A program made the translations under genes and the position numbers. From positions 3,844,001 through 3,908,000 of the forward strand of contig CM022679.1 in the NCBI GenBank assembly GCA_012295275.1: 64,000 bases of DNA, read 5' to 3'. The notes beneath the pieces were generated by a model, which had not been told where the DNA came from, ran no database searches, and saw only the letters and a program-made list of their open reading frames with translations. Below are positions 1 to 64,000 of the stretch, piece by piece (positions within the stretch are counted from its first letter, which is position 1; each line of letters starts with the position of its first letter). This DNA is from Chrysomallon squamiferum. Lineage: Eukaryota; Animalia; Mollusca.

Positions 1-47
1 CTGCGGAAAGCTGTTAATTTAATTACAGTGTCTTCTGGATTTACGTT

Positions 48-743
48 TTATACTCCATGTTGTTGATAGGCAGGTGGCTGAACGTAATTTGAAGTCGGAG
101 GCCATCCCATTCTTCCTTTCTGTTCAACATGTTCACCTATAGGTGGCGCTGTTGTCCAATTAACTGTCGGATAGAACCCATTACCCGCTGTAGTCGTCTG
201 CTGAACGTTGCTGAAGTTAACTTGGGGCACTGTTGCAGGCTGAACGACATGACCCGAGCTTATGTGACTTTTCGAACTGGCAGCGATAACGATTCCAAAT
301 ATGATGGCGAGGACTGAGCCGATGGTGTTAAGAGCAAATGACCAAGATAAATGTGTTATATCGGTGCCTACAGCAGACTGGAAAACTCCAAAGAGTACGT
401 CGTCCATACATCCTAAAATACCTGAGATAAATAATAATAATAACAATAACAACAACAACAATAATAATAATAATAATAATCATAATCATAATAATAAAAT
501 CCAGGACAGTGAAACTTTACAATATCAGAAAGAACTTTGAAATAAAAATAATGTAAAAAAAAAATTAATAAGGAGAAAAAATAAAGGAAAGAATAATAAA
601 AAAACAAAAACAAACAACAACAACATTGTTCTCTGTCATCTTCGTCTCAACAGTCTGAACTATTTGCATTTAGGATACTTCAGAGGTGAGAATTTATTAA
701 GCTGGGAAAATAGACACCAAAATATCTGTGTCGAATTATTGAC

Positions 744-801
<58 letters not shown>

Positions 802-840
802 ATATATATATAGCTATATATGTGTGTGTGTGTGTGTGTC

Positions 841-872
<32 letters not shown>

Positions 873-2167
873 TATATAAGTATATATATATATATAATCA
901 TAAGTAATGTGTCTTTGCAGGAAGTTACATATTTTTATTAATTTGTTTATATTTATATTCTGTGGGTAATACAGGTATATCTTACCTCCTGTTATTATCA
1001 TATTTTTATTAATTTGTTTATATTTATATTCTGGGGTAATACAGGTATATCTTACCTCCTGTTATTGTCGTCCGACTTACTACGTTGGCTGACATTTGAG
1101 GAGAGCACGTGTTCACCACATAGGCCATGATTACACCAATCACCAGAAATAACAACGCCAGAATCTGAACAGCTCGGTAAGCATCGTATTCACCTGCAGA
1201 TAAATTAAAACGTACATTTTATAATTTATTATGGATGATTATTGTTTACAGTACACAAGAAACGTCAAATCAGAATAATGTACCGTTATGTATTTAAAAT
1301 GTACTGTTATGTAAGAGTAACGTACTGTTATACAATTACAATGTACTGATATAGATGTGTAATGTACGTATAACGTAAATATGAGTAAAATGGAGTGTTT
1401 TATTATTACACTGTTATATAAGAATAATGTACTATAATACAATTACAAAGTACTGATGTAGACGTATAATGTACATGTAATGTACAATGGAGAGTTTTAT
1501 TATTACAGTGTTATATAAGAATAATGTTCTTATCTTAAATTACTTTTATATATATATAGTTTACTGTTATACGCATGTAGTTCATTGCATATATTAGTAT
1601 AATGTACTGTCACATTAGTATAGTAATATACCGTTATGTAATTAAAGTGTACTGTTATATAAGAATAATAAAATAATAATAATAAATTGGTACATAACTA
1701 TAATGTACTGTTATACTATTATAATTGTCAGTATAAATATTATATAAGTAACTTTGAGTGTACATGCAACCACAGATTTGTAGAATAAATGATTTTAGAT
1801 AAAATGTACATATATATTATATAAATATCAGTCGTGATGTTGAAGACAAGAAATTGTCAGATCACATGTGGGATAATGGAAAAAATCGCGAAAAGAAACA
1901 ATCATATCGTTTTTACATTTACGTAACGCAGTAAATAAAATTAATATGTCGTTGACGTACATTGTTTGTAGTATAATGAAATAAGCTGACAAGAAAAGAA
2001 AAGAAGAAAAGGACATTATATCTGTAAAGGTAGTAAAATCTGATATGATGATAAGAAAAATGTGTGTGTGTTGTTAAAAACAAACAAAAATATAAATAAA
2101 TAAAAACTTAAAGACTGAAAAATTATAAAATAGACTACTTTAACCTGTTTTGTTTAAATATATTTAG

Positions 2168-2204
<37 letters not shown>

Positions 2205-2491
2205 TATACATGTACGTATCTATATTTGCACGTACATATATTTGTATATGTGAAGTGATTCCAGATTATATAACTCACTAATTGGGATGAATCAGATCTA
2301 CCTGAATCTCCAGAAGGATAAGATCTACAAAAATCCATGGAAACTGAGCAAATCTGCCACAAGCCATACAACGTATTCCTGATCTCGACCCAAGCAGGCG
2401 TGGCGAATCCAACAAGGAAAAAGAGAAAACTGAAAAACACACCAAATGTTCCTACTTTGTAGACAGTCGACGTCTCGGACCAGTTCGGCAT
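48..2491 (-). CDS. Claudin/PMP22/EMP-family tetraspan protein, copy A (intact, ~233 aa)
   Basis: Exons 2491-2302, 1193-1056, 421-48 with GT-AG sites, both introns phase 1. W-x8-GLW-x2-C-x6-C motif in loop 1, four hydrophobic segments, 'HLSWSFAL' before TM4, tail ending PPAYQQHGV. Confidence 0.85.
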
Positions 2492-3391
2492 GATGTAAAA
2501 ACTTGTTAATCCTCAGACAGAATCAGAAATGTATGTAATGAAGGTGTGCAGGTCTAATGAAACTATGTCACCCAGCGAGCTGAACGTTTTAGTGGGGTAT
2601 CAAAGAAGGAAGTTTGAAAACAGTCACAGTGTCTTTATTGATTGTGTTTGTTCAGTCATTTGTAATAAAAATTCAGTTTCGCAATAAACAGGTTTTACTT
2701 GAAAAGATTTATTTATTTATTCACTTTACAATTTTTGTTTTGTTTTTTTTTTTTTGGTTTGCTATCTAGCTTGATGATACGTTCTTGACTGTTATTTACT
2801 TGTAGGTAATTTAACTACAGTTTCAAAAATAACATTTTCTAGAATTAGGATAATCATATTTCTAGATTATATCCGAAATGTATGCCTCACGGACGAATTC
2901 ATTCATGTTCAATAATGAGCAGAGAGAAATTGCTTACTATATTTAGAACGATGGTGGTTTGGGATTTGAAAAAACGGGAACATGTAAAGCAACTCTGTGA
3001 ATTAGACAGATGAAAAGAGTAATGTTCCCTTCGTGTTGTATGAATAATAATTCATTGAACTGCAGTTTGTTTAAACAGTCCCTGTACCAGTAATAATAAT
3101 AATAATAATAATAAAATAATAATAATAATAATAAAATAATAATAAAATAATAATAATAATAATGATATAATTTAAAAAAATACAGTGTTGTTGTTGTTGT
3201 TAATATTATTATTATTATTATTAAATAATATAATAATACAGCAAACGTTTAGCAGTCATCTGTCATGGCTGTGGAGGCGATGAATGGAACGGGAAATAGC
3301 AACGATAAAAGTGAAAATAGAAGAATCCTGCCAACAAATCTTCACTCTTACACGAGAACTGTAACCAAATAAAATAGAGCTAAGTCTGCCT

Positions 3392-3504
<113 letters not shown>

Positions 3505-4013
3505 AGTCTCTATATCTTTTATGTCCCTCTCTATGTTCATAGTTTATTTTCTCAGTATTTATCAGTCACTGGAGTGAATCACAAGTGGGAACGTCATCGT
3601 AAATAAATGTACTTAGTTATAAACTGATCCTGTTTTCTCACTACAGAAACGTCTGGGCTGTTTCAGGCTTCATGCTGGGAATTCTTACACAACAAACTGA
3701 CACAAAACAAAGCTCGCACTGACAGATTGTTAATTCGTCCAATATCCAGCTCGTTCAATAACAAAGCACGTCTGCTTTGCACATTAATGGAGCTGATACG
3801 TGCGAATAAAGACTTCAGTAATTACTTACACATTTCTCTCATCGCGTGTAATGGTCTCCTCTATAAATGTTTTATCTCATTTCACTAATAATCGTTCTCA
3901 TGTATGACAATGACGTTAGGTTTAACAACAGAAGTGAAATATTTTTTTTTATTACTTTCGATTGAAGATCAGTATTCATAATTTTGCAGATCTACAACAC
4001 GTATAGCGTCACC

Positions 4014-4958
4014 ATGAACATTACAGAATATGAAGAATTCACTGTTTCTAACATGGGTCAGATGGCAGTGGAAGCAATACTTATGGCGTTTATCTGTATC
4101 GTCAATATGCTGACGTTGTTTACCGTTTATTTCAACCGTAAACTGTGGACGGTACCTAACATGTACATTGTATCCCTGGCCGTTGCGGATTTTCTTACTG
4201 GCTTTACACTTCCGTACCAGATTGTTTTTCACATTCCAAATATCAAGGCTGTATTTGATCGAAACAAATTCCTTTGCATTTGTCGACACGTATTCTTTTT
4301 CATTCTTCTGACGACTTCCATTCTTAACATGATGCTCATAGCACTGGACAGATGGGCATGCATCACGTTCCCTTTCCAATACGGACGTCTGGCAACGATG
4401 CGAAGAGCTGGACTTCTCATTGTCTTTTCGTGGGTTCTGGGAATAACGTACGGAACCGTCCCCCTATATCTGAATAACTGGAAGAATGGTGAAAAGTGTT
4501 ATTTTTTCAAAGTTCTCGTTGCAGAGTATCAACTCTACGTTCTAGGAGGAAGCTTTCTCGGTTCTGTCGTTCTCATCACGGCATGCTATGGACACATATT
4601 TCGAATTGCAGCCCGAGAACGACAACGTATTCAGAGTCTCACAGTGACGTCCAGTGCCGAAACCAGTGAGAAAAGAATGGCGAAGTTCAAAAACGACTGG
4701 GATTTGGCCGTCATGTTTAGCGTCGTGGTTGGAGTATTTATCGTCTGCTGCATGCCTGCTTTTATCTTCATAACTGTAACGTACACAGCAGGAGTCGCGG
4801 GAACTGTGAATAGTTTCACAATACCGCTTCTCGTGACCAATTCTGGAATGAATTTTATTATTTACGTCGTGAAAAACAGGCAGTTTCGAACTGCACTGAA
4901 GTCTACCTTTTTGAAATGCCGTCCACGTGTTAATGATTCAGGTAGCAGAACTGCATAA
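4014..4958 (+). CDS. Intronless class A (rhodopsin-like) GPCR, 314 aa, ligand unknown
   Basis: accATG at 4014, N-terminal NIT sequon, 7 hydrophobic helices, LAVAD (TM2), DRW (TM3), CCMP (TM6), NSGMNFIIY (TM7), helix-8-like FRTALK. Confidence 0.9.
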   Translation: MNITEYEEFTVSNMGQMAVEAILMAFICIVNMLTLFTVYFNRKLWTVPNMYIVSLAVADFLTGFTLPYQIVFHIPNIKAVFDRNKFLCICRHVFFFILLTTSILNMMLIALDRWACITFPFQYGRLATMRRAGLLIVFSWVLGITYGTVPLYLNNWKNGEKCYFFKVLVAEYQLYVLGGSFLGSVVLITACYGHIFRIAARERQRIQSLTVTSSAETSEKRMAKFKNDWDLAVMFSVVVGVFIVCCMPAFIFITVTYTAGVAGTVNSFTIPLLVTNSGMNFIIYVVKNRQFRTALKSTFLKCRPRVNDSGSRTA

Positions 4959-6106
4959 CCTAACAGGACATGAGGATAATTCATTAACTGTCGACAAAGT
5001 GGCTTCTTTTTATCTATTCATCATCATCATCATAATCATCATCATCTCCTTCTTCTTCTTCTTCTTCTTCTTCTTCGTCTCCTTTTTCTTCTTGTTGTAT
5101 CACTAATCATGTCACGATTTAATTAACTGTCGATGCGTTACTGCAGCGCCAAATCTCTTATGTTCTCAAATATATATATATATAAAAACAAACAGTATCA
5201 TTGATTTTACAGTTTCTTGTTGGGTTTTTTCCATCAGTTTTATATACAATGATCTTGACAACTGTATAAGAAGTAATTCAAGTACCATAGAAACACTACG
5301 TGATAAATGTTTCGTGTTGATTAAATTATATATATATACTTTTTTTTTTTTTTTTTTTTTTTTTTTGAATTATCAGTTAGTTAATTTATTTTTGTATGAT
5401 TGCTGTATGGATTAAATTTTGTTATGAAGTAGAATGTAGCTCACAGGATCAGTAATCGTCTATTCTAAGCTAGGATCAGTCGTAGGATCTATTTTACTCG
5501 GCCAATCCATTATATTATTTCCAATATATCTGATTGAGGCAATAAGTGATTTGAGTCCAACCCCCCCCCAAAAGTATGTATATATATATAAATTAAAAGA
5601 AAGAAAGAAATATAGAAGAAGTAGTAGTAGTAGTAGTAGTAATAATAATAATTAATTAATTAATTAAGTAAAAAGGAGTATGTGTAGTGAGTTTGTAATA
5701 GAAGTCATTATTTCACAGGTTATATTTAAAAAAAAAATGTTTACTGTTGTATTTATTTTTCTTCTTACATACATTTAAAATAATTAAACTATATTATAAT
5801 TGTAGGCTGCACTAAATTTGATTCCATGTATGAAGCTAATCTACAAATCACAATATGAAATTAGAATTAATTCTCTTTTACAATAATTCATGTAGATTTT
5901 CCTTTCTGATGAACAATTATTGTAAAGTTTGATGTCCTACAGAAAAACAAAACACAAAAAAAAAAAACACAAAACAAACAAAAAAATCCAGAATCTTTAT
6001 TTTTATGCCTGATTTCTTTTTACACGTTTCTCTAGCGTCATCAGTAAGCTACTATAAAACTGCGGAAAGCTGTTAATTTAATTACACTGTCTTCTGGATT
6101 TACGTT

Positions 6107-6403
6107 TTATACTCCATGTTGTTGATCAGGCAGGCGGCTGAACGTAATTTGAAGCCTGAGGCGCTGTCATACTTCCTTTCTGTTCAACATGTTCACCTAT
6201 AGGTGGCGCTGTTGACCAATTATATGTCGGATAGGACACATTACCCGCTGTCGTTGTCTGCTTAAGGTTGATGTAGTAAACTTGGGTTTGAGGGACATTG
6301 TATTGAATGACATGGCCGAAGCTTCTATCACTTTTCGTACTGGCAACGAAAAGAATTCCAGATATGATGGCGAGGACTGAGCCGATGGTGTTAAGAGCAA
6401 ATG
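6107..6403 (-). pseudogene. Claudin-like exon-3 fragment, copy B
   Basis: Only the 3' part of exon 3 is present, cut at ~6403 and joined to the upstream region of the hairpin unit. A 1-nt insertion at ~6127 turns PPAY into PPA-stop. Confidence 0.8.
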
Positions 6404-6654
6404 AAGTAAACTGTTTGTATTAAACCGAATAAAAACAAGAAAAACCCGATAAATTCGATATTATTTTATGTTTCTTTGAATAATATCAAGAAAGGTTTCA
6501 CATTATCATGATTACAGAAATATTTTTTAAATTGGTATTCTTAAAAGGAATCACATCAAAATTACTTATATACACATATCACAGAATGATAATGTTACAA
6601 AAGATTTTAACGCGAAAAAAAATCAACGAAAAAAACACAAGTTCTTGTTGGCGA

Positions 6655-6760
6655 CGCCATTGCTAACGTCAAGGTGACTTCTTTTACGTCGTAGTTGTGT
6701 CTATATAAGGACGAGAAAACAGAGAATGACGTAAGCCTGAGGGTTCTTTTTATAAAACAA
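6655..6760 (+). promoter_or_regulatory. Putative Pol II promoter of the hairpin-RNA unit
   Basis: TATATAA 6702-6708 and TATAAAA 6751-6757. CRE/ATF-like AACGTCA, TTACGTC and TGACGTAA (6727-6734). Conserved upstream of copies 2 and 3. Confidence 0.5.
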
Positions 6761-6779
6761 TTGAACATCCACTACCCCG

Positions 6780-7124
6780 TTGATTTATATCCGGGATGTG
6801 GAAAAACGGGACGCTGATTAAACAGCTAATCTCAAGGAGTGTTTCTTTGTTCACTGGATCCTGCATCCTGCATCTTGGTGTTGTGTTTGGTTGGAAATCG
6901 TCTTCAAAACTGATTGTTGATGATCCGCTCCGAGGTTCATTACTACGGTTAGAGGTCGGGACACCCCGAACTTTCCAGAACGTGACCGAAGGGAGGATCT
7001 TCTGTAATCAAAAGCGAAGACGACTCAAGCATTCTGCAGCTCTCAACGATGACAGGATGGAATCCAGCGACCGAAGGAAACAAAAACAAATCTACCAAAC
7101 CCCGGCCCTTTTTAGGGCCACCAA
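6780..7124 (+). ncRNA. Putative structured RNA: ~240-nt rod-like hairpin ending in a histone stem-loop, copy 1
   Basis: Nested complementary blocks symmetric about TCGGG-acac-CCCGA (6956-6969), spanning 6841-7081. GGCCCTTTTTAGGGCC at 7104-7119 followed by ACCA. 5' end inferred from TATA spacing. Confidence 0.6.
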
Positions 7125-7137
7125 ATCTTAAGAAAGT
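7104..7137 (+). terminator. Histone-type 3' processing signal (stem-loop + purine-rich downstream element)
   Basis: ccaaacccc-GGCCCT TTTT AGGGCC-acca, then AAGAAAG ~10 nt after the stem. Matches the 6-bp stem/4-nt loop of replication-dependent histone mRNAs. Confidence 0.8.
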
Positions 7138-7405
7138 TTCTTTTTATACAATTGCTAATCCAGTTTCTAATTTTAGTTAAATAATAAAAGAAAAAAGAAA
7201 AAGAAATAATCTATTTATTTATTTTTATTTTTATTTATTTATTTATTTATTTTGACTCCACGTGGAGAATATTAAATTTATATAAACAAATATAATAGAA
7301 AGACTGAGTCCCCGTAAACTTGCTCATAAATTCAAGACGACAAACGTATAATTACTTCGTGGGAATCAATGATTGTCCTCGGTTATTCAGTAACTTTTTT
7401 TTTAA

Positions 7406-7552
7406 GGTTGTTTCGATAGCCGAATGGTAATGTCGTCTGGGTTCGGAGTGCTGGCGAATGGATGCCTTACGTTCAAGTCTTATCAGCGATCTCTGACAGG
7501 TTTGTGATGTAGTGACTGGACTTTGTCCTTCTGCGCGAGTTCGTTCCCGTAT
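7406..7552 (+). mobile_element. tRNA-derived SINE-like / Pol III head, copy 1
   Basis: A-box-like TAGCCGAATGG 7417-7427, B-box-like GTTCAAGTC 7471-7479, second B-box-like GAGTTCGTTCCC ~7538-7549. No complete cloverleaf. Confidence 0.45.
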
Positions 7553-7792
7553 ATAGTGTATACGCTAGAGTCTATTCACACCTACATAATGTATGTTTTT
7601 TTTTATACCTGTATATGTATGTATGTATGTATGTGTGTATCTGTGTATGTGTGTACATTATTTAAGAAAATTATGAGATGTCATATGTGCATTTTTGTCA
7701 AAAATAGCATTTAATTGCAGCTTAAGAAGAAAAATAATAAAACAAAACAAAACAAAAACCAGCGACGCAAAAAAAAAAAACCTACAAACCTG

Positions 7793-7861
<69 letters not shown>

Positions 7862-7922
7862 TAATAAATTAAAATAAACAAGAACAAAGTCTTGTCCATG
7901 ATTATCCGCAGTTGCTATATGC

Positions 7923-8547
7923 CGCATTTCAGATATGCCGCCGCTAATAGGTGCAAAGAACAAGACAACAATTGCCCAGCATCCCGCGTCTCACATCCTG
8001 CGTCTCACTCGTTTACTTCACGTGGACACCTCGCCGCGGAAACATCTCTGTTGTGTTCTGTTCGAGTTTTCTGCAGTATTTTGCCAAACTTTTTTTTTCA
8101 GACCATGGATCCTAAGAAAGTGAGTGGAAAGGACAGTGCTGGGAAGAAGAAGCGGATGATGTCCATTGAATTAAAGCTTGAATGTAGTCGACTTGGCTAG
8201 GCAGTACGAGCGTAGTCCTTCTACGATATGTACCATTCTGAAGCAGATGGAGTCGATAAAGGCTGTAACTCCAGCCAAAGGCGTAAAAAATAATTTGTCT
8301 CATCTCCAATTTATTTCTTTACATTCTCTTTTATATTGTTCTTATACAATATTAGTCATTTATAAATACATTTTGTATTGTTATTTAAAAAAAGAACAAA
8401 AAGAAAGACGGGTGGTTTTGGGGGAGCTGGAACGGATTAATAGTATTTCAAATAATTTCAGTTGGGAGAATTGATTTGATATGCGACCAAATTGAGTTAC
8501 AAGCTCGGTCACGGAACGAATTAAACTCGTAAGTCAAGGCACCACTG
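7923..8547 (+). mobile_element. Tigger/pogo-like DNA transposon remnant, 5'-truncated
   Basis: Broken transposase N-terminus (MDPKKVSGKDSAGKKKRMMSIELK / VVDLARQYERSPSTICTILK, HTH-psq-like). Right TIR CTCGTAAGTCAAGGCACCACTG followed by TA. Confidence 0.75.
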
Positions 8548-8895
8548 TATTTTAAATATATGTTGTACTAAATTTGATTTCATGAACTTAATACGAAACT
8601 AATCTACAAATCACAACATGCAGTCAGAATTAATTATCTTTTACAATAATTATTGCAGATTTTGCTTTGTGATGAACAACTGTTTTCAAGTTTCATATCC
8701 TATGCAAAAAACAACAAAAACAAAAAACACACAAAAATCCCCGAATCTTTAGTATTATGACGTTTACACGTTTCTCTATCGTCATTAGTAAGTTAATATA
8801 AAAACTGCGGAAAGCTGTTAATTTAATTACACTGTCTTCTGGATTTACGTTTTATAATCTGTGTTGTTGATCATAATTTGAAGCCGAAGGCACTT

Positions 8896-9178
8896 TCATA
8901 GTTTTGTCTGTTCAACATGATCACCTATAGGGGGCGCTCTTGCCTGTTTATCTGTCGTCTGCGTAACAACTGTCGGATAGGACGCATTACCCCGTGTCGT
9001 CGTCTGCTGAATGTTGATGTAGTAAACTTGGGTTTGAGGGACATTATGCTGAATAACGTGGCCGAAGCTTCCATGACTTTTCTTACTGGCAACGACAAGA
9101 ATTCCAGATATGATGGCGAGGACTGAGCCGATGATGTTAAGAGCAAACGACCAAGATAAATGTACTGTATCGGTGTCT
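8896..9178 (-). CDS. Claudin-like exon 3, copy C (partial, runs into gap)
   Basis: Near-identical to copy G exon 3, ends ...DHVEQTKL-stop. Upstream part hidden by Ns. Confidence 0.6.
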
Positions 9179-9378
9179 NNNNNNNNNNNNNNNNNNNNNN
9201 NNNNNNNNNNNNNNNNNNNNNNNNNNNNNNNNNNNNNNNNNNNNNNNNNNNNNNNNNNNNNNNNNNNNNNNNNNNNNNNNNNNNNNNNNNNNNNNNNNNN
9301 NNNNNNNNNNNNNNNNNNNNNNNNNNNNNNNNNNNNNNNNNNNNNNNNNNNNNNNNNNNNNNNNNNNNNNNNNNNNNN
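9179..9378. other. Assembly gap (200 N)
   Basis: Run of n. True size unknown. Confidence 1.
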
Positions 9379-9555
9379 TTACTATTTAACGTTGATGCGT
9401 CAAAACCTGTACAGAGACGATATACAAAAAAATGTCATCATGGAAACAGAGGTTCGTTGTTTTGTTCATTAATACATAAACCTTTCAAAAGTATAATATG
9501 GCAGCAACAATACAATTTTTTTTTTTAAATTAAAAATTAAAAATTAAATTAATGA

Positions 9556-9590
<35 letters not shown>

Positions 9591-10218
9591 CAAATCATAG
9601 TCATATTAATAATAATAATAATAATAATAATAACATAAATATAATTTAATTAAAAAGACGTGTGTATGAAATTACACAACAGAAGGCATTATTTCACCGG
9701 TTATGTATTTTTTTTTCATACGTATACTTCAAATAATAATTTTATATTTTAAATATATGTTGTACTAAATTTGATTTCATGTACTTATTAAAACTTAATA
9801 CGAAACTAATCTACAAATCAGAACATGAAATTAAAATGAATTATCTTTCTTAATAATTCTTGTAAATTTGGCTCTCTCGTGGACAACTATTTTCAACGTC
9901 TGATGTCCTACACAAAAAAAAAAAATCTCTATCGTCATTAGTAAGCTAATATAAACTGCGGAAAGCTGTTAATTTAATTACACTGTCTTCTGGATTTACG
10001 TTTTATACTCCATGTTGTTGATAGGCAGGTGGCTGAACGTAATTTGAAGGCTGAGGCACTGTCATATTTCCTGTCTGTTCAATATGTTCACCTATAGGGG
10101 GCGCTCTTGCCTGGTTATATGTCGTCTGCGTAACAACTGTCGGATAGGACGTATTAGCCGCTGTGGTCGTCTGCTGAACGTTGGTGTAGTAAACTTGGGT
10201 TTGAGGCACTGTTACGGG

Positions 10219-10478
10219 CTAAATGACATGGCCGAAGCTTCCATGACTTTTTGTACTGACAGCGACAAGAATTCCAAATATGATGGCGAGGACTGAGCCG
10301 ATGATGTTAAGAGCAAACGACCAAGATAAATGTACTGTAACGCTGCCTAGAGCAGATTCGAAAACGATGCCAATAACTCCATAGAACACGTCGACTATAC
10401 ATCCTAAAATACCTGAAATAAATAAATAATAATATAATAATAATAATCATAATCATAATCATAATCATAAACATAATC

Positions 10479-10511
<33 letters not shown>

Positions 10512-12288
10512 TCAAAGACAGTGACACTTTCGATGTCATTTACAATATGAGAAACAACTGTGAAATAAAAATCATGTAAAACATTAAGAAGGAGAAAAAA
10601 ATAAGGAAAAGAATAAGGAAATAAAACAACTCCAACACCAACAACATTGTTATCACTGCCATCTTAGTCGTCGACGTCGTCATCACATTAATCAAGAGAG
10701 TCTCAACTATTTACGTTTTGGAGACATCAGAGGTGAGTTTTTAGTAAGCTGGGAAAGTAGCCACCAGAACGACTGTGTTAAATTATCTACATTGATTCAG
10801 CTATCTATCTATCTATATATATCCATCTATCCAACCAACTGACCATCTGTCCATCTATCTATTTCTGTCTGTCTTTCTTTATATATACATATATGTCTAT
10901 CTATCTACCTACCTACGTATTTACTTATCTCTGGATCAATCTATCTATCTATCTATCTGTCTATCAATCTACTTAACCATGAGAAATAGGTCTGTGCAGG
11001 CACTTACATATTTTTATTAATTTGTTTATATTCTGTGGGTAATACAGGTATATTTTACCTCCTATTATTATCATATTTTTATTAATTTGTTTATATTCTG
11101 TGGGTAATACAGGTATATCTTACCTCCTATTATTATCATATTTTTATTAATTTGTTTATATTCTGTGGGTAATACAGGTATATCTTACCTCCTGTTATTA
11201 TCATATTTTTATTAATTTGTTTATATTCTGTGGGTAATACAGGTATATCTTACCTCCTGTTATTGTCGTCCCACTTACTATGTTGGGTGACATTTGAGGA
11301 GAGCACATGTTCACCACAATGGCCATGATTCCACCAAACACCAGGAATATGAACGCCAGAATCTGAACAACTCGGAAAGCATCGTAAACAGCTGAAGACA
11401 CAATTAAAACTCACATTTTATAATGAATGAATGTAATTTATTATGGATGATTACAGTTTACAGTACATAAAGATAATTTACTATTATATAACTATAATGT
11501 TACTTGTATAAATATAATATACCGATATATAAAAATAATGCATTTTTTATAATCATAATGTACTGTTGTATAAGATTAATGTACTGTTATACAATTACAA
11601 TGTACTGATACAGATGTGTAATGTACTGTTATATGATTATTATGTAGTGATATGTAAATGTAATGTCCATCTAATGTAAATATAAGTAAAATGGCCTGTT
11701 ATATAATTACAATGTTATATAAGAATAATGTACTAATACATAAGTATAATCTCCTCTTATATATGTATAGTGTAATTGCAACATGTACTGTTATATACGT
11801 ATAATTACATGTTATTATAATGTACTGTCACCTCAGTATAATAATGTACAGTTATGTAATTAAATGTACTGTTGCATAAGAATAATGTACCGTTCTACAA
11901 TTAAAATGTGCTGACATATATGATAATATAACGATAGTGTACTGTCATGTAATTGTAATTGTCAGTATAAATATTATATAAGTAACTTTGGGTGTGTACA
12001 ATAAATAATTTTAAATAAAATGTACAGATATATTACATATAACTACCAGCTGTGATTCCAGATTATATAACTCACTAATTGGGACGAATCAGAATTACCT
12101 GTAACTCCAAATTCATATGAACTACAAGAATCCATGGAAGCTGAGCAAATTTGCCACAAGCCAATCAACTCATTGCTGGCCTCGAACCAAGCAGGCGTGG
12201 CGAAGCCAACAAGGAAAAAGAGAAAACTGAAAAACACACCAAATGTTCCTACTTTGTAGACAGTCGACGTCTCGGACCAGTTCGGCAT
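10219..12288 (-). CDS. Claudin-like copy D, tail-truncated by premature TAG (~173 aa, four TMs retained)
   Basis: Exons 12288-12099, 11391-11254, 10412-10219 with intact splice sites. TAG at 10221-10219 where most paralogs have CAG/CAA. Ancestral tail continues in frame to 10003. Confidence 0.75.
11020..11265 (-). repeat. 65-bp minisatellite made of repeated exon-2 splice donors
   Basis: GGAG|GTAA donors at 11254, 11189, 11124, 11059 (65-nt period). Related arrays follow exon 2 in copies A, E, F, G. Confidence 0.85.
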
Positions 12289-12840
12289 GATCTAAAAACT
12301 TGTTAATCCTCAGACAGAATCAGAAATGTATGTAATGAAGGTGTGTAGGTCTAATGAAACTATGTCACCCAGCGAGCTAAACGTTTTAGTCGGGTATGAA
12401 ACAAGGCAGTTTGGAAATAGTCACAGTGTCCTTATTGACTGTGTGTGTTGCTAGTCAGAAGTAAACACTAAACAGGTTTTACCTGAACAGGCTGCGCAAA
12501 TCAATAGGTGATCATTGTGTACATGTAAAAGACTACGATATTAGGTAAAGGCGCGGATCAAGAGGTGATCCTATTGCATTTAATTTAGAATGAAGAGTGG
12601 TACATTTCAAATATTATACATTTAATTTATAACGATGTTTGTTAAATTTCAAATATTAAATATTTAATTTAGAATGAAGACAGATAAATTTTAAATATAA
12701 TACATTAATCTGTAATAATGAAGATAATAATAACGATGATAATAATGATAATAATACTAATGACGATAATAATAATAAAAATAATGATGATATATGAATA
12801 ATAACGTCAGTATTGACAAGTAAATCAACTGTGTACCTAC

Positions 12841-13813
12841 TGAAACATCCACATATACAGCAGTGACATGAAATATAAAACCAGGAGATGTTTTGTTCAT
12901 GGTGGTGGTGGCTGGCAAGCTTTCAAACTGAGGACTCTCTTTATATTTCAACTTAAATTATTACCAGAATTAAATCAACATTACTGTTAATTTAGAACAA
13001 CAGCAATGATATATTTTGTCCTAACATATTTACTGTATATATCGATATATCTGGGTGTTAATAAAATTACTGAAAATTCCATTGCACAAAAGTATCATTT
13101 TAAAAATACATCATGTAGCAAGCAATCATTCCAAGAATAATATAACTGTCGAATTAGTGTCAGATATAAAGTGAAAACTGACAGAACACAAAGAACAGGT
13201 TACTGTAAAGCGAGTGTTTTTCATTGGCTCATTCTTCAGACTTCTCTTGAGAAAAATAATTCCTGAGTTTGTATGTAAACCAAAGACGTCACTGGAGTGC
13301 GTGCTTTCGGTCATTGTGTACTCTGTCTGATTGTGTGGACTCTGAAGAAACCACATCTCTTTGTATCATACCCTTGAGTACTCACATATTGGCATGACAT
13401 ATATCACTGAACATATAATACACATTAGTAACACAATCTATCCTCTATCTTTCTTTCCATCATCCATCTGTTAATCCATTCACACAGCCTATAATTTAAA
13501 AACATATATCTAATAAACTTCTATTAATAAACTGTAAGATATATGTCAAAAAATACAATTGACTTCAAATTTGGAATTTTCCTCTTGTTTTTTTATTACT
13601 GTGGATCAGAAAGAAAAATAAACAGTCTAAGAATCAAAAACATATTTCTGCTTATTCTTTACCTTAGTGTCATTATCAGAGACCAACACACTGGGTTTCA
13701 GTCATTGTAATAACATCACTTGCTAATTAAAATTCAGTTTCAAACATACTGAGGTCTACTTTAACAACAACACTGGTCACCTACCATAGCCTGGGACTGA
13801 CCCTGTCAAACAT
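12841..13813 (-). pseudogene. Cadherin-repeat exon remnants, set 1
   Basis: Decayed exons translate as ...VVVKVDLSMFETEF*..., SPHNQTEYTMTESTHSSDVFGLHTNSGIIFLKRSL and SPQFESLPATTTMNKTSPGFIFHVTAVYVD. Stops and deletions present. Confidence 0.6.
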
Positions 13814-14117
13814 CTGAATGAGTAACAAGGTAATACAAAATATTAGTGTGTTATCATACTTACAAATATAACTACGTCTCTTAATGTTAATTAATAGAAT
13901 CGTGAATATTAATTATTATATCTGATTTTCAGGACTAAGAAATGTTATTAATCACATTACTGCATATAACAAAATAAATAAATAAATAAATAAATAAATA
14001 AAAATAATCATTAAAAAAATATATTACATTCAAATCAAAACAGCTGTTAATATCAAAGTATTCATGCATACACACATTCTACACATAATTAATCTCCGTG
14101 TTATAAATTATTTAAAA

Positions 14118-14939
14118 ACCATTTCTCTTGGTGATGTTTTGCATATAATGCTACTGAAAGAGATCTCACTGTAAGATATTCCTAATGTTTCGATCACAAT
14201 TTGAAAAATACGTTTTAATAATAAAAGAAAAATGGGCCGAACCTAAATTATTAGAAAAACTAACCTGTTATCTTTTATTAGACGCTGAGTTTTTCAAGAG
14301 AGCATCCTCATATCCCCAGTATCCCCCCAGAATATGATTACGTCAGCCTCAAAATTTACTGGATTTACTAAGATTACGAAACCGATCACAAATTTAAATA
14401 TATGAGTAAATGCTGGTTTTCTTTCTTTCTTCTTATTCTTTTTTTTTATTTTTTTTATTTTTTATTTTTTATTTTTTATTTTTTTTTTTTTTACATTTGT
14501 TGTGGTGTTTTCTTTGACTGTTATTTATCATTTTTAAAGAAATATTTGCACTGAATATTGCATATTTTATACTGTTTATTAGTTAGTCGTAACTGAATAC
14601 CTTGAAAACGCTGTCAGAAGTAAACTGTTTGTATTAAACAGAATAAAAACAAAGAAAAACTCGATAAATTCTGTATTATTTTATCTTTCTTTGAACAATA
14701 TCAAGAAAGTTTTGACATTATCATGATTACAGAAATATTTTTATAATGTATTCTTAAACAGAATCACATCAAAAATACTTATATACAAATATCAGAGAAT
14801 GATAATGTTACAAAAGATTTTAACGCGAAAACAAATCAACGGAAAAAACACAAGTTCTTGGTGGCGACGCCATTGCTAACGTCAAGGTGACTTCTTTTAC
14901 GTCGTAGTTGTGTCTATATAAGGACGACAAAACAGAGAA
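14118..14939 (+). repeat. Upstream/promoter-only remnant of the hairpin-RNA unit
   Basis: Homologous to ~23830-24640 and ~32900-34000. Ends just after the first TATA (14915-14921) and abuts the stop of claudin copy E. Confidence 0.85.
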
Positions 14940-14950
14940 GGATTTACGTT

Positions 14951-15350
14951 TTATACTCCATGTTGTTGATAGGCAGGCGGCTGAACGTAATTTGAAGCCT
15001 GAGGCGCTGTCATACTTCCTGTCTGTTCAACATGTTCACCTATAGGTGGCGCTGTTGTCCAATTATATGTCGGATAGGACACATTACCCGCTGTAGTCGT
15101 CTGCTGAACGTTGGTGTAGTAAATTTGGGTTTGAGGCACTGTTTCAGGCAGAATGACATGGCCGAACCTTTTGTAACTTTTCCAACTCGCAGCGACAATG
15201 ATTCCAAAAATGATGGCGAGGACTGAGCCGATGATGTTAAGAGCAAATGACCAAGATAAATGTATTGTATCGGTGTCTGGAGCAGACTCCAAATACATGT
15301 CAACAACTCCTAAGAGCACGTCTTCGCTACATCCTAAAATACCTGAGATA

Positions 15351-15404
<54 letters not shown>

Positions 15405-15616
15405 TATAGTAATAATGATAATAAAATCCAGGACAGTGACACTTTACAATATGAGAAAGAACTTTGAAAAAATAAAGAAAAGAAAAAAAATTAAAAAAAC
15501 TAAAAACAAATTTGTTCTCTCAACAGTCTGAACTATTTACATTTAGGACACTTCAGAGGTGAGTATTTAGTAAGCTGGGAAAATAGCCACCAAAATGTCT
15601 GTGTCATATTATTGAC

Positions 15617-15694
<78 letters not shown>

Positions 15695-16704
15695 ATATAT
15701 GTATGTATGTATGTATGTATATCTTACCTCCTATTATTATCATATTTTTATTAATTTGTTTATATTTATATTCTGTGGGTAATACAGGTATATCTTACCT
15801 CCTGTTATTGTCGTCCCACTTACTATGTTGGGTGACTTTTGAGGAGAGCACATGTTCACCACAATGGCCATGATTACACCAAACACCAGAAATAACAACG
15901 CCAGAATCTGAACAGCTCGGAAAGCATCGAAAATACCTGCAGATAAATGAAAACGTACATTTTATAATTTATTATGGAAAATTATTGTTTAGAGTATGTA
16001 AGAAATGTCAAATCAGAATAATGTAACTAAAATGTAATTAAAATGTACTGTTATGTAAGAATAACGTACTGTTATACAATTACAACGTACTTATAATGTA
16101 CAATGGAGAGTTATATTATTACAGTGTTATATAGGAATAATGTTCTTATATTACATTACTTTTATATATATATATAGTTTACTGTTATATGCATGTAATT
16201 GATTGCATATATTAGTATAATGTACTGTCACATTAGTATAGCAATATACCGTTATGTAATTAAAGTGTACTGTTCTATAAGAGTAATAAAATAATAATAA
16301 TAAAACTGGTACATAGCAATAATGTACTGTTATATAGATAGATATAATATAAGTAGAATGTACTGTTATATTATTATAATTGTCAGAATAAATATTATAT
16401 AAGTAACTTTGAGTGTACACGCAACCACAGATTTGTGGAATAAATAATTTTAGATATACATTATACATATACATTATATAACTATCAGTTGTGATGTTGA
16501 AGCCAAGAAATTGCCAGATCACATGTGGGATAACTGAAAAATTCGCCAACAGAAACAATCATATCGTTTTTACATTTACGTAACGAAGTAAGTAAAATTA
16601 ATACATTCTTTGTAATATAATGAAATAAACTGACAAAAAAAAAAAGAAAAAAAAAAGGGTATGGCATCTGTAAAGATAGTAAAATCTGATATGATGATAA
16701 GAAA

Positions 16705-16738
<34 letters not shown>

Positions 16739-16827
16739 CAAACAAAAAATATAAATAAATAAAAACTTAAGGACGGAAAAAATATAAAAGAGACTACTTT
16801 AACCTGTTCTGTGTAATTATATTAAGT

Positions 16828-16865
<38 letters not shown>

Positions 16866-17159
16866 TGTGTGTGTTTTGTGAGTAAAAAAATGCCTGTACG
16901 TATCTATATTTGTATATGCGAACTGATTCCAGATTATGTAACTCAGTAACTGGGACGAATCAGAATTACCTGGAATTCTAAATTGATAAGAACTACAAGA
17001 ATCCATCTCTATAGAGCAAGCCTGCCACAGGCCAATCCGGATATCGCTGGTCTCGAACCAAGCAGGCGTGGCGAAGCCAACAAGGAAAAACAGAAAACTG
17101 AAAAACACACCAAATGTTCCTACTTTGTAGAGAGTCGACGTCTCGGACCAGTTCGGCAT
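14951..17159 (-). CDS. Claudin-like copy E (intact, ~239 aa)
   Basis: Exons 17159-16970, 15936-15799, 15342-14951, GT-AG, open frame, PPAYQQHGV tail. Confidence 0.85.
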
Positions 17160-17840
17160 GATCTAAAAACTTCTTAATCCTCAGACAGAATCAGAAATGT
17201 AAAGAAATGAAGGTTTGAAACTAGGTTACCCAGCGAGCTGAACGTTTTAGTGGGGTATGAAACAAGGAAGTTTGAAAACAGTCCCCGTGTCGTTATTGAT
17301 TGTGTTTGTTGAGTCATTTGTAATAAAAATTCAGTTTCGCAATAAACAGGTTTTACCTGAAAAGATTTATTTATTTATTCATATTACATTTTTTTTTCTT
17401 TTTTTTTTGCTATCTAGGTTGATGATACATTCTTGACTGTTATTTACTTGTAGGTAATTTAACTACAGTTTCAAAAATAATATTTTCTAGATTTAGCATA
17501 ATCAGATTTCTAGATGATATCCGAAATGTCTACTTCACGGACGAATTCATTCATGTTCAATGATGAGCAGAGAGAAACTGCTTACTATGTTTAGAACGAT
17601 GGTGGTTTGGGATTCGAAAAAACGGGAACATGCTACATTTTACTGAATATCAGGGGAAGCAAGTCTGTGAATTAGACAGATGAAAAGAGTAATGTTCCCT
17701 TCGTGTTGTATGAATAATAATTCATTGAACTGCAGTTTGTTTAAACAGTCCCTGTACCAGTAATAATAATAATAATAAAATAATAATAATAATAATGATA
17801 TAATAAAAACAATACACTGTTGTTGTTGTTGTGTTAATAT

Positions 17841-17884
<44 letters not shown>

Positions 17885-18058
17885 TCATTATTAAATAATA
17901 TAATAATACAGCAAACGTTTAGCAGTCATCTCTCATGGCTGTGGAGGCGATGAATAGAACGGGAAATAGGCAACGATAAAAGTGAAAATAGAAGAATCCT
18001 GCCAACAGCTGTTCAGTCTTACACGACGAGGACTGTAACCAAATAAAATAGCGCTCAT

Positions 18059-18186
<128 letters not shown>

Positions 18187-18693
18187 AGTCTCTATATCTT
18201 TTCTGTCCCTATCTATGTTCATAGTTTATTTTCTGAGTATTTATCATTCACTGGAGTGAATCAGAAGTGGGAACGTCGTCGTAAATAAATTTACTTAGTT
18301 ATAAACTGATCCTGTTTTCTCACTACAGAAACGTCTGGGCTGTTTCGGGCATCAGCCTGGGAATTCTTACACAACAAACTGACACAAAACAAAGCTCGCA
18401 CTGACAGCTTGTTAATTCGTCCAATATCCAGCTCGTTCAATAACAAAGCACGTCTGCTTTGCACATTAATGGAGCTGATACGTGCGAATAAAGACTTCAG
18501 TAATTACTTACACATTCCTCTCATCGCGTGTAATGGTCTCCTCTATAAATGTTTTATCTCATTTCACCAATAATCGTTCTCATGTATGACAATGACGTTA
18601 GGTTTAACAACAGAAGTGAAATATTTTTTTTTATTACTTTCGATTGAAGATCAGTATTTATAATTTTGCAGATCTACAACACCTAGCATCACC

Positions 18694-19642
18694 ATGAACA
18701 TTACAGAATATGAAGAATTCACTGTTTCTAACATGGGTCAGATGGCAGTGGAAGCAATACTTATGGCGTTTATTTGTATCGTCAATATGCTGACGTTGTT
18801 TACCGTTTATTTCAACCGTAAACTGTGGACGGTACCTAACATGTACATTGTATCCCTGGCCGTTGCGGATTTTCTTACCGGCCTTACACTTCCGTACCAG
18901 ATTGTTTTTCACATTCCAAATATCAAGGCTGTATTTGATCGAAACAAATTCCTTTGCATTTGTCGACACGTATTCTTTTTCATTCTTCTCACGACTTCCA
19001 TTCTTAACATGATGCTCATAGCACTGGACAGATGGGCATGCATCACGTTCCCTTTCCAATACGGACGTCTGGCAACGATGCGAAGAGCTGGACTTCTCAT
19101 TGTCTTTTCGTGGGTTCTGGGAATAACGTACGGAACCGTCCCCCTATATCTGAATAACTGGAAGAATGGTGAAAAGTGTTATTTTTTCAAAGTTCTCGTT
19201 GCAGAGTATCAACTCTACGTTCTAGGAGGAAGCTTTCTCGGTTCTGTCGTTCTCATCACGGCATGCTATGGACACATATTTCGAATTGCAGCCCGAGAAC
19301 GACAACGTATTCAGAGTCTCACAGTGACGTCCAGTGAGAAAAGAAACCAGTGAGAAAAGAATGGCGAAGTTCAAAAACGATTGGGATTTGGCCGTCATGT
19401 TTAGCGTCGTGGTTGGAGTATTTATCGTCTGCTGCATGCCTGCTTTTATCTTCATAACTGTAACGTACACAGCAGGAGTCGCAGGAACTGTGAATAGTTT
19501 CACAATACCGCTCCTCGTGACCAATTCTGGAATGAATTTTATTATTTACGTCGTGAAAAACAGGCAGTTTCGAACTGCACTGAAGTCTACCTTTTTGAAA
19601 TGCCGTCCACGCGTTAATGATTCAGGTAGCAGAACTGCATAA
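18694..19642 (+). pseudogene. Frameshifted duplicate of the class A GPCR
   Basis: Nearly identical to 4014-4958, with a net +4 nt change at ~19337 in ICL3 giving a stop at 19353 after TM5. Confidence 0.85.
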
Positions 19643-20807
19643 CCTTACAGGACATGAGGATAATTCATTAATTTTCGACAAAGTGGCTTCTTTTTATCTA
19701 TTCATCATCATCATCGCCATCTTCGTCTCCTTCTTCTTCTTGTGGTACAAAAATCACTAATCATGACACTATTGAACTAACTGTCGATGTGTTACTGCAG
19801 CGCCAAATCTCTTATGTTCTCAAATATATATATATATAAAAACAAACATTATCATTGATTTTACAGTTTCTGGTTGTTTTGTTTTTCCATCAGTTTTATA
19901 TACGATGATCTTGACAACTGTATAAGAAGTAATTCAAGTACCATAGAAACACTACGTGATAAATGTTTCGTATTGATTAAATTATATATATATATTTTTT
20001 TGTTTATTTTTTTTTTTTTTTTTTTTTTAAATTATCAATTAGTTAATTTATTTTTGTATGATTGCTGTATGGATTAAATTTTGTTATGAAGTAGAATGTA
20101 GCTCACAGGATCAGTAATCGTCTATTCTAAGCTAGGATCAGTCGTAGGATCTATTTTACTCGGCCAATCCATTATATTATTTCCAATATATCTGATTGAG
20201 GCAATAAGTGATTTGAGTCCAACCCCCCCAAAAAAAAGTATGTATATATATATAAATTAAAAGAAAGAAAGAAATATAGAAGAAGTAGTAGTAGTAGTAG
20301 TAGTAATAATAATTAATTAATTAATTAAGTAAAAAGGAGTATGTGTAGTGAGTTTGTAATAGAAGTCATTATTTCACAGGTTATATTTTTAAAAAAAATG
20401 TTTACTGTTGTATTTTTTTTTTTTCTTACATACATTTAAAATAATTAAACTATATTAAACTATATAAAATAATTAAACTATATATAAATAATTAAACTAT
20501 ATGTAGGCTGCACTAAATTTGATTCCATGTATGAAGTTAATCTACAAATCACAATATGAAATTAGAATTAATTCTCTTTTACAATAATTCATGTAGATTT
20601 TCCTTTCTGATGAACAATTATTGTAAAGTTTGATGTCCTACAGAAAAACAAAACACAAAAAAAAAAAACACAAAACAAACAAAAAAATCCAGAATCTTTA
20701 TTTTTATGCCTGATTTCTTTTTACACGTTTCTCTATCGTCATCAGTAAGCTACTATAAAACTGCGGAAAGCTGTTAATTTAATTACACTGTCTTCTGGAT
20801 TTACGTT

Positions 20808-21380
20808 TTATACTCCATGCTGTTGATAGGCAGGTGGCTGAACGTAATTTGAAGCCTGAGGCGCTGTCATACTTCCTTTCTGTTCAACATGTTCACCTAT
20901 AGGGGGAGCTCTTGCCTGTTTATCTGTCTTACCCGCTTTACCCGCTGTCGTTGTCTGCTTAAGGTTGATGTAGTAAACTTGGGGTTGAAGGACATTGTAT
21001 TGAATGACATGGCCGAAGCTTCTATCACTTTTCGTATTGGCAACGAAAAGAATTCCAGATATGATGGCGAGGATTGAGCCGATGGTGTTAAGAGCAAATG
21101 ACCAAGATAAATGTACTGTATCGGTGCGTACAGCAGACTCAAAAAAGATGCCAATAAACACACAGAGCACGTCGTTGATGCATCCTAAAATACATGAAAT
21201 AAATTGTTATCAGTGTCATCTTAGTCGTCGACGTCGTCATCACATTAATGAAGAGAGTCTCAACTATTTACGTTTTGGAGACATCAGAGGTGAGTTTTTA
21301 GTAAGCTGGGAAAGTAGCCACCAGAACGACTGTGTCAAATTATCTATATTGACTCATCTATCTATCTATGTATCTATCTG

Positions 21381-21419
<39 letters not shown>

Positions 21420-21945
21420 GGCTGTATATCTATCTGTCTCTCTATCTATCTATCTATCTGTCTATCAATCTGTCTATCTATATATCTATAAATCTATCTC
21501 TCATTCTATCTATATAACCATGAGAAATATGTCTGTGCAAGCAGTTACATGCTTTTATTAATTTGTTCATATTCTGTGGGTAATACAAGTATATCTTACC
21601 TCCTGTTATTATCATATTTTTATTAATTTGTTTATATTCTGTGGGTAAAACAGCTATATTTTACCTCCTGTTATTATCATATGTTTATTAATTTGTTTAT
21701 ATTTATATTCTGTGGGTAATACAGGTATATCTTACCTCCTGTTATTATCATATTTTTATTAATTTGTTTATATTTATATTCTGGGGTAATACAGAGGTAT
21801 ATCTTACCTCCTGTTATTGTCGTCCCACTTACTATGTAGGGTGACATTTGAGGAGAGCACGTGTTCACCACAATGGCCATGATTACACCAAACACCAGAA
21901 ATAAGAAGGCCAGAATCTGAACAGCTCGAAAAGCATCGTAAATAG
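20808..21945 (-). pseudogene. Claudin-like copy F (exon 1 absent, both acceptors mutated)
   Basis: Exon 2 21945-21808 and exon 3 21193-20808 have open frames, but both acceptors read CAT instead of CAG. Exon 1 removed by a deletion near 22560. Confidence 0.8.
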
Positions 21946-22631
21946 ATGCAGGTAAATTAAAACGTACATTTTATAATGAATGTATATGATTTATTATGGA
22001 TGATTATAGTTTACAGTACGTAAAAATAATTTACTATTATATAACTGTAATGTTCCTTGTATAAATATCATATACCGATAAATAAAAATAGTGTATTTTT
22101 TGTAATTATAATGTACTGTTATATAAGAATAATGTACTGTTATACAATTACAATGTACTGATACAGATGTTTAATGTACTGTTATATAATTATTATGTAG
22201 TGTTATGTAAATGTAATGTAAATATAAAGTAAATATAAGTAAAATGGCGTGTTATATAATTACAATGTTATATAAAAATAATGTATTTATATATAAGTAT
22301 AATGTCCTCTTATGTATGCATAGTGTACTGTTATATACGTATTACATATGTTATTATAATGTACTGTCATCTCAATATAATAATGGACAGTTATGTAATT
22401 AAATGTACTGTTACATAAGGATAATGTACCGTCATACAATTACAATGTGCTGATATATACGATAATATAACGATAGTGTTCTGTTATATTATTGTAATTG
22501 TCAGTATAAATATTAGATAAGTAACATTGGGTGTACAAGCAACCACAGATTAGTAGAATAAATAATAATAAAAATAATGATGATATTAGTAATAACGTCA
22601 GTATTCACAAGTAAATCAACTGTGTACATAC

Positions 22632-23531
22632 TGAAACATCCAGATATACAGCAGTGACATGAAATATAAAACCAGGAGATGTTTTGTTCAAGTTTCAAAC
22701 TGAGGATTCTTTTTATATTTCAACTTGAATTATTACCAGAATTAAATCAACATTTGTGTTAATTTACAACAACAGCAATGATATATTTTATCCTAACATA
22801 TTTACTGTATATATCTATATATCTGTGTGTTAATAAAATTACTGAAAATTCCATTTAAAAAAAGTGTCATTTTAAAAATACATCATATAGCAAGCAATCA
22901 TTCCAAGAATAATATAATTGTCGATTTAGTGTAAAAAAGAAAGTGAAAACTAACAGAACATAGAGAAAAGGTTATTGTAAAGGGTGTGTTTTTCATTGGC
23001 TCATTCTTCAGACTTCTCTTGAGAAAAATAATTCCTGAGTTTGTATGTAAACCAAAGACGTCACTGGAGTGCGTGCTTTCGGTCATTGTGTACTCTGTGT
23101 GATTGTGTGGACTCTGAAGAAACACACATCTCTTTGTATTATAGCCTTGTATGGATATGTTAATTCAAACACAACAACTTTTATTAATAAAGTGAAAACT
23201 TAAAACTGATACCAAAAATCAACTATAAGATGTATGTTAAAAATTACAATTGACCTAAAATTTGTTATTTTCGTCCTCTTTTTTTTTTATTACTGTGGAT
23301 CAGAAAGAAAAATAAACAATCTGAGAATCAAAAACATATTTCTGCTTATTCTTTACCTTAGTGTCATTATCAGAGCCCTGAAACTGGTAAACAGAGAGAC
23401 CAATAGACTGGGTTTCAGTGATGGTAATAACATCACTTGCTAATTAAAATTCAGGTTCAAACATATTGCGGTCTGCTTCAACAACAACACTGGTCATTTA
23501 CCATAGCCTGGGACTGACCCTGTCAAACATC
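22632..23531 (-). pseudogene. Cadherin-repeat exon remnants, set 2
   Basis: Paralog of 12841-13813, includes VVVEADRNMFEPEF*LASDVITITETQSIGLSVYQFQGSDNDTK|gt (N-x-x-x-P-x-F, E, S-D-x-D cadherin pattern). Confidence 0.65.
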
Positions 23532-24142
23532 TGAATGAGTAACTAGGTAATAAAAATATTAGTGTGTTATCACACTTACAAATATAACTACGTCTCTTAA
23601 TGTTAATTAATAGAATCGTGAATATTAATTATTATATCTGATTTTCAGGACTAAGAAATGTTATTAATCATATTACTGTATATAACAAAATAAATAAATA
23701 AATAAATAAATAAAAATAAACATTAAAAAAATATATTACATTCAAATCAAAACAGCTGTTAATATCAAATTATTCATGCATATACACATTCTACACATAA
23801 TTAATCTATGTGTTATAAATTATTTAAAAACCATTTCTCTTGATGATATTTTACATATAATGCTACTGACAGAGATCTCACTGTAAGATATTCCTAATGT
23901 TTCGATCACAATTTGAAAAATACGTTTTAATAATAAAAGAAAAATGGGCCGGATCTTAATAATTAGTAAAACTCGACTGTTATCTTTTATTAGACGCTGA
24001 GTTTTTCAAGAGAGCATCCTCATATCCCCAGTATCCCCCCAGAATATGATTACGTCAGCCTCAAAATTTACTGGATTTACTAAGAATACGAAACCGTACA
24101 CAAATTTAAATATATGAGTAAATGCTGGGTTTCTTTCTTTCT

Positions 24143-24177
<35 letters not shown>

Positions 24178-24695
24178 TATTCTTTTTTTTTTTTTACGTT
24201 TGTTGTGGTGTTTTCTTTGACTGTTATTTATCATTCTTAAAGAAATATTTGCACTGAATATTGCATATTTTATACTGTTTATTACTTAGTCGTAACTGAA
24301 TACCTAGAAAACGCTGTCAGAAGTAAACTGTTTGTATTAAACCGAATAAAAACAAGAAAAACCCGATAAATTCGATATTATTTTATGTTTCTTTGAACAA
24401 TATCAAGAAAGGTTTCATATTATCATGATTACAGAAATATTTTTAAATTGGTATTCTTAAAAGGAATAACATCAAAAATACTTATATACACATATCACAG
24501 AATGATAATGTTACAAAAGATTTTAACGCGAAAACAAATCAACGGAAAAAACATAAGTTCTTGTTGGCGACGCCATTGCTAACGTCAAGGTGACTTCTTT
24601 TACGTCGTAGTTGTGTCTATAAAAGGACGACAAAAAAGAGAGTGACGTAAGCCTGAGGGTTCTTTTTATAAAACAATTGAACATCCACTACCCCG

Positions 24696-25040
24696 TTGAT
24701 TTATATCCGGGATGTGGAAAAACAAGACGCTGATTAAACAGCTAATCTCAAGGAGTGTTTCTTTGTTCACTGGATCCTGCATCCTGCATCTTGGTGCTGT
24801 GTTTGGTTGGAAATCGTCTTCAAAACTGATTGTTGATGATCCGCTCCGAGGTTCATTACTACGGTTAGAGGTCGGGACACCCCGAACTTTCCAGAACGTG
24901 GCCGAAGGGAGGATCTTCTGCAATCAAAAGCGAAGACGACTCAAGCATTCTGCAGCCCTCAACGATGACAGGATGGAATCCAGTGACCGAATGAAACAAA
25001 AACAAATCCTCCAAACCCCGGCCCTTTTCAGGGCCACCAA
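24696..25040 (+). ncRNA. Putative rod-hairpin RNA with histone stem-loop, copy 2
   Basis: TATAAAA 24667-24673, rod 24757-24997, GGCCCTTTTCAGGGCC 25020-25035 + ACCA + AAGAAAG. Confidence 0.6.
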
Positions 25041-25609
25041 ATCTTAAGAAAGTGTCTTTTCATGCAATTGCTAATAAGTCCAAATCGAAGAAAGAAAGAA
25101 ACAAATTTAAAAATTCACATAAAAGCATAAATATTATAATTATTTTTCAGTTAATAATTATTTCTCATAGAAAATAGTCACTCTGAAACTTTAAAAGAAC
25201 AAACATAACAAAATAAATTTTAACTAAATTAGAAGTTTGAATTAAAGTTACGAGCAAGTAACAAAGCACGGAAATAAATAACTAAAGAATCATATATATA
25301 TAAATACAAAAGTAAGATTTTGGGGAAGGGTATATTTTTAATTTTTTATATTTATTTATTTTTAAAAATTTTAAATTCAGTTTTAATTATTTTTTATTTT
25401 TATTTTTTATATTATTTATTTATTTTTATTTTTATTTATTTATTTATTTATTTATTTTGACTCCACAAGGAGAATATTAAATTTATATAAACAAATATAA
25501 TAGAAAGACTGAGTCCCCGTAAACTTACTCATAAATTCAAGACGATAAATGTATAATTACTTCGTGGGAATGAATGATTATCCTCGGTTATTGAGCAACT
25601 TTTATTTAA

Positions 25610-25755
25610 GGTTCTCTTGGTGGCCGAACGGTAATGTCGTCTAGCTTCGGAGTGCTGGCGAATGGGTGCCTCACGTTCAAGTCTCGTCAGCGACCTCTGA
25701 CAGGTTTGTGATGTAGTGACTGGACTTTGTCATTCTGCGCGAGTTCGTTCCCGTA
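25610..25755 (+). mobile_element. tRNA-derived SINE-like / Pol III head, copy 2
   Basis: A-box-like TGGCCGAACGG at 25621, B-box-like GTTCAAGTC ~25675, GAGTTCGTTCCC at 25741. Confidence 0.45.
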
Positions 25756-25807
25756 TATTGTGTATAAGCTAGGGTCTATTCAGACCTACGTATGTATGTG
25801 TTTTTTT

Positions 25808-25844
<37 letters not shown>

Positions 25845-26007
25845 TGTATGTATGTGTGTGTGTGTACATTATTTAAGAAAATTATGAGATGTCATATGTG
25901 CATTTTTGTCAAAAATAGCATTTAATTGCAGCTTAAGAAGAAAAATAATAAAACAAAACAAAACAAAAACCAGCGACACAAAAAAAAAAAACCTACAAAC
26001 CTGAAAA

Positions 26008-26048
<41 letters not shown>

Positions 26049-26260
26049 TAAATTAAAATAAACAAAAACAAAGTCGTGTCCATGATTATCCGCAGTTGCT
26101 ATTAAAAGAAAGTGCATCAAAACCTGTACAGAGACGATTTATTAAAACACGTCATTATGGAAACATAGGTTCGTTGGTTTGTTCATTAATACATAAACCT
26201 TTCAAAAGAATAATATGGCAGATACAATGAAAAAAACAACATTTAATGACTAAAAGTTGA

Positions 26261-26292
<32 letters not shown>

Positions 26293-26317
26293 CAAATTAT
26301 AGTCCGAATCAACTAAA

Positions 26318-26368
<51 letters not shown>

Positions 26369-26473
26369 TAAAATTGAAAAGACATGTGTATGAAATTACA
26401 AAACAGAAGGCATTATTTCACCGGTTATATATGTTTATTTTATCTTCCTTATACTTAAAATAATAACACTATA

Positions 26474-27147
26474 CAATGGTACCTCGAGTTACGAGTGATC
26501 CAACTTAAGAGCAGATCCGGGTCGATTTTTTCCTTTGAGTTGCGAGCCAACATTCGAGTTACGAGCGCATTTCAGATATGCCGCCGCTAATAGGTGCAAA
26601 GAACAAGACAACAATTGCCCAGCATCCCGCGTCTCACATCCTGCGTCTCACTCGTTTACTTCACGTGGACACCTCGCCGCGGAAACATCTCCGTTGTGTT
26701 CTGTTTTTTTTTTTTCAGACCATGGATCCTAAGAAAGTGAGTGGAAAGGACAGTGCTGGGAAGAAGAAGCGGATGATGTCCATTGAATTAAAGCTTGAAT
26801 GTAGTCGACTTGGCTAGGCAGTACGATATGTACCATTCTGAAGCAGATGGAGTCGATAAAGGCTGTAACTCCAGCCAAAGGCGTAAAAAATAATTTGTCT
26901 CATCTCCAATTTATTTCTTTACATTCTCTTTTATATTGTTCTTATACAATATTAGTCATTTATAAATACATTTTGTATTGTTATTTAAAAAAAGAACAAA
27001 AAAAAAGACAGGTGGTTTTGGGGGAGCTGGAACGGATTAATAGTATTTCAAATAATTTCAGTTGGGAGAATTCATTTGATATGCGACCAAATTGAGTTAC
27101 AAGCTCGGTCACGGAACGAATTAAACTCGTAAGTCAAGGCACCGTTC
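26474..27147 (+). mobile_element. Internally deleted Tigger/pogo-like transposon with both TIRs and TA target duplication
   Basis: TA-CAATGGTACCTCGAGTTACGAG ... CTCGTAAGTCAAGGCACCGTTC-TA, with a transposase HTH remnant. Empty paralogous site at ~9745. Confidence 0.85.
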
Positions 27148-27505
27148 TATTTTAAATATATGTTGTACTAAATTTGATTTCATGAACTTATTAACACTTA
27201 ATACGAAACTAATCTACAAATCACAACATGCAGTCAGAATTAATTATCTTTTACAATAATTCTTGCAGATTTTGCTTTGTGATGAACAACTGTTTTCAAG
27301 TTTCATATCCTATGCAAAAAACAACAAAAACAAAAAACACACAAAAATCCCCGAATCTTTAGTATTATGACGTTTACACGTTTCTCTATCGTCATTAGTA
27401 AGTTTATATAGAAACTGCGGAAAGCTGTTAATTTAATTACACTGTCTTCTGGATTTACGTTTTATACTCTGTGTTGTTGATCATAATTTGAAGCCGAAGG
27501 CACTT

Positions 27506-28187
27506 TCATAGTTTTGTCTCTTCAACATGATCACCTATAGGGGGCGCTCTTGCCTGTTTATCTGTCGTCTGCGTAACAACTGTCGGATAGGACGCATTAC
27601 CCCGTGTCGTCGTCAGCTGAACGTTGATGTAGTAAACTTGGGTTTGAGGGACATCATACTGAATGACATGGCCGAAGCTTCCATGACTTTTCTTACTGGC
27701 AACGACAAGAATTCCAAATATGATGGCGAGGACTGAGCCGATGATGTTAAGAGCAAATGACCAAGATAAATGTACTGTAACGGTGACTGGAGCAGACTCC
27801 AAAGCGATGCCAATAATTCCACAGAGCACGTCGACTATACATCCTAAAATACCTGAAATAAATAAATAAATAAATAAAATAAATAAATAATAATAATAAA
27901 ATCAACGACAGTGACACTTTCGATGTCCTTTACAATATGAGAAAGAACTGTGAAATAAAAATCATGTAAAACATTAACAAGGAGAAAAAATAAGGCAAAG
28001 AATAATTAAATAAAACAACTCCAACACCAACAACATTGTTATCACTGCCATCTTAGTCGTCGACGTCGTCATCACATTAATGAAGAGAGTCTCAACTATT
28101 TACGTTTTGGAGACATCAGAGGTGAGTTTTTAGTAAGCTGGGAAAGTAGCCACCAGAACGACTGTGTCAAATTATCTATATTGACTG

Positions 28188-28219
<32 letters not shown>

Positions 28220-29788
28220 CTATATATATCTATTTATCTATATATCTAGCTCTCTATCTATCTATCTATATACCTCTACCTATCTATACATATATATACT
28301 CATCTATCTCTCTATTTATCTGTCTATCATTCCATCTGTCCATCTGTCTATCTTTATATCTATGTCTACCTATCTACCTACCTATTTACCTATCTATCTA
28401 TCTATATATATATATCTATCTCTACATCGATCTATCTACCTATACATATATATATACCTCTCTATCTACTTATCTGTCCATCTGCCCATCTATCTATCTA
28501 TCTAACTGTATCTATCTATCTTTATATCTATGTCTATTTACCTACCTACCTACATATTTACCTATTTATCTATCTATCTATCTATCTATCTATACAACAA
28601 TGAGAAATATGTCTGTGCAAGCAGTTACATTTTTTTATTAATTTGTTTTTATTCTGTGGGTAATACAGGTATATCTTACCTCCTGTTATTATCATATTTT
28701 TGTTAATTTGTTTATATTCTGTGGGTAATACAGGTATATCTTACCTCCTGTTATTGTCGTCCAACTTACTACGTTGGCTGACATTTGAGGAGAGCACATG
28801 TTCACCACAATGGCCATGATTACACCAAACACCAGGAATATCAACGCCAGAATCTGAACAGCACGGGAAGCATCGTAAACACCTGCAGATAAATGAAAAC
28901 GTACATTTTATAATTTATTATGGAAGATTATAGTTTACAGTACGTAAATATAATTTACTATTATATAACTGTATAAATATAATATACCGATATATAAAAA
29001 TAATATATTTTTTTATAATTATAATGTAATGTTTAAAAATTACTATATCATATAATAATAATCTACTGGTCAAATGTATAATCTGTTATATATGTGTAAT
29101 TACAGTTCACTTTTATATTATTATAGTATACTGTCAAATGAGAATAATGTACCGTTATGTAATTAAAATGTACTGTTAAATAAGAATAATGTATTTATAT
29201 ATAAGTATAATGTCCTCTTATATTTGCATAGTGTACTGTTAGCATAATGTGCTGTCTGCTCAGTATAATAACGTACGGTTATGTGATTAAAATGTAATGT
29301 TATATTAGAATAATGTACTGTTATACAATTACAATGTGCTGATATATAGGTATAATATAACTGTAGAGTACTGTTATATTATTATAATTGTCAGTATAAA
29401 TATTATATAAGTAACTTTGAGTGTACATGGAACCACAAATTTGTAGAATAAATAATTTTAAATAAAATGTACAAAGAAGCAAAGAAATTAACAGATTACG
29501 TATTGGACAATGGAGAAAAATAGCCAACACAACCTACCATATCGTTTCCACATTTAGGTAACGCAATAAATAAAATTAATATTCGTTGACATCCGTTGTA
29601 TGTAACATAATGAAATAAACTGATAATAATTCCAAAAAAAACAAAAAAAAAACGACATTATACCTGTAACGGTAGTAAAATCTGATATGGTGATAAGACA
29701 TTGGTGTGTGAGTGTATGTATGTGTAAATTACAACTTAAAGACGGCAAAAATATAAAATAGACTAACCTGTTCTGTGAAATTATATTT

Positions 29789-29841
<53 letters not shown>

Positions 29842-30128
29842 TATGCATGTACGTATCTATATTTGCATGTAGATATATTTGTATATGTGAAGTGATTCTA
29901 GATTATATAACTCAATAACTGGGACGAATCAGAATTACCTAGAACTCCAGAAGGATAAGATCTACAAGAATCCATGGAAGCTGAGCAAATCTGCCACAAG
30001 CCAATCAACTCACTGCTGGTCTCGAACCAAGCAGGCGTGGCGAAGCCAACAAGGAAAAAGAGAAAACTGAAAAACACACCAAATGTTCCTACTTTGTAGA
30101 GAGTCGACGTCTCGGACCAGTTCGGCAT
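27506..30128 (-). CDS. Claudin-like copy G (~224 aa, altered tail ending ETKL)
   Basis: Exons 30128-29939, 28882-28745, 27852-27506, GT-AG, open frame. Confidence 0.85.
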
Positions 30129-30417
30129 GATGTAAAAACTTGTTAATCCTCAGACAGAATCAGAAATGTATGTAATGAAGGTTTGTAGGTCTAATGAAAC
30201 TATGTTACCCAGCGAGCTAAACGTCTTAGTGGGGTATGAAACAAGGAAGTTTGAAAACAATGACAGTGTCTTTATTGACTGTGTGTTGCTAGACACTAAA
30301 CAAAACACTAAATAGATTTTACCTGAAAAGAATACACGGATCAGTAGGTGATCATTGTGTACCTGTAAGAGACTACGACGTTATGTAAAGACGCGGATCA
30401 AGAGGTGATCACGTTTT

Positions 30418-31115
30418 ATTTAATTTAGAGTGAACAGTGGTACATTTCAAATATTATATTATCTTTAATTTAGAGTGAACAGTGGTACATTTCAAATATT
30501 ATATTAAATTTAATTTAGAATGAACAGTGGTACATTTCAAATATTATATTATATTTAATTTAGAATGAACAGTGGTACATTTCAAATATTATATTATATT
30601 TAATTTAGAATGAAGAGAGATAAATTTCAAATATTATGTTATATTTAATTTAGAATGAAGAGTGGTACATTTCAAATATTATATTTAATATAGAATGAAG
30701 AGAGATAAATTTCAAATATTATATTTAATATAGAATGAAGAGAGATAAATTTCAAATATTATATTTAATTTAGAATGAAGAGAGATAAATTTCAAATATT
30801 ATACATTTAATTTATAATGATGATTGTTAAATTTCAAACATTATATTATATTTAATATAGTATGAAGAGAGATAAATTTCAAATATTATACATTTAATTT
30901 ATAATGATGATTATTAAATTTCAAATATTATATTATACTTAATTTAGAATGAAGAGAGAAATTTCAAATATTATACATATAATTTATAATGATGATTGTA
31001 AAATTTCAAATATTATATTATATTTAATTTAGAATGATGATATGTAAATTTCAAATATAATATATTATTTTATAATGATTATTGTTACATTTCAAATATT
31101 ATATTATATTTAATT
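30418..31115. repeat. AT-rich ~38-43-bp minisatellite
   Basis: Tandem ATTTAATTTAGAATGAA(CAGTGGTAC/GAGAGATAA)ATTTCAAATATTAT units. Only about three units at the paralogous site ~12580-12700. Confidence 0.85.
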
Positions 31116-31331
31116 TCAAATATAATACTAATAATAATGATGACGATAATAATAATGATAATACTAATAATAATGATGACGATAATCAAAATTTTAATAC
31201 TAATAATAATGATGACGATAATAATAATGATAATAATAATAATAATGATGATGATAATAACATAAATGATGATGATGATGATATATGAATAATAACGTCA
31301 GTATTCACAAGTGAATCAACTGTGTACGTAC

Positions 31332-32378
31332 TGAAACATCCAGATATAGAGCAGTGACATGAAATGTAAAACCAGGAGATGTTTTGTTCATGGTGGTGGT
31401 GGCTGGCAAGTTTTCAAACTGAGGACTGTGTGTTTTATGACGAACTCAATAAACAGACTAAACTGATTGGAACTGGATTTTGGTGGAGCTCCAAGATCAT
31501 TAGCACTGAGTGCCAACTGCAATAGAATACCATTTTTTCATCAGCATTCAACATTTTAGAAACAAATACATGTTTATGTATTTTATTTAAAAATTAAATT
31601 AAATTTTTGAAAGTAGTTATATGAATACATATTTTTATAACAGCAAAAGAAAGAGTTTCTCTGTTACCACGTTTTAAACTTTGTGTCATTCAGAACTGAT
31701 TCTTTTAACACAGTCTGTGCTTGGTTGTTGCTCAGCTGATTTATTTTGTAGTACAAGGTTGCTGTATCATCACCAATCATTTCAAACTCTAGAGTATTAA
31801 ATGGTTCCTATAAAAAATAAAAAGTCATAATTTTATGATGCATGACAGAAAATCTCTGTTAAAAATGCTTAAAACAATTATTAGAGAAAATATTCAATGT
31901 AATAAGCCAAAGCTTTCATAAAGTTATCATCTTATTTCACATAAAAAATAAAATGTAAGTCTACTTAATTCACTTAATTATGAATTGTTAAAATTTAGCC
32001 TGATGAAGTATGATGTTTGAAGAAGAAAAAAAAAAAAAAAAACAGAAACAAGTTTCTTTGTCACTAGATATGCATTTATAAGTTCTATCTTTTTCCTACT
32101 AATTTATAATTTTTCACATAAATACCATTATCTGTAGTAAAAATATTTTCACAGTATGACAGTGAAGATTATTTTAATATTTATTTTTTTATACCACCAT
32201 ATCAGCATCGCTTGCAGGGAAATGGTGTAGACAACTGTGTTGCTGTTGAAGTCTTCACGAATTAAAACTTCAAATGGAAGGCCTTGAAAAACCGGTGAGT
32301 GGATGTTGCGTTGTGTCTGACTGGAGCTGGCCGACTGTGAAGCTGTGATTTACCTAGATCACTCGCCACCACCTTCAT
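31332..32378 (-). pseudogene. Cadherin pseudogene, three consecutive exons
   Basis: 32378-32195 (KVVASDLG..NIHSPVFQGLPFEVLIREDF..ASDAD, frameshifted), 31807-~31668 (EPFNTLEFEMIGDDTATLYYKIN), 31516-31332 (LALSANDLGAPPKSS..SPQFENLP, frameshifted). Splice sites still visible. Confidence 0.75.
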
Positions 32379-33503
32379 CTGATAAATAAATAAATAACAT
32401 TTAACTTAATAACAAAAAATAACTTTATCCAATGAAAGAAAAAAAAACGACTATTCTCAGGTTTTGTTTTGTTGGGTTTTTTCTTTTTCTTTTTAATTAA
32501 AGATTATTTTAAAAGAAAATTAATGGAATATGTAATTTTAATGCTTCATTCTGATAATAAAATTATTAATAATTCGACAACAATTCATTATCTAACCAAC
32601 AAACTACGTCGTTATATTTATTAATAAAATATTCTTATGTATACTGAACACTGAAAAGATGGTCGTGGTTTTCAAATTAATATGTAGAACAGAAATAATA
32701 TTGTTGAATAATTAATAATAATTACATCAACATTAAAATACGATTTATCTTTTCTTTTAATACTTTACATTACGGCTTAGAATTGAGGCCTGTGACTTAG
32801 GAAATTTGTGTAACAACTGTAAGCAATCGTTACCATAACAACAAAGTTCCAGCCTCCAGTGTTTGTTCCTTTGAGATACGTGGTAACTTTCTTGGAAACC
32901 ATTTCACTTGGTGATGTTTTGTCGATGTTAATGCTACTGACAGAGATCTCACTGTAAGATATTCCTAATGTTTCGATCTAATTTGAAAAATACGTTTTAA
33001 TAATAAAAGAAAAATGGGCCGGATCTTAATTATCAGTAAAACTCGCCGTTAATCTTTTTTAGATGCTGAGTTTTTCAAGACAGCATCTCCATATTCCCAG
33101 TATCCCCCTCACAAAGTATGATTACGTCAGCGGCAAAATTCACTGGATTTACTAAAATTATAAAACCGTACACGCTTTAAAATATAAAAGTAAATGATAG
33201 ATTTCTTTGTTTTTTTTTTTTTTTTTTTTTTCTTTTTTTTCTATTTCGTTCGTTATTGTTTTCTTTATCTGTTATTTATCATTTTTTTAAAGAAATATTT
33301 GCATTGAATATTGCATTTTTTATACTGTTTATTACTTAGTCGTAACTAAATAACTGGAAAACACTGTCAGAAGTAAACTGTTTGAATTAAACAGAATAAA
33401 AACAAAGAAAACCCTCATAAATTCACTGAAATTAGTAACATTACGAAACCGTACACAATTTTAAATATACAAGTAAATGCTGGGTTTCTTTAGTTCTTCT
33501 TCT

Positions 33504-33535
<32 letters not shown>

Positions 33536-34051
33536 CTTTTTTGTTTTGTTTCGTTTGTTGTGTTTTGTTTTTGACTGTTATTTATCATTTCTAAATAAAT
33601 ATTTTTATTGAATATTGAACAATTTATGTTCTTTTTTTACTTAATTCTAACTAAATGACTAGAAAACACTGTCAGAAATAAACTGTTTGTATTAAACAGA
33701 ATAAAAACAAAGAAAACCCTGATAAATTCGATATTATTTTACCTTTCTTTGAATAATATCAAGAAAGTTTTGACATTATCATGATTATAGAAATATTTTT
33801 GATTTGGTATTCTTAAAAGGAATAACATCAAAAATACTTATATACACATATCAGGGAATGATAATGTTACAGAAGATTTTAATGCGAAAACAAATCAACG
33901 CAAAAAACACAAGTTCTTGTTGGCGACGCCATTGCTAACGTCAAGGTGACTTCTTTTACGTCGTAGTTGTGTCTATATAAGGACGACAAAACAGAGAATG
34001 ACGTAAGCCTGAGGGTTCTTTTTATAAAACAATTGAACATCCACTACCCCG

Positions 34052-34396
34052 TTGATTTATATCCGGGATGTGGAAAAACAAGACGCTGATTAAACAGCTA
34101 ATCTCAAGGAGTGTTTCTTTGTTCACTGGATCCTGCATCCTGCATCTTGGTGCTGTGTTTGGTTGGAAATCGTCTTCAAAACTGATTGTTGATGATCCGC
34201 TCCGAGGTTCATTACTACGGTTAGAGGTCGGGACACCCCGAACTTTCCAGAACGTGACCGAAGGGAGGATCTTCTGCAATCAAAAGCGAAGACGACTCAA
34301 GCATTCTGCAGCCCTCAACGATGACAGAATGGAATCCAGTGACCGAATGAAACAAAAACAAATCCCCCAAACCCCGGCCCTTTTCAGGGCCACCAA
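34052..34396 (+). ncRNA. Putative rod-hairpin RNA with histone stem-loop, copy 3
   Basis: TATAAAA 34023-34029, rod 34113-34353, GGCCCTTTTCAGGGCC 34376-34391 + ACCA + AAGAAAG. Homology to the other copies stops ~35 nt after the stem. Confidence 0.6.
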
Positions 34397-34819
34397 ATCT
34401 TAAGAAAGTGTCTCTTCATACAATTGCTTTCGTAATCATTGTTAAATAATAACAAAATAAAGTGTAATAAATAATCTAGTTGTGATAATAAAAATAATTA
34501 TGCTTGATAAGCTCATAAATAATTATAATATAAAAACAAATAAATAATCATTAGTACTAATAAAGCTAAAATAAATGATAATAATAAATAATTATTCAAC
34601 ATAAATAAATAAATAAATATTTTTTATAAGTTTTTATGAATAGTCGATTAGTTCATAGGTAATCAACGGAAACACATAATATGGGAATATCATTTTAGAG
34701 TTGTTTCCCTTAGATCAGCAAAAAGGATAAAAAATAAATGTTCTGGATTCGTTGCTGATAGTAGTAATGTTTATAATAAGCTTTTAATTTGTAGGTTATT
34801 TTGGTTATTTATAAGATTC

Positions 34820-34886
<67 letters not shown>

Positions 34887-36180
34887 ATAATAAAAATAAA
34901 CGACGTACACTGTTTTCTTGTGAGATAATAGATAATTAATTTAACAGACAGCCGAAAACTTTCTCAGAAAGCAAAATGTAAGATTCTGGGTAAAAAAACA
35001 AAATAAAAACAAATAATAAAACTGCATCTACAATAATGATGTCTTAAAATACTCTTATATGGCAATACATTTTTTTTAATTGCTTATGGTTTATATGCAT
35101 ACATGTCTTTGTTAGTTGTTTGTTGTTATTTTTGGTGTTGGTATTGTTTGAAAATGAATTTCGAGAGATAAATCACCTGCGTATAAGGTACAGAGCATAA
35201 CAAATAAATAAAAACAAAAAAACAAAGAAACCAAAGACGCCAGGAAGAATGGAAAAAAGATGAATGTGGCCATTTTACAGTCACATAAAACTTCTGTTCA
35301 TTAATAATAACAATGCATGCAAATGTAGATCTGTTGGTATTATTTTTTAATAGTTATAACTTACCATTATTATGAACTTTTATTATATTTTAGAATGTAG
35401 CATGTTGAAAATTCTAAATGTTTTTCTTATTACAAATTTAATTTTCAAACTGTTTGATGTTATAACTACATACCTGACATGATTAACTAGAACAAAAAAA
35501 CAAACATTTGATTCACCTAAACCGTTAATAATAGTAGTATAAACAAAACCACATATAGTCAATACTAAGATATTATTATGACCAAAAAAACAAATAATAG
35601 GAAATGAATAAAAAATGTATATCCATATAAAGTCACTGGTGAAATTGTAAACTACGTGAAAAGTGTACATCAACTGTTGCAGATCAAACCATTAACTAGA
35701 TGGTGCTATCAAAGTTGCATTATAATGCAAGAAATACAATGTAAGCTATCTTATTATTATATCTTTTGTTTTGTTTGATTGATAAAGGGCTTAAAACCAG
35801 AATCTAACCCAAGATGTTGAAGTAATTGACATTTAAAAAAAAATTAAATATAAAATATTGCAAGATGTTTAGAGTTCTGACATTTATATTATTCAGGCAC
35901 TATTAGATCTTATTAACATCTATCAGTTTAATGATCCCAAATTATTTCTTAATTCTTTTGAACTGACCATGTTAGTTCTTCATGCATGTTACAACCTCAT
36001 TTTAAAATGTTGGTAAATTTTACATATTTAATCGCAGAGTATCAAGGTTCAGTTACAACTGTTCCATTTATCTCATGATGCAGTTCAGTGGATTTAATGC
36101 TGGTTTGCATGAATGAACACAAATCTTGATTTTACTCAGCTTGAAACATTATACACAATAATGATCAGTGTATATATCCT

Positions 36181-36218
<38 letters not shown>

Positions 36219-36648
36219 CTTATTCAGACAGGTGGTTAAACATGCACATTCCAGTAAGTTGTGTTTTTGATTGATTAATCCTTAAATTTCTGGCAAGTGA
36301 CTTGTATTTATATTAAATCTTAACAATCACAAAAACAGCCTTCAATGTGAGAGCCAATGCCCAAGGTCTTGAATGGGAAATAGGATTAAAGCAATATTTT
36401 ATTCTGTCTGTAATATGAAAAACAATAGCAATATTAAATAATATAATTAAATTTTAACTTTATCAAAATGCAAGTAATAAAATAATGTAAAAAAAAAAAA
36501 AAAAAGTCTAGAAAGAAATCCTACCAAATCCATGAATATTCAATAAAAAAAAGAAAAGAATTTCTGGAAATCATTTTTTATTTATCATCAAAACATGAGA
36601 AAAATCAATTAATGATGGCAAATACATTTAACTGTAAAGTAACTGTAA

Positions 36649-36710
36649 ACACAACTTACAGATCAGCTGTAGGTCTTTTAATTTCGACCTTCAGCTTCAT
36701 ACGTTTGTGC
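36649..36710 (-). promoter_or_regulatory. SECIS element (type I-like) in the SelU 3' UTR
   Basis: Minus strand: ATGAA-gctgaaggtc-gAAAttaaaa-gacctacagc-TGAT, giving a UGAN/NGAN quartet, 10-bp helix II with one mismatch and an AAA loop. CACAA/TTGTG forms helix I. Confidence 0.85.
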
Positions 36711-38180
36711 TGCAGTAACTTTTCAGTCGAATGACAGCATCACATTAATATTACAAATATGAACATTTTCAATTAAATTACAAAAACCTATCATCAATCA
36801 TTTCTATTAACATATCAATACATCTGACAAATTTTATTTGTCAATAGGTAAAATAAAAAGAGACAAACAGTCAAAAACAAAAACAAATTAAAAGTTAATG
36901 CCTTTTTAGATTAGTGGTACAGGTACCAGGCAATGTAACAATCTTGGGACTGGAGGTGATTTTTTTTATGACGTGCTTAATACAAAATGTTTTCCTTTCA
37001 GTTAGCAAGTTGTCTTTTTCAGGACTTTGTACAGATGAAACAAAAATTACAATAAGCTTGAAGATAAATGTAGAAGGGACGATGAACACAGGAGGTGTCA
37101 CACTGAATCTGATGTGAGATGCATAGTAACTAATTAGCTAAATACTGTAAACATCCAGATTCAAAATTAGCCAGTTTTCTTGTACTCGGATATCATGTAC
37201 AGGTTTCGTGAACAAAACTAAATAAATAAACAACAGAAGACTCAGAAAATGTACCTTAAGTCATATAAACCACAAGAAGACAATTCCGTATTAATAAATT
37301 ATGGCTAAGAAATGTAAATATTCGATTTTTTTAAATTTAAATTTAAAAATGAAACCCATTGCAATATTAAACATTTAAAAATGAAGTAAGTATTTACCAT
37401 TATCATATTTTTAAAGATGCAGTTGTATTTATTTTAAGACTACAGTTTGATACATTCAAGTTTTAATTTTAAAAACATTCACTAGAATATAACATTTTTT
37501 AAATGGTAATTTCAGTATTTTTCTTTCTCTCTCAGAGTACATTTAAAACCTTGTTAACATTACAAAGGACTAATCAATGGAAAAACAATTATCATAAATT
37601 AGGGTTTTATTTATGATACATCCTGTATACTGGTCTGTATTATGTGTGTTGTGCTGTGTTATGGTTCACTTAGTCAGTTATATACGGAACTGTACAGATA
37701 CTAGTTTTCTAGGAATGTTACAATGAATAGAAATAAAGTTATTGACTAAATGGATATTATGTGCCTGTATTAATTTATTAACTAGTTAATATTCAAGTTT
37801 ATTTTAACAACTGTTACTTATCAGGTTTCAAAACAGTAATCAAATTAACTACATATATGATATAATGCACACAAACTAAAATCAAATCTAAGTTAAATAG
37901 TAAACAATTCAGAACTGGAAAATATTAATCTTTTCTCTCAATTTCATTTTTAACTAAAATTCAATTAAAATGTTCAATGTATTGTTTTCTTAGCAGAAAT
38001 TAACATTAATGTTTTTATTTTAGTGGTATTTAATAAAATATCATTATGTTACGTAATACTTTTAATTTACAGTATTTCATACAAGTGAGCAAATCAACAA
38101 GTTTTTAACATTTTATAAGTCACAGACTTTTTATCTTTTTGTACACCCTGTCAAATTTCACACCCTATAAAAATTCAGGT

Positions 38181-41100
38181 TTATTTGGATTTCATATCTT
38201 TTACTGCATTCAAAACATCATCAAGATTTGCAGCATCCCCAAATTCTTGTTCTCTGTGTTCCAGAAATATTCCATTTTTGCCCACCACAAATACACCTGT
38301 GTGAAGAATAATGAAATAAATGTAACATTTTTTAAAAATACAGTTTTTCTGTTAAAGTAAAAAGGTAACTGATATTTAAATTTAAATTAATAATAACGGT
38401 AGTGTTGTTTTTCCTGGATCATTATTATTATATCATTATCAGTCATTGTTATTGTCATCATTAACTAAAACAAAAAAAGCTGAACAGAAATAAAAAGAAT
38501 CATGTCCAATTTTAAATTACTACAGAGTGTGTTAAATTTGCTATAATAAATACAATTGTAAAACATGATACATTTGATTGGAATAACCTATTTTATTTAT
38601 TATTAACAAAATATACTTTCTTCAAGACTGACTGTCATAAACACTACAAAAAGTGAGAAAAGTCTACCTCCAAGCAGTGTCCCATCACCAGCAAAGTTTC
38701 CTTTTATGCCTGACTTCCAGTTTTTATATATGTTGGACCAGACTTTGGCTCGAAGCAGTGCTGACAGTAAAAGACGCCTTTCTTCTGGCCCATAAAATCC
38801 ACACTGGAACAATTGTAACATAACCTCCATCAGTTATAATTTTAAAAAAAAAAAAACACACACACACACACAAGTACACATGCACGTTAAATTTATAACA
38901 AAAGCCATTAAATATATCACCTGTAAAACATGTTATTTTTATCTACAAAGCCATTAAATGTACATAAATACAATTAGCACCAGAACAGCCTTCACATTAA
39001 TTTCCAATAAAAACTTTTATATTAATTACTATATTAAACTACTGAATAAAGTGCCAAACATAACTATTGATCTTACAAAGCAATTAGGTTAATTTCCAAC
39101 TAAATATGAAATAACCCATACTTATCCTAAATTAAATAAAGTAATGACAGACCATAAATGTGGCCAACATCAGTGAAGTTATAAAATTTTTTAAAAAAAT
39201 TTTTTATATCTTCTAGTTTACAATAAATGAACTGATCATATACAGTTTCTTGTAGAAAAAAAAACAATTGATCAAAAGAACTGCTTTAGATTTCAAAAGC
39301 CTTCATTGACACTGCCAACTTTTGACGTCAAAAAATAAAGAAATAAAATATTTTTAAAAATTATTTTCTTAATGAAAGGATTATTTCTTCTGCTTCAAAA
39401 AAACATAATAAAATGAATCTGAAGAACAGTCTGGAAAAGTGACAGTGCTCTGTTGTACTAACCTTTTCATCAAGGTACACTTCACCATCAAAGAAATCTT
39501 TGAAACTTTTGGCACCCAGAGTCTCATGTACTACAGCGTACAGACCGACTCCATGGGTATCCAGTTGTGGTTTCAGAGAGGAAAGGTTTTTGGCCTCCTT
39601 AAATAAATAAATAAGTAAATAAGTAAATAAATAAACACACAAACAGACAAACAAATGAAGAAAGAAAGAAAGAAATGAAATTACTTTGATTTTCAGCTTC
39701 TACAATAATTACATAAATAAATTAATTAACAATTCATTTAAAATATGATACTAACAATAACTGTACTCAGGGATATCATCATCGACTTTTTCTGTTCTTT
39801 AAGAATGTTAAAACAGCAAGAATTTCAAAAAAAAGAAAAAGAAAGAAATAGTGTCCACAACTAAACTGTGGTCAAACTACAAGAAAAGTGGATGAATTAG
39901 AACTGACCTCTCTGCACATGGGTCATCCAGGTCGCCTCACTGCCATGATAACTGCACCAGATTTCTCCCACAGTTTTGAGGCCTTCAGAGGAAATAATTT
40001 AAAATTTAACAAGGATTCAAGAAATACAAATAAAATTCAATAACTGAGAGTTGTGGCAACTTTGCCAATGATTTGTTAAAATGAAAAAAAAAAAGTTTTG
40101 AGATTTTTATGAACCGTAATAATATGACTATCCAGTGGTCAAAAAAAAATTAACTATTTAAACACTTTATGAGAATCTAAATTTAAGGACATAACCAGTT
40201 CAAAATACATATTCAATGTTGTAAGTGCAACAAAATCAATTACAAGTAAAAAAAGTTTTATTTAACAAAATTAATTCAACTTAGAATAAAATTTAAATAA
40301 TGGTGATATTTTATATTTTATATTATCTGTAAAATGCACCTACCAATATTTCTTTTGGTGGCTCATCAAATGTTTGCAATTTGATGGAAGACAAATAAGA
40401 AAGTGTGGCTTTCTTTGGACATGGTATAAATGGATTAGATGGAAGATTACACAAAACTGCCACGCCCGCAGCTACACCCGCCACACCCATCATTAACCGA
40501 GACATTGTTATCTCAGGTAGGTAACTGAAATAATTGAAAAATTATTATACAGTAAATTTAGTTATCACTGGTTATTAGATTTTAGCAAAACAACACATGA
40601 CAGGAAACACAAGAAGTAAATGAATATATTATGTTATATAATGGTTCTTGCCAAAGCAGTGACAAAACAGAGCTACAGCTAGCCTGAGTGTAGTAAGAAG
40701 GAATAATTTTGATATTTTAAAGAAATCTGAACTCAATTTATAAAGCTTTACAATTCTGTTTTACAGAAAATTGTATCTTTAAATTAACTTCTTTTTTTCT
40801 CTTTTTTTTTTAAAGTGAAATTGCATATTTAAAAAAATATTAATAAAGACACACCTAGTATATTAACTCAGATTACAACAAACACTCTAAGGCTGTCTCA
40901 AATTGATTCAGTATGTTTTGTGCTAATTTTGTAATGGAGAATTTAAACATAACAAATGTGCTGACAAAAACAGCCATGTTGTCACAGTTCACTTGGTGAT
41001 TCATTTTCTGTTTTTAATGTAGCTTGCCGTAAACATGTCACAAATTGTAACTCATAGCTGGGTTATATGTAAGCATTCTTCTGAATTTAATATAATTACA

Positions 41101-43618
41101 CAATTATCAGATTTTTTTACTGTTTGAAAACTACTTTATAAGTAATGATTAATTTTTGTAGGTGATGTGGTTAGTGCCGTTTTAAAGTGATTTTTAAGGT
41201 TAACATGAACTGTGAAACGTTAAACTTTGTACATCAAACATATACAGGGAATGTTTGAAGTTTATAAATGTTAATTTTGGCATTTTCAGTTAATACCATA
41301 TTTCTTGAAAGTGCCACTGAGCAAAAGGTTTAATATAAATATTATTTTTATTATTAATGCACCCTTGAACTGACTTAGAATGGAAAAGGTGCTGTATAAA
41401 TAGGATTTATGATTTACAAAATATTTTCAAAAATCCTTCAATTAATTCTGTCTGAAAACACTTTTTCTTTTAATTATTTTCTGTAAAACAACAAAAAACA
41501 TAATACATTACTTATTGGATTCCACATACTGAGGACTTTCCCTCTTATAATTCAGTGGTACTGTTCAAGCTAATCTTTTTAATAAGGAATGATTTATTTG
41601 TGTTGGATATGAAAATTATGCAGTGGAATGGCAAAAAATAATTACTTCTGTCTATAGCAAACAGCAAAAAACATTTTAAAGGTAAAGTTCATTTAAGTCA
41701 AAAACATTATACAGGCTTTTAAAATAAATTGCATTTATGAAAAAAAAAAAAAAACCTGCAGACTGAGTGGTTCAAGCCAGTGTGCATGTAATGTTGTAAC
41801 TTGTACAATTCAAGCGAGAAAAATGATCTTCTTCTCAGTTACTATTCCTGAGAAAAAGGCATGATCTGTGTGTGGCATCAACTGACTGCTGTATTCACAA
41901 ACAATAACAATTAAACAAATTAAAACTCAAAATCTAGCCGCTTTGTTTAAAAGTTTACCTTGAAACCTGTTCCTTTCAAAATTGCAAGTTGAAGTATCTC
42001 AAATATTGCTGACTGACAAGTCTCACTTGTAACCAGTGAATTTATGTTCTTTGTTTTCTAGACAGATGACCACCCACAAACAGGCTCATACATTTATTTC
42101 AAGAATATCACTGAAATACCAACCCAAAAGTTGCTGCTCCACCTAAGATGCACACGGCTGCAATAAGCCCAACATAAAACGTCATGGGAAGTCTAAAAAA
42201 CACTCCTGGAGCAGAGAATTACACTCAAGTTAGTATAACACACACTTACACTCAAGAACACTAATACATATCTTCACAAACACACACACGACACACACAC
42301 AAAGTACACACATGATCTTTCAAATATAAATGTACCGACACACACACACACACATTCAGGCACAAAAACAATGTTAAATAATAACCTACATTTTTGAAAG
42401 ACATTCATCACAATGAAGATGACTTCACTGCGCCTTAATAAATTACAATTTATTTCCAGTTTTGAAAAATAAAATAATTAAAATTAAAAATTACCCAAAT
42501 AACCAGCATGGCATTTCGTAAAACTTGAAATATTTCACAAGTGCTTATAACCTGAATCTCTTAATACAGTACTTTCAAGTATATATCAGATATACTTCCT
42601 TTTGAATTCAGGAAATATAATGTAGTCCTAAGTCAGAAGATGAAATAAATGTGTAAACTAAAAGTATCTTATTTGACAAGAAAACTAAAGCAAATTCATC
42701 ACCAACAATAAATGCAAGTTATATGATTTGACCAAACTGTATCAGCATGACATTTTGACAGCAGAAATTTAAAACAAGAGAGATAAATTTAAAATGAACA
42801 AGAGAGAAAGAGTTTTCATCAAAACTGTTGTTTTCATGGATATAATGTCTGATAATGAAGTGATTTAACACTCAGTAGCAAGCCAGCTTATTATTATTTT
42901 CACTTATTGATGTGAGGCTAGACTGTAATGAGAAATAATTAAAAAGATGAAAAAAATAATAATAATAATAATTAATTAAAATAAATAAAATAAAATAAAA
43001 TAAAATAATTAAAAAAAAATAATTGATTAACTGCTCAACTGTATTGTTATTTAGTTAATTTTGTTAGTAGTGCATGCATTTTTCATTTAAATTATCTAAA
43101 CATTTCTTTCCTATCTCATGTTTTTTTTTTGAGGGGGGGCAAAGAGTTAATGTATTTCAAAGGCATACATTAAAAATTTAATTATTAAATTACAAGATAT
43201 AATTTCGTGACATTGCATCAGATGAGACAATCCAATAATCAGTATGTTACCACTGTTTTAAGTGTATCAAAGGTTATCAGCCATGTCGACATCCACAATA
43301 GTCAATAGTAAGTATCTGGTTGCCGGATTACCATGCAATTATTAAGCATATTATTATCTATTACTTATTTGGTCTACACTGTCTTTCTTTAACTTTAACC
43401 GAATGTGCAAATGCAAAACTGTGACTAACACGCGCTTGACTATAAAGTCAAAAAAATGGCGTCAGAAGTTTAAAATAAATAAAAATTAACCAAACTTCGT
43501 CGTTATGGAAACGAAGTATTGCATAACCTTAAGTATTTTTGAAACTATATGTTGTATATTTCACACCAAAACGTCGACATTACCTTTTAACCTTTTCCTT
43601 TAGTTCATCTAGCTTCAT
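38181..43618 (-). CDS. PRXL2A: Selenoprotein U / peroxiredoxin-like 2A (FAM213A), ~225 aa, Sec-containing
   Basis: Exons 43618-43584 (less certain, ATG 40505 is an alternative start), 40524-40344, 39982-39908, 39597-39463, 38803-38668, 38296-38181, phases consistent. Motifs LWEKSGAVIMAVRRPG-U-PMCRE, GEVYLDEK, LGGVFVVG, LEHREQEFGD. Confidence 0.92.
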
Positions 43619-45758
43619 GAATGTCAGAAAACTTCTGCATAAAACTAAAACATTGCAACTGCTCAATCTACAGGTGTCCGAAGTCTACGCTTATATTGTA
43701 GGGGAGATAATCTATTATTGTTATTTCTATTTTTAAAAGAATGTCAGACTTGTTTACAACAATCGCAAAGCACAATACTGGCAGACTGTCACATTTAACA
43801 TCACAGTTTAACTTTGCGTCACGTTTTTATTGATAAGTGATATTAATAATTATAAATTAAACTGTCTTTCACTTGTTGCTTATGTGAATTACTGATACAT
43901 GTTTTAACATTGTCAATAAATTGAATAAATTTGTTATTCAGTGAATAGGTTAAAAAGGCCCTATACTTTACCAGAATTCATAAACTGATTTTTAAATCTT
44001 GTTCATACTCTTAAGCATGACTAAAAAGCACACACAAAAAAACCGAAGACTATATAGAATGACACCTTCGATTACGTCATTTCCTTTTTAAATATCCCGG
44101 GTAAAGAATTTGAACGAAATTGCTGATTTTATTTTTCCTTGACCTTGTTATATAAAATAAAATAATAATAATGGTGGATTGAAAACAGTCCGTTTTGTAA
44201 CAACAAGCTACAGAAATGTGTGTTTAATTTTGGTTATAAAGATCAAATATGAAATTAATTAATTCAGCCAAAATTAGTATAAGAAGGGAAACAAAATAAT
44301 TGTTAAATAATAAAAGAAAAAATACAAGGTTTTTGCAAAGATGCCTCTGTCCCATTTTTTTTTTTTTTTTTTTTTTGTGTGTATTTACTTTCAAGTTATT
44401 GTTTTGTATTCCATAACTAATCTTTTTTAATAATAAAATGCTAATCTTCTGTTATTATCATTTTCTGTTTTGATTGAAATATGTCATTGAAAATCTCAAG
44501 ACAGTTCATAGATTAGTATGGATGGAAGATACTGCTTAATTGATATTCTTTTATCCTTTTTGATAGCCAAAATGAAGGCTTCAGTTATCAGAATCACAAA
44601 GAGAGTGCTCAGATAAAGCTGAACAGACATGGTTTAGGAGTGTATGTTGACCAAGACTTAATATTCATCACACTTTGTCAAATGGTCAATATGGCTAACA
44701 AGTCAGCAAACACATGGTACCTAAAGCCTCTGATGAGAATAAATCAAACTTTAAACTGATATAAATTCCATAGCTTAAACAAATTAGAAGTACATAGGTG
44801 TAGTTTTATTTTAATTTAAAATTAAAATGTATAAAAGATGACAGGTGGTAGTAATATGCCATAATGAGAAAAATTTATTTTTTATTGCAGATAATTTAAA
44901 ACATTTATTTCAAGAGTTGTTCATTAAATAACAGTACACAAGTTTTTTTTATATAAATACAAGTAAAAAAAAAAATATGTTGAAAAAAGTAAGTTAACTA
45001 TTTAAAGAACAAATATAGGACAGATTAGAAGTACTGAAAATACAACACAACTAAAATAGAAAAAAAAATAATAATAATGCAAAGGAAACAAAAATCAAGA
45101 AAAGAAAAAAGATTTTTGTGAATCTTGATCCATTTATTAAATTCTGCTGGTTTCAGAGCATCAAAACTGCCTGTCCAAGCAAAGAAAGTAGAGCAAGACA
45201 AAAAGTGAACATACCAACATAACATACATTATAAACAGTAACAACTGGGCAACGTTAGCTGTAACCATATGTGAACTGAAAAATAGCAATTTGAACAAAA
45301 ATATGTGTGTTCTACATTAGAACAGTGTTTTCAGCAATACAGTGAATGTAATGTATAAATCAGAAGCAGGTATGCTAAATCACATAAATTACATGAACTA
45401 CCATTGATTAACTGTTCAGAGTTTGTTTATTATTTTAGGGCTGTTTTTTTTTTTTTTTTTAATTTTTTTTTTTTTTAATGAGATTAAATATAATTTTATT
45501 TTAGATATGAAGCAATAAAGACCACTGGAATTCCACCAAATGTTTTAGAAATGTGTTTTCAAAAGAAACAAAGAAACCATTCAACTAGAACTTTAGTGTT
45601 TGTAAAGTACTAACACATCCACTGTTTGTCATTTTACTGTTACATGATTCCAGATTATTATCCATGTCAACTACATATATCCATTTTTTTCATTTAACTG
45701 TAACTTTCAACAAAATAACTGCATGTGAAATATCAAAACCAAAATGAATTCTATTATA

Positions 45759-48700
45759 TCATTGCTGAAGTTGGGCTTCCATTGCAGTTGCCATCCATTC
45801 CGGTTCAGTTTGTGTAATTTTCTCAATAATGTTATTTACTTGAAAACATAAACTTTGAATCTGTTTGTCCCAGGTTGGCAGAGTTTCTCGAGCTAGGAAA
45901 AAAAAAAATAATAATAATGAAGATTTAAAATATATATTGACATGCACAGGTTCATTATAAAGTTCTTTTATAACTTCTGATCCATGCACAAAAAAGAATA
46001 AGAGAAAAATATAATTTAATGTTCAAGTATATTTATAGTTTAAATTTTATAGTCATTATGAAATAATTGAAAATCAGGTACAAATACAATTCTAGAAATT
46101 CAAAATTGTAACATCTTTTAATGAAGTAATTAGTTTGTTACACTTCCATAACATATGGTTATTAATAATCTGACTTTTCAAAAATGCAGATGTTAGTCTG
46201 TTGATATGCATTACCACTTTGACTGAATGCATGCTTAAACAAAATCTGTATTGAGTAAGTTCATTATCGTTAATTAATTTAAAATATTAACAAAAAAATC
46301 AATAACTTTTTACCTTCAAAGTGCACAATGGAAGCTATCTGATCCACACATCCATTCATCCGTTCCTCTGTAATCATTTGTGAAGCTATTTTCTCAGCCT
46401 GTAAAGAACAGATACAATATAAACACAAGTGACTATGTGAACAAATAGTTTCAGTATAATTTATTTACACTGTAATTCAATGTCACTGTTTTTTTGAGTT
46501 TTTTAATTAGGCCACCATCCTTTGCTACTAGTTAAGTATGATGATATAGAAACAAGCGCAAAGAAATTGATCTATTTGTGACCCAATTTCAAAATAAACA
46601 ACAGTTGTGATATCACTATTCTATTTAACACTTTTCACATTTTTGTTGTTTTATTTATTTACAAAATGTCTTACTTTACACAGAAAGCAAAAACTGCAAT
46701 CGACAAAAGTTGCACGAAAAATTGATAAAAAATTTAATTTTAATTATTCAGACTGTGATAGTTTCATATTTGCTTTTCTGATTAAGATAAATAAACAAAG
46801 CAAGTATATAATACTTGGTTTCGTTTATGTATCTTTAAGATACATTGAATAAAATTTTAAAACAATGAATAATAAAAACTAACATACATTAAAAATAAAG
46901 ATAATAATATAAAAAAATAATAACTAACCTTAGTGGGAGGTATTTCTAATAATGAACCGAGTTCACTAAATGAAATATTATTGTATAGTTTACTAGCAGA
47001 TAACAAATTGTGTTCAATGACAGCCCGGTCAAGAATAGTTGATCCATCAGCTGTCATTGCCTTCTGATGAGGCTGCAGTAAAGCCTAAAATAAATAAATT
47101 TTACATTAATTACTTCTATTAATTAAGGAAAACTGTTGTTCTCTGACAGTACAGTGAATAGCTAATATTACGTCTTCACAGAAATATTATACACTTCAAT
47201 TACAGTAAGTATTACTACCAAATATGTGTATAAATATAAAATCTCTTAAGTAATTTTTTTTATATCTACATTGCTTAATACAATTTCTTATTGTTTATTT
47301 AATTTTTTAACAAGGAAATGAATACAAAAGAAAATGTATTATATCAAAACCAAGGAGCCTGACAGAAATACAAAACTAATGGCTCTAGAACTTGATATTA
47401 CTAAAAGCTATCTTGAATTAAAAATAGTTTTTTTTTTTCTCTGTTTATTTAGTTTCTGTCCCATGATGACAGTCAACTATAAAAAACCCAGAAGATAAAA
47501 TGAGTTATTTAATCAGACATATGTTACATAATTCAATTATTCTTAATCAAGATAGCACTGTAGCAAATTTGTTCATTTTATTTCATTTCTCAAAGAGCTA
47601 CTTCAAATAAAAAATGATTCCTCAGAATGAGAAAATGGCACAACAAAAAGTATTTTATGCAAAAATAAAAGCTGCTTGAATACAAGATGACCAGCAACTA
47701 CCGAATCACTTTAGCTTAAGTGATTCAAGAAAGCCACAAAAACATTTGCTGAGTTTGTGAATTTTGTCTGGCCTCATTAAAAACATTAAACATTAAAAAC
47801 AAAAAAAAAGTATTTTCCGCTTTACCTGAAAATCTTGTAGATCGCTGCTTCTGATTATTCTGTCGAGGTACATTTTCTCAAGGATGTTAAAAGATGGCAA
47901 CTGCTGACATCGTTCATCTTTGAACAACGTTGCTAGCATTCGTGAGCGCTGCTGCCCTGCCGATGCCAGGATGGTGCAGATGAGAGCATTTTTCAGAGCT
48001 GTGAGTCTTTCCTCTTCGGCCACAATCGTCTTGTAGGACAGCTCATTGTATCGCTGAGCAGCTTCAATAAACTTCCACCGGAAATCTAGAACCCGTGCAT
48101 AACAAGCCTGAAACAAAAAGTTATCAGATGACAAAGAGATAAACTAACATTCAGCCAAACATTTTAATATTAATGGTCACTAGGTATATTATCTGTGGGA
48201 AGATTTGCATAAAATATCTTTTGTTGACATTGGGTTTCATCTCTTACATTTTACAAAATTTAATAACTATCTGTCACAATTTGGTGATCTGATGAAATAG
48301 TTTTAACTGTATACTAATATTTTATTTGTACAGTTTAAAAATATCTTAGTGCCTAGTATTTTTCTGTAGTCTTCATATGGAATTTGTAAAATGGCAAGAT
48401 TCAGATGTTCAGTAATGTTAGTATTCTGCTGCTATAATCTGCTATCAGTGATTTTTGGTCACTCACAAAACAAATAAAATAATAACCTGTGTGTATGAAG
48501 ATTTTTTTAAGATTAATTATTCATACACTCTAAGTATTATTTCATAGCATCCCAGGTACATAATAAGTACTGGTATTAAACAAAACAAATGAACAGTGAA
48601 AATGATATTACATGAATGAATAACAGAATGCTCTCTGTGTTCTACCTTGTAATGTATTTGAAGTTTTTCATTCTGAGAGTCAGCTTGAAGCAGTGAAGCT

Positions 48701-51146
48701 CTGTTGATAAAAGCTTCAGCTTGGACAGGATCATCATCCTCCAAATATAGTCGGGCTATCTTCAAGTAGGTGTCAAGTTTGTAGTCTGTAGAATATTGTC
48801 TGAAAAATAAATTAATTTAGACATGAAATAGAAAATTGTCTGTGAAAAATAATATTCAATGCATGATAAAAGTTTGTGCCAGAGTTGGAAAAATAAAATA
48901 CACAATAATGCTTGACAAATGTAACAAAACTCTTTCGTAATTTTATTTTATTTTATTTTTTTTTGATTCTGCTGAAAAACATATAAATTATAAAAACATA
49001 TTAAATAAATAAATAATAAAAAAATTAATTAAATTAAATTAAAACTGAATATCAATAATTTATATACTGAGATATCAAACAGCATCTAATTAATTCATAG
49101 CCTGACAAATGTAAAATTTCAGAGAAATTGATAATTTAAAGCTGATATGATAAATGATTTATATGATGGCAAAAGAAAATAAAGTGGCACTCTCCTATCT
49201 TTATTTGCTATATTTTTATAGATGTTGGTAATTTATTCTTACTTCTGTCCAGTTTCCAAAGGAATTCCAACCAACACATTGGCTGCCTCCCGCCAGCTAC
49301 ATTCTCTCTCATAGATATTAGCAAGATGTTGACGAATGGCAGCAACCTGTTATAAATAATAACTTAAAATGCAGAATCATATTTTAAGCAGCATTAGTAA
49401 GAAAATATGGGTTTTTTCAAATAAAATTAAGTTGAAGGATAAAATCAGTGTTTAAAAAATTTGAAAAAAAAAAAAAAGAGTCATTGAGAGGTACATAAAG
49501 GGAAAAATAAACCAATTCAGACTATCAAAAAATGCTCCTGTCAATGATGAAAAAAATGGTTGTGGACAGATTGTAGATGATCATTCCTCTACCTACTGAC
49601 ACTGATCAAGATTCTAGTTCAGTTGCTTTCAGTCTATCAAGTATTTCAAATGAATGTGTCCTGATACAAGGAATTGATGTCAAACAGAAGAGACAAACAA
49701 CATTTTGCAGACACCAAGCATGGCAAAATTGTCACTTGAGCCTATTTAAATAACAATTTTTTTAGTATCATTATAAATGTTTAGCAAAAGATTTAAACAG
49801 TTCTAGTTATCAAAGTATTAAATATTTGGAGACCTGTGTTAAATTACTGAAAAAAGCTGACAAATTTGAAAAAGATATCTAGAAATTAAATACTAATCCT
49901 AAAATTAAACTTCAGCCTTGGTTTTTCTGACCAAGCTGTACAGTCAGTGATTCCTTGAAGCATGAAATGGTACATCTACACACAGTACAGAGGATGTAAC
50001 CTAACAAATCCCCATTAAATTACCTGTTCCTCAAAAGAAATAACTCTGGTGTGAATCTTGTCGAGAGAAAAATGTGCGATCTGTTTTGCCACCACATCAT
50101 TCAGTTTTGTTAACTGTGTTGTAAAATCTGTCAGAATCTGTCGTGAAATAACCAAGCTTACATTTTCATTGACCACTGAAATAAGAAGTTTCACAGTAGT
50201 TAGCTAATTATAATTATTATCATTCAAAGTAGATCTGAGCTAGTGAAGTCCTAAATACACATTTAAGAACAGGATGCTTCAAGCTAATTTTGTTCTCTTT
50301 ATTTCTTACTTTGTTAGTAGAAACCAATTTCTGTTAATACTGCATGACACTGACCATAAAATAACAAACTGTGGGATCAGACTTTATAAAGTGTTATTGT
50401 TGTTTTTTTTTTTTTTTGTGTATGCAGTTCAGGGAAATTGTACAGTGGAAGGTTTCTTACATCTCCCTGTTATACATACACAAAAAAGATGAAGTCAAAG
50501 AGACAAGATTAACTTACAAGCTTCTACAAATGCCTGAAGAGAAGGAATCAAATCTCCACTACTAGATGACAGAATATTTTCCAGTATTGCCTTATATCTG
50601 AAATAGTATAATAAAGATGTTAATATAAAATACATATGACATAATAAATTGTTTAAATACGTGCTCAGAGGTTTGCATCTACATAACTGCAATGATAAAA
50701 TAATTTAAAAAATAATAAATACAAAATATATTTTTACCAAAAAAAGGAAAACACCATTTTTAAAAACTAAAATCAGTCGTCCAATCAACCAGTTCAGTGG
50801 CAATGAAAATGTAATCAGGATTCTTAACTTTCAAAAATATAACATTATAGTATTATGAATATACCCAGATATGTATAATAACAGTGAATGTTTTTCATAA
50901 ATACAAAATTAACAAAAGGTAATTATTCATTATCATTTAAAAGACTGAGTCACCGTACACTGGTACAGCCACATCCGTTGCCACTTTTAATCAAATATAT
51001 TAATTTAATGTCACTGAATGAGCTTTATCCTACAAACTGTTTAAATAATTTCATCATTAGTACTTTTCGGTAACATCTTTATGAGATCCTCCCGAATGCG
51101 ATAAATTCGCCAGTTGTGCAAGTTGTTGTTTTACGGGGGCTGCCAT
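45759..51146 (-). CDS. COPS4: COP9 signalosome subunit 4
   Basis: About 9 exons (approx. 51146-51064, 50597-50518, 50176-50024, 49347-49243, 48799-48646, 48107-47826, 47084-46929, 46398-46314, 45893-45759). Peptides [86 protein letters not shown]. Confidence 0.95.
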
Positions 51147-51309
51147 ATTTTGTCATTCAGAAGTGAATAAAAATAATAAAATTATTTTATTCCTTCGTTA
51201 AAAACAGTCATTAACAAAAAATATGTCAGAATTTATTCTAAGTTTAGAAATAAAATTATTAAAGATATAATTAATCTTTATTCGTTCTTTCTGCAAATGG
51301 CTGCTAGAG

Positions 51310-51400
51310 TCATATTTGACCCGCGAAAATGCTTCGCGGAACATGAAGCTGTGGTTCTACTATTATGGGTTGGTAATGGTGGGCGCGTGATTTTGAACAA
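51310..51400 (+). promoter_or_regulatory. Bidirectional COPS4/LIN54 promoter with E2F-like and CDE/CHR sites
   Basis: CCCGCGAAAA ~51319-51328. GGCGCG-tgat-TTTGAA 51382-51397 with the canonical 4-nt spacer. CpG-rich island in an AT-rich background. Confidence 0.65.
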
Positions 51401-51547
51401 ATATAGAATGCCTGCGCAAGGAACAGGTGACATTAAGAGCGATATTTCAATTATCGGAGACATGTTTTTTGTATTTTAAAACACTGCCGAAATGATTCCT
51501 CATTAGACCATTTAACGAACGCTGAGTCCATTAAATTGTGTAATCCA

Positions 51548-54500
51548 ATGTCAAAGTCCCAATTTGGTAAATATGGAACACTGGAAGTTACTGAATCATT
51601 TGGCACTGAAATATGTAAATTATGTGCCCTTTGTGAGTTCGATTGTTTTGTTTACATCAAATGGATAAATAATCTGGGCAACCGTCGTTTATTTGTCAGC
51701 TTTAAAATACTTTTATACTGCTTTGAAAGGTTCACAAACGAGCTATATTATTTTAAATTTCCCTGAATTTCTTGTACAAATGGCGCGGGTTTTAAGCTGT
51801 ATTTACGTGTCAAAGCCTATTTCTTACGAAGAACAATCAGTGGATCTTATTGTATTGGCTCATTATATTTATTGAAAATCAATACCTTTTAACAGCATGA
51901 ATGTTTTCACATGATTTTTGAAGAGTTTGATCATTATAATTATAATTTTGATGCAGGGGTGTGGTTTTGCTTCCCTCAAGGGTTTTTGTTTGTTTACCCT
52001 TGTTAAAAATGAAATTGCAATTTACTAAATATTGTATACATACAGAAATACACTGAATAAATTTTTTTTTAAATGTCATTTAGCCATTTAAAAAGTTCCT
52101 CAAGTGAAATATGGTTTTGAATTTTAATTCTATACAAAATACTTTTACATTCCAAATTGCTAGCATGCACTAACAGTAAAAATTTAGATTATACTATTTC
52201 ATTGAACATTGTAGATGTTTATAACTGTTTTTAATTTAATTAGGAAATAACGTATAGTTCATACCAGAAGTAACAGTAATTAATATACTGTAGAATTCTG
52301 AGTACAGACATACCTCCGAATTTTAGGTATTATATCATGCACAGGATAAAGCACTCACTTTCATTTAATCATTTGCCATCTTACTAAATTTAGATGAAAT
52401 GTTTAACTTTGCACAAATTTTAGTTATGTATAAGTTTCTACCACAACTTTGAATAAACTGACAGGTATATTTTTAAAAATTATGATTCTGGTCTAAAGTA
52501 CTGAAACAGAAAGTTTTTGTTTGTTAAACAAACAATAACCAAATTTTTGTATAATAACCAACTAAGAAGTATATATTCTGTTATTTGTAAACAATTTTAT
52601 AAAAGACATATATTTGACATTTTATCTTATTTTAGTTAAAATCTAAATTCTGCATAATTAATGATGATACATGTGTTCCTTAGCGTGACGGCTACAATAT
52701 GCTTGTATAATTAACACCATTATATATATGACTGTCAGTACAAACATTGATAGCAAGTTTGAAAAAGTTAAAAATCTTCTAAATATTATTTTGGGAACAA
52801 ATATATGTGAAATTTAAGTATTTCAATCTGCTACCTAATTGAATAAGATTTTATTTTGCTTTGTTATTTTTTTCTTACTATTTTATCTTATTATAATTTT
52901 TTTCTTCTTTCAGGAACAAATAAAGAAGATATATTAATAGTGAGAACTAGTTCTGCTGGATCAGAAACATCAGCAGCAGGAAACGTAGAAATAGGCAACA
53001 ATGTGAATAATTCCAATATTACAATGATAAGGACCTCTGCTGGCATTGTTCTGCCTCAGACATCAAGTTCTGGCTGCCCAGAAATGACAACACTTCAGTC
53101 AATTCAGGCAGAAATTGCCAAGCTACAAGAAGCTGGACTTGTTTCTAAGAACGAAACAATTATTGTTAAGGCGTCTTCAGATGTTGTTGATTCATTAAAA
53201 AACAGTTCACAAACCATTACTGTGAACACCTCAGCAGCTGCAGGAACAAACACTAAACCAGGAGTAGGGCAGATGCAAGTGTCAGTTGTTGAAATTCCTG
53301 TAAATGATGAGAAACCGGTTCTGAAAAGACAGCTACCTTCCACCAGTGCCAATAGTCCTGTTGTTACCAAGGTGATAATCACAAAGAACCCGAACACAAA
53401 TCAGCCACAACCTGTTCCTGTAGATGTAACACAGCTGCAAGGACAGACAGTGTCAGCCAGCTCAGTAACAGCGAGCTCGGTTCCAACAAACACAATACAG
53501 GTGTCAAAATCTCAAACAAAGACTTACACAATCTCATCTCAGGGTACTTTATCACCTGTTAAAAGTGTTCTAGGTGGGCTACCAGTTACACCCACCAAAT
53601 TGACAATACCAGCAAGTCGATTACCGATTTCACCATCAAGGACTCAGACAAAGATCACTATGATCCCTGTATCGATGGCAAAATCTCCACAGAGGATTAT
53701 TGCTGTGTCTTCTGGAAGTTCTCTTGTAACACGGACTATTGCAGACATGTCTAACACACAAACAACAAGTACAGCCACATTGTCAAAGCCATCCACTATA
53801 ACAATGTCCCCATCTAAAGTCATAATTAAACATGGCAATGGGGTAAGCAAACATGGTTTCTTTATTGATAATTAACTTCCTAAAAATTAACCCTGACCAT
53901 AGTTTTAAAACATTATTCCAGTAAGTATTCAAATGTAATTGTTGTTAATATTATCATTATCTAAGTAGTTGCAGTGCTTAAGTTTCTTCAACAGTTTCAA
54001 GTTGTTTTTCATGTGATAATAATAGCAAGCAGTCCAGGAGTTTATAAAAAAGATTCTTAAGATTCATACAATTATTATATAAAAAGTTAATGACAGACTG
54101 GTCAGATTTAGTATATCCAGAATACAACAAAAATTAAAATTATTGTAGTAAGGAAGTTTAACTTATAATATATACCTGTTTTTATACAGCACAAAGAAAA
54201 AACATTGAAATTCAAGTATTTCTGCACACCATTCTTTTTACACTAATTTTAAGTGAATCTCTGTGTTAAGTACTGTTTACTTCTTTGCTGTAATTCTATT
54301 TTTCTTCAGTGATTGGGCTTGAAAATTCATCACCAGTTTAAAAACCTAACATTTTAACCTTTCACTGCTGTAGTTTTTCTCTATGATTTTTGTAAATGTC
54401 ATATTGATGTAACCTTTAAAAAAAGTGATATTACCTCTTCTGAAAAGATTTTACTCAATCTAACAAAAGCAAAAGATAAAAAAAAAAAAAAAAGACACAT

Positions 54501-56934
54501 TTTTAAAATGTATTTTTTTTATATAAATATTTTTTAAAAATAAAATGAGAAGTTTAGATATTTATTATTACAGCAGAAGGTGCTAGCTCAGGTGAAAAAT
54601 CCACCAGCTATAGCACCAGCCCAGCCAGCCATTCGACCACTTACTTTTGGATCAGGTATTCAACAAATACAAGTTCCAGGCAGCAAGTTCCACTATGTGC
54701 GACTTGTTTCTCCAACATCAACATCTAACACAGGTATTTTTTTTTTTAGTGTGATGGTGCCTGTTTCTTCAGTATGTTTCCTGTATAATAATGTAATAGT
54801 ACATTTATCTTGAAAACAATTACACCTTTTGTTAGTTCATTCTGTTAAATTAGAGCTACCTCAAGAAGAGAAATACAAAATTGCAGACTGGTCTAGGACA
54901 GTTGGACAAAATATATCTGTGACAAAGTTGTGTTTATTCTTATAATTTCCTTTATTTTTTAATTTTAATTTTTTTTAAATTTATTTTAATTATTTTTTTT
55001 TCCTTCTTTTTACTAAGTATTCAAAGAATAATAAAAGCTGGGAAATCCATTAAAGCAATGAAAATAGTTATATGTAGTTTGACAAAATATATTGAAAATA
55101 TCTTTATACAGGATTGGTAAAATTTAAATAATTTAAAGTGTTTGTGATGATTCACTGATAATGTTTTTTGCTTTGATGACTATTTATACCTGGTAGATGA
55201 AAACTAGGTAGTTTTTTTTTTTTTTTTTTTTTTTTTTTGAAATTACATTTATTTGTGAACTTTATTGAAACAATAAAATACTCAAGGGGGACTTTGATAG
55301 TTGTTTTATTTTTAATTTTTATATTTGTCTGTGTGTAAATTTAATTTTTAATTTATTTATAAATTATATAAACATTTGTTTGGATTTGTTTTTTATTCCT
55401 AAAAAAAGTAATAAGTGAATTTATTATTATTATTATTTATTTATTTTGAAAAACTTCCAAGATTTAAATAGATTTTAATAATATGATCTCTTTTTTTTTT
55501 TTTTTTTTTTTTTTTTCTCTCTCTCTACCTCTTTCAAAACACACACACACAGTCACACACACCAAACATTTCAACCTTTGTCCATTAGTGTAATTGTGAG
55601 AATGAGTACTTGCACGATTTTTTTTTTTTTTTTTTTTTTTTTTGTTTTTTAATTTTGTATTTTAATAATATTTTCTTCCAGTTCATAAACCCATGTCAAC
55701 AATAGCCCAAGTTGTGCAAACAAGTCGTCCAATAGCACCTGCATCAGTAGCAACCAATACTCAGTCCAGTTCAGCACAGGTCAAAATCACATTGCCTGTT
55801 CAAACACCACAGATGGTATGGATTTTAATATTTTATTGCCTTGACTTTCAAATGTGGATCATGGGTAACCATAATGATTAAAATGTAGTACAAGAAATAG
55901 GTCAAGGCTGTAGAAAACAACCCCTGAATTGATAAAAAGTATTGTTGTCTTTGTTCATGTGTTGTTTTTTTCCCAAAAAATGAGTGTCAGAATTTAGTAG
56001 TAGTTGTTGTAATAATTATTATTAGAAATGTAAATCGAAATTTTTTTATTTAAAATGTTTTATGTAAATGGCTTTTGATGAAGATTGATTTCTTTTTTCC
56101 TTTTGTTGTTTTATTCTTATTTTATTTAATTTTTTTCATTTAAAAAACAAAAACATTAATCAATTTTTCCATTTAAAAATTAGTCACAAACTTTTGTCTG
56201 TACATACACATGTGTATCTCTGTGTGTGCCTCTGTACACTTACATACAAAATTTGAAAAAAATATTTATATATATTTTTTTCCACTCTGTAGGTAACTCC
56301 GAAATCTGTGTTATCAGGAGGTGGCCAGAATGTTCAGCGGATACTGCTTCCTAATACCACTTCAATCCGGCCAGCTACAACCACAGTTCAAATACGACCT
56401 GCGAGCACACAGAATGTGCAGGGCTTGCCCCCAGGGACCGCTATTATATCTAGCACTGGAAATATACCCAGTCTGCAAGGCTTTGCTCTGGTTCCTGCTA
56501 ATTACGTAACACAGGTAGAATTTACTTTTACTTTTTAACAGAGATAGTAATTTTGATTTGGTTTGTAACATTTGCTAATGTTGTTTTTGTTTTTTGTTGT
56601 GGTCTTTTTTAATTTTCTTAATTTTTTATTTTTTATTTGTGTAATGAGATCAAATATAACTGTCTTTATTAACTTAACACTTGAATCAATGAAAATTTTA
56701 TGTTTTCAAGTCCTACTATTGTGCTAATATTAGTAGTTAATAGATACAAACATACAACAAAATCTGTCACTTCATTGTCAGACAAACTATTTAAGTTTGC
56801 ATTTATTTTGTATTACAATTTTTTGTTTGATATTAAAATAATTGTTTTTAATTATTTGTTCTCAGATTCAGCAGCAACTGGTCAAGTCATCTCAACAACA
56901 GACAACACAGCTGTCTAACCAAACAGCAACTCAA

Positions 56935-56969
<35 letters not shown>

Positions 56970-59900
56970 ACAACAACAACAACAACGTGATTATGTACAA
57001 ATTGCCAGCAGTGATCCAAATGTTACTGCAAACACTATTTCTAGGAATTCTGTTAATGGGTTAGTGTTAATTTATTCAGAATTTATCTAGACTTGTAATT
57101 ATGTGGATCTATTCAATTTGTATTGTTTAAATTTATGTAAACTCTGAAGTGACTATTGCAGAAAGGTGCAACCAAAGAAAATAATAAACATGACTTAAGT
57201 AAACTTTGATTTCTATAATTAATTCTAAAAACATGAAATCCTTTCATTAGATAATTTAATTATTATTGGGTGGTTTTTTGTGGGGGGGGTCTCAGTTTAT
57301 TCAATTTTTTATTAAAGAAAAAATAAAGAAAATTTTAAACATAAAATTTTAAGAGAATTTTAAATTAGTTTACTGCACCTTTTGTTGTCACCATAACTAT
57401 TTACAACTTCTTCAGGTTCCTTTTTTTCTTTCTATGTTTTTTGCTGTTTTTTTTTTTTTATATCATTTTATCAAAAGTAGATGACATGAGAAAAAATTTT
57501 TTGATGACATTATGTTAGTATCAAAGCAGTTTCTCCTTCTATTCAAGTATAGCACTGTTTAAAAATGTTAAAAAGCCTAGTTTAAATTACAGACACATCC
57601 AAAAGATCACTGCTACTCCAAAAAGCCTGGCAGCAGTGTGTATCCTCTTTCATATGTTTATTTTTAAAATGTTTGACTCTTAATAAACCTTTAATATTTA
57701 AATATGTTCATATATTTAATCAGTTACTGAAAAATAATTAAAAATTGTTTTTTTTTGTGTTTTTTTTTTTAATTTTTATTTGTTTGTTTGTTTGTTTCAG
57801 TACAACATTAGAAGCCACAGGTGCTCGTCCGAGAAAACCATGCAATTGTACAAAGTCTCAGTGTCTAAAGTTGTAAGTTGTCAGCAACACAGCACAGTAA
57901 ATAAGTATAAAAAAATGAGTAAATAAATAAAAAATAAGTAAAAAGCAAAATGGATTATATAAATAAAACAAGCTTAGATTACACATGTTATTACAGGCAT
58001 AAAAGTTTAACACTTAATGTCACTTTATTTTAACATTTTCCATTTCTTGATATCTCAGATGTTACTTTATGCGAATATAAATGTCTTTTGCATGCAGTGT
58101 AAAATAGTTAAAGGAAATTAAAGTAACTGTTTAAAAAAGAAGAAGAAGAAAAATTCTCTGTAATTGAAAAATATTAACTGTAATTCATTATAAGGTGATG
58201 AAAAGGATTAATTTATAAAGATAATGTGTTTATAAGACAATCAGTGTTTAAAAATAGGCTCATTCAATTCATTAATTGTTTTTACAGATATTGTGATTGT
58301 TTTGCCAATGGTGAATTTTGTCATAACTGTAACTGTACGAGTTGTGCCAACAATCTGGAACATGAAGAAGAGAGGTCACGTGCCATTAAATCGTGCCTTG
58401 ATAGAAATCCAATGGCATTTCATCCAAAGATTGGAAAAACAGGTAAGAAAATAAAAATATGTGCTAAGATACTAATGTATTTTGTATGGATTTGCAGATA
58501 TATAAAATTGTTCTCTTTCTTTCTGTTTTGTATACCACTTTTTCACTTTTTCCTTTTTTTTTTTTACAAAAAAAATTGAAATAATGTTCTGTTGCTCTCT
58601 ATTTTTATATACCAAAGAAAATATATATTAAAAAATATTTCCCAGTTTTTAATTTTTTTTTTTTTTTTCAAACATAAAAAAATAATAATGAAAAAAAAAA
58701 CAGTTGACAAAGCAAGACATTCATTTTTTGTATTGTTAATTGACCTGATAGTATAATGAGTTTCTAAAACCCCAAAAATATTTTGTTTATAATTGTTTGT
58801 TATTTTTTGTTTTTTAATGTAAGTTTTGTGTTAATTGCAGGGCGAGGAAGTGCAAAAGATTCAGGGCGTAGACACAACAAAGGGTGCAATTGTAAAAGAT
58901 CAGGATGTCTAAAAAATTACTGTGAATGTTACGAGGTGAGACATGTTGGGTTTTTTTTGTCTAAAGAAATAAAAAGTTACTCTTCATTACTTTTCAAATC
59001 TTGAATGTATAAGGCATGACAAAAAAGTAAATGAGACAACTATGTACAACCAATTTGCATACATGAGATTTAACCTGTTTATTTTACTTTAATTTGTATT
59101 TGAATCAGAGAAAGTTATACGTTTTGTTACCCCTATTAAATTATTATAAATATGTGTGAACTGTTATATTACATATAATATATATACTTTTTTTTTTTTT
59201 TTTTTTTTTTTTTCAGGCTAAAATTATGTGCTCAAATATATGCAGATGTATTGGTTGTAAAAACTTTGAGGAAAGTCCAGAAAGAAAGACGTTGATGCAT
59301 TTAGCAGATGCAGCAGAAGTAAGGGTACAGCAACAAACTGCTGCAAAAACAAAACTCTCCACCCAGATGTCTGGCTTACCATCTAAACCACCACTTTCTT
59401 CTGGAAGTGGAGAAAGGTATTTGTTTTGTTGTTGTTGTTTGGTTGGTTGGTTTTTTTTATTTATTTTTTTGCATGTTTGTAAATATCTGGCTTAAGAGAT
59501 AAACCACCACTTTCTTCTGGAAGTGGAGAAAGGAATTAATATAACTTAAATAATTCAGCAACTAAATCATCATGTTTTCTTATCTTTTAAAAATTAGGCA
59601 AAATAAATTAAGAAGTTTATATCGAAATAATTCTCTACATTTTATTCAATATTAAAATAATACTGACAGTTGTGTTCACGTTTTATAATGTAATAGTAAA
59701 AATTACAAAATATGTATATTTTATAACAAATTAGTCCTTACAATAATTGATGTTCTTTTTAATTTTAATAAGATGTATATAAGTATAAAAAAAATTATTA
59801 CATTAATACTAATACATTCATTGCTTAAATTATATTTTATAATATAATAATAAATATCACTATTTTGCAACACTAAGTGTTTATTAATACAGATAATATA

Positions 59901-60738
59901 TAGTATATACAGTGATATTTAATTACAGTTTTAAATCAGCAAATAAACAAGTATAAGTGAATGCAGTTTTGTAGTACCTGGCTAAAACTATGGGTTCTTC
60001 ATTTCAGATACTACAGGCATCTTGTATTCAACTTATCTTTGAGTACTCACCAAGTGAATTCCTTTTACATTAAAATATTTTATCAACTGTTCAACTCAAA
60101 ATTTCTATTTCACTTTGTTTTTGATTATTATTTTTGCAGATTACCTTTTACTCTGATAACAACTGAGGTAGCTGAGGCAACTTGTGCTTGTTTGTTGGCA
60201 CAAGCAGAAGAGGCTGAACGGTTAAAGATGCCTCCAGTTGTTCAGGAAAGAATGGTGATTGAGGAATTTGGTCGCTGCCTCATGCAAATTATAGAATCTG
60301 CAAACAAAACAAAAAGTATAACTTTTTTCTTCAGTTTTCTGTTTTCTCCCACAGAGCTCACTCATTAACTGTCTCTTTTTTTCTGTGTCGAATTGTATTT
60401 TTATAAATGATCATAATTTTGTGTCTCTAAAGTTCCCTTATTTCTATTTAATTTTTTTTTTTTTTTTTTTTTTTTTGTAACTTTTCTAATTCATTTTTTT
60501 TTTTTTTTTTTTCTGTTTTTATCAAAAAGACCACTATTTGTGCTTTCATCTAAGAGATGTGATACATAACATGTTCCTTTCCGAGATTTGATGAGTAGCC
60601 CAGAGTCATAAAATCATAGTAGTTGGTTTGAGGAATTGCAGCAAATGTTTTTTCATTTTAAAACTAAATGAATATATTTTGATGTACTTGTATGTAGTTG
60701 ATTCTGTTTTTCTTTCAGTAAGTGACCAGGTTCTCTGA
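51548..60738 (+). CDS. LIN54: LIN54 / tesmin-like MuvB (DREAM) subunit with two CXC domains
   Basis: Approx. exons 52914-53842, 54574-54732, 55682-55815, 56293-56514, 56867-57058, 57801-57872 ([16 protein letters not shown]), 58288-58442 ([21 protein letters not shown]), 58841-58935 ([21 protein letters not shown]), 59217-59416, 60140-60316. First (51548-51566) and last (60719-60738) exons are tentative. Confidence 0.92.
56932..56986 (+). repeat. CAG/CAA polyglutamine tract in LIN54
   Basis: Run of ~18 Gln codons within an exon. Confidence 0.85.
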
Positions 60739-63700
60739 TGTCTGTGTAATACATAAACTTAATGACTGTGAAAAGACTGATTCAACAGACCAGCCAAAGG
60801 CTGAGTGAAATCTGTGAGAACTTCTACAACTCGCACACAATTTTATATCATCTGACCTGAATGAATATGAATTGTGAATCTAGTTCAGATCTTTTTTTAA
60901 AAAAGAAAACACTTAAAAACACACAGAAAAACAAAACCTCTGAACTACAGAAAACCTATTAGAAATGGTGCCTAGAGGTGAAGTATTACAAAATTAAATT
61001 GTGTATTCAACTTCATTGATTTCATGGCTTGACAGAAACCAGCTGGTTCCCAAGAGCTACATATAAGAACTGTAAATTGTTCAAGATTCCATACAGAGAA
61101 TGAAAACTGTAAGCCTAAAACCCTGTTTTCAAAAGTGATGGTTAATTTAGCTGTTGGCAGCCATTAGGTGAAATTCAGCAAGAAAATTGGAACAGGGATA
61201 CAAAGGACAGGACCACGCCAGTGATCAGCAAATGTTTCAATTCATTAAACACATCACTCAGTAACTTTATTAATTAGTTGTGTAATAAAGTATTCAGGAA
61301 TTTATTCATGAAGATCCTTCAAGGTGTTTTGTGTGCCGAATGCTTATGTGTGTCAACATTTTTGCAGTTTGTAAATGTACAGCCTTTTTGATAGTGCAAT
61401 TAAATACTGAATAATATTTGTAGATTAAATATTAAATTTATTAATTTAATTTCTAAGCTTAAAATAGGTAAAGATAAAATATATAATAAACTATTTTATG
61501 TGAATAGTATCCAGAACATATAGATATTTTCCCTGTTTTGTTCATTGTGTCCCCTTTTTTATTTATTTTACATTCTGATCTGTAATCTGCTTGAGTCACA
61601 AGATCTATCTTTATCAGTTGAACCACTTGGCTATTTTCAATAATCTTATGAAAAAGAATTCACTTTGAAAACATTAAACTGTGTTTATATTTTTTTACTC
61701 TTTTTCTTTTTTTTTTAAACAAGAAAAGAAGAAATGCATATTAAATTGAGCTGAAAGTCTAGCTGTTTGTGTGTTTTTATATTTTAGGCCACACTTCTTA
61801 TGCTTGCGATCATTACAAAGATTTCATTGCTTTTTAAGTGACAATTACTTACCTGTTTTTAAGCTTTGATATATATGGGTATAAAATGCAAACATTTATA
61901 TCCATTACATTTAATGTGATATGAGCCATGGTAATATGTTGTTAAGTATTTATAAATTACCTCAGCAGTTTGTTATGTATGACGGAAATGTAATTAACAA
62001 ACATTTATTAAATAAAATTGAATCATAAATTATTTTGAGGGGGCTATGGATGCTTTTCTTTTTTTTTTTTTAATAATAGAAAATCACATTGTTCCAGAAT
62101 TATTTTAAATAATTGTATATCTCTAGATTTTATTGAGTAAAATTGTTGTTGTCTTTTCATTTTTTATTATTAACATTGTGGAATGAATTTTCAAAGTCTA
62201 TTACAAAGTTAATATATATTTTAACATGATAAAAACAGACATTGCAAATAATATTTAGCATGATTAATTTAGAAATGTTAATTATTATATGAAATACAAT
62301 GAAGTTATACTTTATTTTATTGTATATTTTTTAACATGATAAATCTTTAATAAATTCAGTAAGAGTAATTCATTTACTTGATTGTATGCATTTTCTTTTA
62401 CATGTATCTGTGACCTTCCCTGCAATTGTTCCTATCTCATTCCTCCTTTCAATCTCTGTCTATAATATATTTTTGTAAAAATGTAAAATTCAGAAATAGA
62501 AACCAGAATCTGAATTTTTGTATTATTTATCTATATTTTTTAACAGATTTGTTCATTGTTTTATAAATGTTTTTGTTTATTTATGTTTTATGTTTTTCTT
62601 TTTAATTTTTTCATTCGTGTTTTTTTTTTTTTTCAATATCTTCTTTGTTAGTAGTTACTGTTTTCATCAGACTGAAATATTCTTCAGGTTAATAATAAAA
62701 TTGTGCCATAAGTATCATTATTTTGTTAAAATATAGATCATAATCATTCTAGCATTATTGCAGAATGTTACATAGCTGTATCTATAAGGAGACAGCATTA
62801 TGCAGTAATATTAAAATAATATAAACAGTTGCACTAACTGTGTTCTACCACAAACAAGCAAAGCACTATATAACCACCTTTACATATCATTTAGTTTTGA
62901 CAAGTAAAGATTCTTATCTGGCTGTTAAAATCACATTGTTGTTATTATTATTATATAGGATATTAATTGTGAAAATATTGGAGGGCTTAAGAGGTTGACT
63001 GAAAATGGACAAATACTAGGGTATACAGCAATCAGTTGTTAAATATATTTAAATTTCCTTTTTGTTTGTTTGTTGAATGTTCTAAACTGTATGAAATCCA
63101 GATTCCTGATTTATGTCAGACTCACTTTATAGAGTGGAAGTAGATGTATAGGGACACACAGGGTTGTTATGATATGCAAACTTAAGACTCTTTGAGATGT
63201 GTACAAGGAAAGAGATGGTTTAAAAATTACAGATTGTGTCTGCAAATATGTTGTCTCCAAATTGTCATTTGATATGATGAGCACCAGGATTACTGAACTG
63301 TTTCATATTCCATCACCTGCCACTGCATAATATCTGAAATTCACTGTGCTAATTGAAAAATGCAAGCATTTTTTTTCTAAAAGATCTTCTATTTTAAGAA
63401 ATGTATGGCATTCGATAACAGGATCAATTATTAATCACTATGCTCTGTTAAGCTTACGGAAATCTTTATAAAAATAGATACAGTGAGAAGTAACGCAGTT
63501 TATTCTGTTTTCTAATGTTTATGCTCCTTATAACTTTTTTATTTAATGTTTTCATGTATCCACTGTTTAAAGTACATAAACAGTATAATTTACATGGTGA
63601 CTGATTATTTTGTCCATAGTTTAGCATGCACAAACACATCATATCCACATACACAAAGCATATTTAAAATAGTTAATTATTTTGGTAACTAATAATGTTT

Positions 63701-63931
63701 AGTGACGTTTGTTATTCTGAGTTTATTTACTTATTATTTATAGCACATATAATATAGCCTTATAAAATGCATATATATTAACTGAGTTAAAGTATGGAAT
63801 TGAGATGTTGAATAATAGTCATAATTTTTTTTCTTTTTAAAAACTTAATTAAATGAAAATACAAATAGATTTGTTATGGGTTTGTTTTGTTGGGTTTTTA
63901 GTTTTTTATTTTAACTTCATCATCATCATCA

Positions 63932-63978
<47 letters not shown>

Positions 63979-64000
63979 TTGATCCATTAAAATCTGTGTC

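Follow-up and report, generated by a model that had tools for sequence, protein, structure and literature searches.

The 64,000-nt stretch of the Chrysomallon squamiferum assembly analysed here (the window; contig CM022679.1) carries tandem, rearranged claudin-like genes on the minus strand between 1 and 31500 (weak Pfam Claudin scores), two single-exon genes for rhodopsin-family receptors (4014–4958 and 18694–19642, the second split into two frames) and exons of a lin-54 homologue at 53024–60368. One lin-54 exon, which places the window among gastropods, shared 84% identity with its counterpart in Gigantopelta aegis (Peltospiridae), compared with 44–47% in the next snails. The window also contains a plus-strand unit that holds no histone and ends in a histone-type stem-loop followed by AAGAAAG. 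The preliminary description counted three copies, and a pattern search of both strands of the window agreed: the stem-loop plus downstream element matched three times only, as GGCCCTTTTYAGGGCC at 7104, 25020 and 34376 on the plus strand with ACCAAATCTTAAGAAAG after each, and in none of 300 block-shuffled windows. A fourth copy is truncated (Table 1). Copy 3 stands outside the duplication of claudin and receptor genes that surrounds the others. The segment at 6403–14939 looks like a permuted version of the copy-2 region (21203–27788), with a 327-nt overlap in the unit promoter and a piece of claudin-like exon repeated at both junctions. This arrangement fits insertion through a circular intermediate; misassembly of the segment is also possible because it has an N gap at 9179–9378.

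The AT-rich upstream region of the unit is fused at 6403/6404 to a claudin-like exon. Its 3' end is AAAACACAA (6632–6640), which resembles the H1 box. An H1 box is named, without a sequence, in PMC6027317. The promoter-like block that follows differed at 1–4 positions per 120 nt between copies. In copy 1 it contains the CRE-like sites and the two TATA-like boxes that had been described, as judged by consensus motifs, and TATAAAA at 6751 is likely the working TATA box. The loop of a small hairpin about 40 nt past the predicted start holds ATTAAA, a variant of the poly(A) signal, and AATAAA is present 3' of every copy. Homology had been described as stopping soon after the downstream element in copy 3; this is so, but it is not peculiar to copy 3, as all copies diverge within about 25 nt. 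A GC-richer repeat, SINE-like by eye, lies 3' of copies 1 and 2 (7400–7560 and 25600–25760); ARAGORN found no tRNA in it and Rfam gave nothing.

Table 1. Positions in the window of the parts of the unit, of its copies and of the contigs from RNA libraries.
Feature	Positions	Strand	Remarks
AT-rich upstream region	6403–6640	+	common to all copies
Promoter-like block	6641–6760	+	CRE-like sites at 6666, 6684 and 6727, TATA-like TATATAAG at 6702, TATAAAA at 6751; putative function
Predicted 347-nt transcript, copy 1	6778–7124	+	start placed from TATA box at 6751, end from five-nucleotide rule
111-codon frame, first ATG	6796–7131	+	stop overlaps downstream element; probably not a protein gene
Small 4-bp hairpin, loop ATTAAA	6813–6826	+	pair probability 0.99 in copy 2
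243-nt imperfect fold-back (rod)	6840–7082	+	apex near 6961–6964
Histone-type stem-loop	7104–7119	+	followed by ACCAA (7120–7124)
Purine-rich downstream element AAGAAAG	7130–7136	+	10 nt past stem
AATAAA 3' of copy 1	7183–7188	+	possible read-through poly(A) signal; distance differs in other copies
Copy 4	14617–14939	+	upstream region and first half of promoter only, fused to claudin-like exon
Copy 2	24320–25075	+	hairpin 24756–24998, stem-loop 25020–25035, downstream element 25046–25052
Copy 3	33675–34481	+	hairpin 34112–34354, stem-loop 34376–34391, downstream element 34402–34408
RNA contig, run X1	33911–34298		
RNA contig, run X2	34017–34264		
RNA contig, run X3	34171–34368		
RNA contig, run X4	34050–34290		depth 61

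The unit carries the 16-nt stem-loop (RF00032) that characterizes replication-dependent histone genes. The Rfam Histone3 model matched at 7099–7143 (32 bits, E 5.6e-7) and at 25015–25060 (33 bits, E 2.3e-7), which bears out the histone-type signal; both scores are just below the gathering score of 34, and a scan of the whole window at the gathering cut-off gave no match. As had been noted, the sole difference between the stem-loops of the copies is at loop base 4 (7113). The stem keeps G-C at pair 2 and the loop U, features described as diagnostic in a screen that covered only regions downstream of histone genes (bioRxiv 10.64898/2026.10.14.759114). The purine-rich element AAGAAAG is in place downstream. 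To call the signal canonical was too strong, in that the 5' flank is ACCCC, without the adenines of histone genes, and the spacer from stem to AAGAAA is 10 nt, versus 11–12 nt in the 14 of 22 comparison loops that carry AAGAAA. Stem position −3 is C in the unit and A in 22 of 22 distinct comparison stem-loops, whose loci are not known to be molluscan. The ACCCC flank weakens the reading as a histone end, since flanking adenines are described as required for full SLBP affinity in the mammalian system (PMC10388802). The cut in histone mRNAs is placed five nucleotides past the stem in the same bioRxiv text (10.64898/2026.10.14.759114). For U7, the candidate pairing stretch of the unit is AAGAAAGU; the box given as conserved in PMC5054213, UCUUU, would pair with four of the five bases of AAAGU in the downstream element.

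Conservation between copies is highest in the stem-loop and downstream element, with 0–1 differences in 43 nt. Such conservation would suit the idea, raised in the preliminary description, of an SLBP or U7 decoy, in which the stem-loop does the work by titrating histone-processing factors, as would the existence of short forms (see below) that are little beyond promoter and stem-loop. Nevertheless, we consider a decoy quite improbable: the long hairpin in the body is left unexplained and is not needed for it, the 5' flank of the long form is without the adenines that favour SLBP binding, and at least one short form (X4 record 1) has an altered stem. S-phase or oocyte regulation, also suggested in that description, is speculative.

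The earlier failure to find a histone in any frame was borne out by Pfam, tblastn and DNA profiles. Pfam gave no match in six frames of the unit with stops read as X, and tblastn with histones from metagenome loci placed no match on the unit among its best 25 rows (E up to 2.6). Scores of the body on DNA profiles were at the level of shuffled sequence, with 243 (H4), 158 (H2B), 44 (H3) and 263 (H2A) of 500 shuffles as high. The reference histones came from other animals, H2A was represented by one partial gene, and H1 was covered through Pfam only. Some short stretches of the body look H4-like by eye; this likeness was rejected, as 243 of 500 shuffles outscored the body on the H4 profile. When the DNA was aligned locally to H4 genes, the best of 18 comparisons gave z 2.6. 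This value, together with a histone-like promoter and 3' end and a length near that of an H4 gene, is what a decayed histone gene (an orphon with its coding region past recognition) has to recommend it. Since three methods (Pfam, tblastn and DNA profiles) reject a decayed core histone, and since decay would neither make a palindrome nor spare the unit relative to its flanks, we regard an orphon as very improbable.

Other known families fared no better in these searches. Rfam at E up to 10, run on two 1.3-kb stretches holding copies 1 and 2, returned Histone3 as the sole family, without SRP, 7SK, microRNA or ribozyme, and ARAGORN found no tRNA. A microRNA gene was rejected because the body is a 243-nt rod in place of a precursor of about 70 nt and matched no Rfam microRNA. 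A metagenome scan for the stem-loop with AAGAAAG yielded 15 loci, 13 of which have a histone frame before the match, while one is cut off and one is non-histone; beyond the 3' signal, none of the 15 was similar to the body or promoter of the unit. The stem-loop pattern gave no match in viral contigs.

The anatomy given in the preliminary description held, but its account missed the main feature, namely that the body of the unit is a 243-nt imperfect fold-back. For the predicted 347-nt transcript of copy 2 the folding energy was −129.8 kcal/mol (z −7.0), a value that none of 100 shuffles reached. The rods alone had z values of −4.8, −7.3 and −6.4 in the three copies, compared with a minimum of −3.0 among 53 other tiles of the window with a GC content of at least 0.36. 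The arms are complementary in 79–81 of 124 columns, and their alignment scores of 81–87 exceed shuffle maxima of 65–71 (300 shuffles each). In copy 2 the rod has 89 predicted pairs, the longest helix being 9 bp. A long inverted repeat of this kind (243 nt, 89 pairs, z −4.8 to −7.3) in one predicted transcript is a property of hpRNA genes.

Evidence that the rod is kept as an RNA structure is mixed. Transitions make up a fraction of 0.34–0.38 of the arm mismatches, whereas simulated decay of a perfect palindrome gave 62% when transitions were set at 76% (p 0.0007), 50% when set at 60% (p 0.04) and 44% when set at 50% (p 0.16); among variants between copies, 17 of 21 are transitions. The pattern of arm mismatches thus appears to depart from that expected if a perfect inverted repeat had decayed neutrally, a difference that is non-significant if transitions are 50%. 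They are also slightly clustered (p about 0.05). Among 11 variants in the rod, five keep a pair, three are unpaired and three break a pair (49–60% breaks expected; p 0.03–0.12). Counting against a hairpin RNA are the lack of compensatory changes among 108 pairs in three near-identical copies, the absence of a G-U strand bias (5–7 G-U pairs versus 5–6 A-C mismatches), and the opposite strand, which folds nearly as well (z −4.7 to −6.2). Rods on both strands with few G-U pairs, and a long open frame that crosses the rod, would also be seen if a viroid-like or deltavirus-like circular RNA had integrated within a histone-type cassette, but any palindrome folds on both strands. Viroid-like and zetavirus-like rod RNAs carry self-cleaving ribozymes in both polarities; in the unit no Rfam ribozyme was found at E up to 10, and the exact hammerhead core CTGANGA is absent from either strand. 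A 22-nt rod word also had no exact counterpart in viral contigs, and we give an integrated circular RNA next to no weight.

A 111-codon frame starts at the first ATG of the predicted transcript and is open in all three copies. Frames this long are rare by chance: an ATG frame of at least 109 codons in any frame arose in 62 of 20000 shuffles, which counts against a non-coding RNA, and a first-ATG frame of at least 100 codons in 157 of 20000. The unit could accordingly be a young protein gene, translated from read-through, polyadenylated RNA, with an AATAAA downstream of each copy and the cut at the stem-loop as an off-switch that removes the stop; non-histone coding genes with histone ends do exist (locus L012, below). 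Against this, there was no sign of coding selection, as 7 of 21 variants were synonymous versus 24–29% expected (p 0.2–0.4). No homologue was found among 5.8 billion proteins of 61–195 residues or among 1.84 billion representatives, and no usable Atlas match was obtained; a single-sequence structure model was weak and uninformative (pLDDT 44). Some variants in run X5 are frameshifted. In addition, the frame traverses the stem and has its stop (7129–7131) inside the downstream element and, as had been pointed out, beyond the predicted cut at 7124, whereas histone genes are described as having theirs 25–60 nt upstream of the stem (bioRxiv 10.64898/2026.10.14.759114). The frame is probably non-coding, and a young protein gene is improbable.

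Five public runs hold the unit. Runs X1–X4 are metatranscriptome RNA from one study; X5 is of unrecorded kind, covers the flanks as DNA would, and may be the assembly's own source. All the run data are contigs, which speak to presence in RNA libraries and not to strand, ends or level, and DNA carry-over is possible. The rod is partly covered by contigs in all four RNA runs, all of one study, and these contigs cover the stretch of copy 3 that is equivalent to the predicted transcript of copy 1. No long-form RNA contig in X1–X4 covers the stem-loop. The X1 contig starts (33911) upstream of both TATA boxes, and a paralogue RNA contig with other upstream letters (X4 record 3) reads through the stem-loop and downstream element; both count against a hairpin RNA with a histone-type end. 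The X4 contig, the deepest of the RNA contigs, starts 27 nt past TATAAAA, where an X5 contig continues, and contig ends are not evidence of starts. The multi-copy upstream stretch at 33655–33909 had no RNA contig in X1–X3, contigs likewise not being evidence of levels.

The X5 contigs indicate a wider family. One contig through the rod had a depth of 417, versus 51 for the contig with the letters of copy 1, a rough hint of about eight further copies. In short forms (X4 record 1, which has the altered stem, and a joint and loose ends in X5) the stem-loop follows just after the position equivalent to 34078–34084, without the rod. X5 also contains damaged variants: two with frameshifts, one with a broken stem and one without the first arm. 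Many diverged relatives of the promoter at 33910–34060, with other letters downstream, were seen in this run as well. In copy 3 the rod is flanked by an 8-nt direct repeat, AAAAACAA, at 34074 and 34354, 280 nt apart; given this flanking repeat, the short forms may have lost the rod through deletion, or they may represent the ancestral shell. The rod begins 30 nt inside the left repeat, and the stretch between the repeats does not have inverted-repeat ends. Among the matches listed, summed depth in X5 is lower over the rod than over any other part of the unit; few contigs lead out of the rod, which is found mostly inside the cassette.

These variants bear on whether the unit does anything at all. 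It may be a functionless or selfish cassette, a histone-gene shell that lost its coding region, received a fold-back by insertion, multiplied through segmental duplication and gene conversion, and is transcribed incidentally. The rod-less relatives, the direct repeat around the rod, its TG start and CA end, the absent G-U strand bias, the damaged variants and the position of copies 1, 2 and 4 inside a rearranged duplication would all agree with this. On the other hand, no abundant free-standing rod at 80% likeness or more was found in X5 among the matches listed, the stretch enclosed by the direct repeats does not end in inverted repeats, the mismatch spectrum differs from that of simple decay, and the short forms can equally be rod deletions between direct repeats. 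We therefore regard a passive cassette as unlikely, though it deserves serious consideration. Even so, such a cassette would show that histone-gene shells are recycled.

The unit diverged less than its flanks in two of the three comparisons between copies. Over the 497 positions that run from the promoter to the downstream element, copies 2 and 3 had 6 differences, compared with 19 in 237 upstream (p 6e-6) and 5 in 22 downstream; for copies 1 and 3 there were 12 differences in 497 positions inside and 19 in 237 upstream (p 7e-4). No contrast was seen between copies 1 and 2 (15/497 inside versus 7/237), both of which are within a larger duplication. The low divergence of the unit fits selection or gene conversion bounded by the unit, and gene conversion without selection could explain it.

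Overall, the feature is real and unusual, and more structured than first described. Its anatomy, the lack of a histone or of a homologue of its frame in the searches above, its lower divergence relative to the flanks and the RNA-library contigs over its body all support a Pol II unit without a histone, probably non-coding, that carries a histone-type 3' signal. The reading that we favour, and hold as quite possible, is that of a gene for a structured non-coding RNA whose promoter and 3' end are of histone type, present in multiple copies in this snail. Its RNA is likely about 350 nt long, with one 243-nt rod as its predicted fold and an end at the histone stem-loop.

We hypothesize the following course of events. 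Pol II would probably start about 30 nt past the TATA box at 6751. It is reasonably likely that SLBP would then bind the stem-loop and U7 pair with AAGAAAG, with CPSF73 cutting at about 7124, so that the RNA would have no poly(A) tail. The body is predicted to fold into an interrupted rod, which would be the working part. As a tentative best guess, proteins that bind double-stranded RNA could take the rod as a substrate; the Drosha/Dicer1 microRNA machinery is the most likely of these and would release one or two small RNAs from it. The histone-type end may set the timing of the precursor, make it more stable and prevent it from entering the poly(A) route. Drosha motifs comprise UG at the hairpin base and CNNC at a set distance. 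UG is present at the start of the rod base. The CNNC at 7092–7095, however, is about 23 nt from the implied cut, outside the usual window, and these motifs were therefore not used as support. Arm-matching targets were absent from the 64-kb window (best E 0.52). Phased siRNAs of the fly type are an unlikely output, as the helices of the rod are short (at most 9 bp) and molluscs are without DICER2 and siAGO, both given as absent from Mollusca in PMC11114477; no endo-siRNA pathway or signature is reported from molluscs in two surveys (PMC11114477, PMC12479628).

If the favoured reading of a structured non-coding RNA gene is true, the histone 3' pathway has a non-coding client, which breaks its exclusivity, and other clients of the pathway in invertebrates can be looked for in a direct test. 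As described in PMC4604434, histone mRNAs are the sole cellular mRNAs with this stem-loop end, and SLBP cross-linking in human cells is said there to have given no target besides histone mRNAs. In the literature that was searched, which left out most subscription papers, there was no report of a non-histone RNA with a histone-type end in molluscs. Under the favoured reading one would further ask what purpose a long endogenous hairpin serves in molluscs, in which the surveys are reported to have found no endo-siRNA pathway (PMC11114477, PMC12479628). A bolder and rather doubtful extension is a new class of animal non-coding RNA, in which the long-hairpin products of a gene family mature through the SLBP/U7 histone pathway and provide double-stranded RNA timed by the cell cycle or the germline. 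Were this true, double-stranded RNA would be supplied in a phylum that lost the siRNA Dicer, and promoter and 3' end would be a reusable cassette for different payloads (the long rod, the short form, other bodies).

The unit can be compared with four known systems. Fold-back MITEs have a palindromic body, TG...CA ends, a flanking direct repeat, and short and long forms, all of which are shared by the unit. In contrast to MITEs, the arms of the rod are about 70% complementary over their whole length, there are no inverted ends at the direct repeats, and the rod was not seen as an abundant separate repeat in X5 among the matches listed. A histone-type 3' signal without a histone is shared with locus L012, where two tandem non-histone genes lie on the minus strand (776–1177 and 166–294). 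The first encodes 133 aa, has cysteine pairs near the N terminus and reaches no more than weak scores for zinc-ribbon families in Pfam; the second encodes a truncated paralogue of 42 aa. Each has three ATTGG/CCAAT boxes, a TATA box and a histone stem-loop, and the second also has AAGAAAG; they differ from the unit in being small protein genes for which no long hairpin is mentioned. With Drosophila hpRNA genes (Nmy, hp-CG4068, hpRNA1) the unit shares a transcript built around a long inverted repeat and, sometimes, multiple copies. Fly hpRNAs are described as being cut by Dcr-2 into siRNAs and as resembling their target genes (PMC10317233), and their precursors as being tied to polyadenylation (PMC5392987), whereas the unit has a histone-type end, helices of at most 9 bp and no target found within the window. 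With metazoan replication-dependent histone genes it shares the 6-bp stem and 4-nt loop, G-C at pair 2, U at loop position 3, ACCAA, the purine-rich element, a TATA promoter, no sign of introns and multiple copies; unlike these genes (RF00032, SLBP, U7 snRNP, CPSF73), it has no histone frame and no stop before the stem, its 5' flank is ACCCC, its spacer is 10 nt, and its body is a 243-nt fold-back. At its ends the unit resembles a histone gene and in its body a fly hpRNA gene, without qualifying as a member of either class.

Follow-up and report, generated by a model that had tools for sequence, protein, structure and literature searches.

The unit at the left of the window (the whole 64,000-nucleotide stretch analyzed here) raises the question of what, if anything, is made from an imperfect hairpin of about 240 nt set between signals like those of a histone gene. 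Because this rod lies between a TATA promoter and a histone-type end signal, the unit is likely, as judged from its signals, to be a small non-coding RNA gene that is predicted to borrow the histone finishing machinery. The initial annotation had already favored an RNA fold on the strand of a TATA and a stem-loop, and our analysis agrees that the unit reads as a plus-strand RNA gene, with a TATA box, a histone stem-loop, and a downstream element. The features are listed in Table 1.

Table 1. Positions in the window of the features of the rod unit and of its copies
Feature	Position	Strand	Remark
Copy 1	6403–7159	+	rod 6841–7081
Copy 2	24320–25075	+	rod 24757–24997, stem-loop at 25020; allele of RNA run X3
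Copy 3	33675–34428	+	rod 34113–34353, stem-loop at 34376; its two rod alleles in RNA run X4
Truncated copy	14617–14942	+	upstream part alone, up to about the CRE-like site, then a claudin-like exon
CRE/ATF-like site TGACGTAA	6727–6734	+	in 3/3 full copies
TATA box TATAAAA	6751–6757	+	in 3/3 full copies
Predicted start (about 6778–6782) and leader of ~60 nt	6778–6840	+	copies 2 and 3 identical (0/63 differ)
111-codon open frame	6796–7131	+	crosses rod and stem-loop; probably non-coding
296-nt segment absent from rod-less relative	6807–7102	+	leader joined to stem-loop in the relative
Basal stem, 5′ strand	6840–6877	+	partner about 7043–7082; best-paired part of rod
Imperfect rod	6841–7081	+	left arm 6841–6960, loop 6961–6964, right arm 6965–7081
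Histone-type stem-loop (7104–7119) and ACCAA	7104–7124	+	predicted cut after 7124
Purine-rich downstream element (HDE) AAGAAAG	7130–7136	+	10 nt past stem, in 3/3 copies

The rod was recovered where the initial annotation had placed it. The copy-1 sequence gives a single rod without branches (−93.6 kcal/mol, z −5.43), and none of 200 dinucleotide shuffles was as stable. The rods of copies 2 and 3 gave −101.2 (z −6.72, with 0/100 shuffles as stable) and −94.9 kcal/mol, respectively, so that z ranged from −5.4 to −6.7 across the copies. The minus strand of the rod was also significant (−82.7, z −4.48). In a coarse scan of 791 segments of 241 nt (step 80, with no segment centered on a rod), five of the six with the lowest energies overlapped the three rod copies. 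The computed structures contained nine of the ten helices that had been claimed; TGTTTG/CAAGCA was absent, and the predicted fold uses another register there. The apical helix (6956–6960/6965–6969) closes the loop as described, pair probabilities of the GGTTCAT/GTGACC helix were near 0.5, and one pair of CATCCTG/CAGGATG is broken in copy 3, on which the annotation was silent. In copy 2, 73% of the bases are paired and the longest helix is 9 bp. The basal third of the arms is the best matched (33/42 columns versus 50/84 above it, p 0.046 in a post hoc comparison), and the basal stem of ~35 bp shows pairing probabilities near 0.9 or more at most positions. A loosely paired zone spans 6878–6897, and the A-rich 3′ flank of the rod is computed as unpaired.

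The surrounding unit occurs in three full copies in the window, which sit within larger duplicated blocks with rearranged junctions. The window holds a claudin-like membrane-protein gene array, identified by weak Pfam matches, and a rhodopsin-type receptor. The array (1–34430) is a rearranged tandem with four first-exon and seven last-exon copies, 74–91% identical to the query copy. Two intronless rhodopsin-type receptor ORFs lie in the same interval, the second of which (18694–19642) is split by a frameshift, and minisatellites of 45, 65–71, and 21 bp recur in the array units (30417–31116, 11007–11264, and 22026–22466). Exons of a lin-54 homologue, apparently single copy, are found to the right of the array at 53024–60368; its sole named match among 49 was from the snail Biomphalaria glabrata (41% identity). 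By its genes the window is animal DNA, and on this one named match the host is probably a mollusc. No tRNA genes were found in the window.

On the promoter side, we take the word TGACGTAA at 6727 to be a CRE/ATF-like site. The region 6665–6757 seems to be doubled, with two CRE-like words and two TATA-like words (6702–6708 and 6751). A small inverted repeat (TCCAC...CCCG/CGGG...GTGGA, 6768–6801) straddles the predicted start. It could therefore pair in DNA, or in RNA started from the upstream TATA, whereas the predicted RNA would contain only part of it; folding puts it in other registers. Transcription by RNA polymerase II is quite probable.

The 3′ end of the unit matched Rfam RF00032 at 7099–7143 (32 bits, E 3.4e-7; 2 bits below the gathering score of 34), which was the sole Rfam match within 6500–7300 at E up to 10. 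The second stem pair of the 16-nt stem-loop is G-C and its third loop base is U in every copy, and the combination of stem-loop and AAGAAAG occurs in the three full copies and nowhere else in the window. Histone pre-mRNA is described as being cut five nt after the stem-loop (bioRxiv 10.64898/2026.10.14.759114), and this stem-loop is said to end no known cellular mRNAs but those of histones (PMC5100578). Pfam, PDB, and pairwise histone comparison all failed to match a histone ORF in the unit. Cleavage by U7/SLBP after 7124 is suggested with fair probability by these signals. In a metagenome scan for the stem-loop with a purine word, 17 loci were obtained, 12 of which carried an H4, H3, or H2B ORF ending 36–50 nt before the loop; one of the other five was cut by a contig edge, one was a non-histone gene, and three had no stem. 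None of the 17 shares more than 3′ signals with the rod unit. The non-histone locus (L013, 1–957, minus strand), from another organism, comprises two tandem genes with ATTGG (CCAAT) boxes, TATA, and histone stem-loops. They carry a small Cys-rich non-histone ORF, frameshifted in the second copy, which has an AAGAAAG element; full-length relatives of the protein have 133 and 130 aa (P0050 and P0051) and no Pfam domain. L013 is a non-histone protein family with histone-type ends and is unrelated to the rod.

Descent of the body from histone H4 was considered because of a by-eye likeness of the leader to the H4 start and of the long frame to H4 residues about 43–65, and was rejected. Local alignments of copy-1 DNA gave z values of 2.0–2.8 against three of six distinct H4 sequences and 0–0.9 against the other three, H3 gave similar z values, and about 80 comparisons were made in all. 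BLASTP found nothing, and the codon profile was at or below the shuffle level in all six H4 comparisons. One of 18 rows of the codon profile stood out (H2B, copy 1 right arm antisense, 1/150) and was not repeated in copy 2.

The stretch was found in five runs, all examined as contigs: four RNA runs of one study (X1–X4) and an unlabeled run (X5) with the behavior of DNA, from which the assembly may have been made. An X3 contig covering 6778–7018 (depth 60.9) starts 27 nt after the TATA box (24694 in copy 2) and shows no differences from copy 2, with the reservation that contigs prove neither transcript start nor strand. X3 has no cover on 6200–6771 at 88% likeness, where X5 has cover, and X4 covers the rest of the rod (24815–25009) with copy-3 alleles. 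Contigs of X1 and X2 start upstream of TATA at depths under 4, and low-depth X3 contigs run across the promoter of a relative (3.2) and across a stem-loop and downstream element (8.4). DNA or unprocessed RNA is thus present in the RNA runs. The main X3 contig spans the predicted Drosha site, indicating that uncropped RNA accumulates. An RNA end at 6992–7026, where X1–X3 contigs stop, was considered and rejected, as X4 runs on to 25009 of copy 2 and holes prove nothing. In the four RNA runs, no A>G change beyond genomic alleles was seen among the rod changes listed, and no back-joint among the joints listed, within the reach of contigs, which drop rare variants.

Contigs in two runs point to rod-less forms, and the rod is therefore likely to be a 296-nt cargo, one body in a family of histone-type shells. 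In X5, a joint from 24722 to 25019 was present in one contig (depth 170, with a short side of only 20 letters), and a 92-nt loose end at 6809 runs into the stem-loop through the same kind of joint. A second short form consisting of leader, linker, and stem-loop was found in X5 and X3. Leader and stem-loop are retained in the rod-less relatives, and activity may therefore reside in the shell. A 184-nt X5 rod contig identical to copy 2 reached a depth of 417, compared with 51 for the copy-1-specific 3′ contig, which corresponds very roughly to about 8 loci, depth being no copy number. Rod variants in X5 include partial deletions as well as an insertion of 4 nt and a deletion of 1 nt. Another X5 contig, at 24912 (depth 30.8), seems to link the right arm directly with a leader-like end, without left arm and apex. 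An X3 loose end at 25019–25072 represents a relative that shares the stem-loop and downstream region and has other sequence before them; this sequence loosely resembles the 3′ end of the rod and may belong to a diverged rod or to a body of another kind. In X5, sequence upstream of the transcript skips 91 nt between 6690 and 6782 and also stands in several further contexts, and the summed depth of X5 is highest on the promoter.

The initial annotation had argued from G·U wobbles that the fold is selected as RNA on the plus strand. The wobbles do not bear this out: in a strand-neutral alignment of the two arms, plus-strand G·U and A·C mismatches stood at 8:8, 7:7, and 6:8 in copies 1–3, with the same counts under all three gap settings. 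Watson-Crick pairs make up 82–84 of the 112 aligned columns. The strand energy gap of 10.5 kcal/mol was reached in 51 of 300 strand-neutral relabelings, in which the arm bearing each mismatch was swapped at random. When the order of the columns was shuffled, 270 of 300 versions folded at least as well as the real arms, and the clustering of mismatches was no stronger than in shuffled columns (223 and 202 of 300). Covariation gave the claim no support either, as none of 108 predicted pairs had a two-sided change among the three copies, which are near-identical and cannot test covariation; single changes among the copies kept three rod pairs and broke two. The arms are thus not demonstrably selected at the RNA level, there being no sign of it in the strand-neutral tests; a single hint in its favor is the better match of the basal third, which was compared post hoc. 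For this reason the rod is apparently an old inverted duplication, which would have become lodged in a histone-type shell, and, with no strand signal in the arms, its strand must be read from its surroundings.

The differences between copies 2 and 3, from far upstream to the tail, were 37/258, 16/197, 6/177, 0/63, 2/241, and 1/59. The upstream region (16/197, 8%) differed from the leader and rod together (2/304, 0.7%) with p 1.4e-5, and the comparison of promoter against transcript was borderline (p 0.056). Between copies 1 and 2, the differences are spread evenly, without a conservation contrast (p 0.77). Because of this evenness and the borderline promoter test, the homogeneity of the copies may result from gene conversion or from a recent origin by copying. 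The pattern of divergence is as expected either from gene conversion or from selection on the transcript, and we lean slightly towards selection. A Helitron-type end was considered for the unit and set aside, since the shared sequence fades out with no sharp end.

Our leading explanation, held tentatively, is that the unit makes a non-polyadenylated RNA whose rod is cropped as an oversized microRNA-type precursor. RNA polymerase II would transcribe the small repeated gene into a non-coding RNA of ~345 nt, and the SLBP/U7 histone pathway would make its 3′ end after 7124. The further steps are the most speculative: Drosha might cut about 11–13 bp above the rod base, the loose zone might be the perch for DGCR8/Pasha, and Dicer-1 might free a duplex of ~22 nt from about 6853–6875 and 7047–7070. 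The position of this duplex is deduced from the Drosha rules. The rod fits the motifs of these rules only in part: it has a basal UG within one nt and no mismatched GHG, and its CNNC, about 22 nt from the predicted cut, is too far away. This reading was chosen because molluscs are reported to be without the siRNA route, giant miRNA hairpins recur in invertebrates, and pairing in the rod is closest at the base and loosens above it. Molluscs are reported to lack Dicer-2 and the siRNA Argonaute, leaving the miRNA route (PMC11114477, PMC12479628). The annotation had proposed a Dicer/Drosha substrate; on the same sources, one of the siRNA type for Dicer is unlikely if the host is a mollusc, and one for Drosha/Dicer-1 is possible. 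Giant pre-miRNA hairpins are described in invertebrates, where a long stem and a bulge close to the site of dicing are required; the cases given are from arthropods, molluscs appear to lack such hairpins, and the word 'histone' is absent from the main text of that source (PMC12553114). The rod had no Rfam miRNA match at E up to 10, among models of short hairpins that may miss giant ones. This blank, the partial fit of the Drosha motifs, the apparent lack of giant hairpins in molluscs, and the uncropped RNA of the X3 contig all speak against the microRNA reading.

Two close rivals rank behind the microRNA reading. The first of them, which we consider rather unlikely, regards the rod as functionless or selfish cargo: a repeated histone-type shell would have picked up a decaying inverted duplication, which is transcribed since the promoter works, and the copies would owe their likeness to gene conversion or a recent duplication within the claudin-like array. 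A decayed inverted repeat agrees with the three strand-neutral tests, and the cargo reading with the rod-less, partly deleted, and length-changed forms in X5, the location of the copies in duplicated blocks with rearranged junctions, and the failure to find a homologue. What cargo accounts for less well is the course of the differences between copies 2 and 3, which fall steadily towards the transcript and return about 25–35 nt past the downstream element. TATA, stem-loop, and downstream element are moreover intact in all three copies, and the arms are about 25% diverged while the copies differ by 1–2.5%. The other close rival, an unlikely one, takes the intact RNA of ~345 nt as the product, its 3′ end shielded by SLBP and its rod acting as a putative decoy or scaffold for sensors or ADAR, or as an SLBP sponge. 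A build of short helices suits binding without activating dsRNA sensors. The longest helix of 9 bp would agree with this role, as would the X3 contig that runs from the predicted start through the rod base and the retention of leader and stem-loop in rod-less relatives; the lack of A>G changes beyond genomic alleles among the rod changes listed (in contigs, which hide rare edits) and of a selection signal on the fold argue against it.

The remaining alternatives are much weaker. A very unlikely one is a 7SL/EBER-type gene transcribed by Pol III, with termination at the U-run of the stem-loop. Such genes have an upstream CRE and TATA and an internal A box, and the unit offers a CRE-like site about 50 nt before the start and an A-box-like word at 6799 in copy 1 (one mismatch); the word is absent in copy 2, however, and there is no exact B box. 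The 330-nt body has no T4 run, the first being in the loop, but 21% of 5000 shuffles are also without one, and the downstream element kept at histone spacing would be unexplained. That a histone pseudogene shell received a foldback transposon or palindromic MITE is highly improbable. The annotation had named many dispersed copies with inverted repeats and target-site duplications, as of a palindromic MITE, as the finding that would speak against its proposal, and the hallmarks of a MITE are lacking as far as the window and the contigs show. The rod ends do read TG...CA and pair, and the decay of the arms is symmetric, yet no target-site duplication lies beside the rod, the flanks share no repeat, and the missing 296-nt segment does not stop at the inverted termini. 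Among the 9 loose ends listed out of 12, each rod context in X5 leads to the leader or to the stem-loop linker, the three copies in the window are all in one kind of shell, and depth suggests about 8 loci rather than hundreds (a rough figure, for the reason given above). We give an equally slim chance to a small protein-coding gene (111 codons) that ends either in the histone manner or at an alternative poly(A) site. The frame is open in all three copies, whereas 1.5% of 5000 shuffles keep it open and 4.1% keep any plus frame open, and L013 provides a non-histone ORF family with histone ends in another animal. Nevertheless, the stop codon lies beyond the predicted cut, X5 has frameshifting alleles, 296 is not a multiple of 3, and no relative was found among 5.8 billion proteins, 1.84 billion representatives, Pfam, PDB, and viral contigs. 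Least tenable of all is a domesticated viroid-like, delta-like, or retrozyme RNA, an origin that the annotation had also suggested. The unbranched rod, about 73% paired, falls within the retrozyme size range given as 150–300 nt in PMC7761336, which also describes retrozymes as lacking a promoter of their own, such as the rod unit has. We found no CUGANGA on either strand, no ribozyme above noise (the best was the hairpin ribozyme, 11.9 bits against 65, E 9.2), no head-to-tail units, no match in viral contigs, and, in contigs, no evidence of circularity. The statement of the annotation that the unit has no hammerhead core, SRP, or 7SK match stands, with both strands searched for CUGANGA and Rfam covariance models applied. 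Weak Rfam matches with E values of 1.3–9.2 (6A, TMV pseudoknot, mcrA, SPRY4-IT1, and hairpin ribozyme) were taken as chance.

Searches with the rod pattern in viral contigs, the leader in metagenomes, and a rod word in GTDB gave no homologue. The pattern of stem-loop and HDE drew a blank in viral contigs, and none of six stretches was confirmed for the ORF there. These blank scans are weak evidence because viral, metagenome, and prokaryote collections hold little animal DNA. Searches of open-access literature brought up neither a non-coding RNA that ends like a histone message nor any description of this element. Parts of known kinds, a histone-type shell and a hairpin, are newly joined here in one real feature, the function of the rod being a prediction. 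A bolder proposal, which we regard as doubtful, is an animal class of non-coding RNA genes on histone-type shells that use U7/SLBP instead of poly(A) and have swappable bodies, either empty or the 240-nt rod, in which the rod member would be a mollusc giant microRNA precursor tied to S-phase or maternal control of histone messages.

Should a natural non-coding RNA use the stem-loop/U7 end, the substrate range of this pathway would be widened and a structured RNA would follow the timing of histone messages. A cropped rod would count as a giant pre-miRNA in a phylum reported to have neither such hairpins nor the endo-siRNA route, and would be informative on the tolerance of molluscs for long self dsRNA. 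The presence of rod-bearing and rod-less members in one genome offers a natural control. Even if the rod is only cargo, histone shells would still be shown to spread without histones.

Among known systems, metazoan non-LTR retrozymes and viroid- or delta-like rods resemble the rod in size and high self-pairing, and differ from the rod unit, which has its own promoter and a histone-type end and neither ribozyme nor tandem units. Drosophila hpRNAs, as the unit is presumed to do, place an extended, imperfect inverted repeat in a Pol II gene of its own; those RNAs, however, need Dicer-2, reported absent in molluscs, and the rod has a longest helix of 9 bp and no arm-similar target gene in the window. 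With metazoan replication-dependent histone genes it shares TATA, a short intronless body, the canonical 16-nt stem-loop, and ACCAA and AAGAAAG at histone spacing. In contrast to these genes, its body is a rod, there is no histone ORF 25–60 nt before the 3′ end, and the long frame has no stop before the stem-loop. The rod matches no known miRNA family, unlike the giant pre-miRNAs of mir-989, mir-12, and mir-278, but as these are described in PMC12553114 it resembles them in its long structured stem, tightest at the base, in the loose zone about 35 bp up, in the single-stranded A-rich 3′ flank, and in an inter-arm length of about 170 nt, which is within the reported range.
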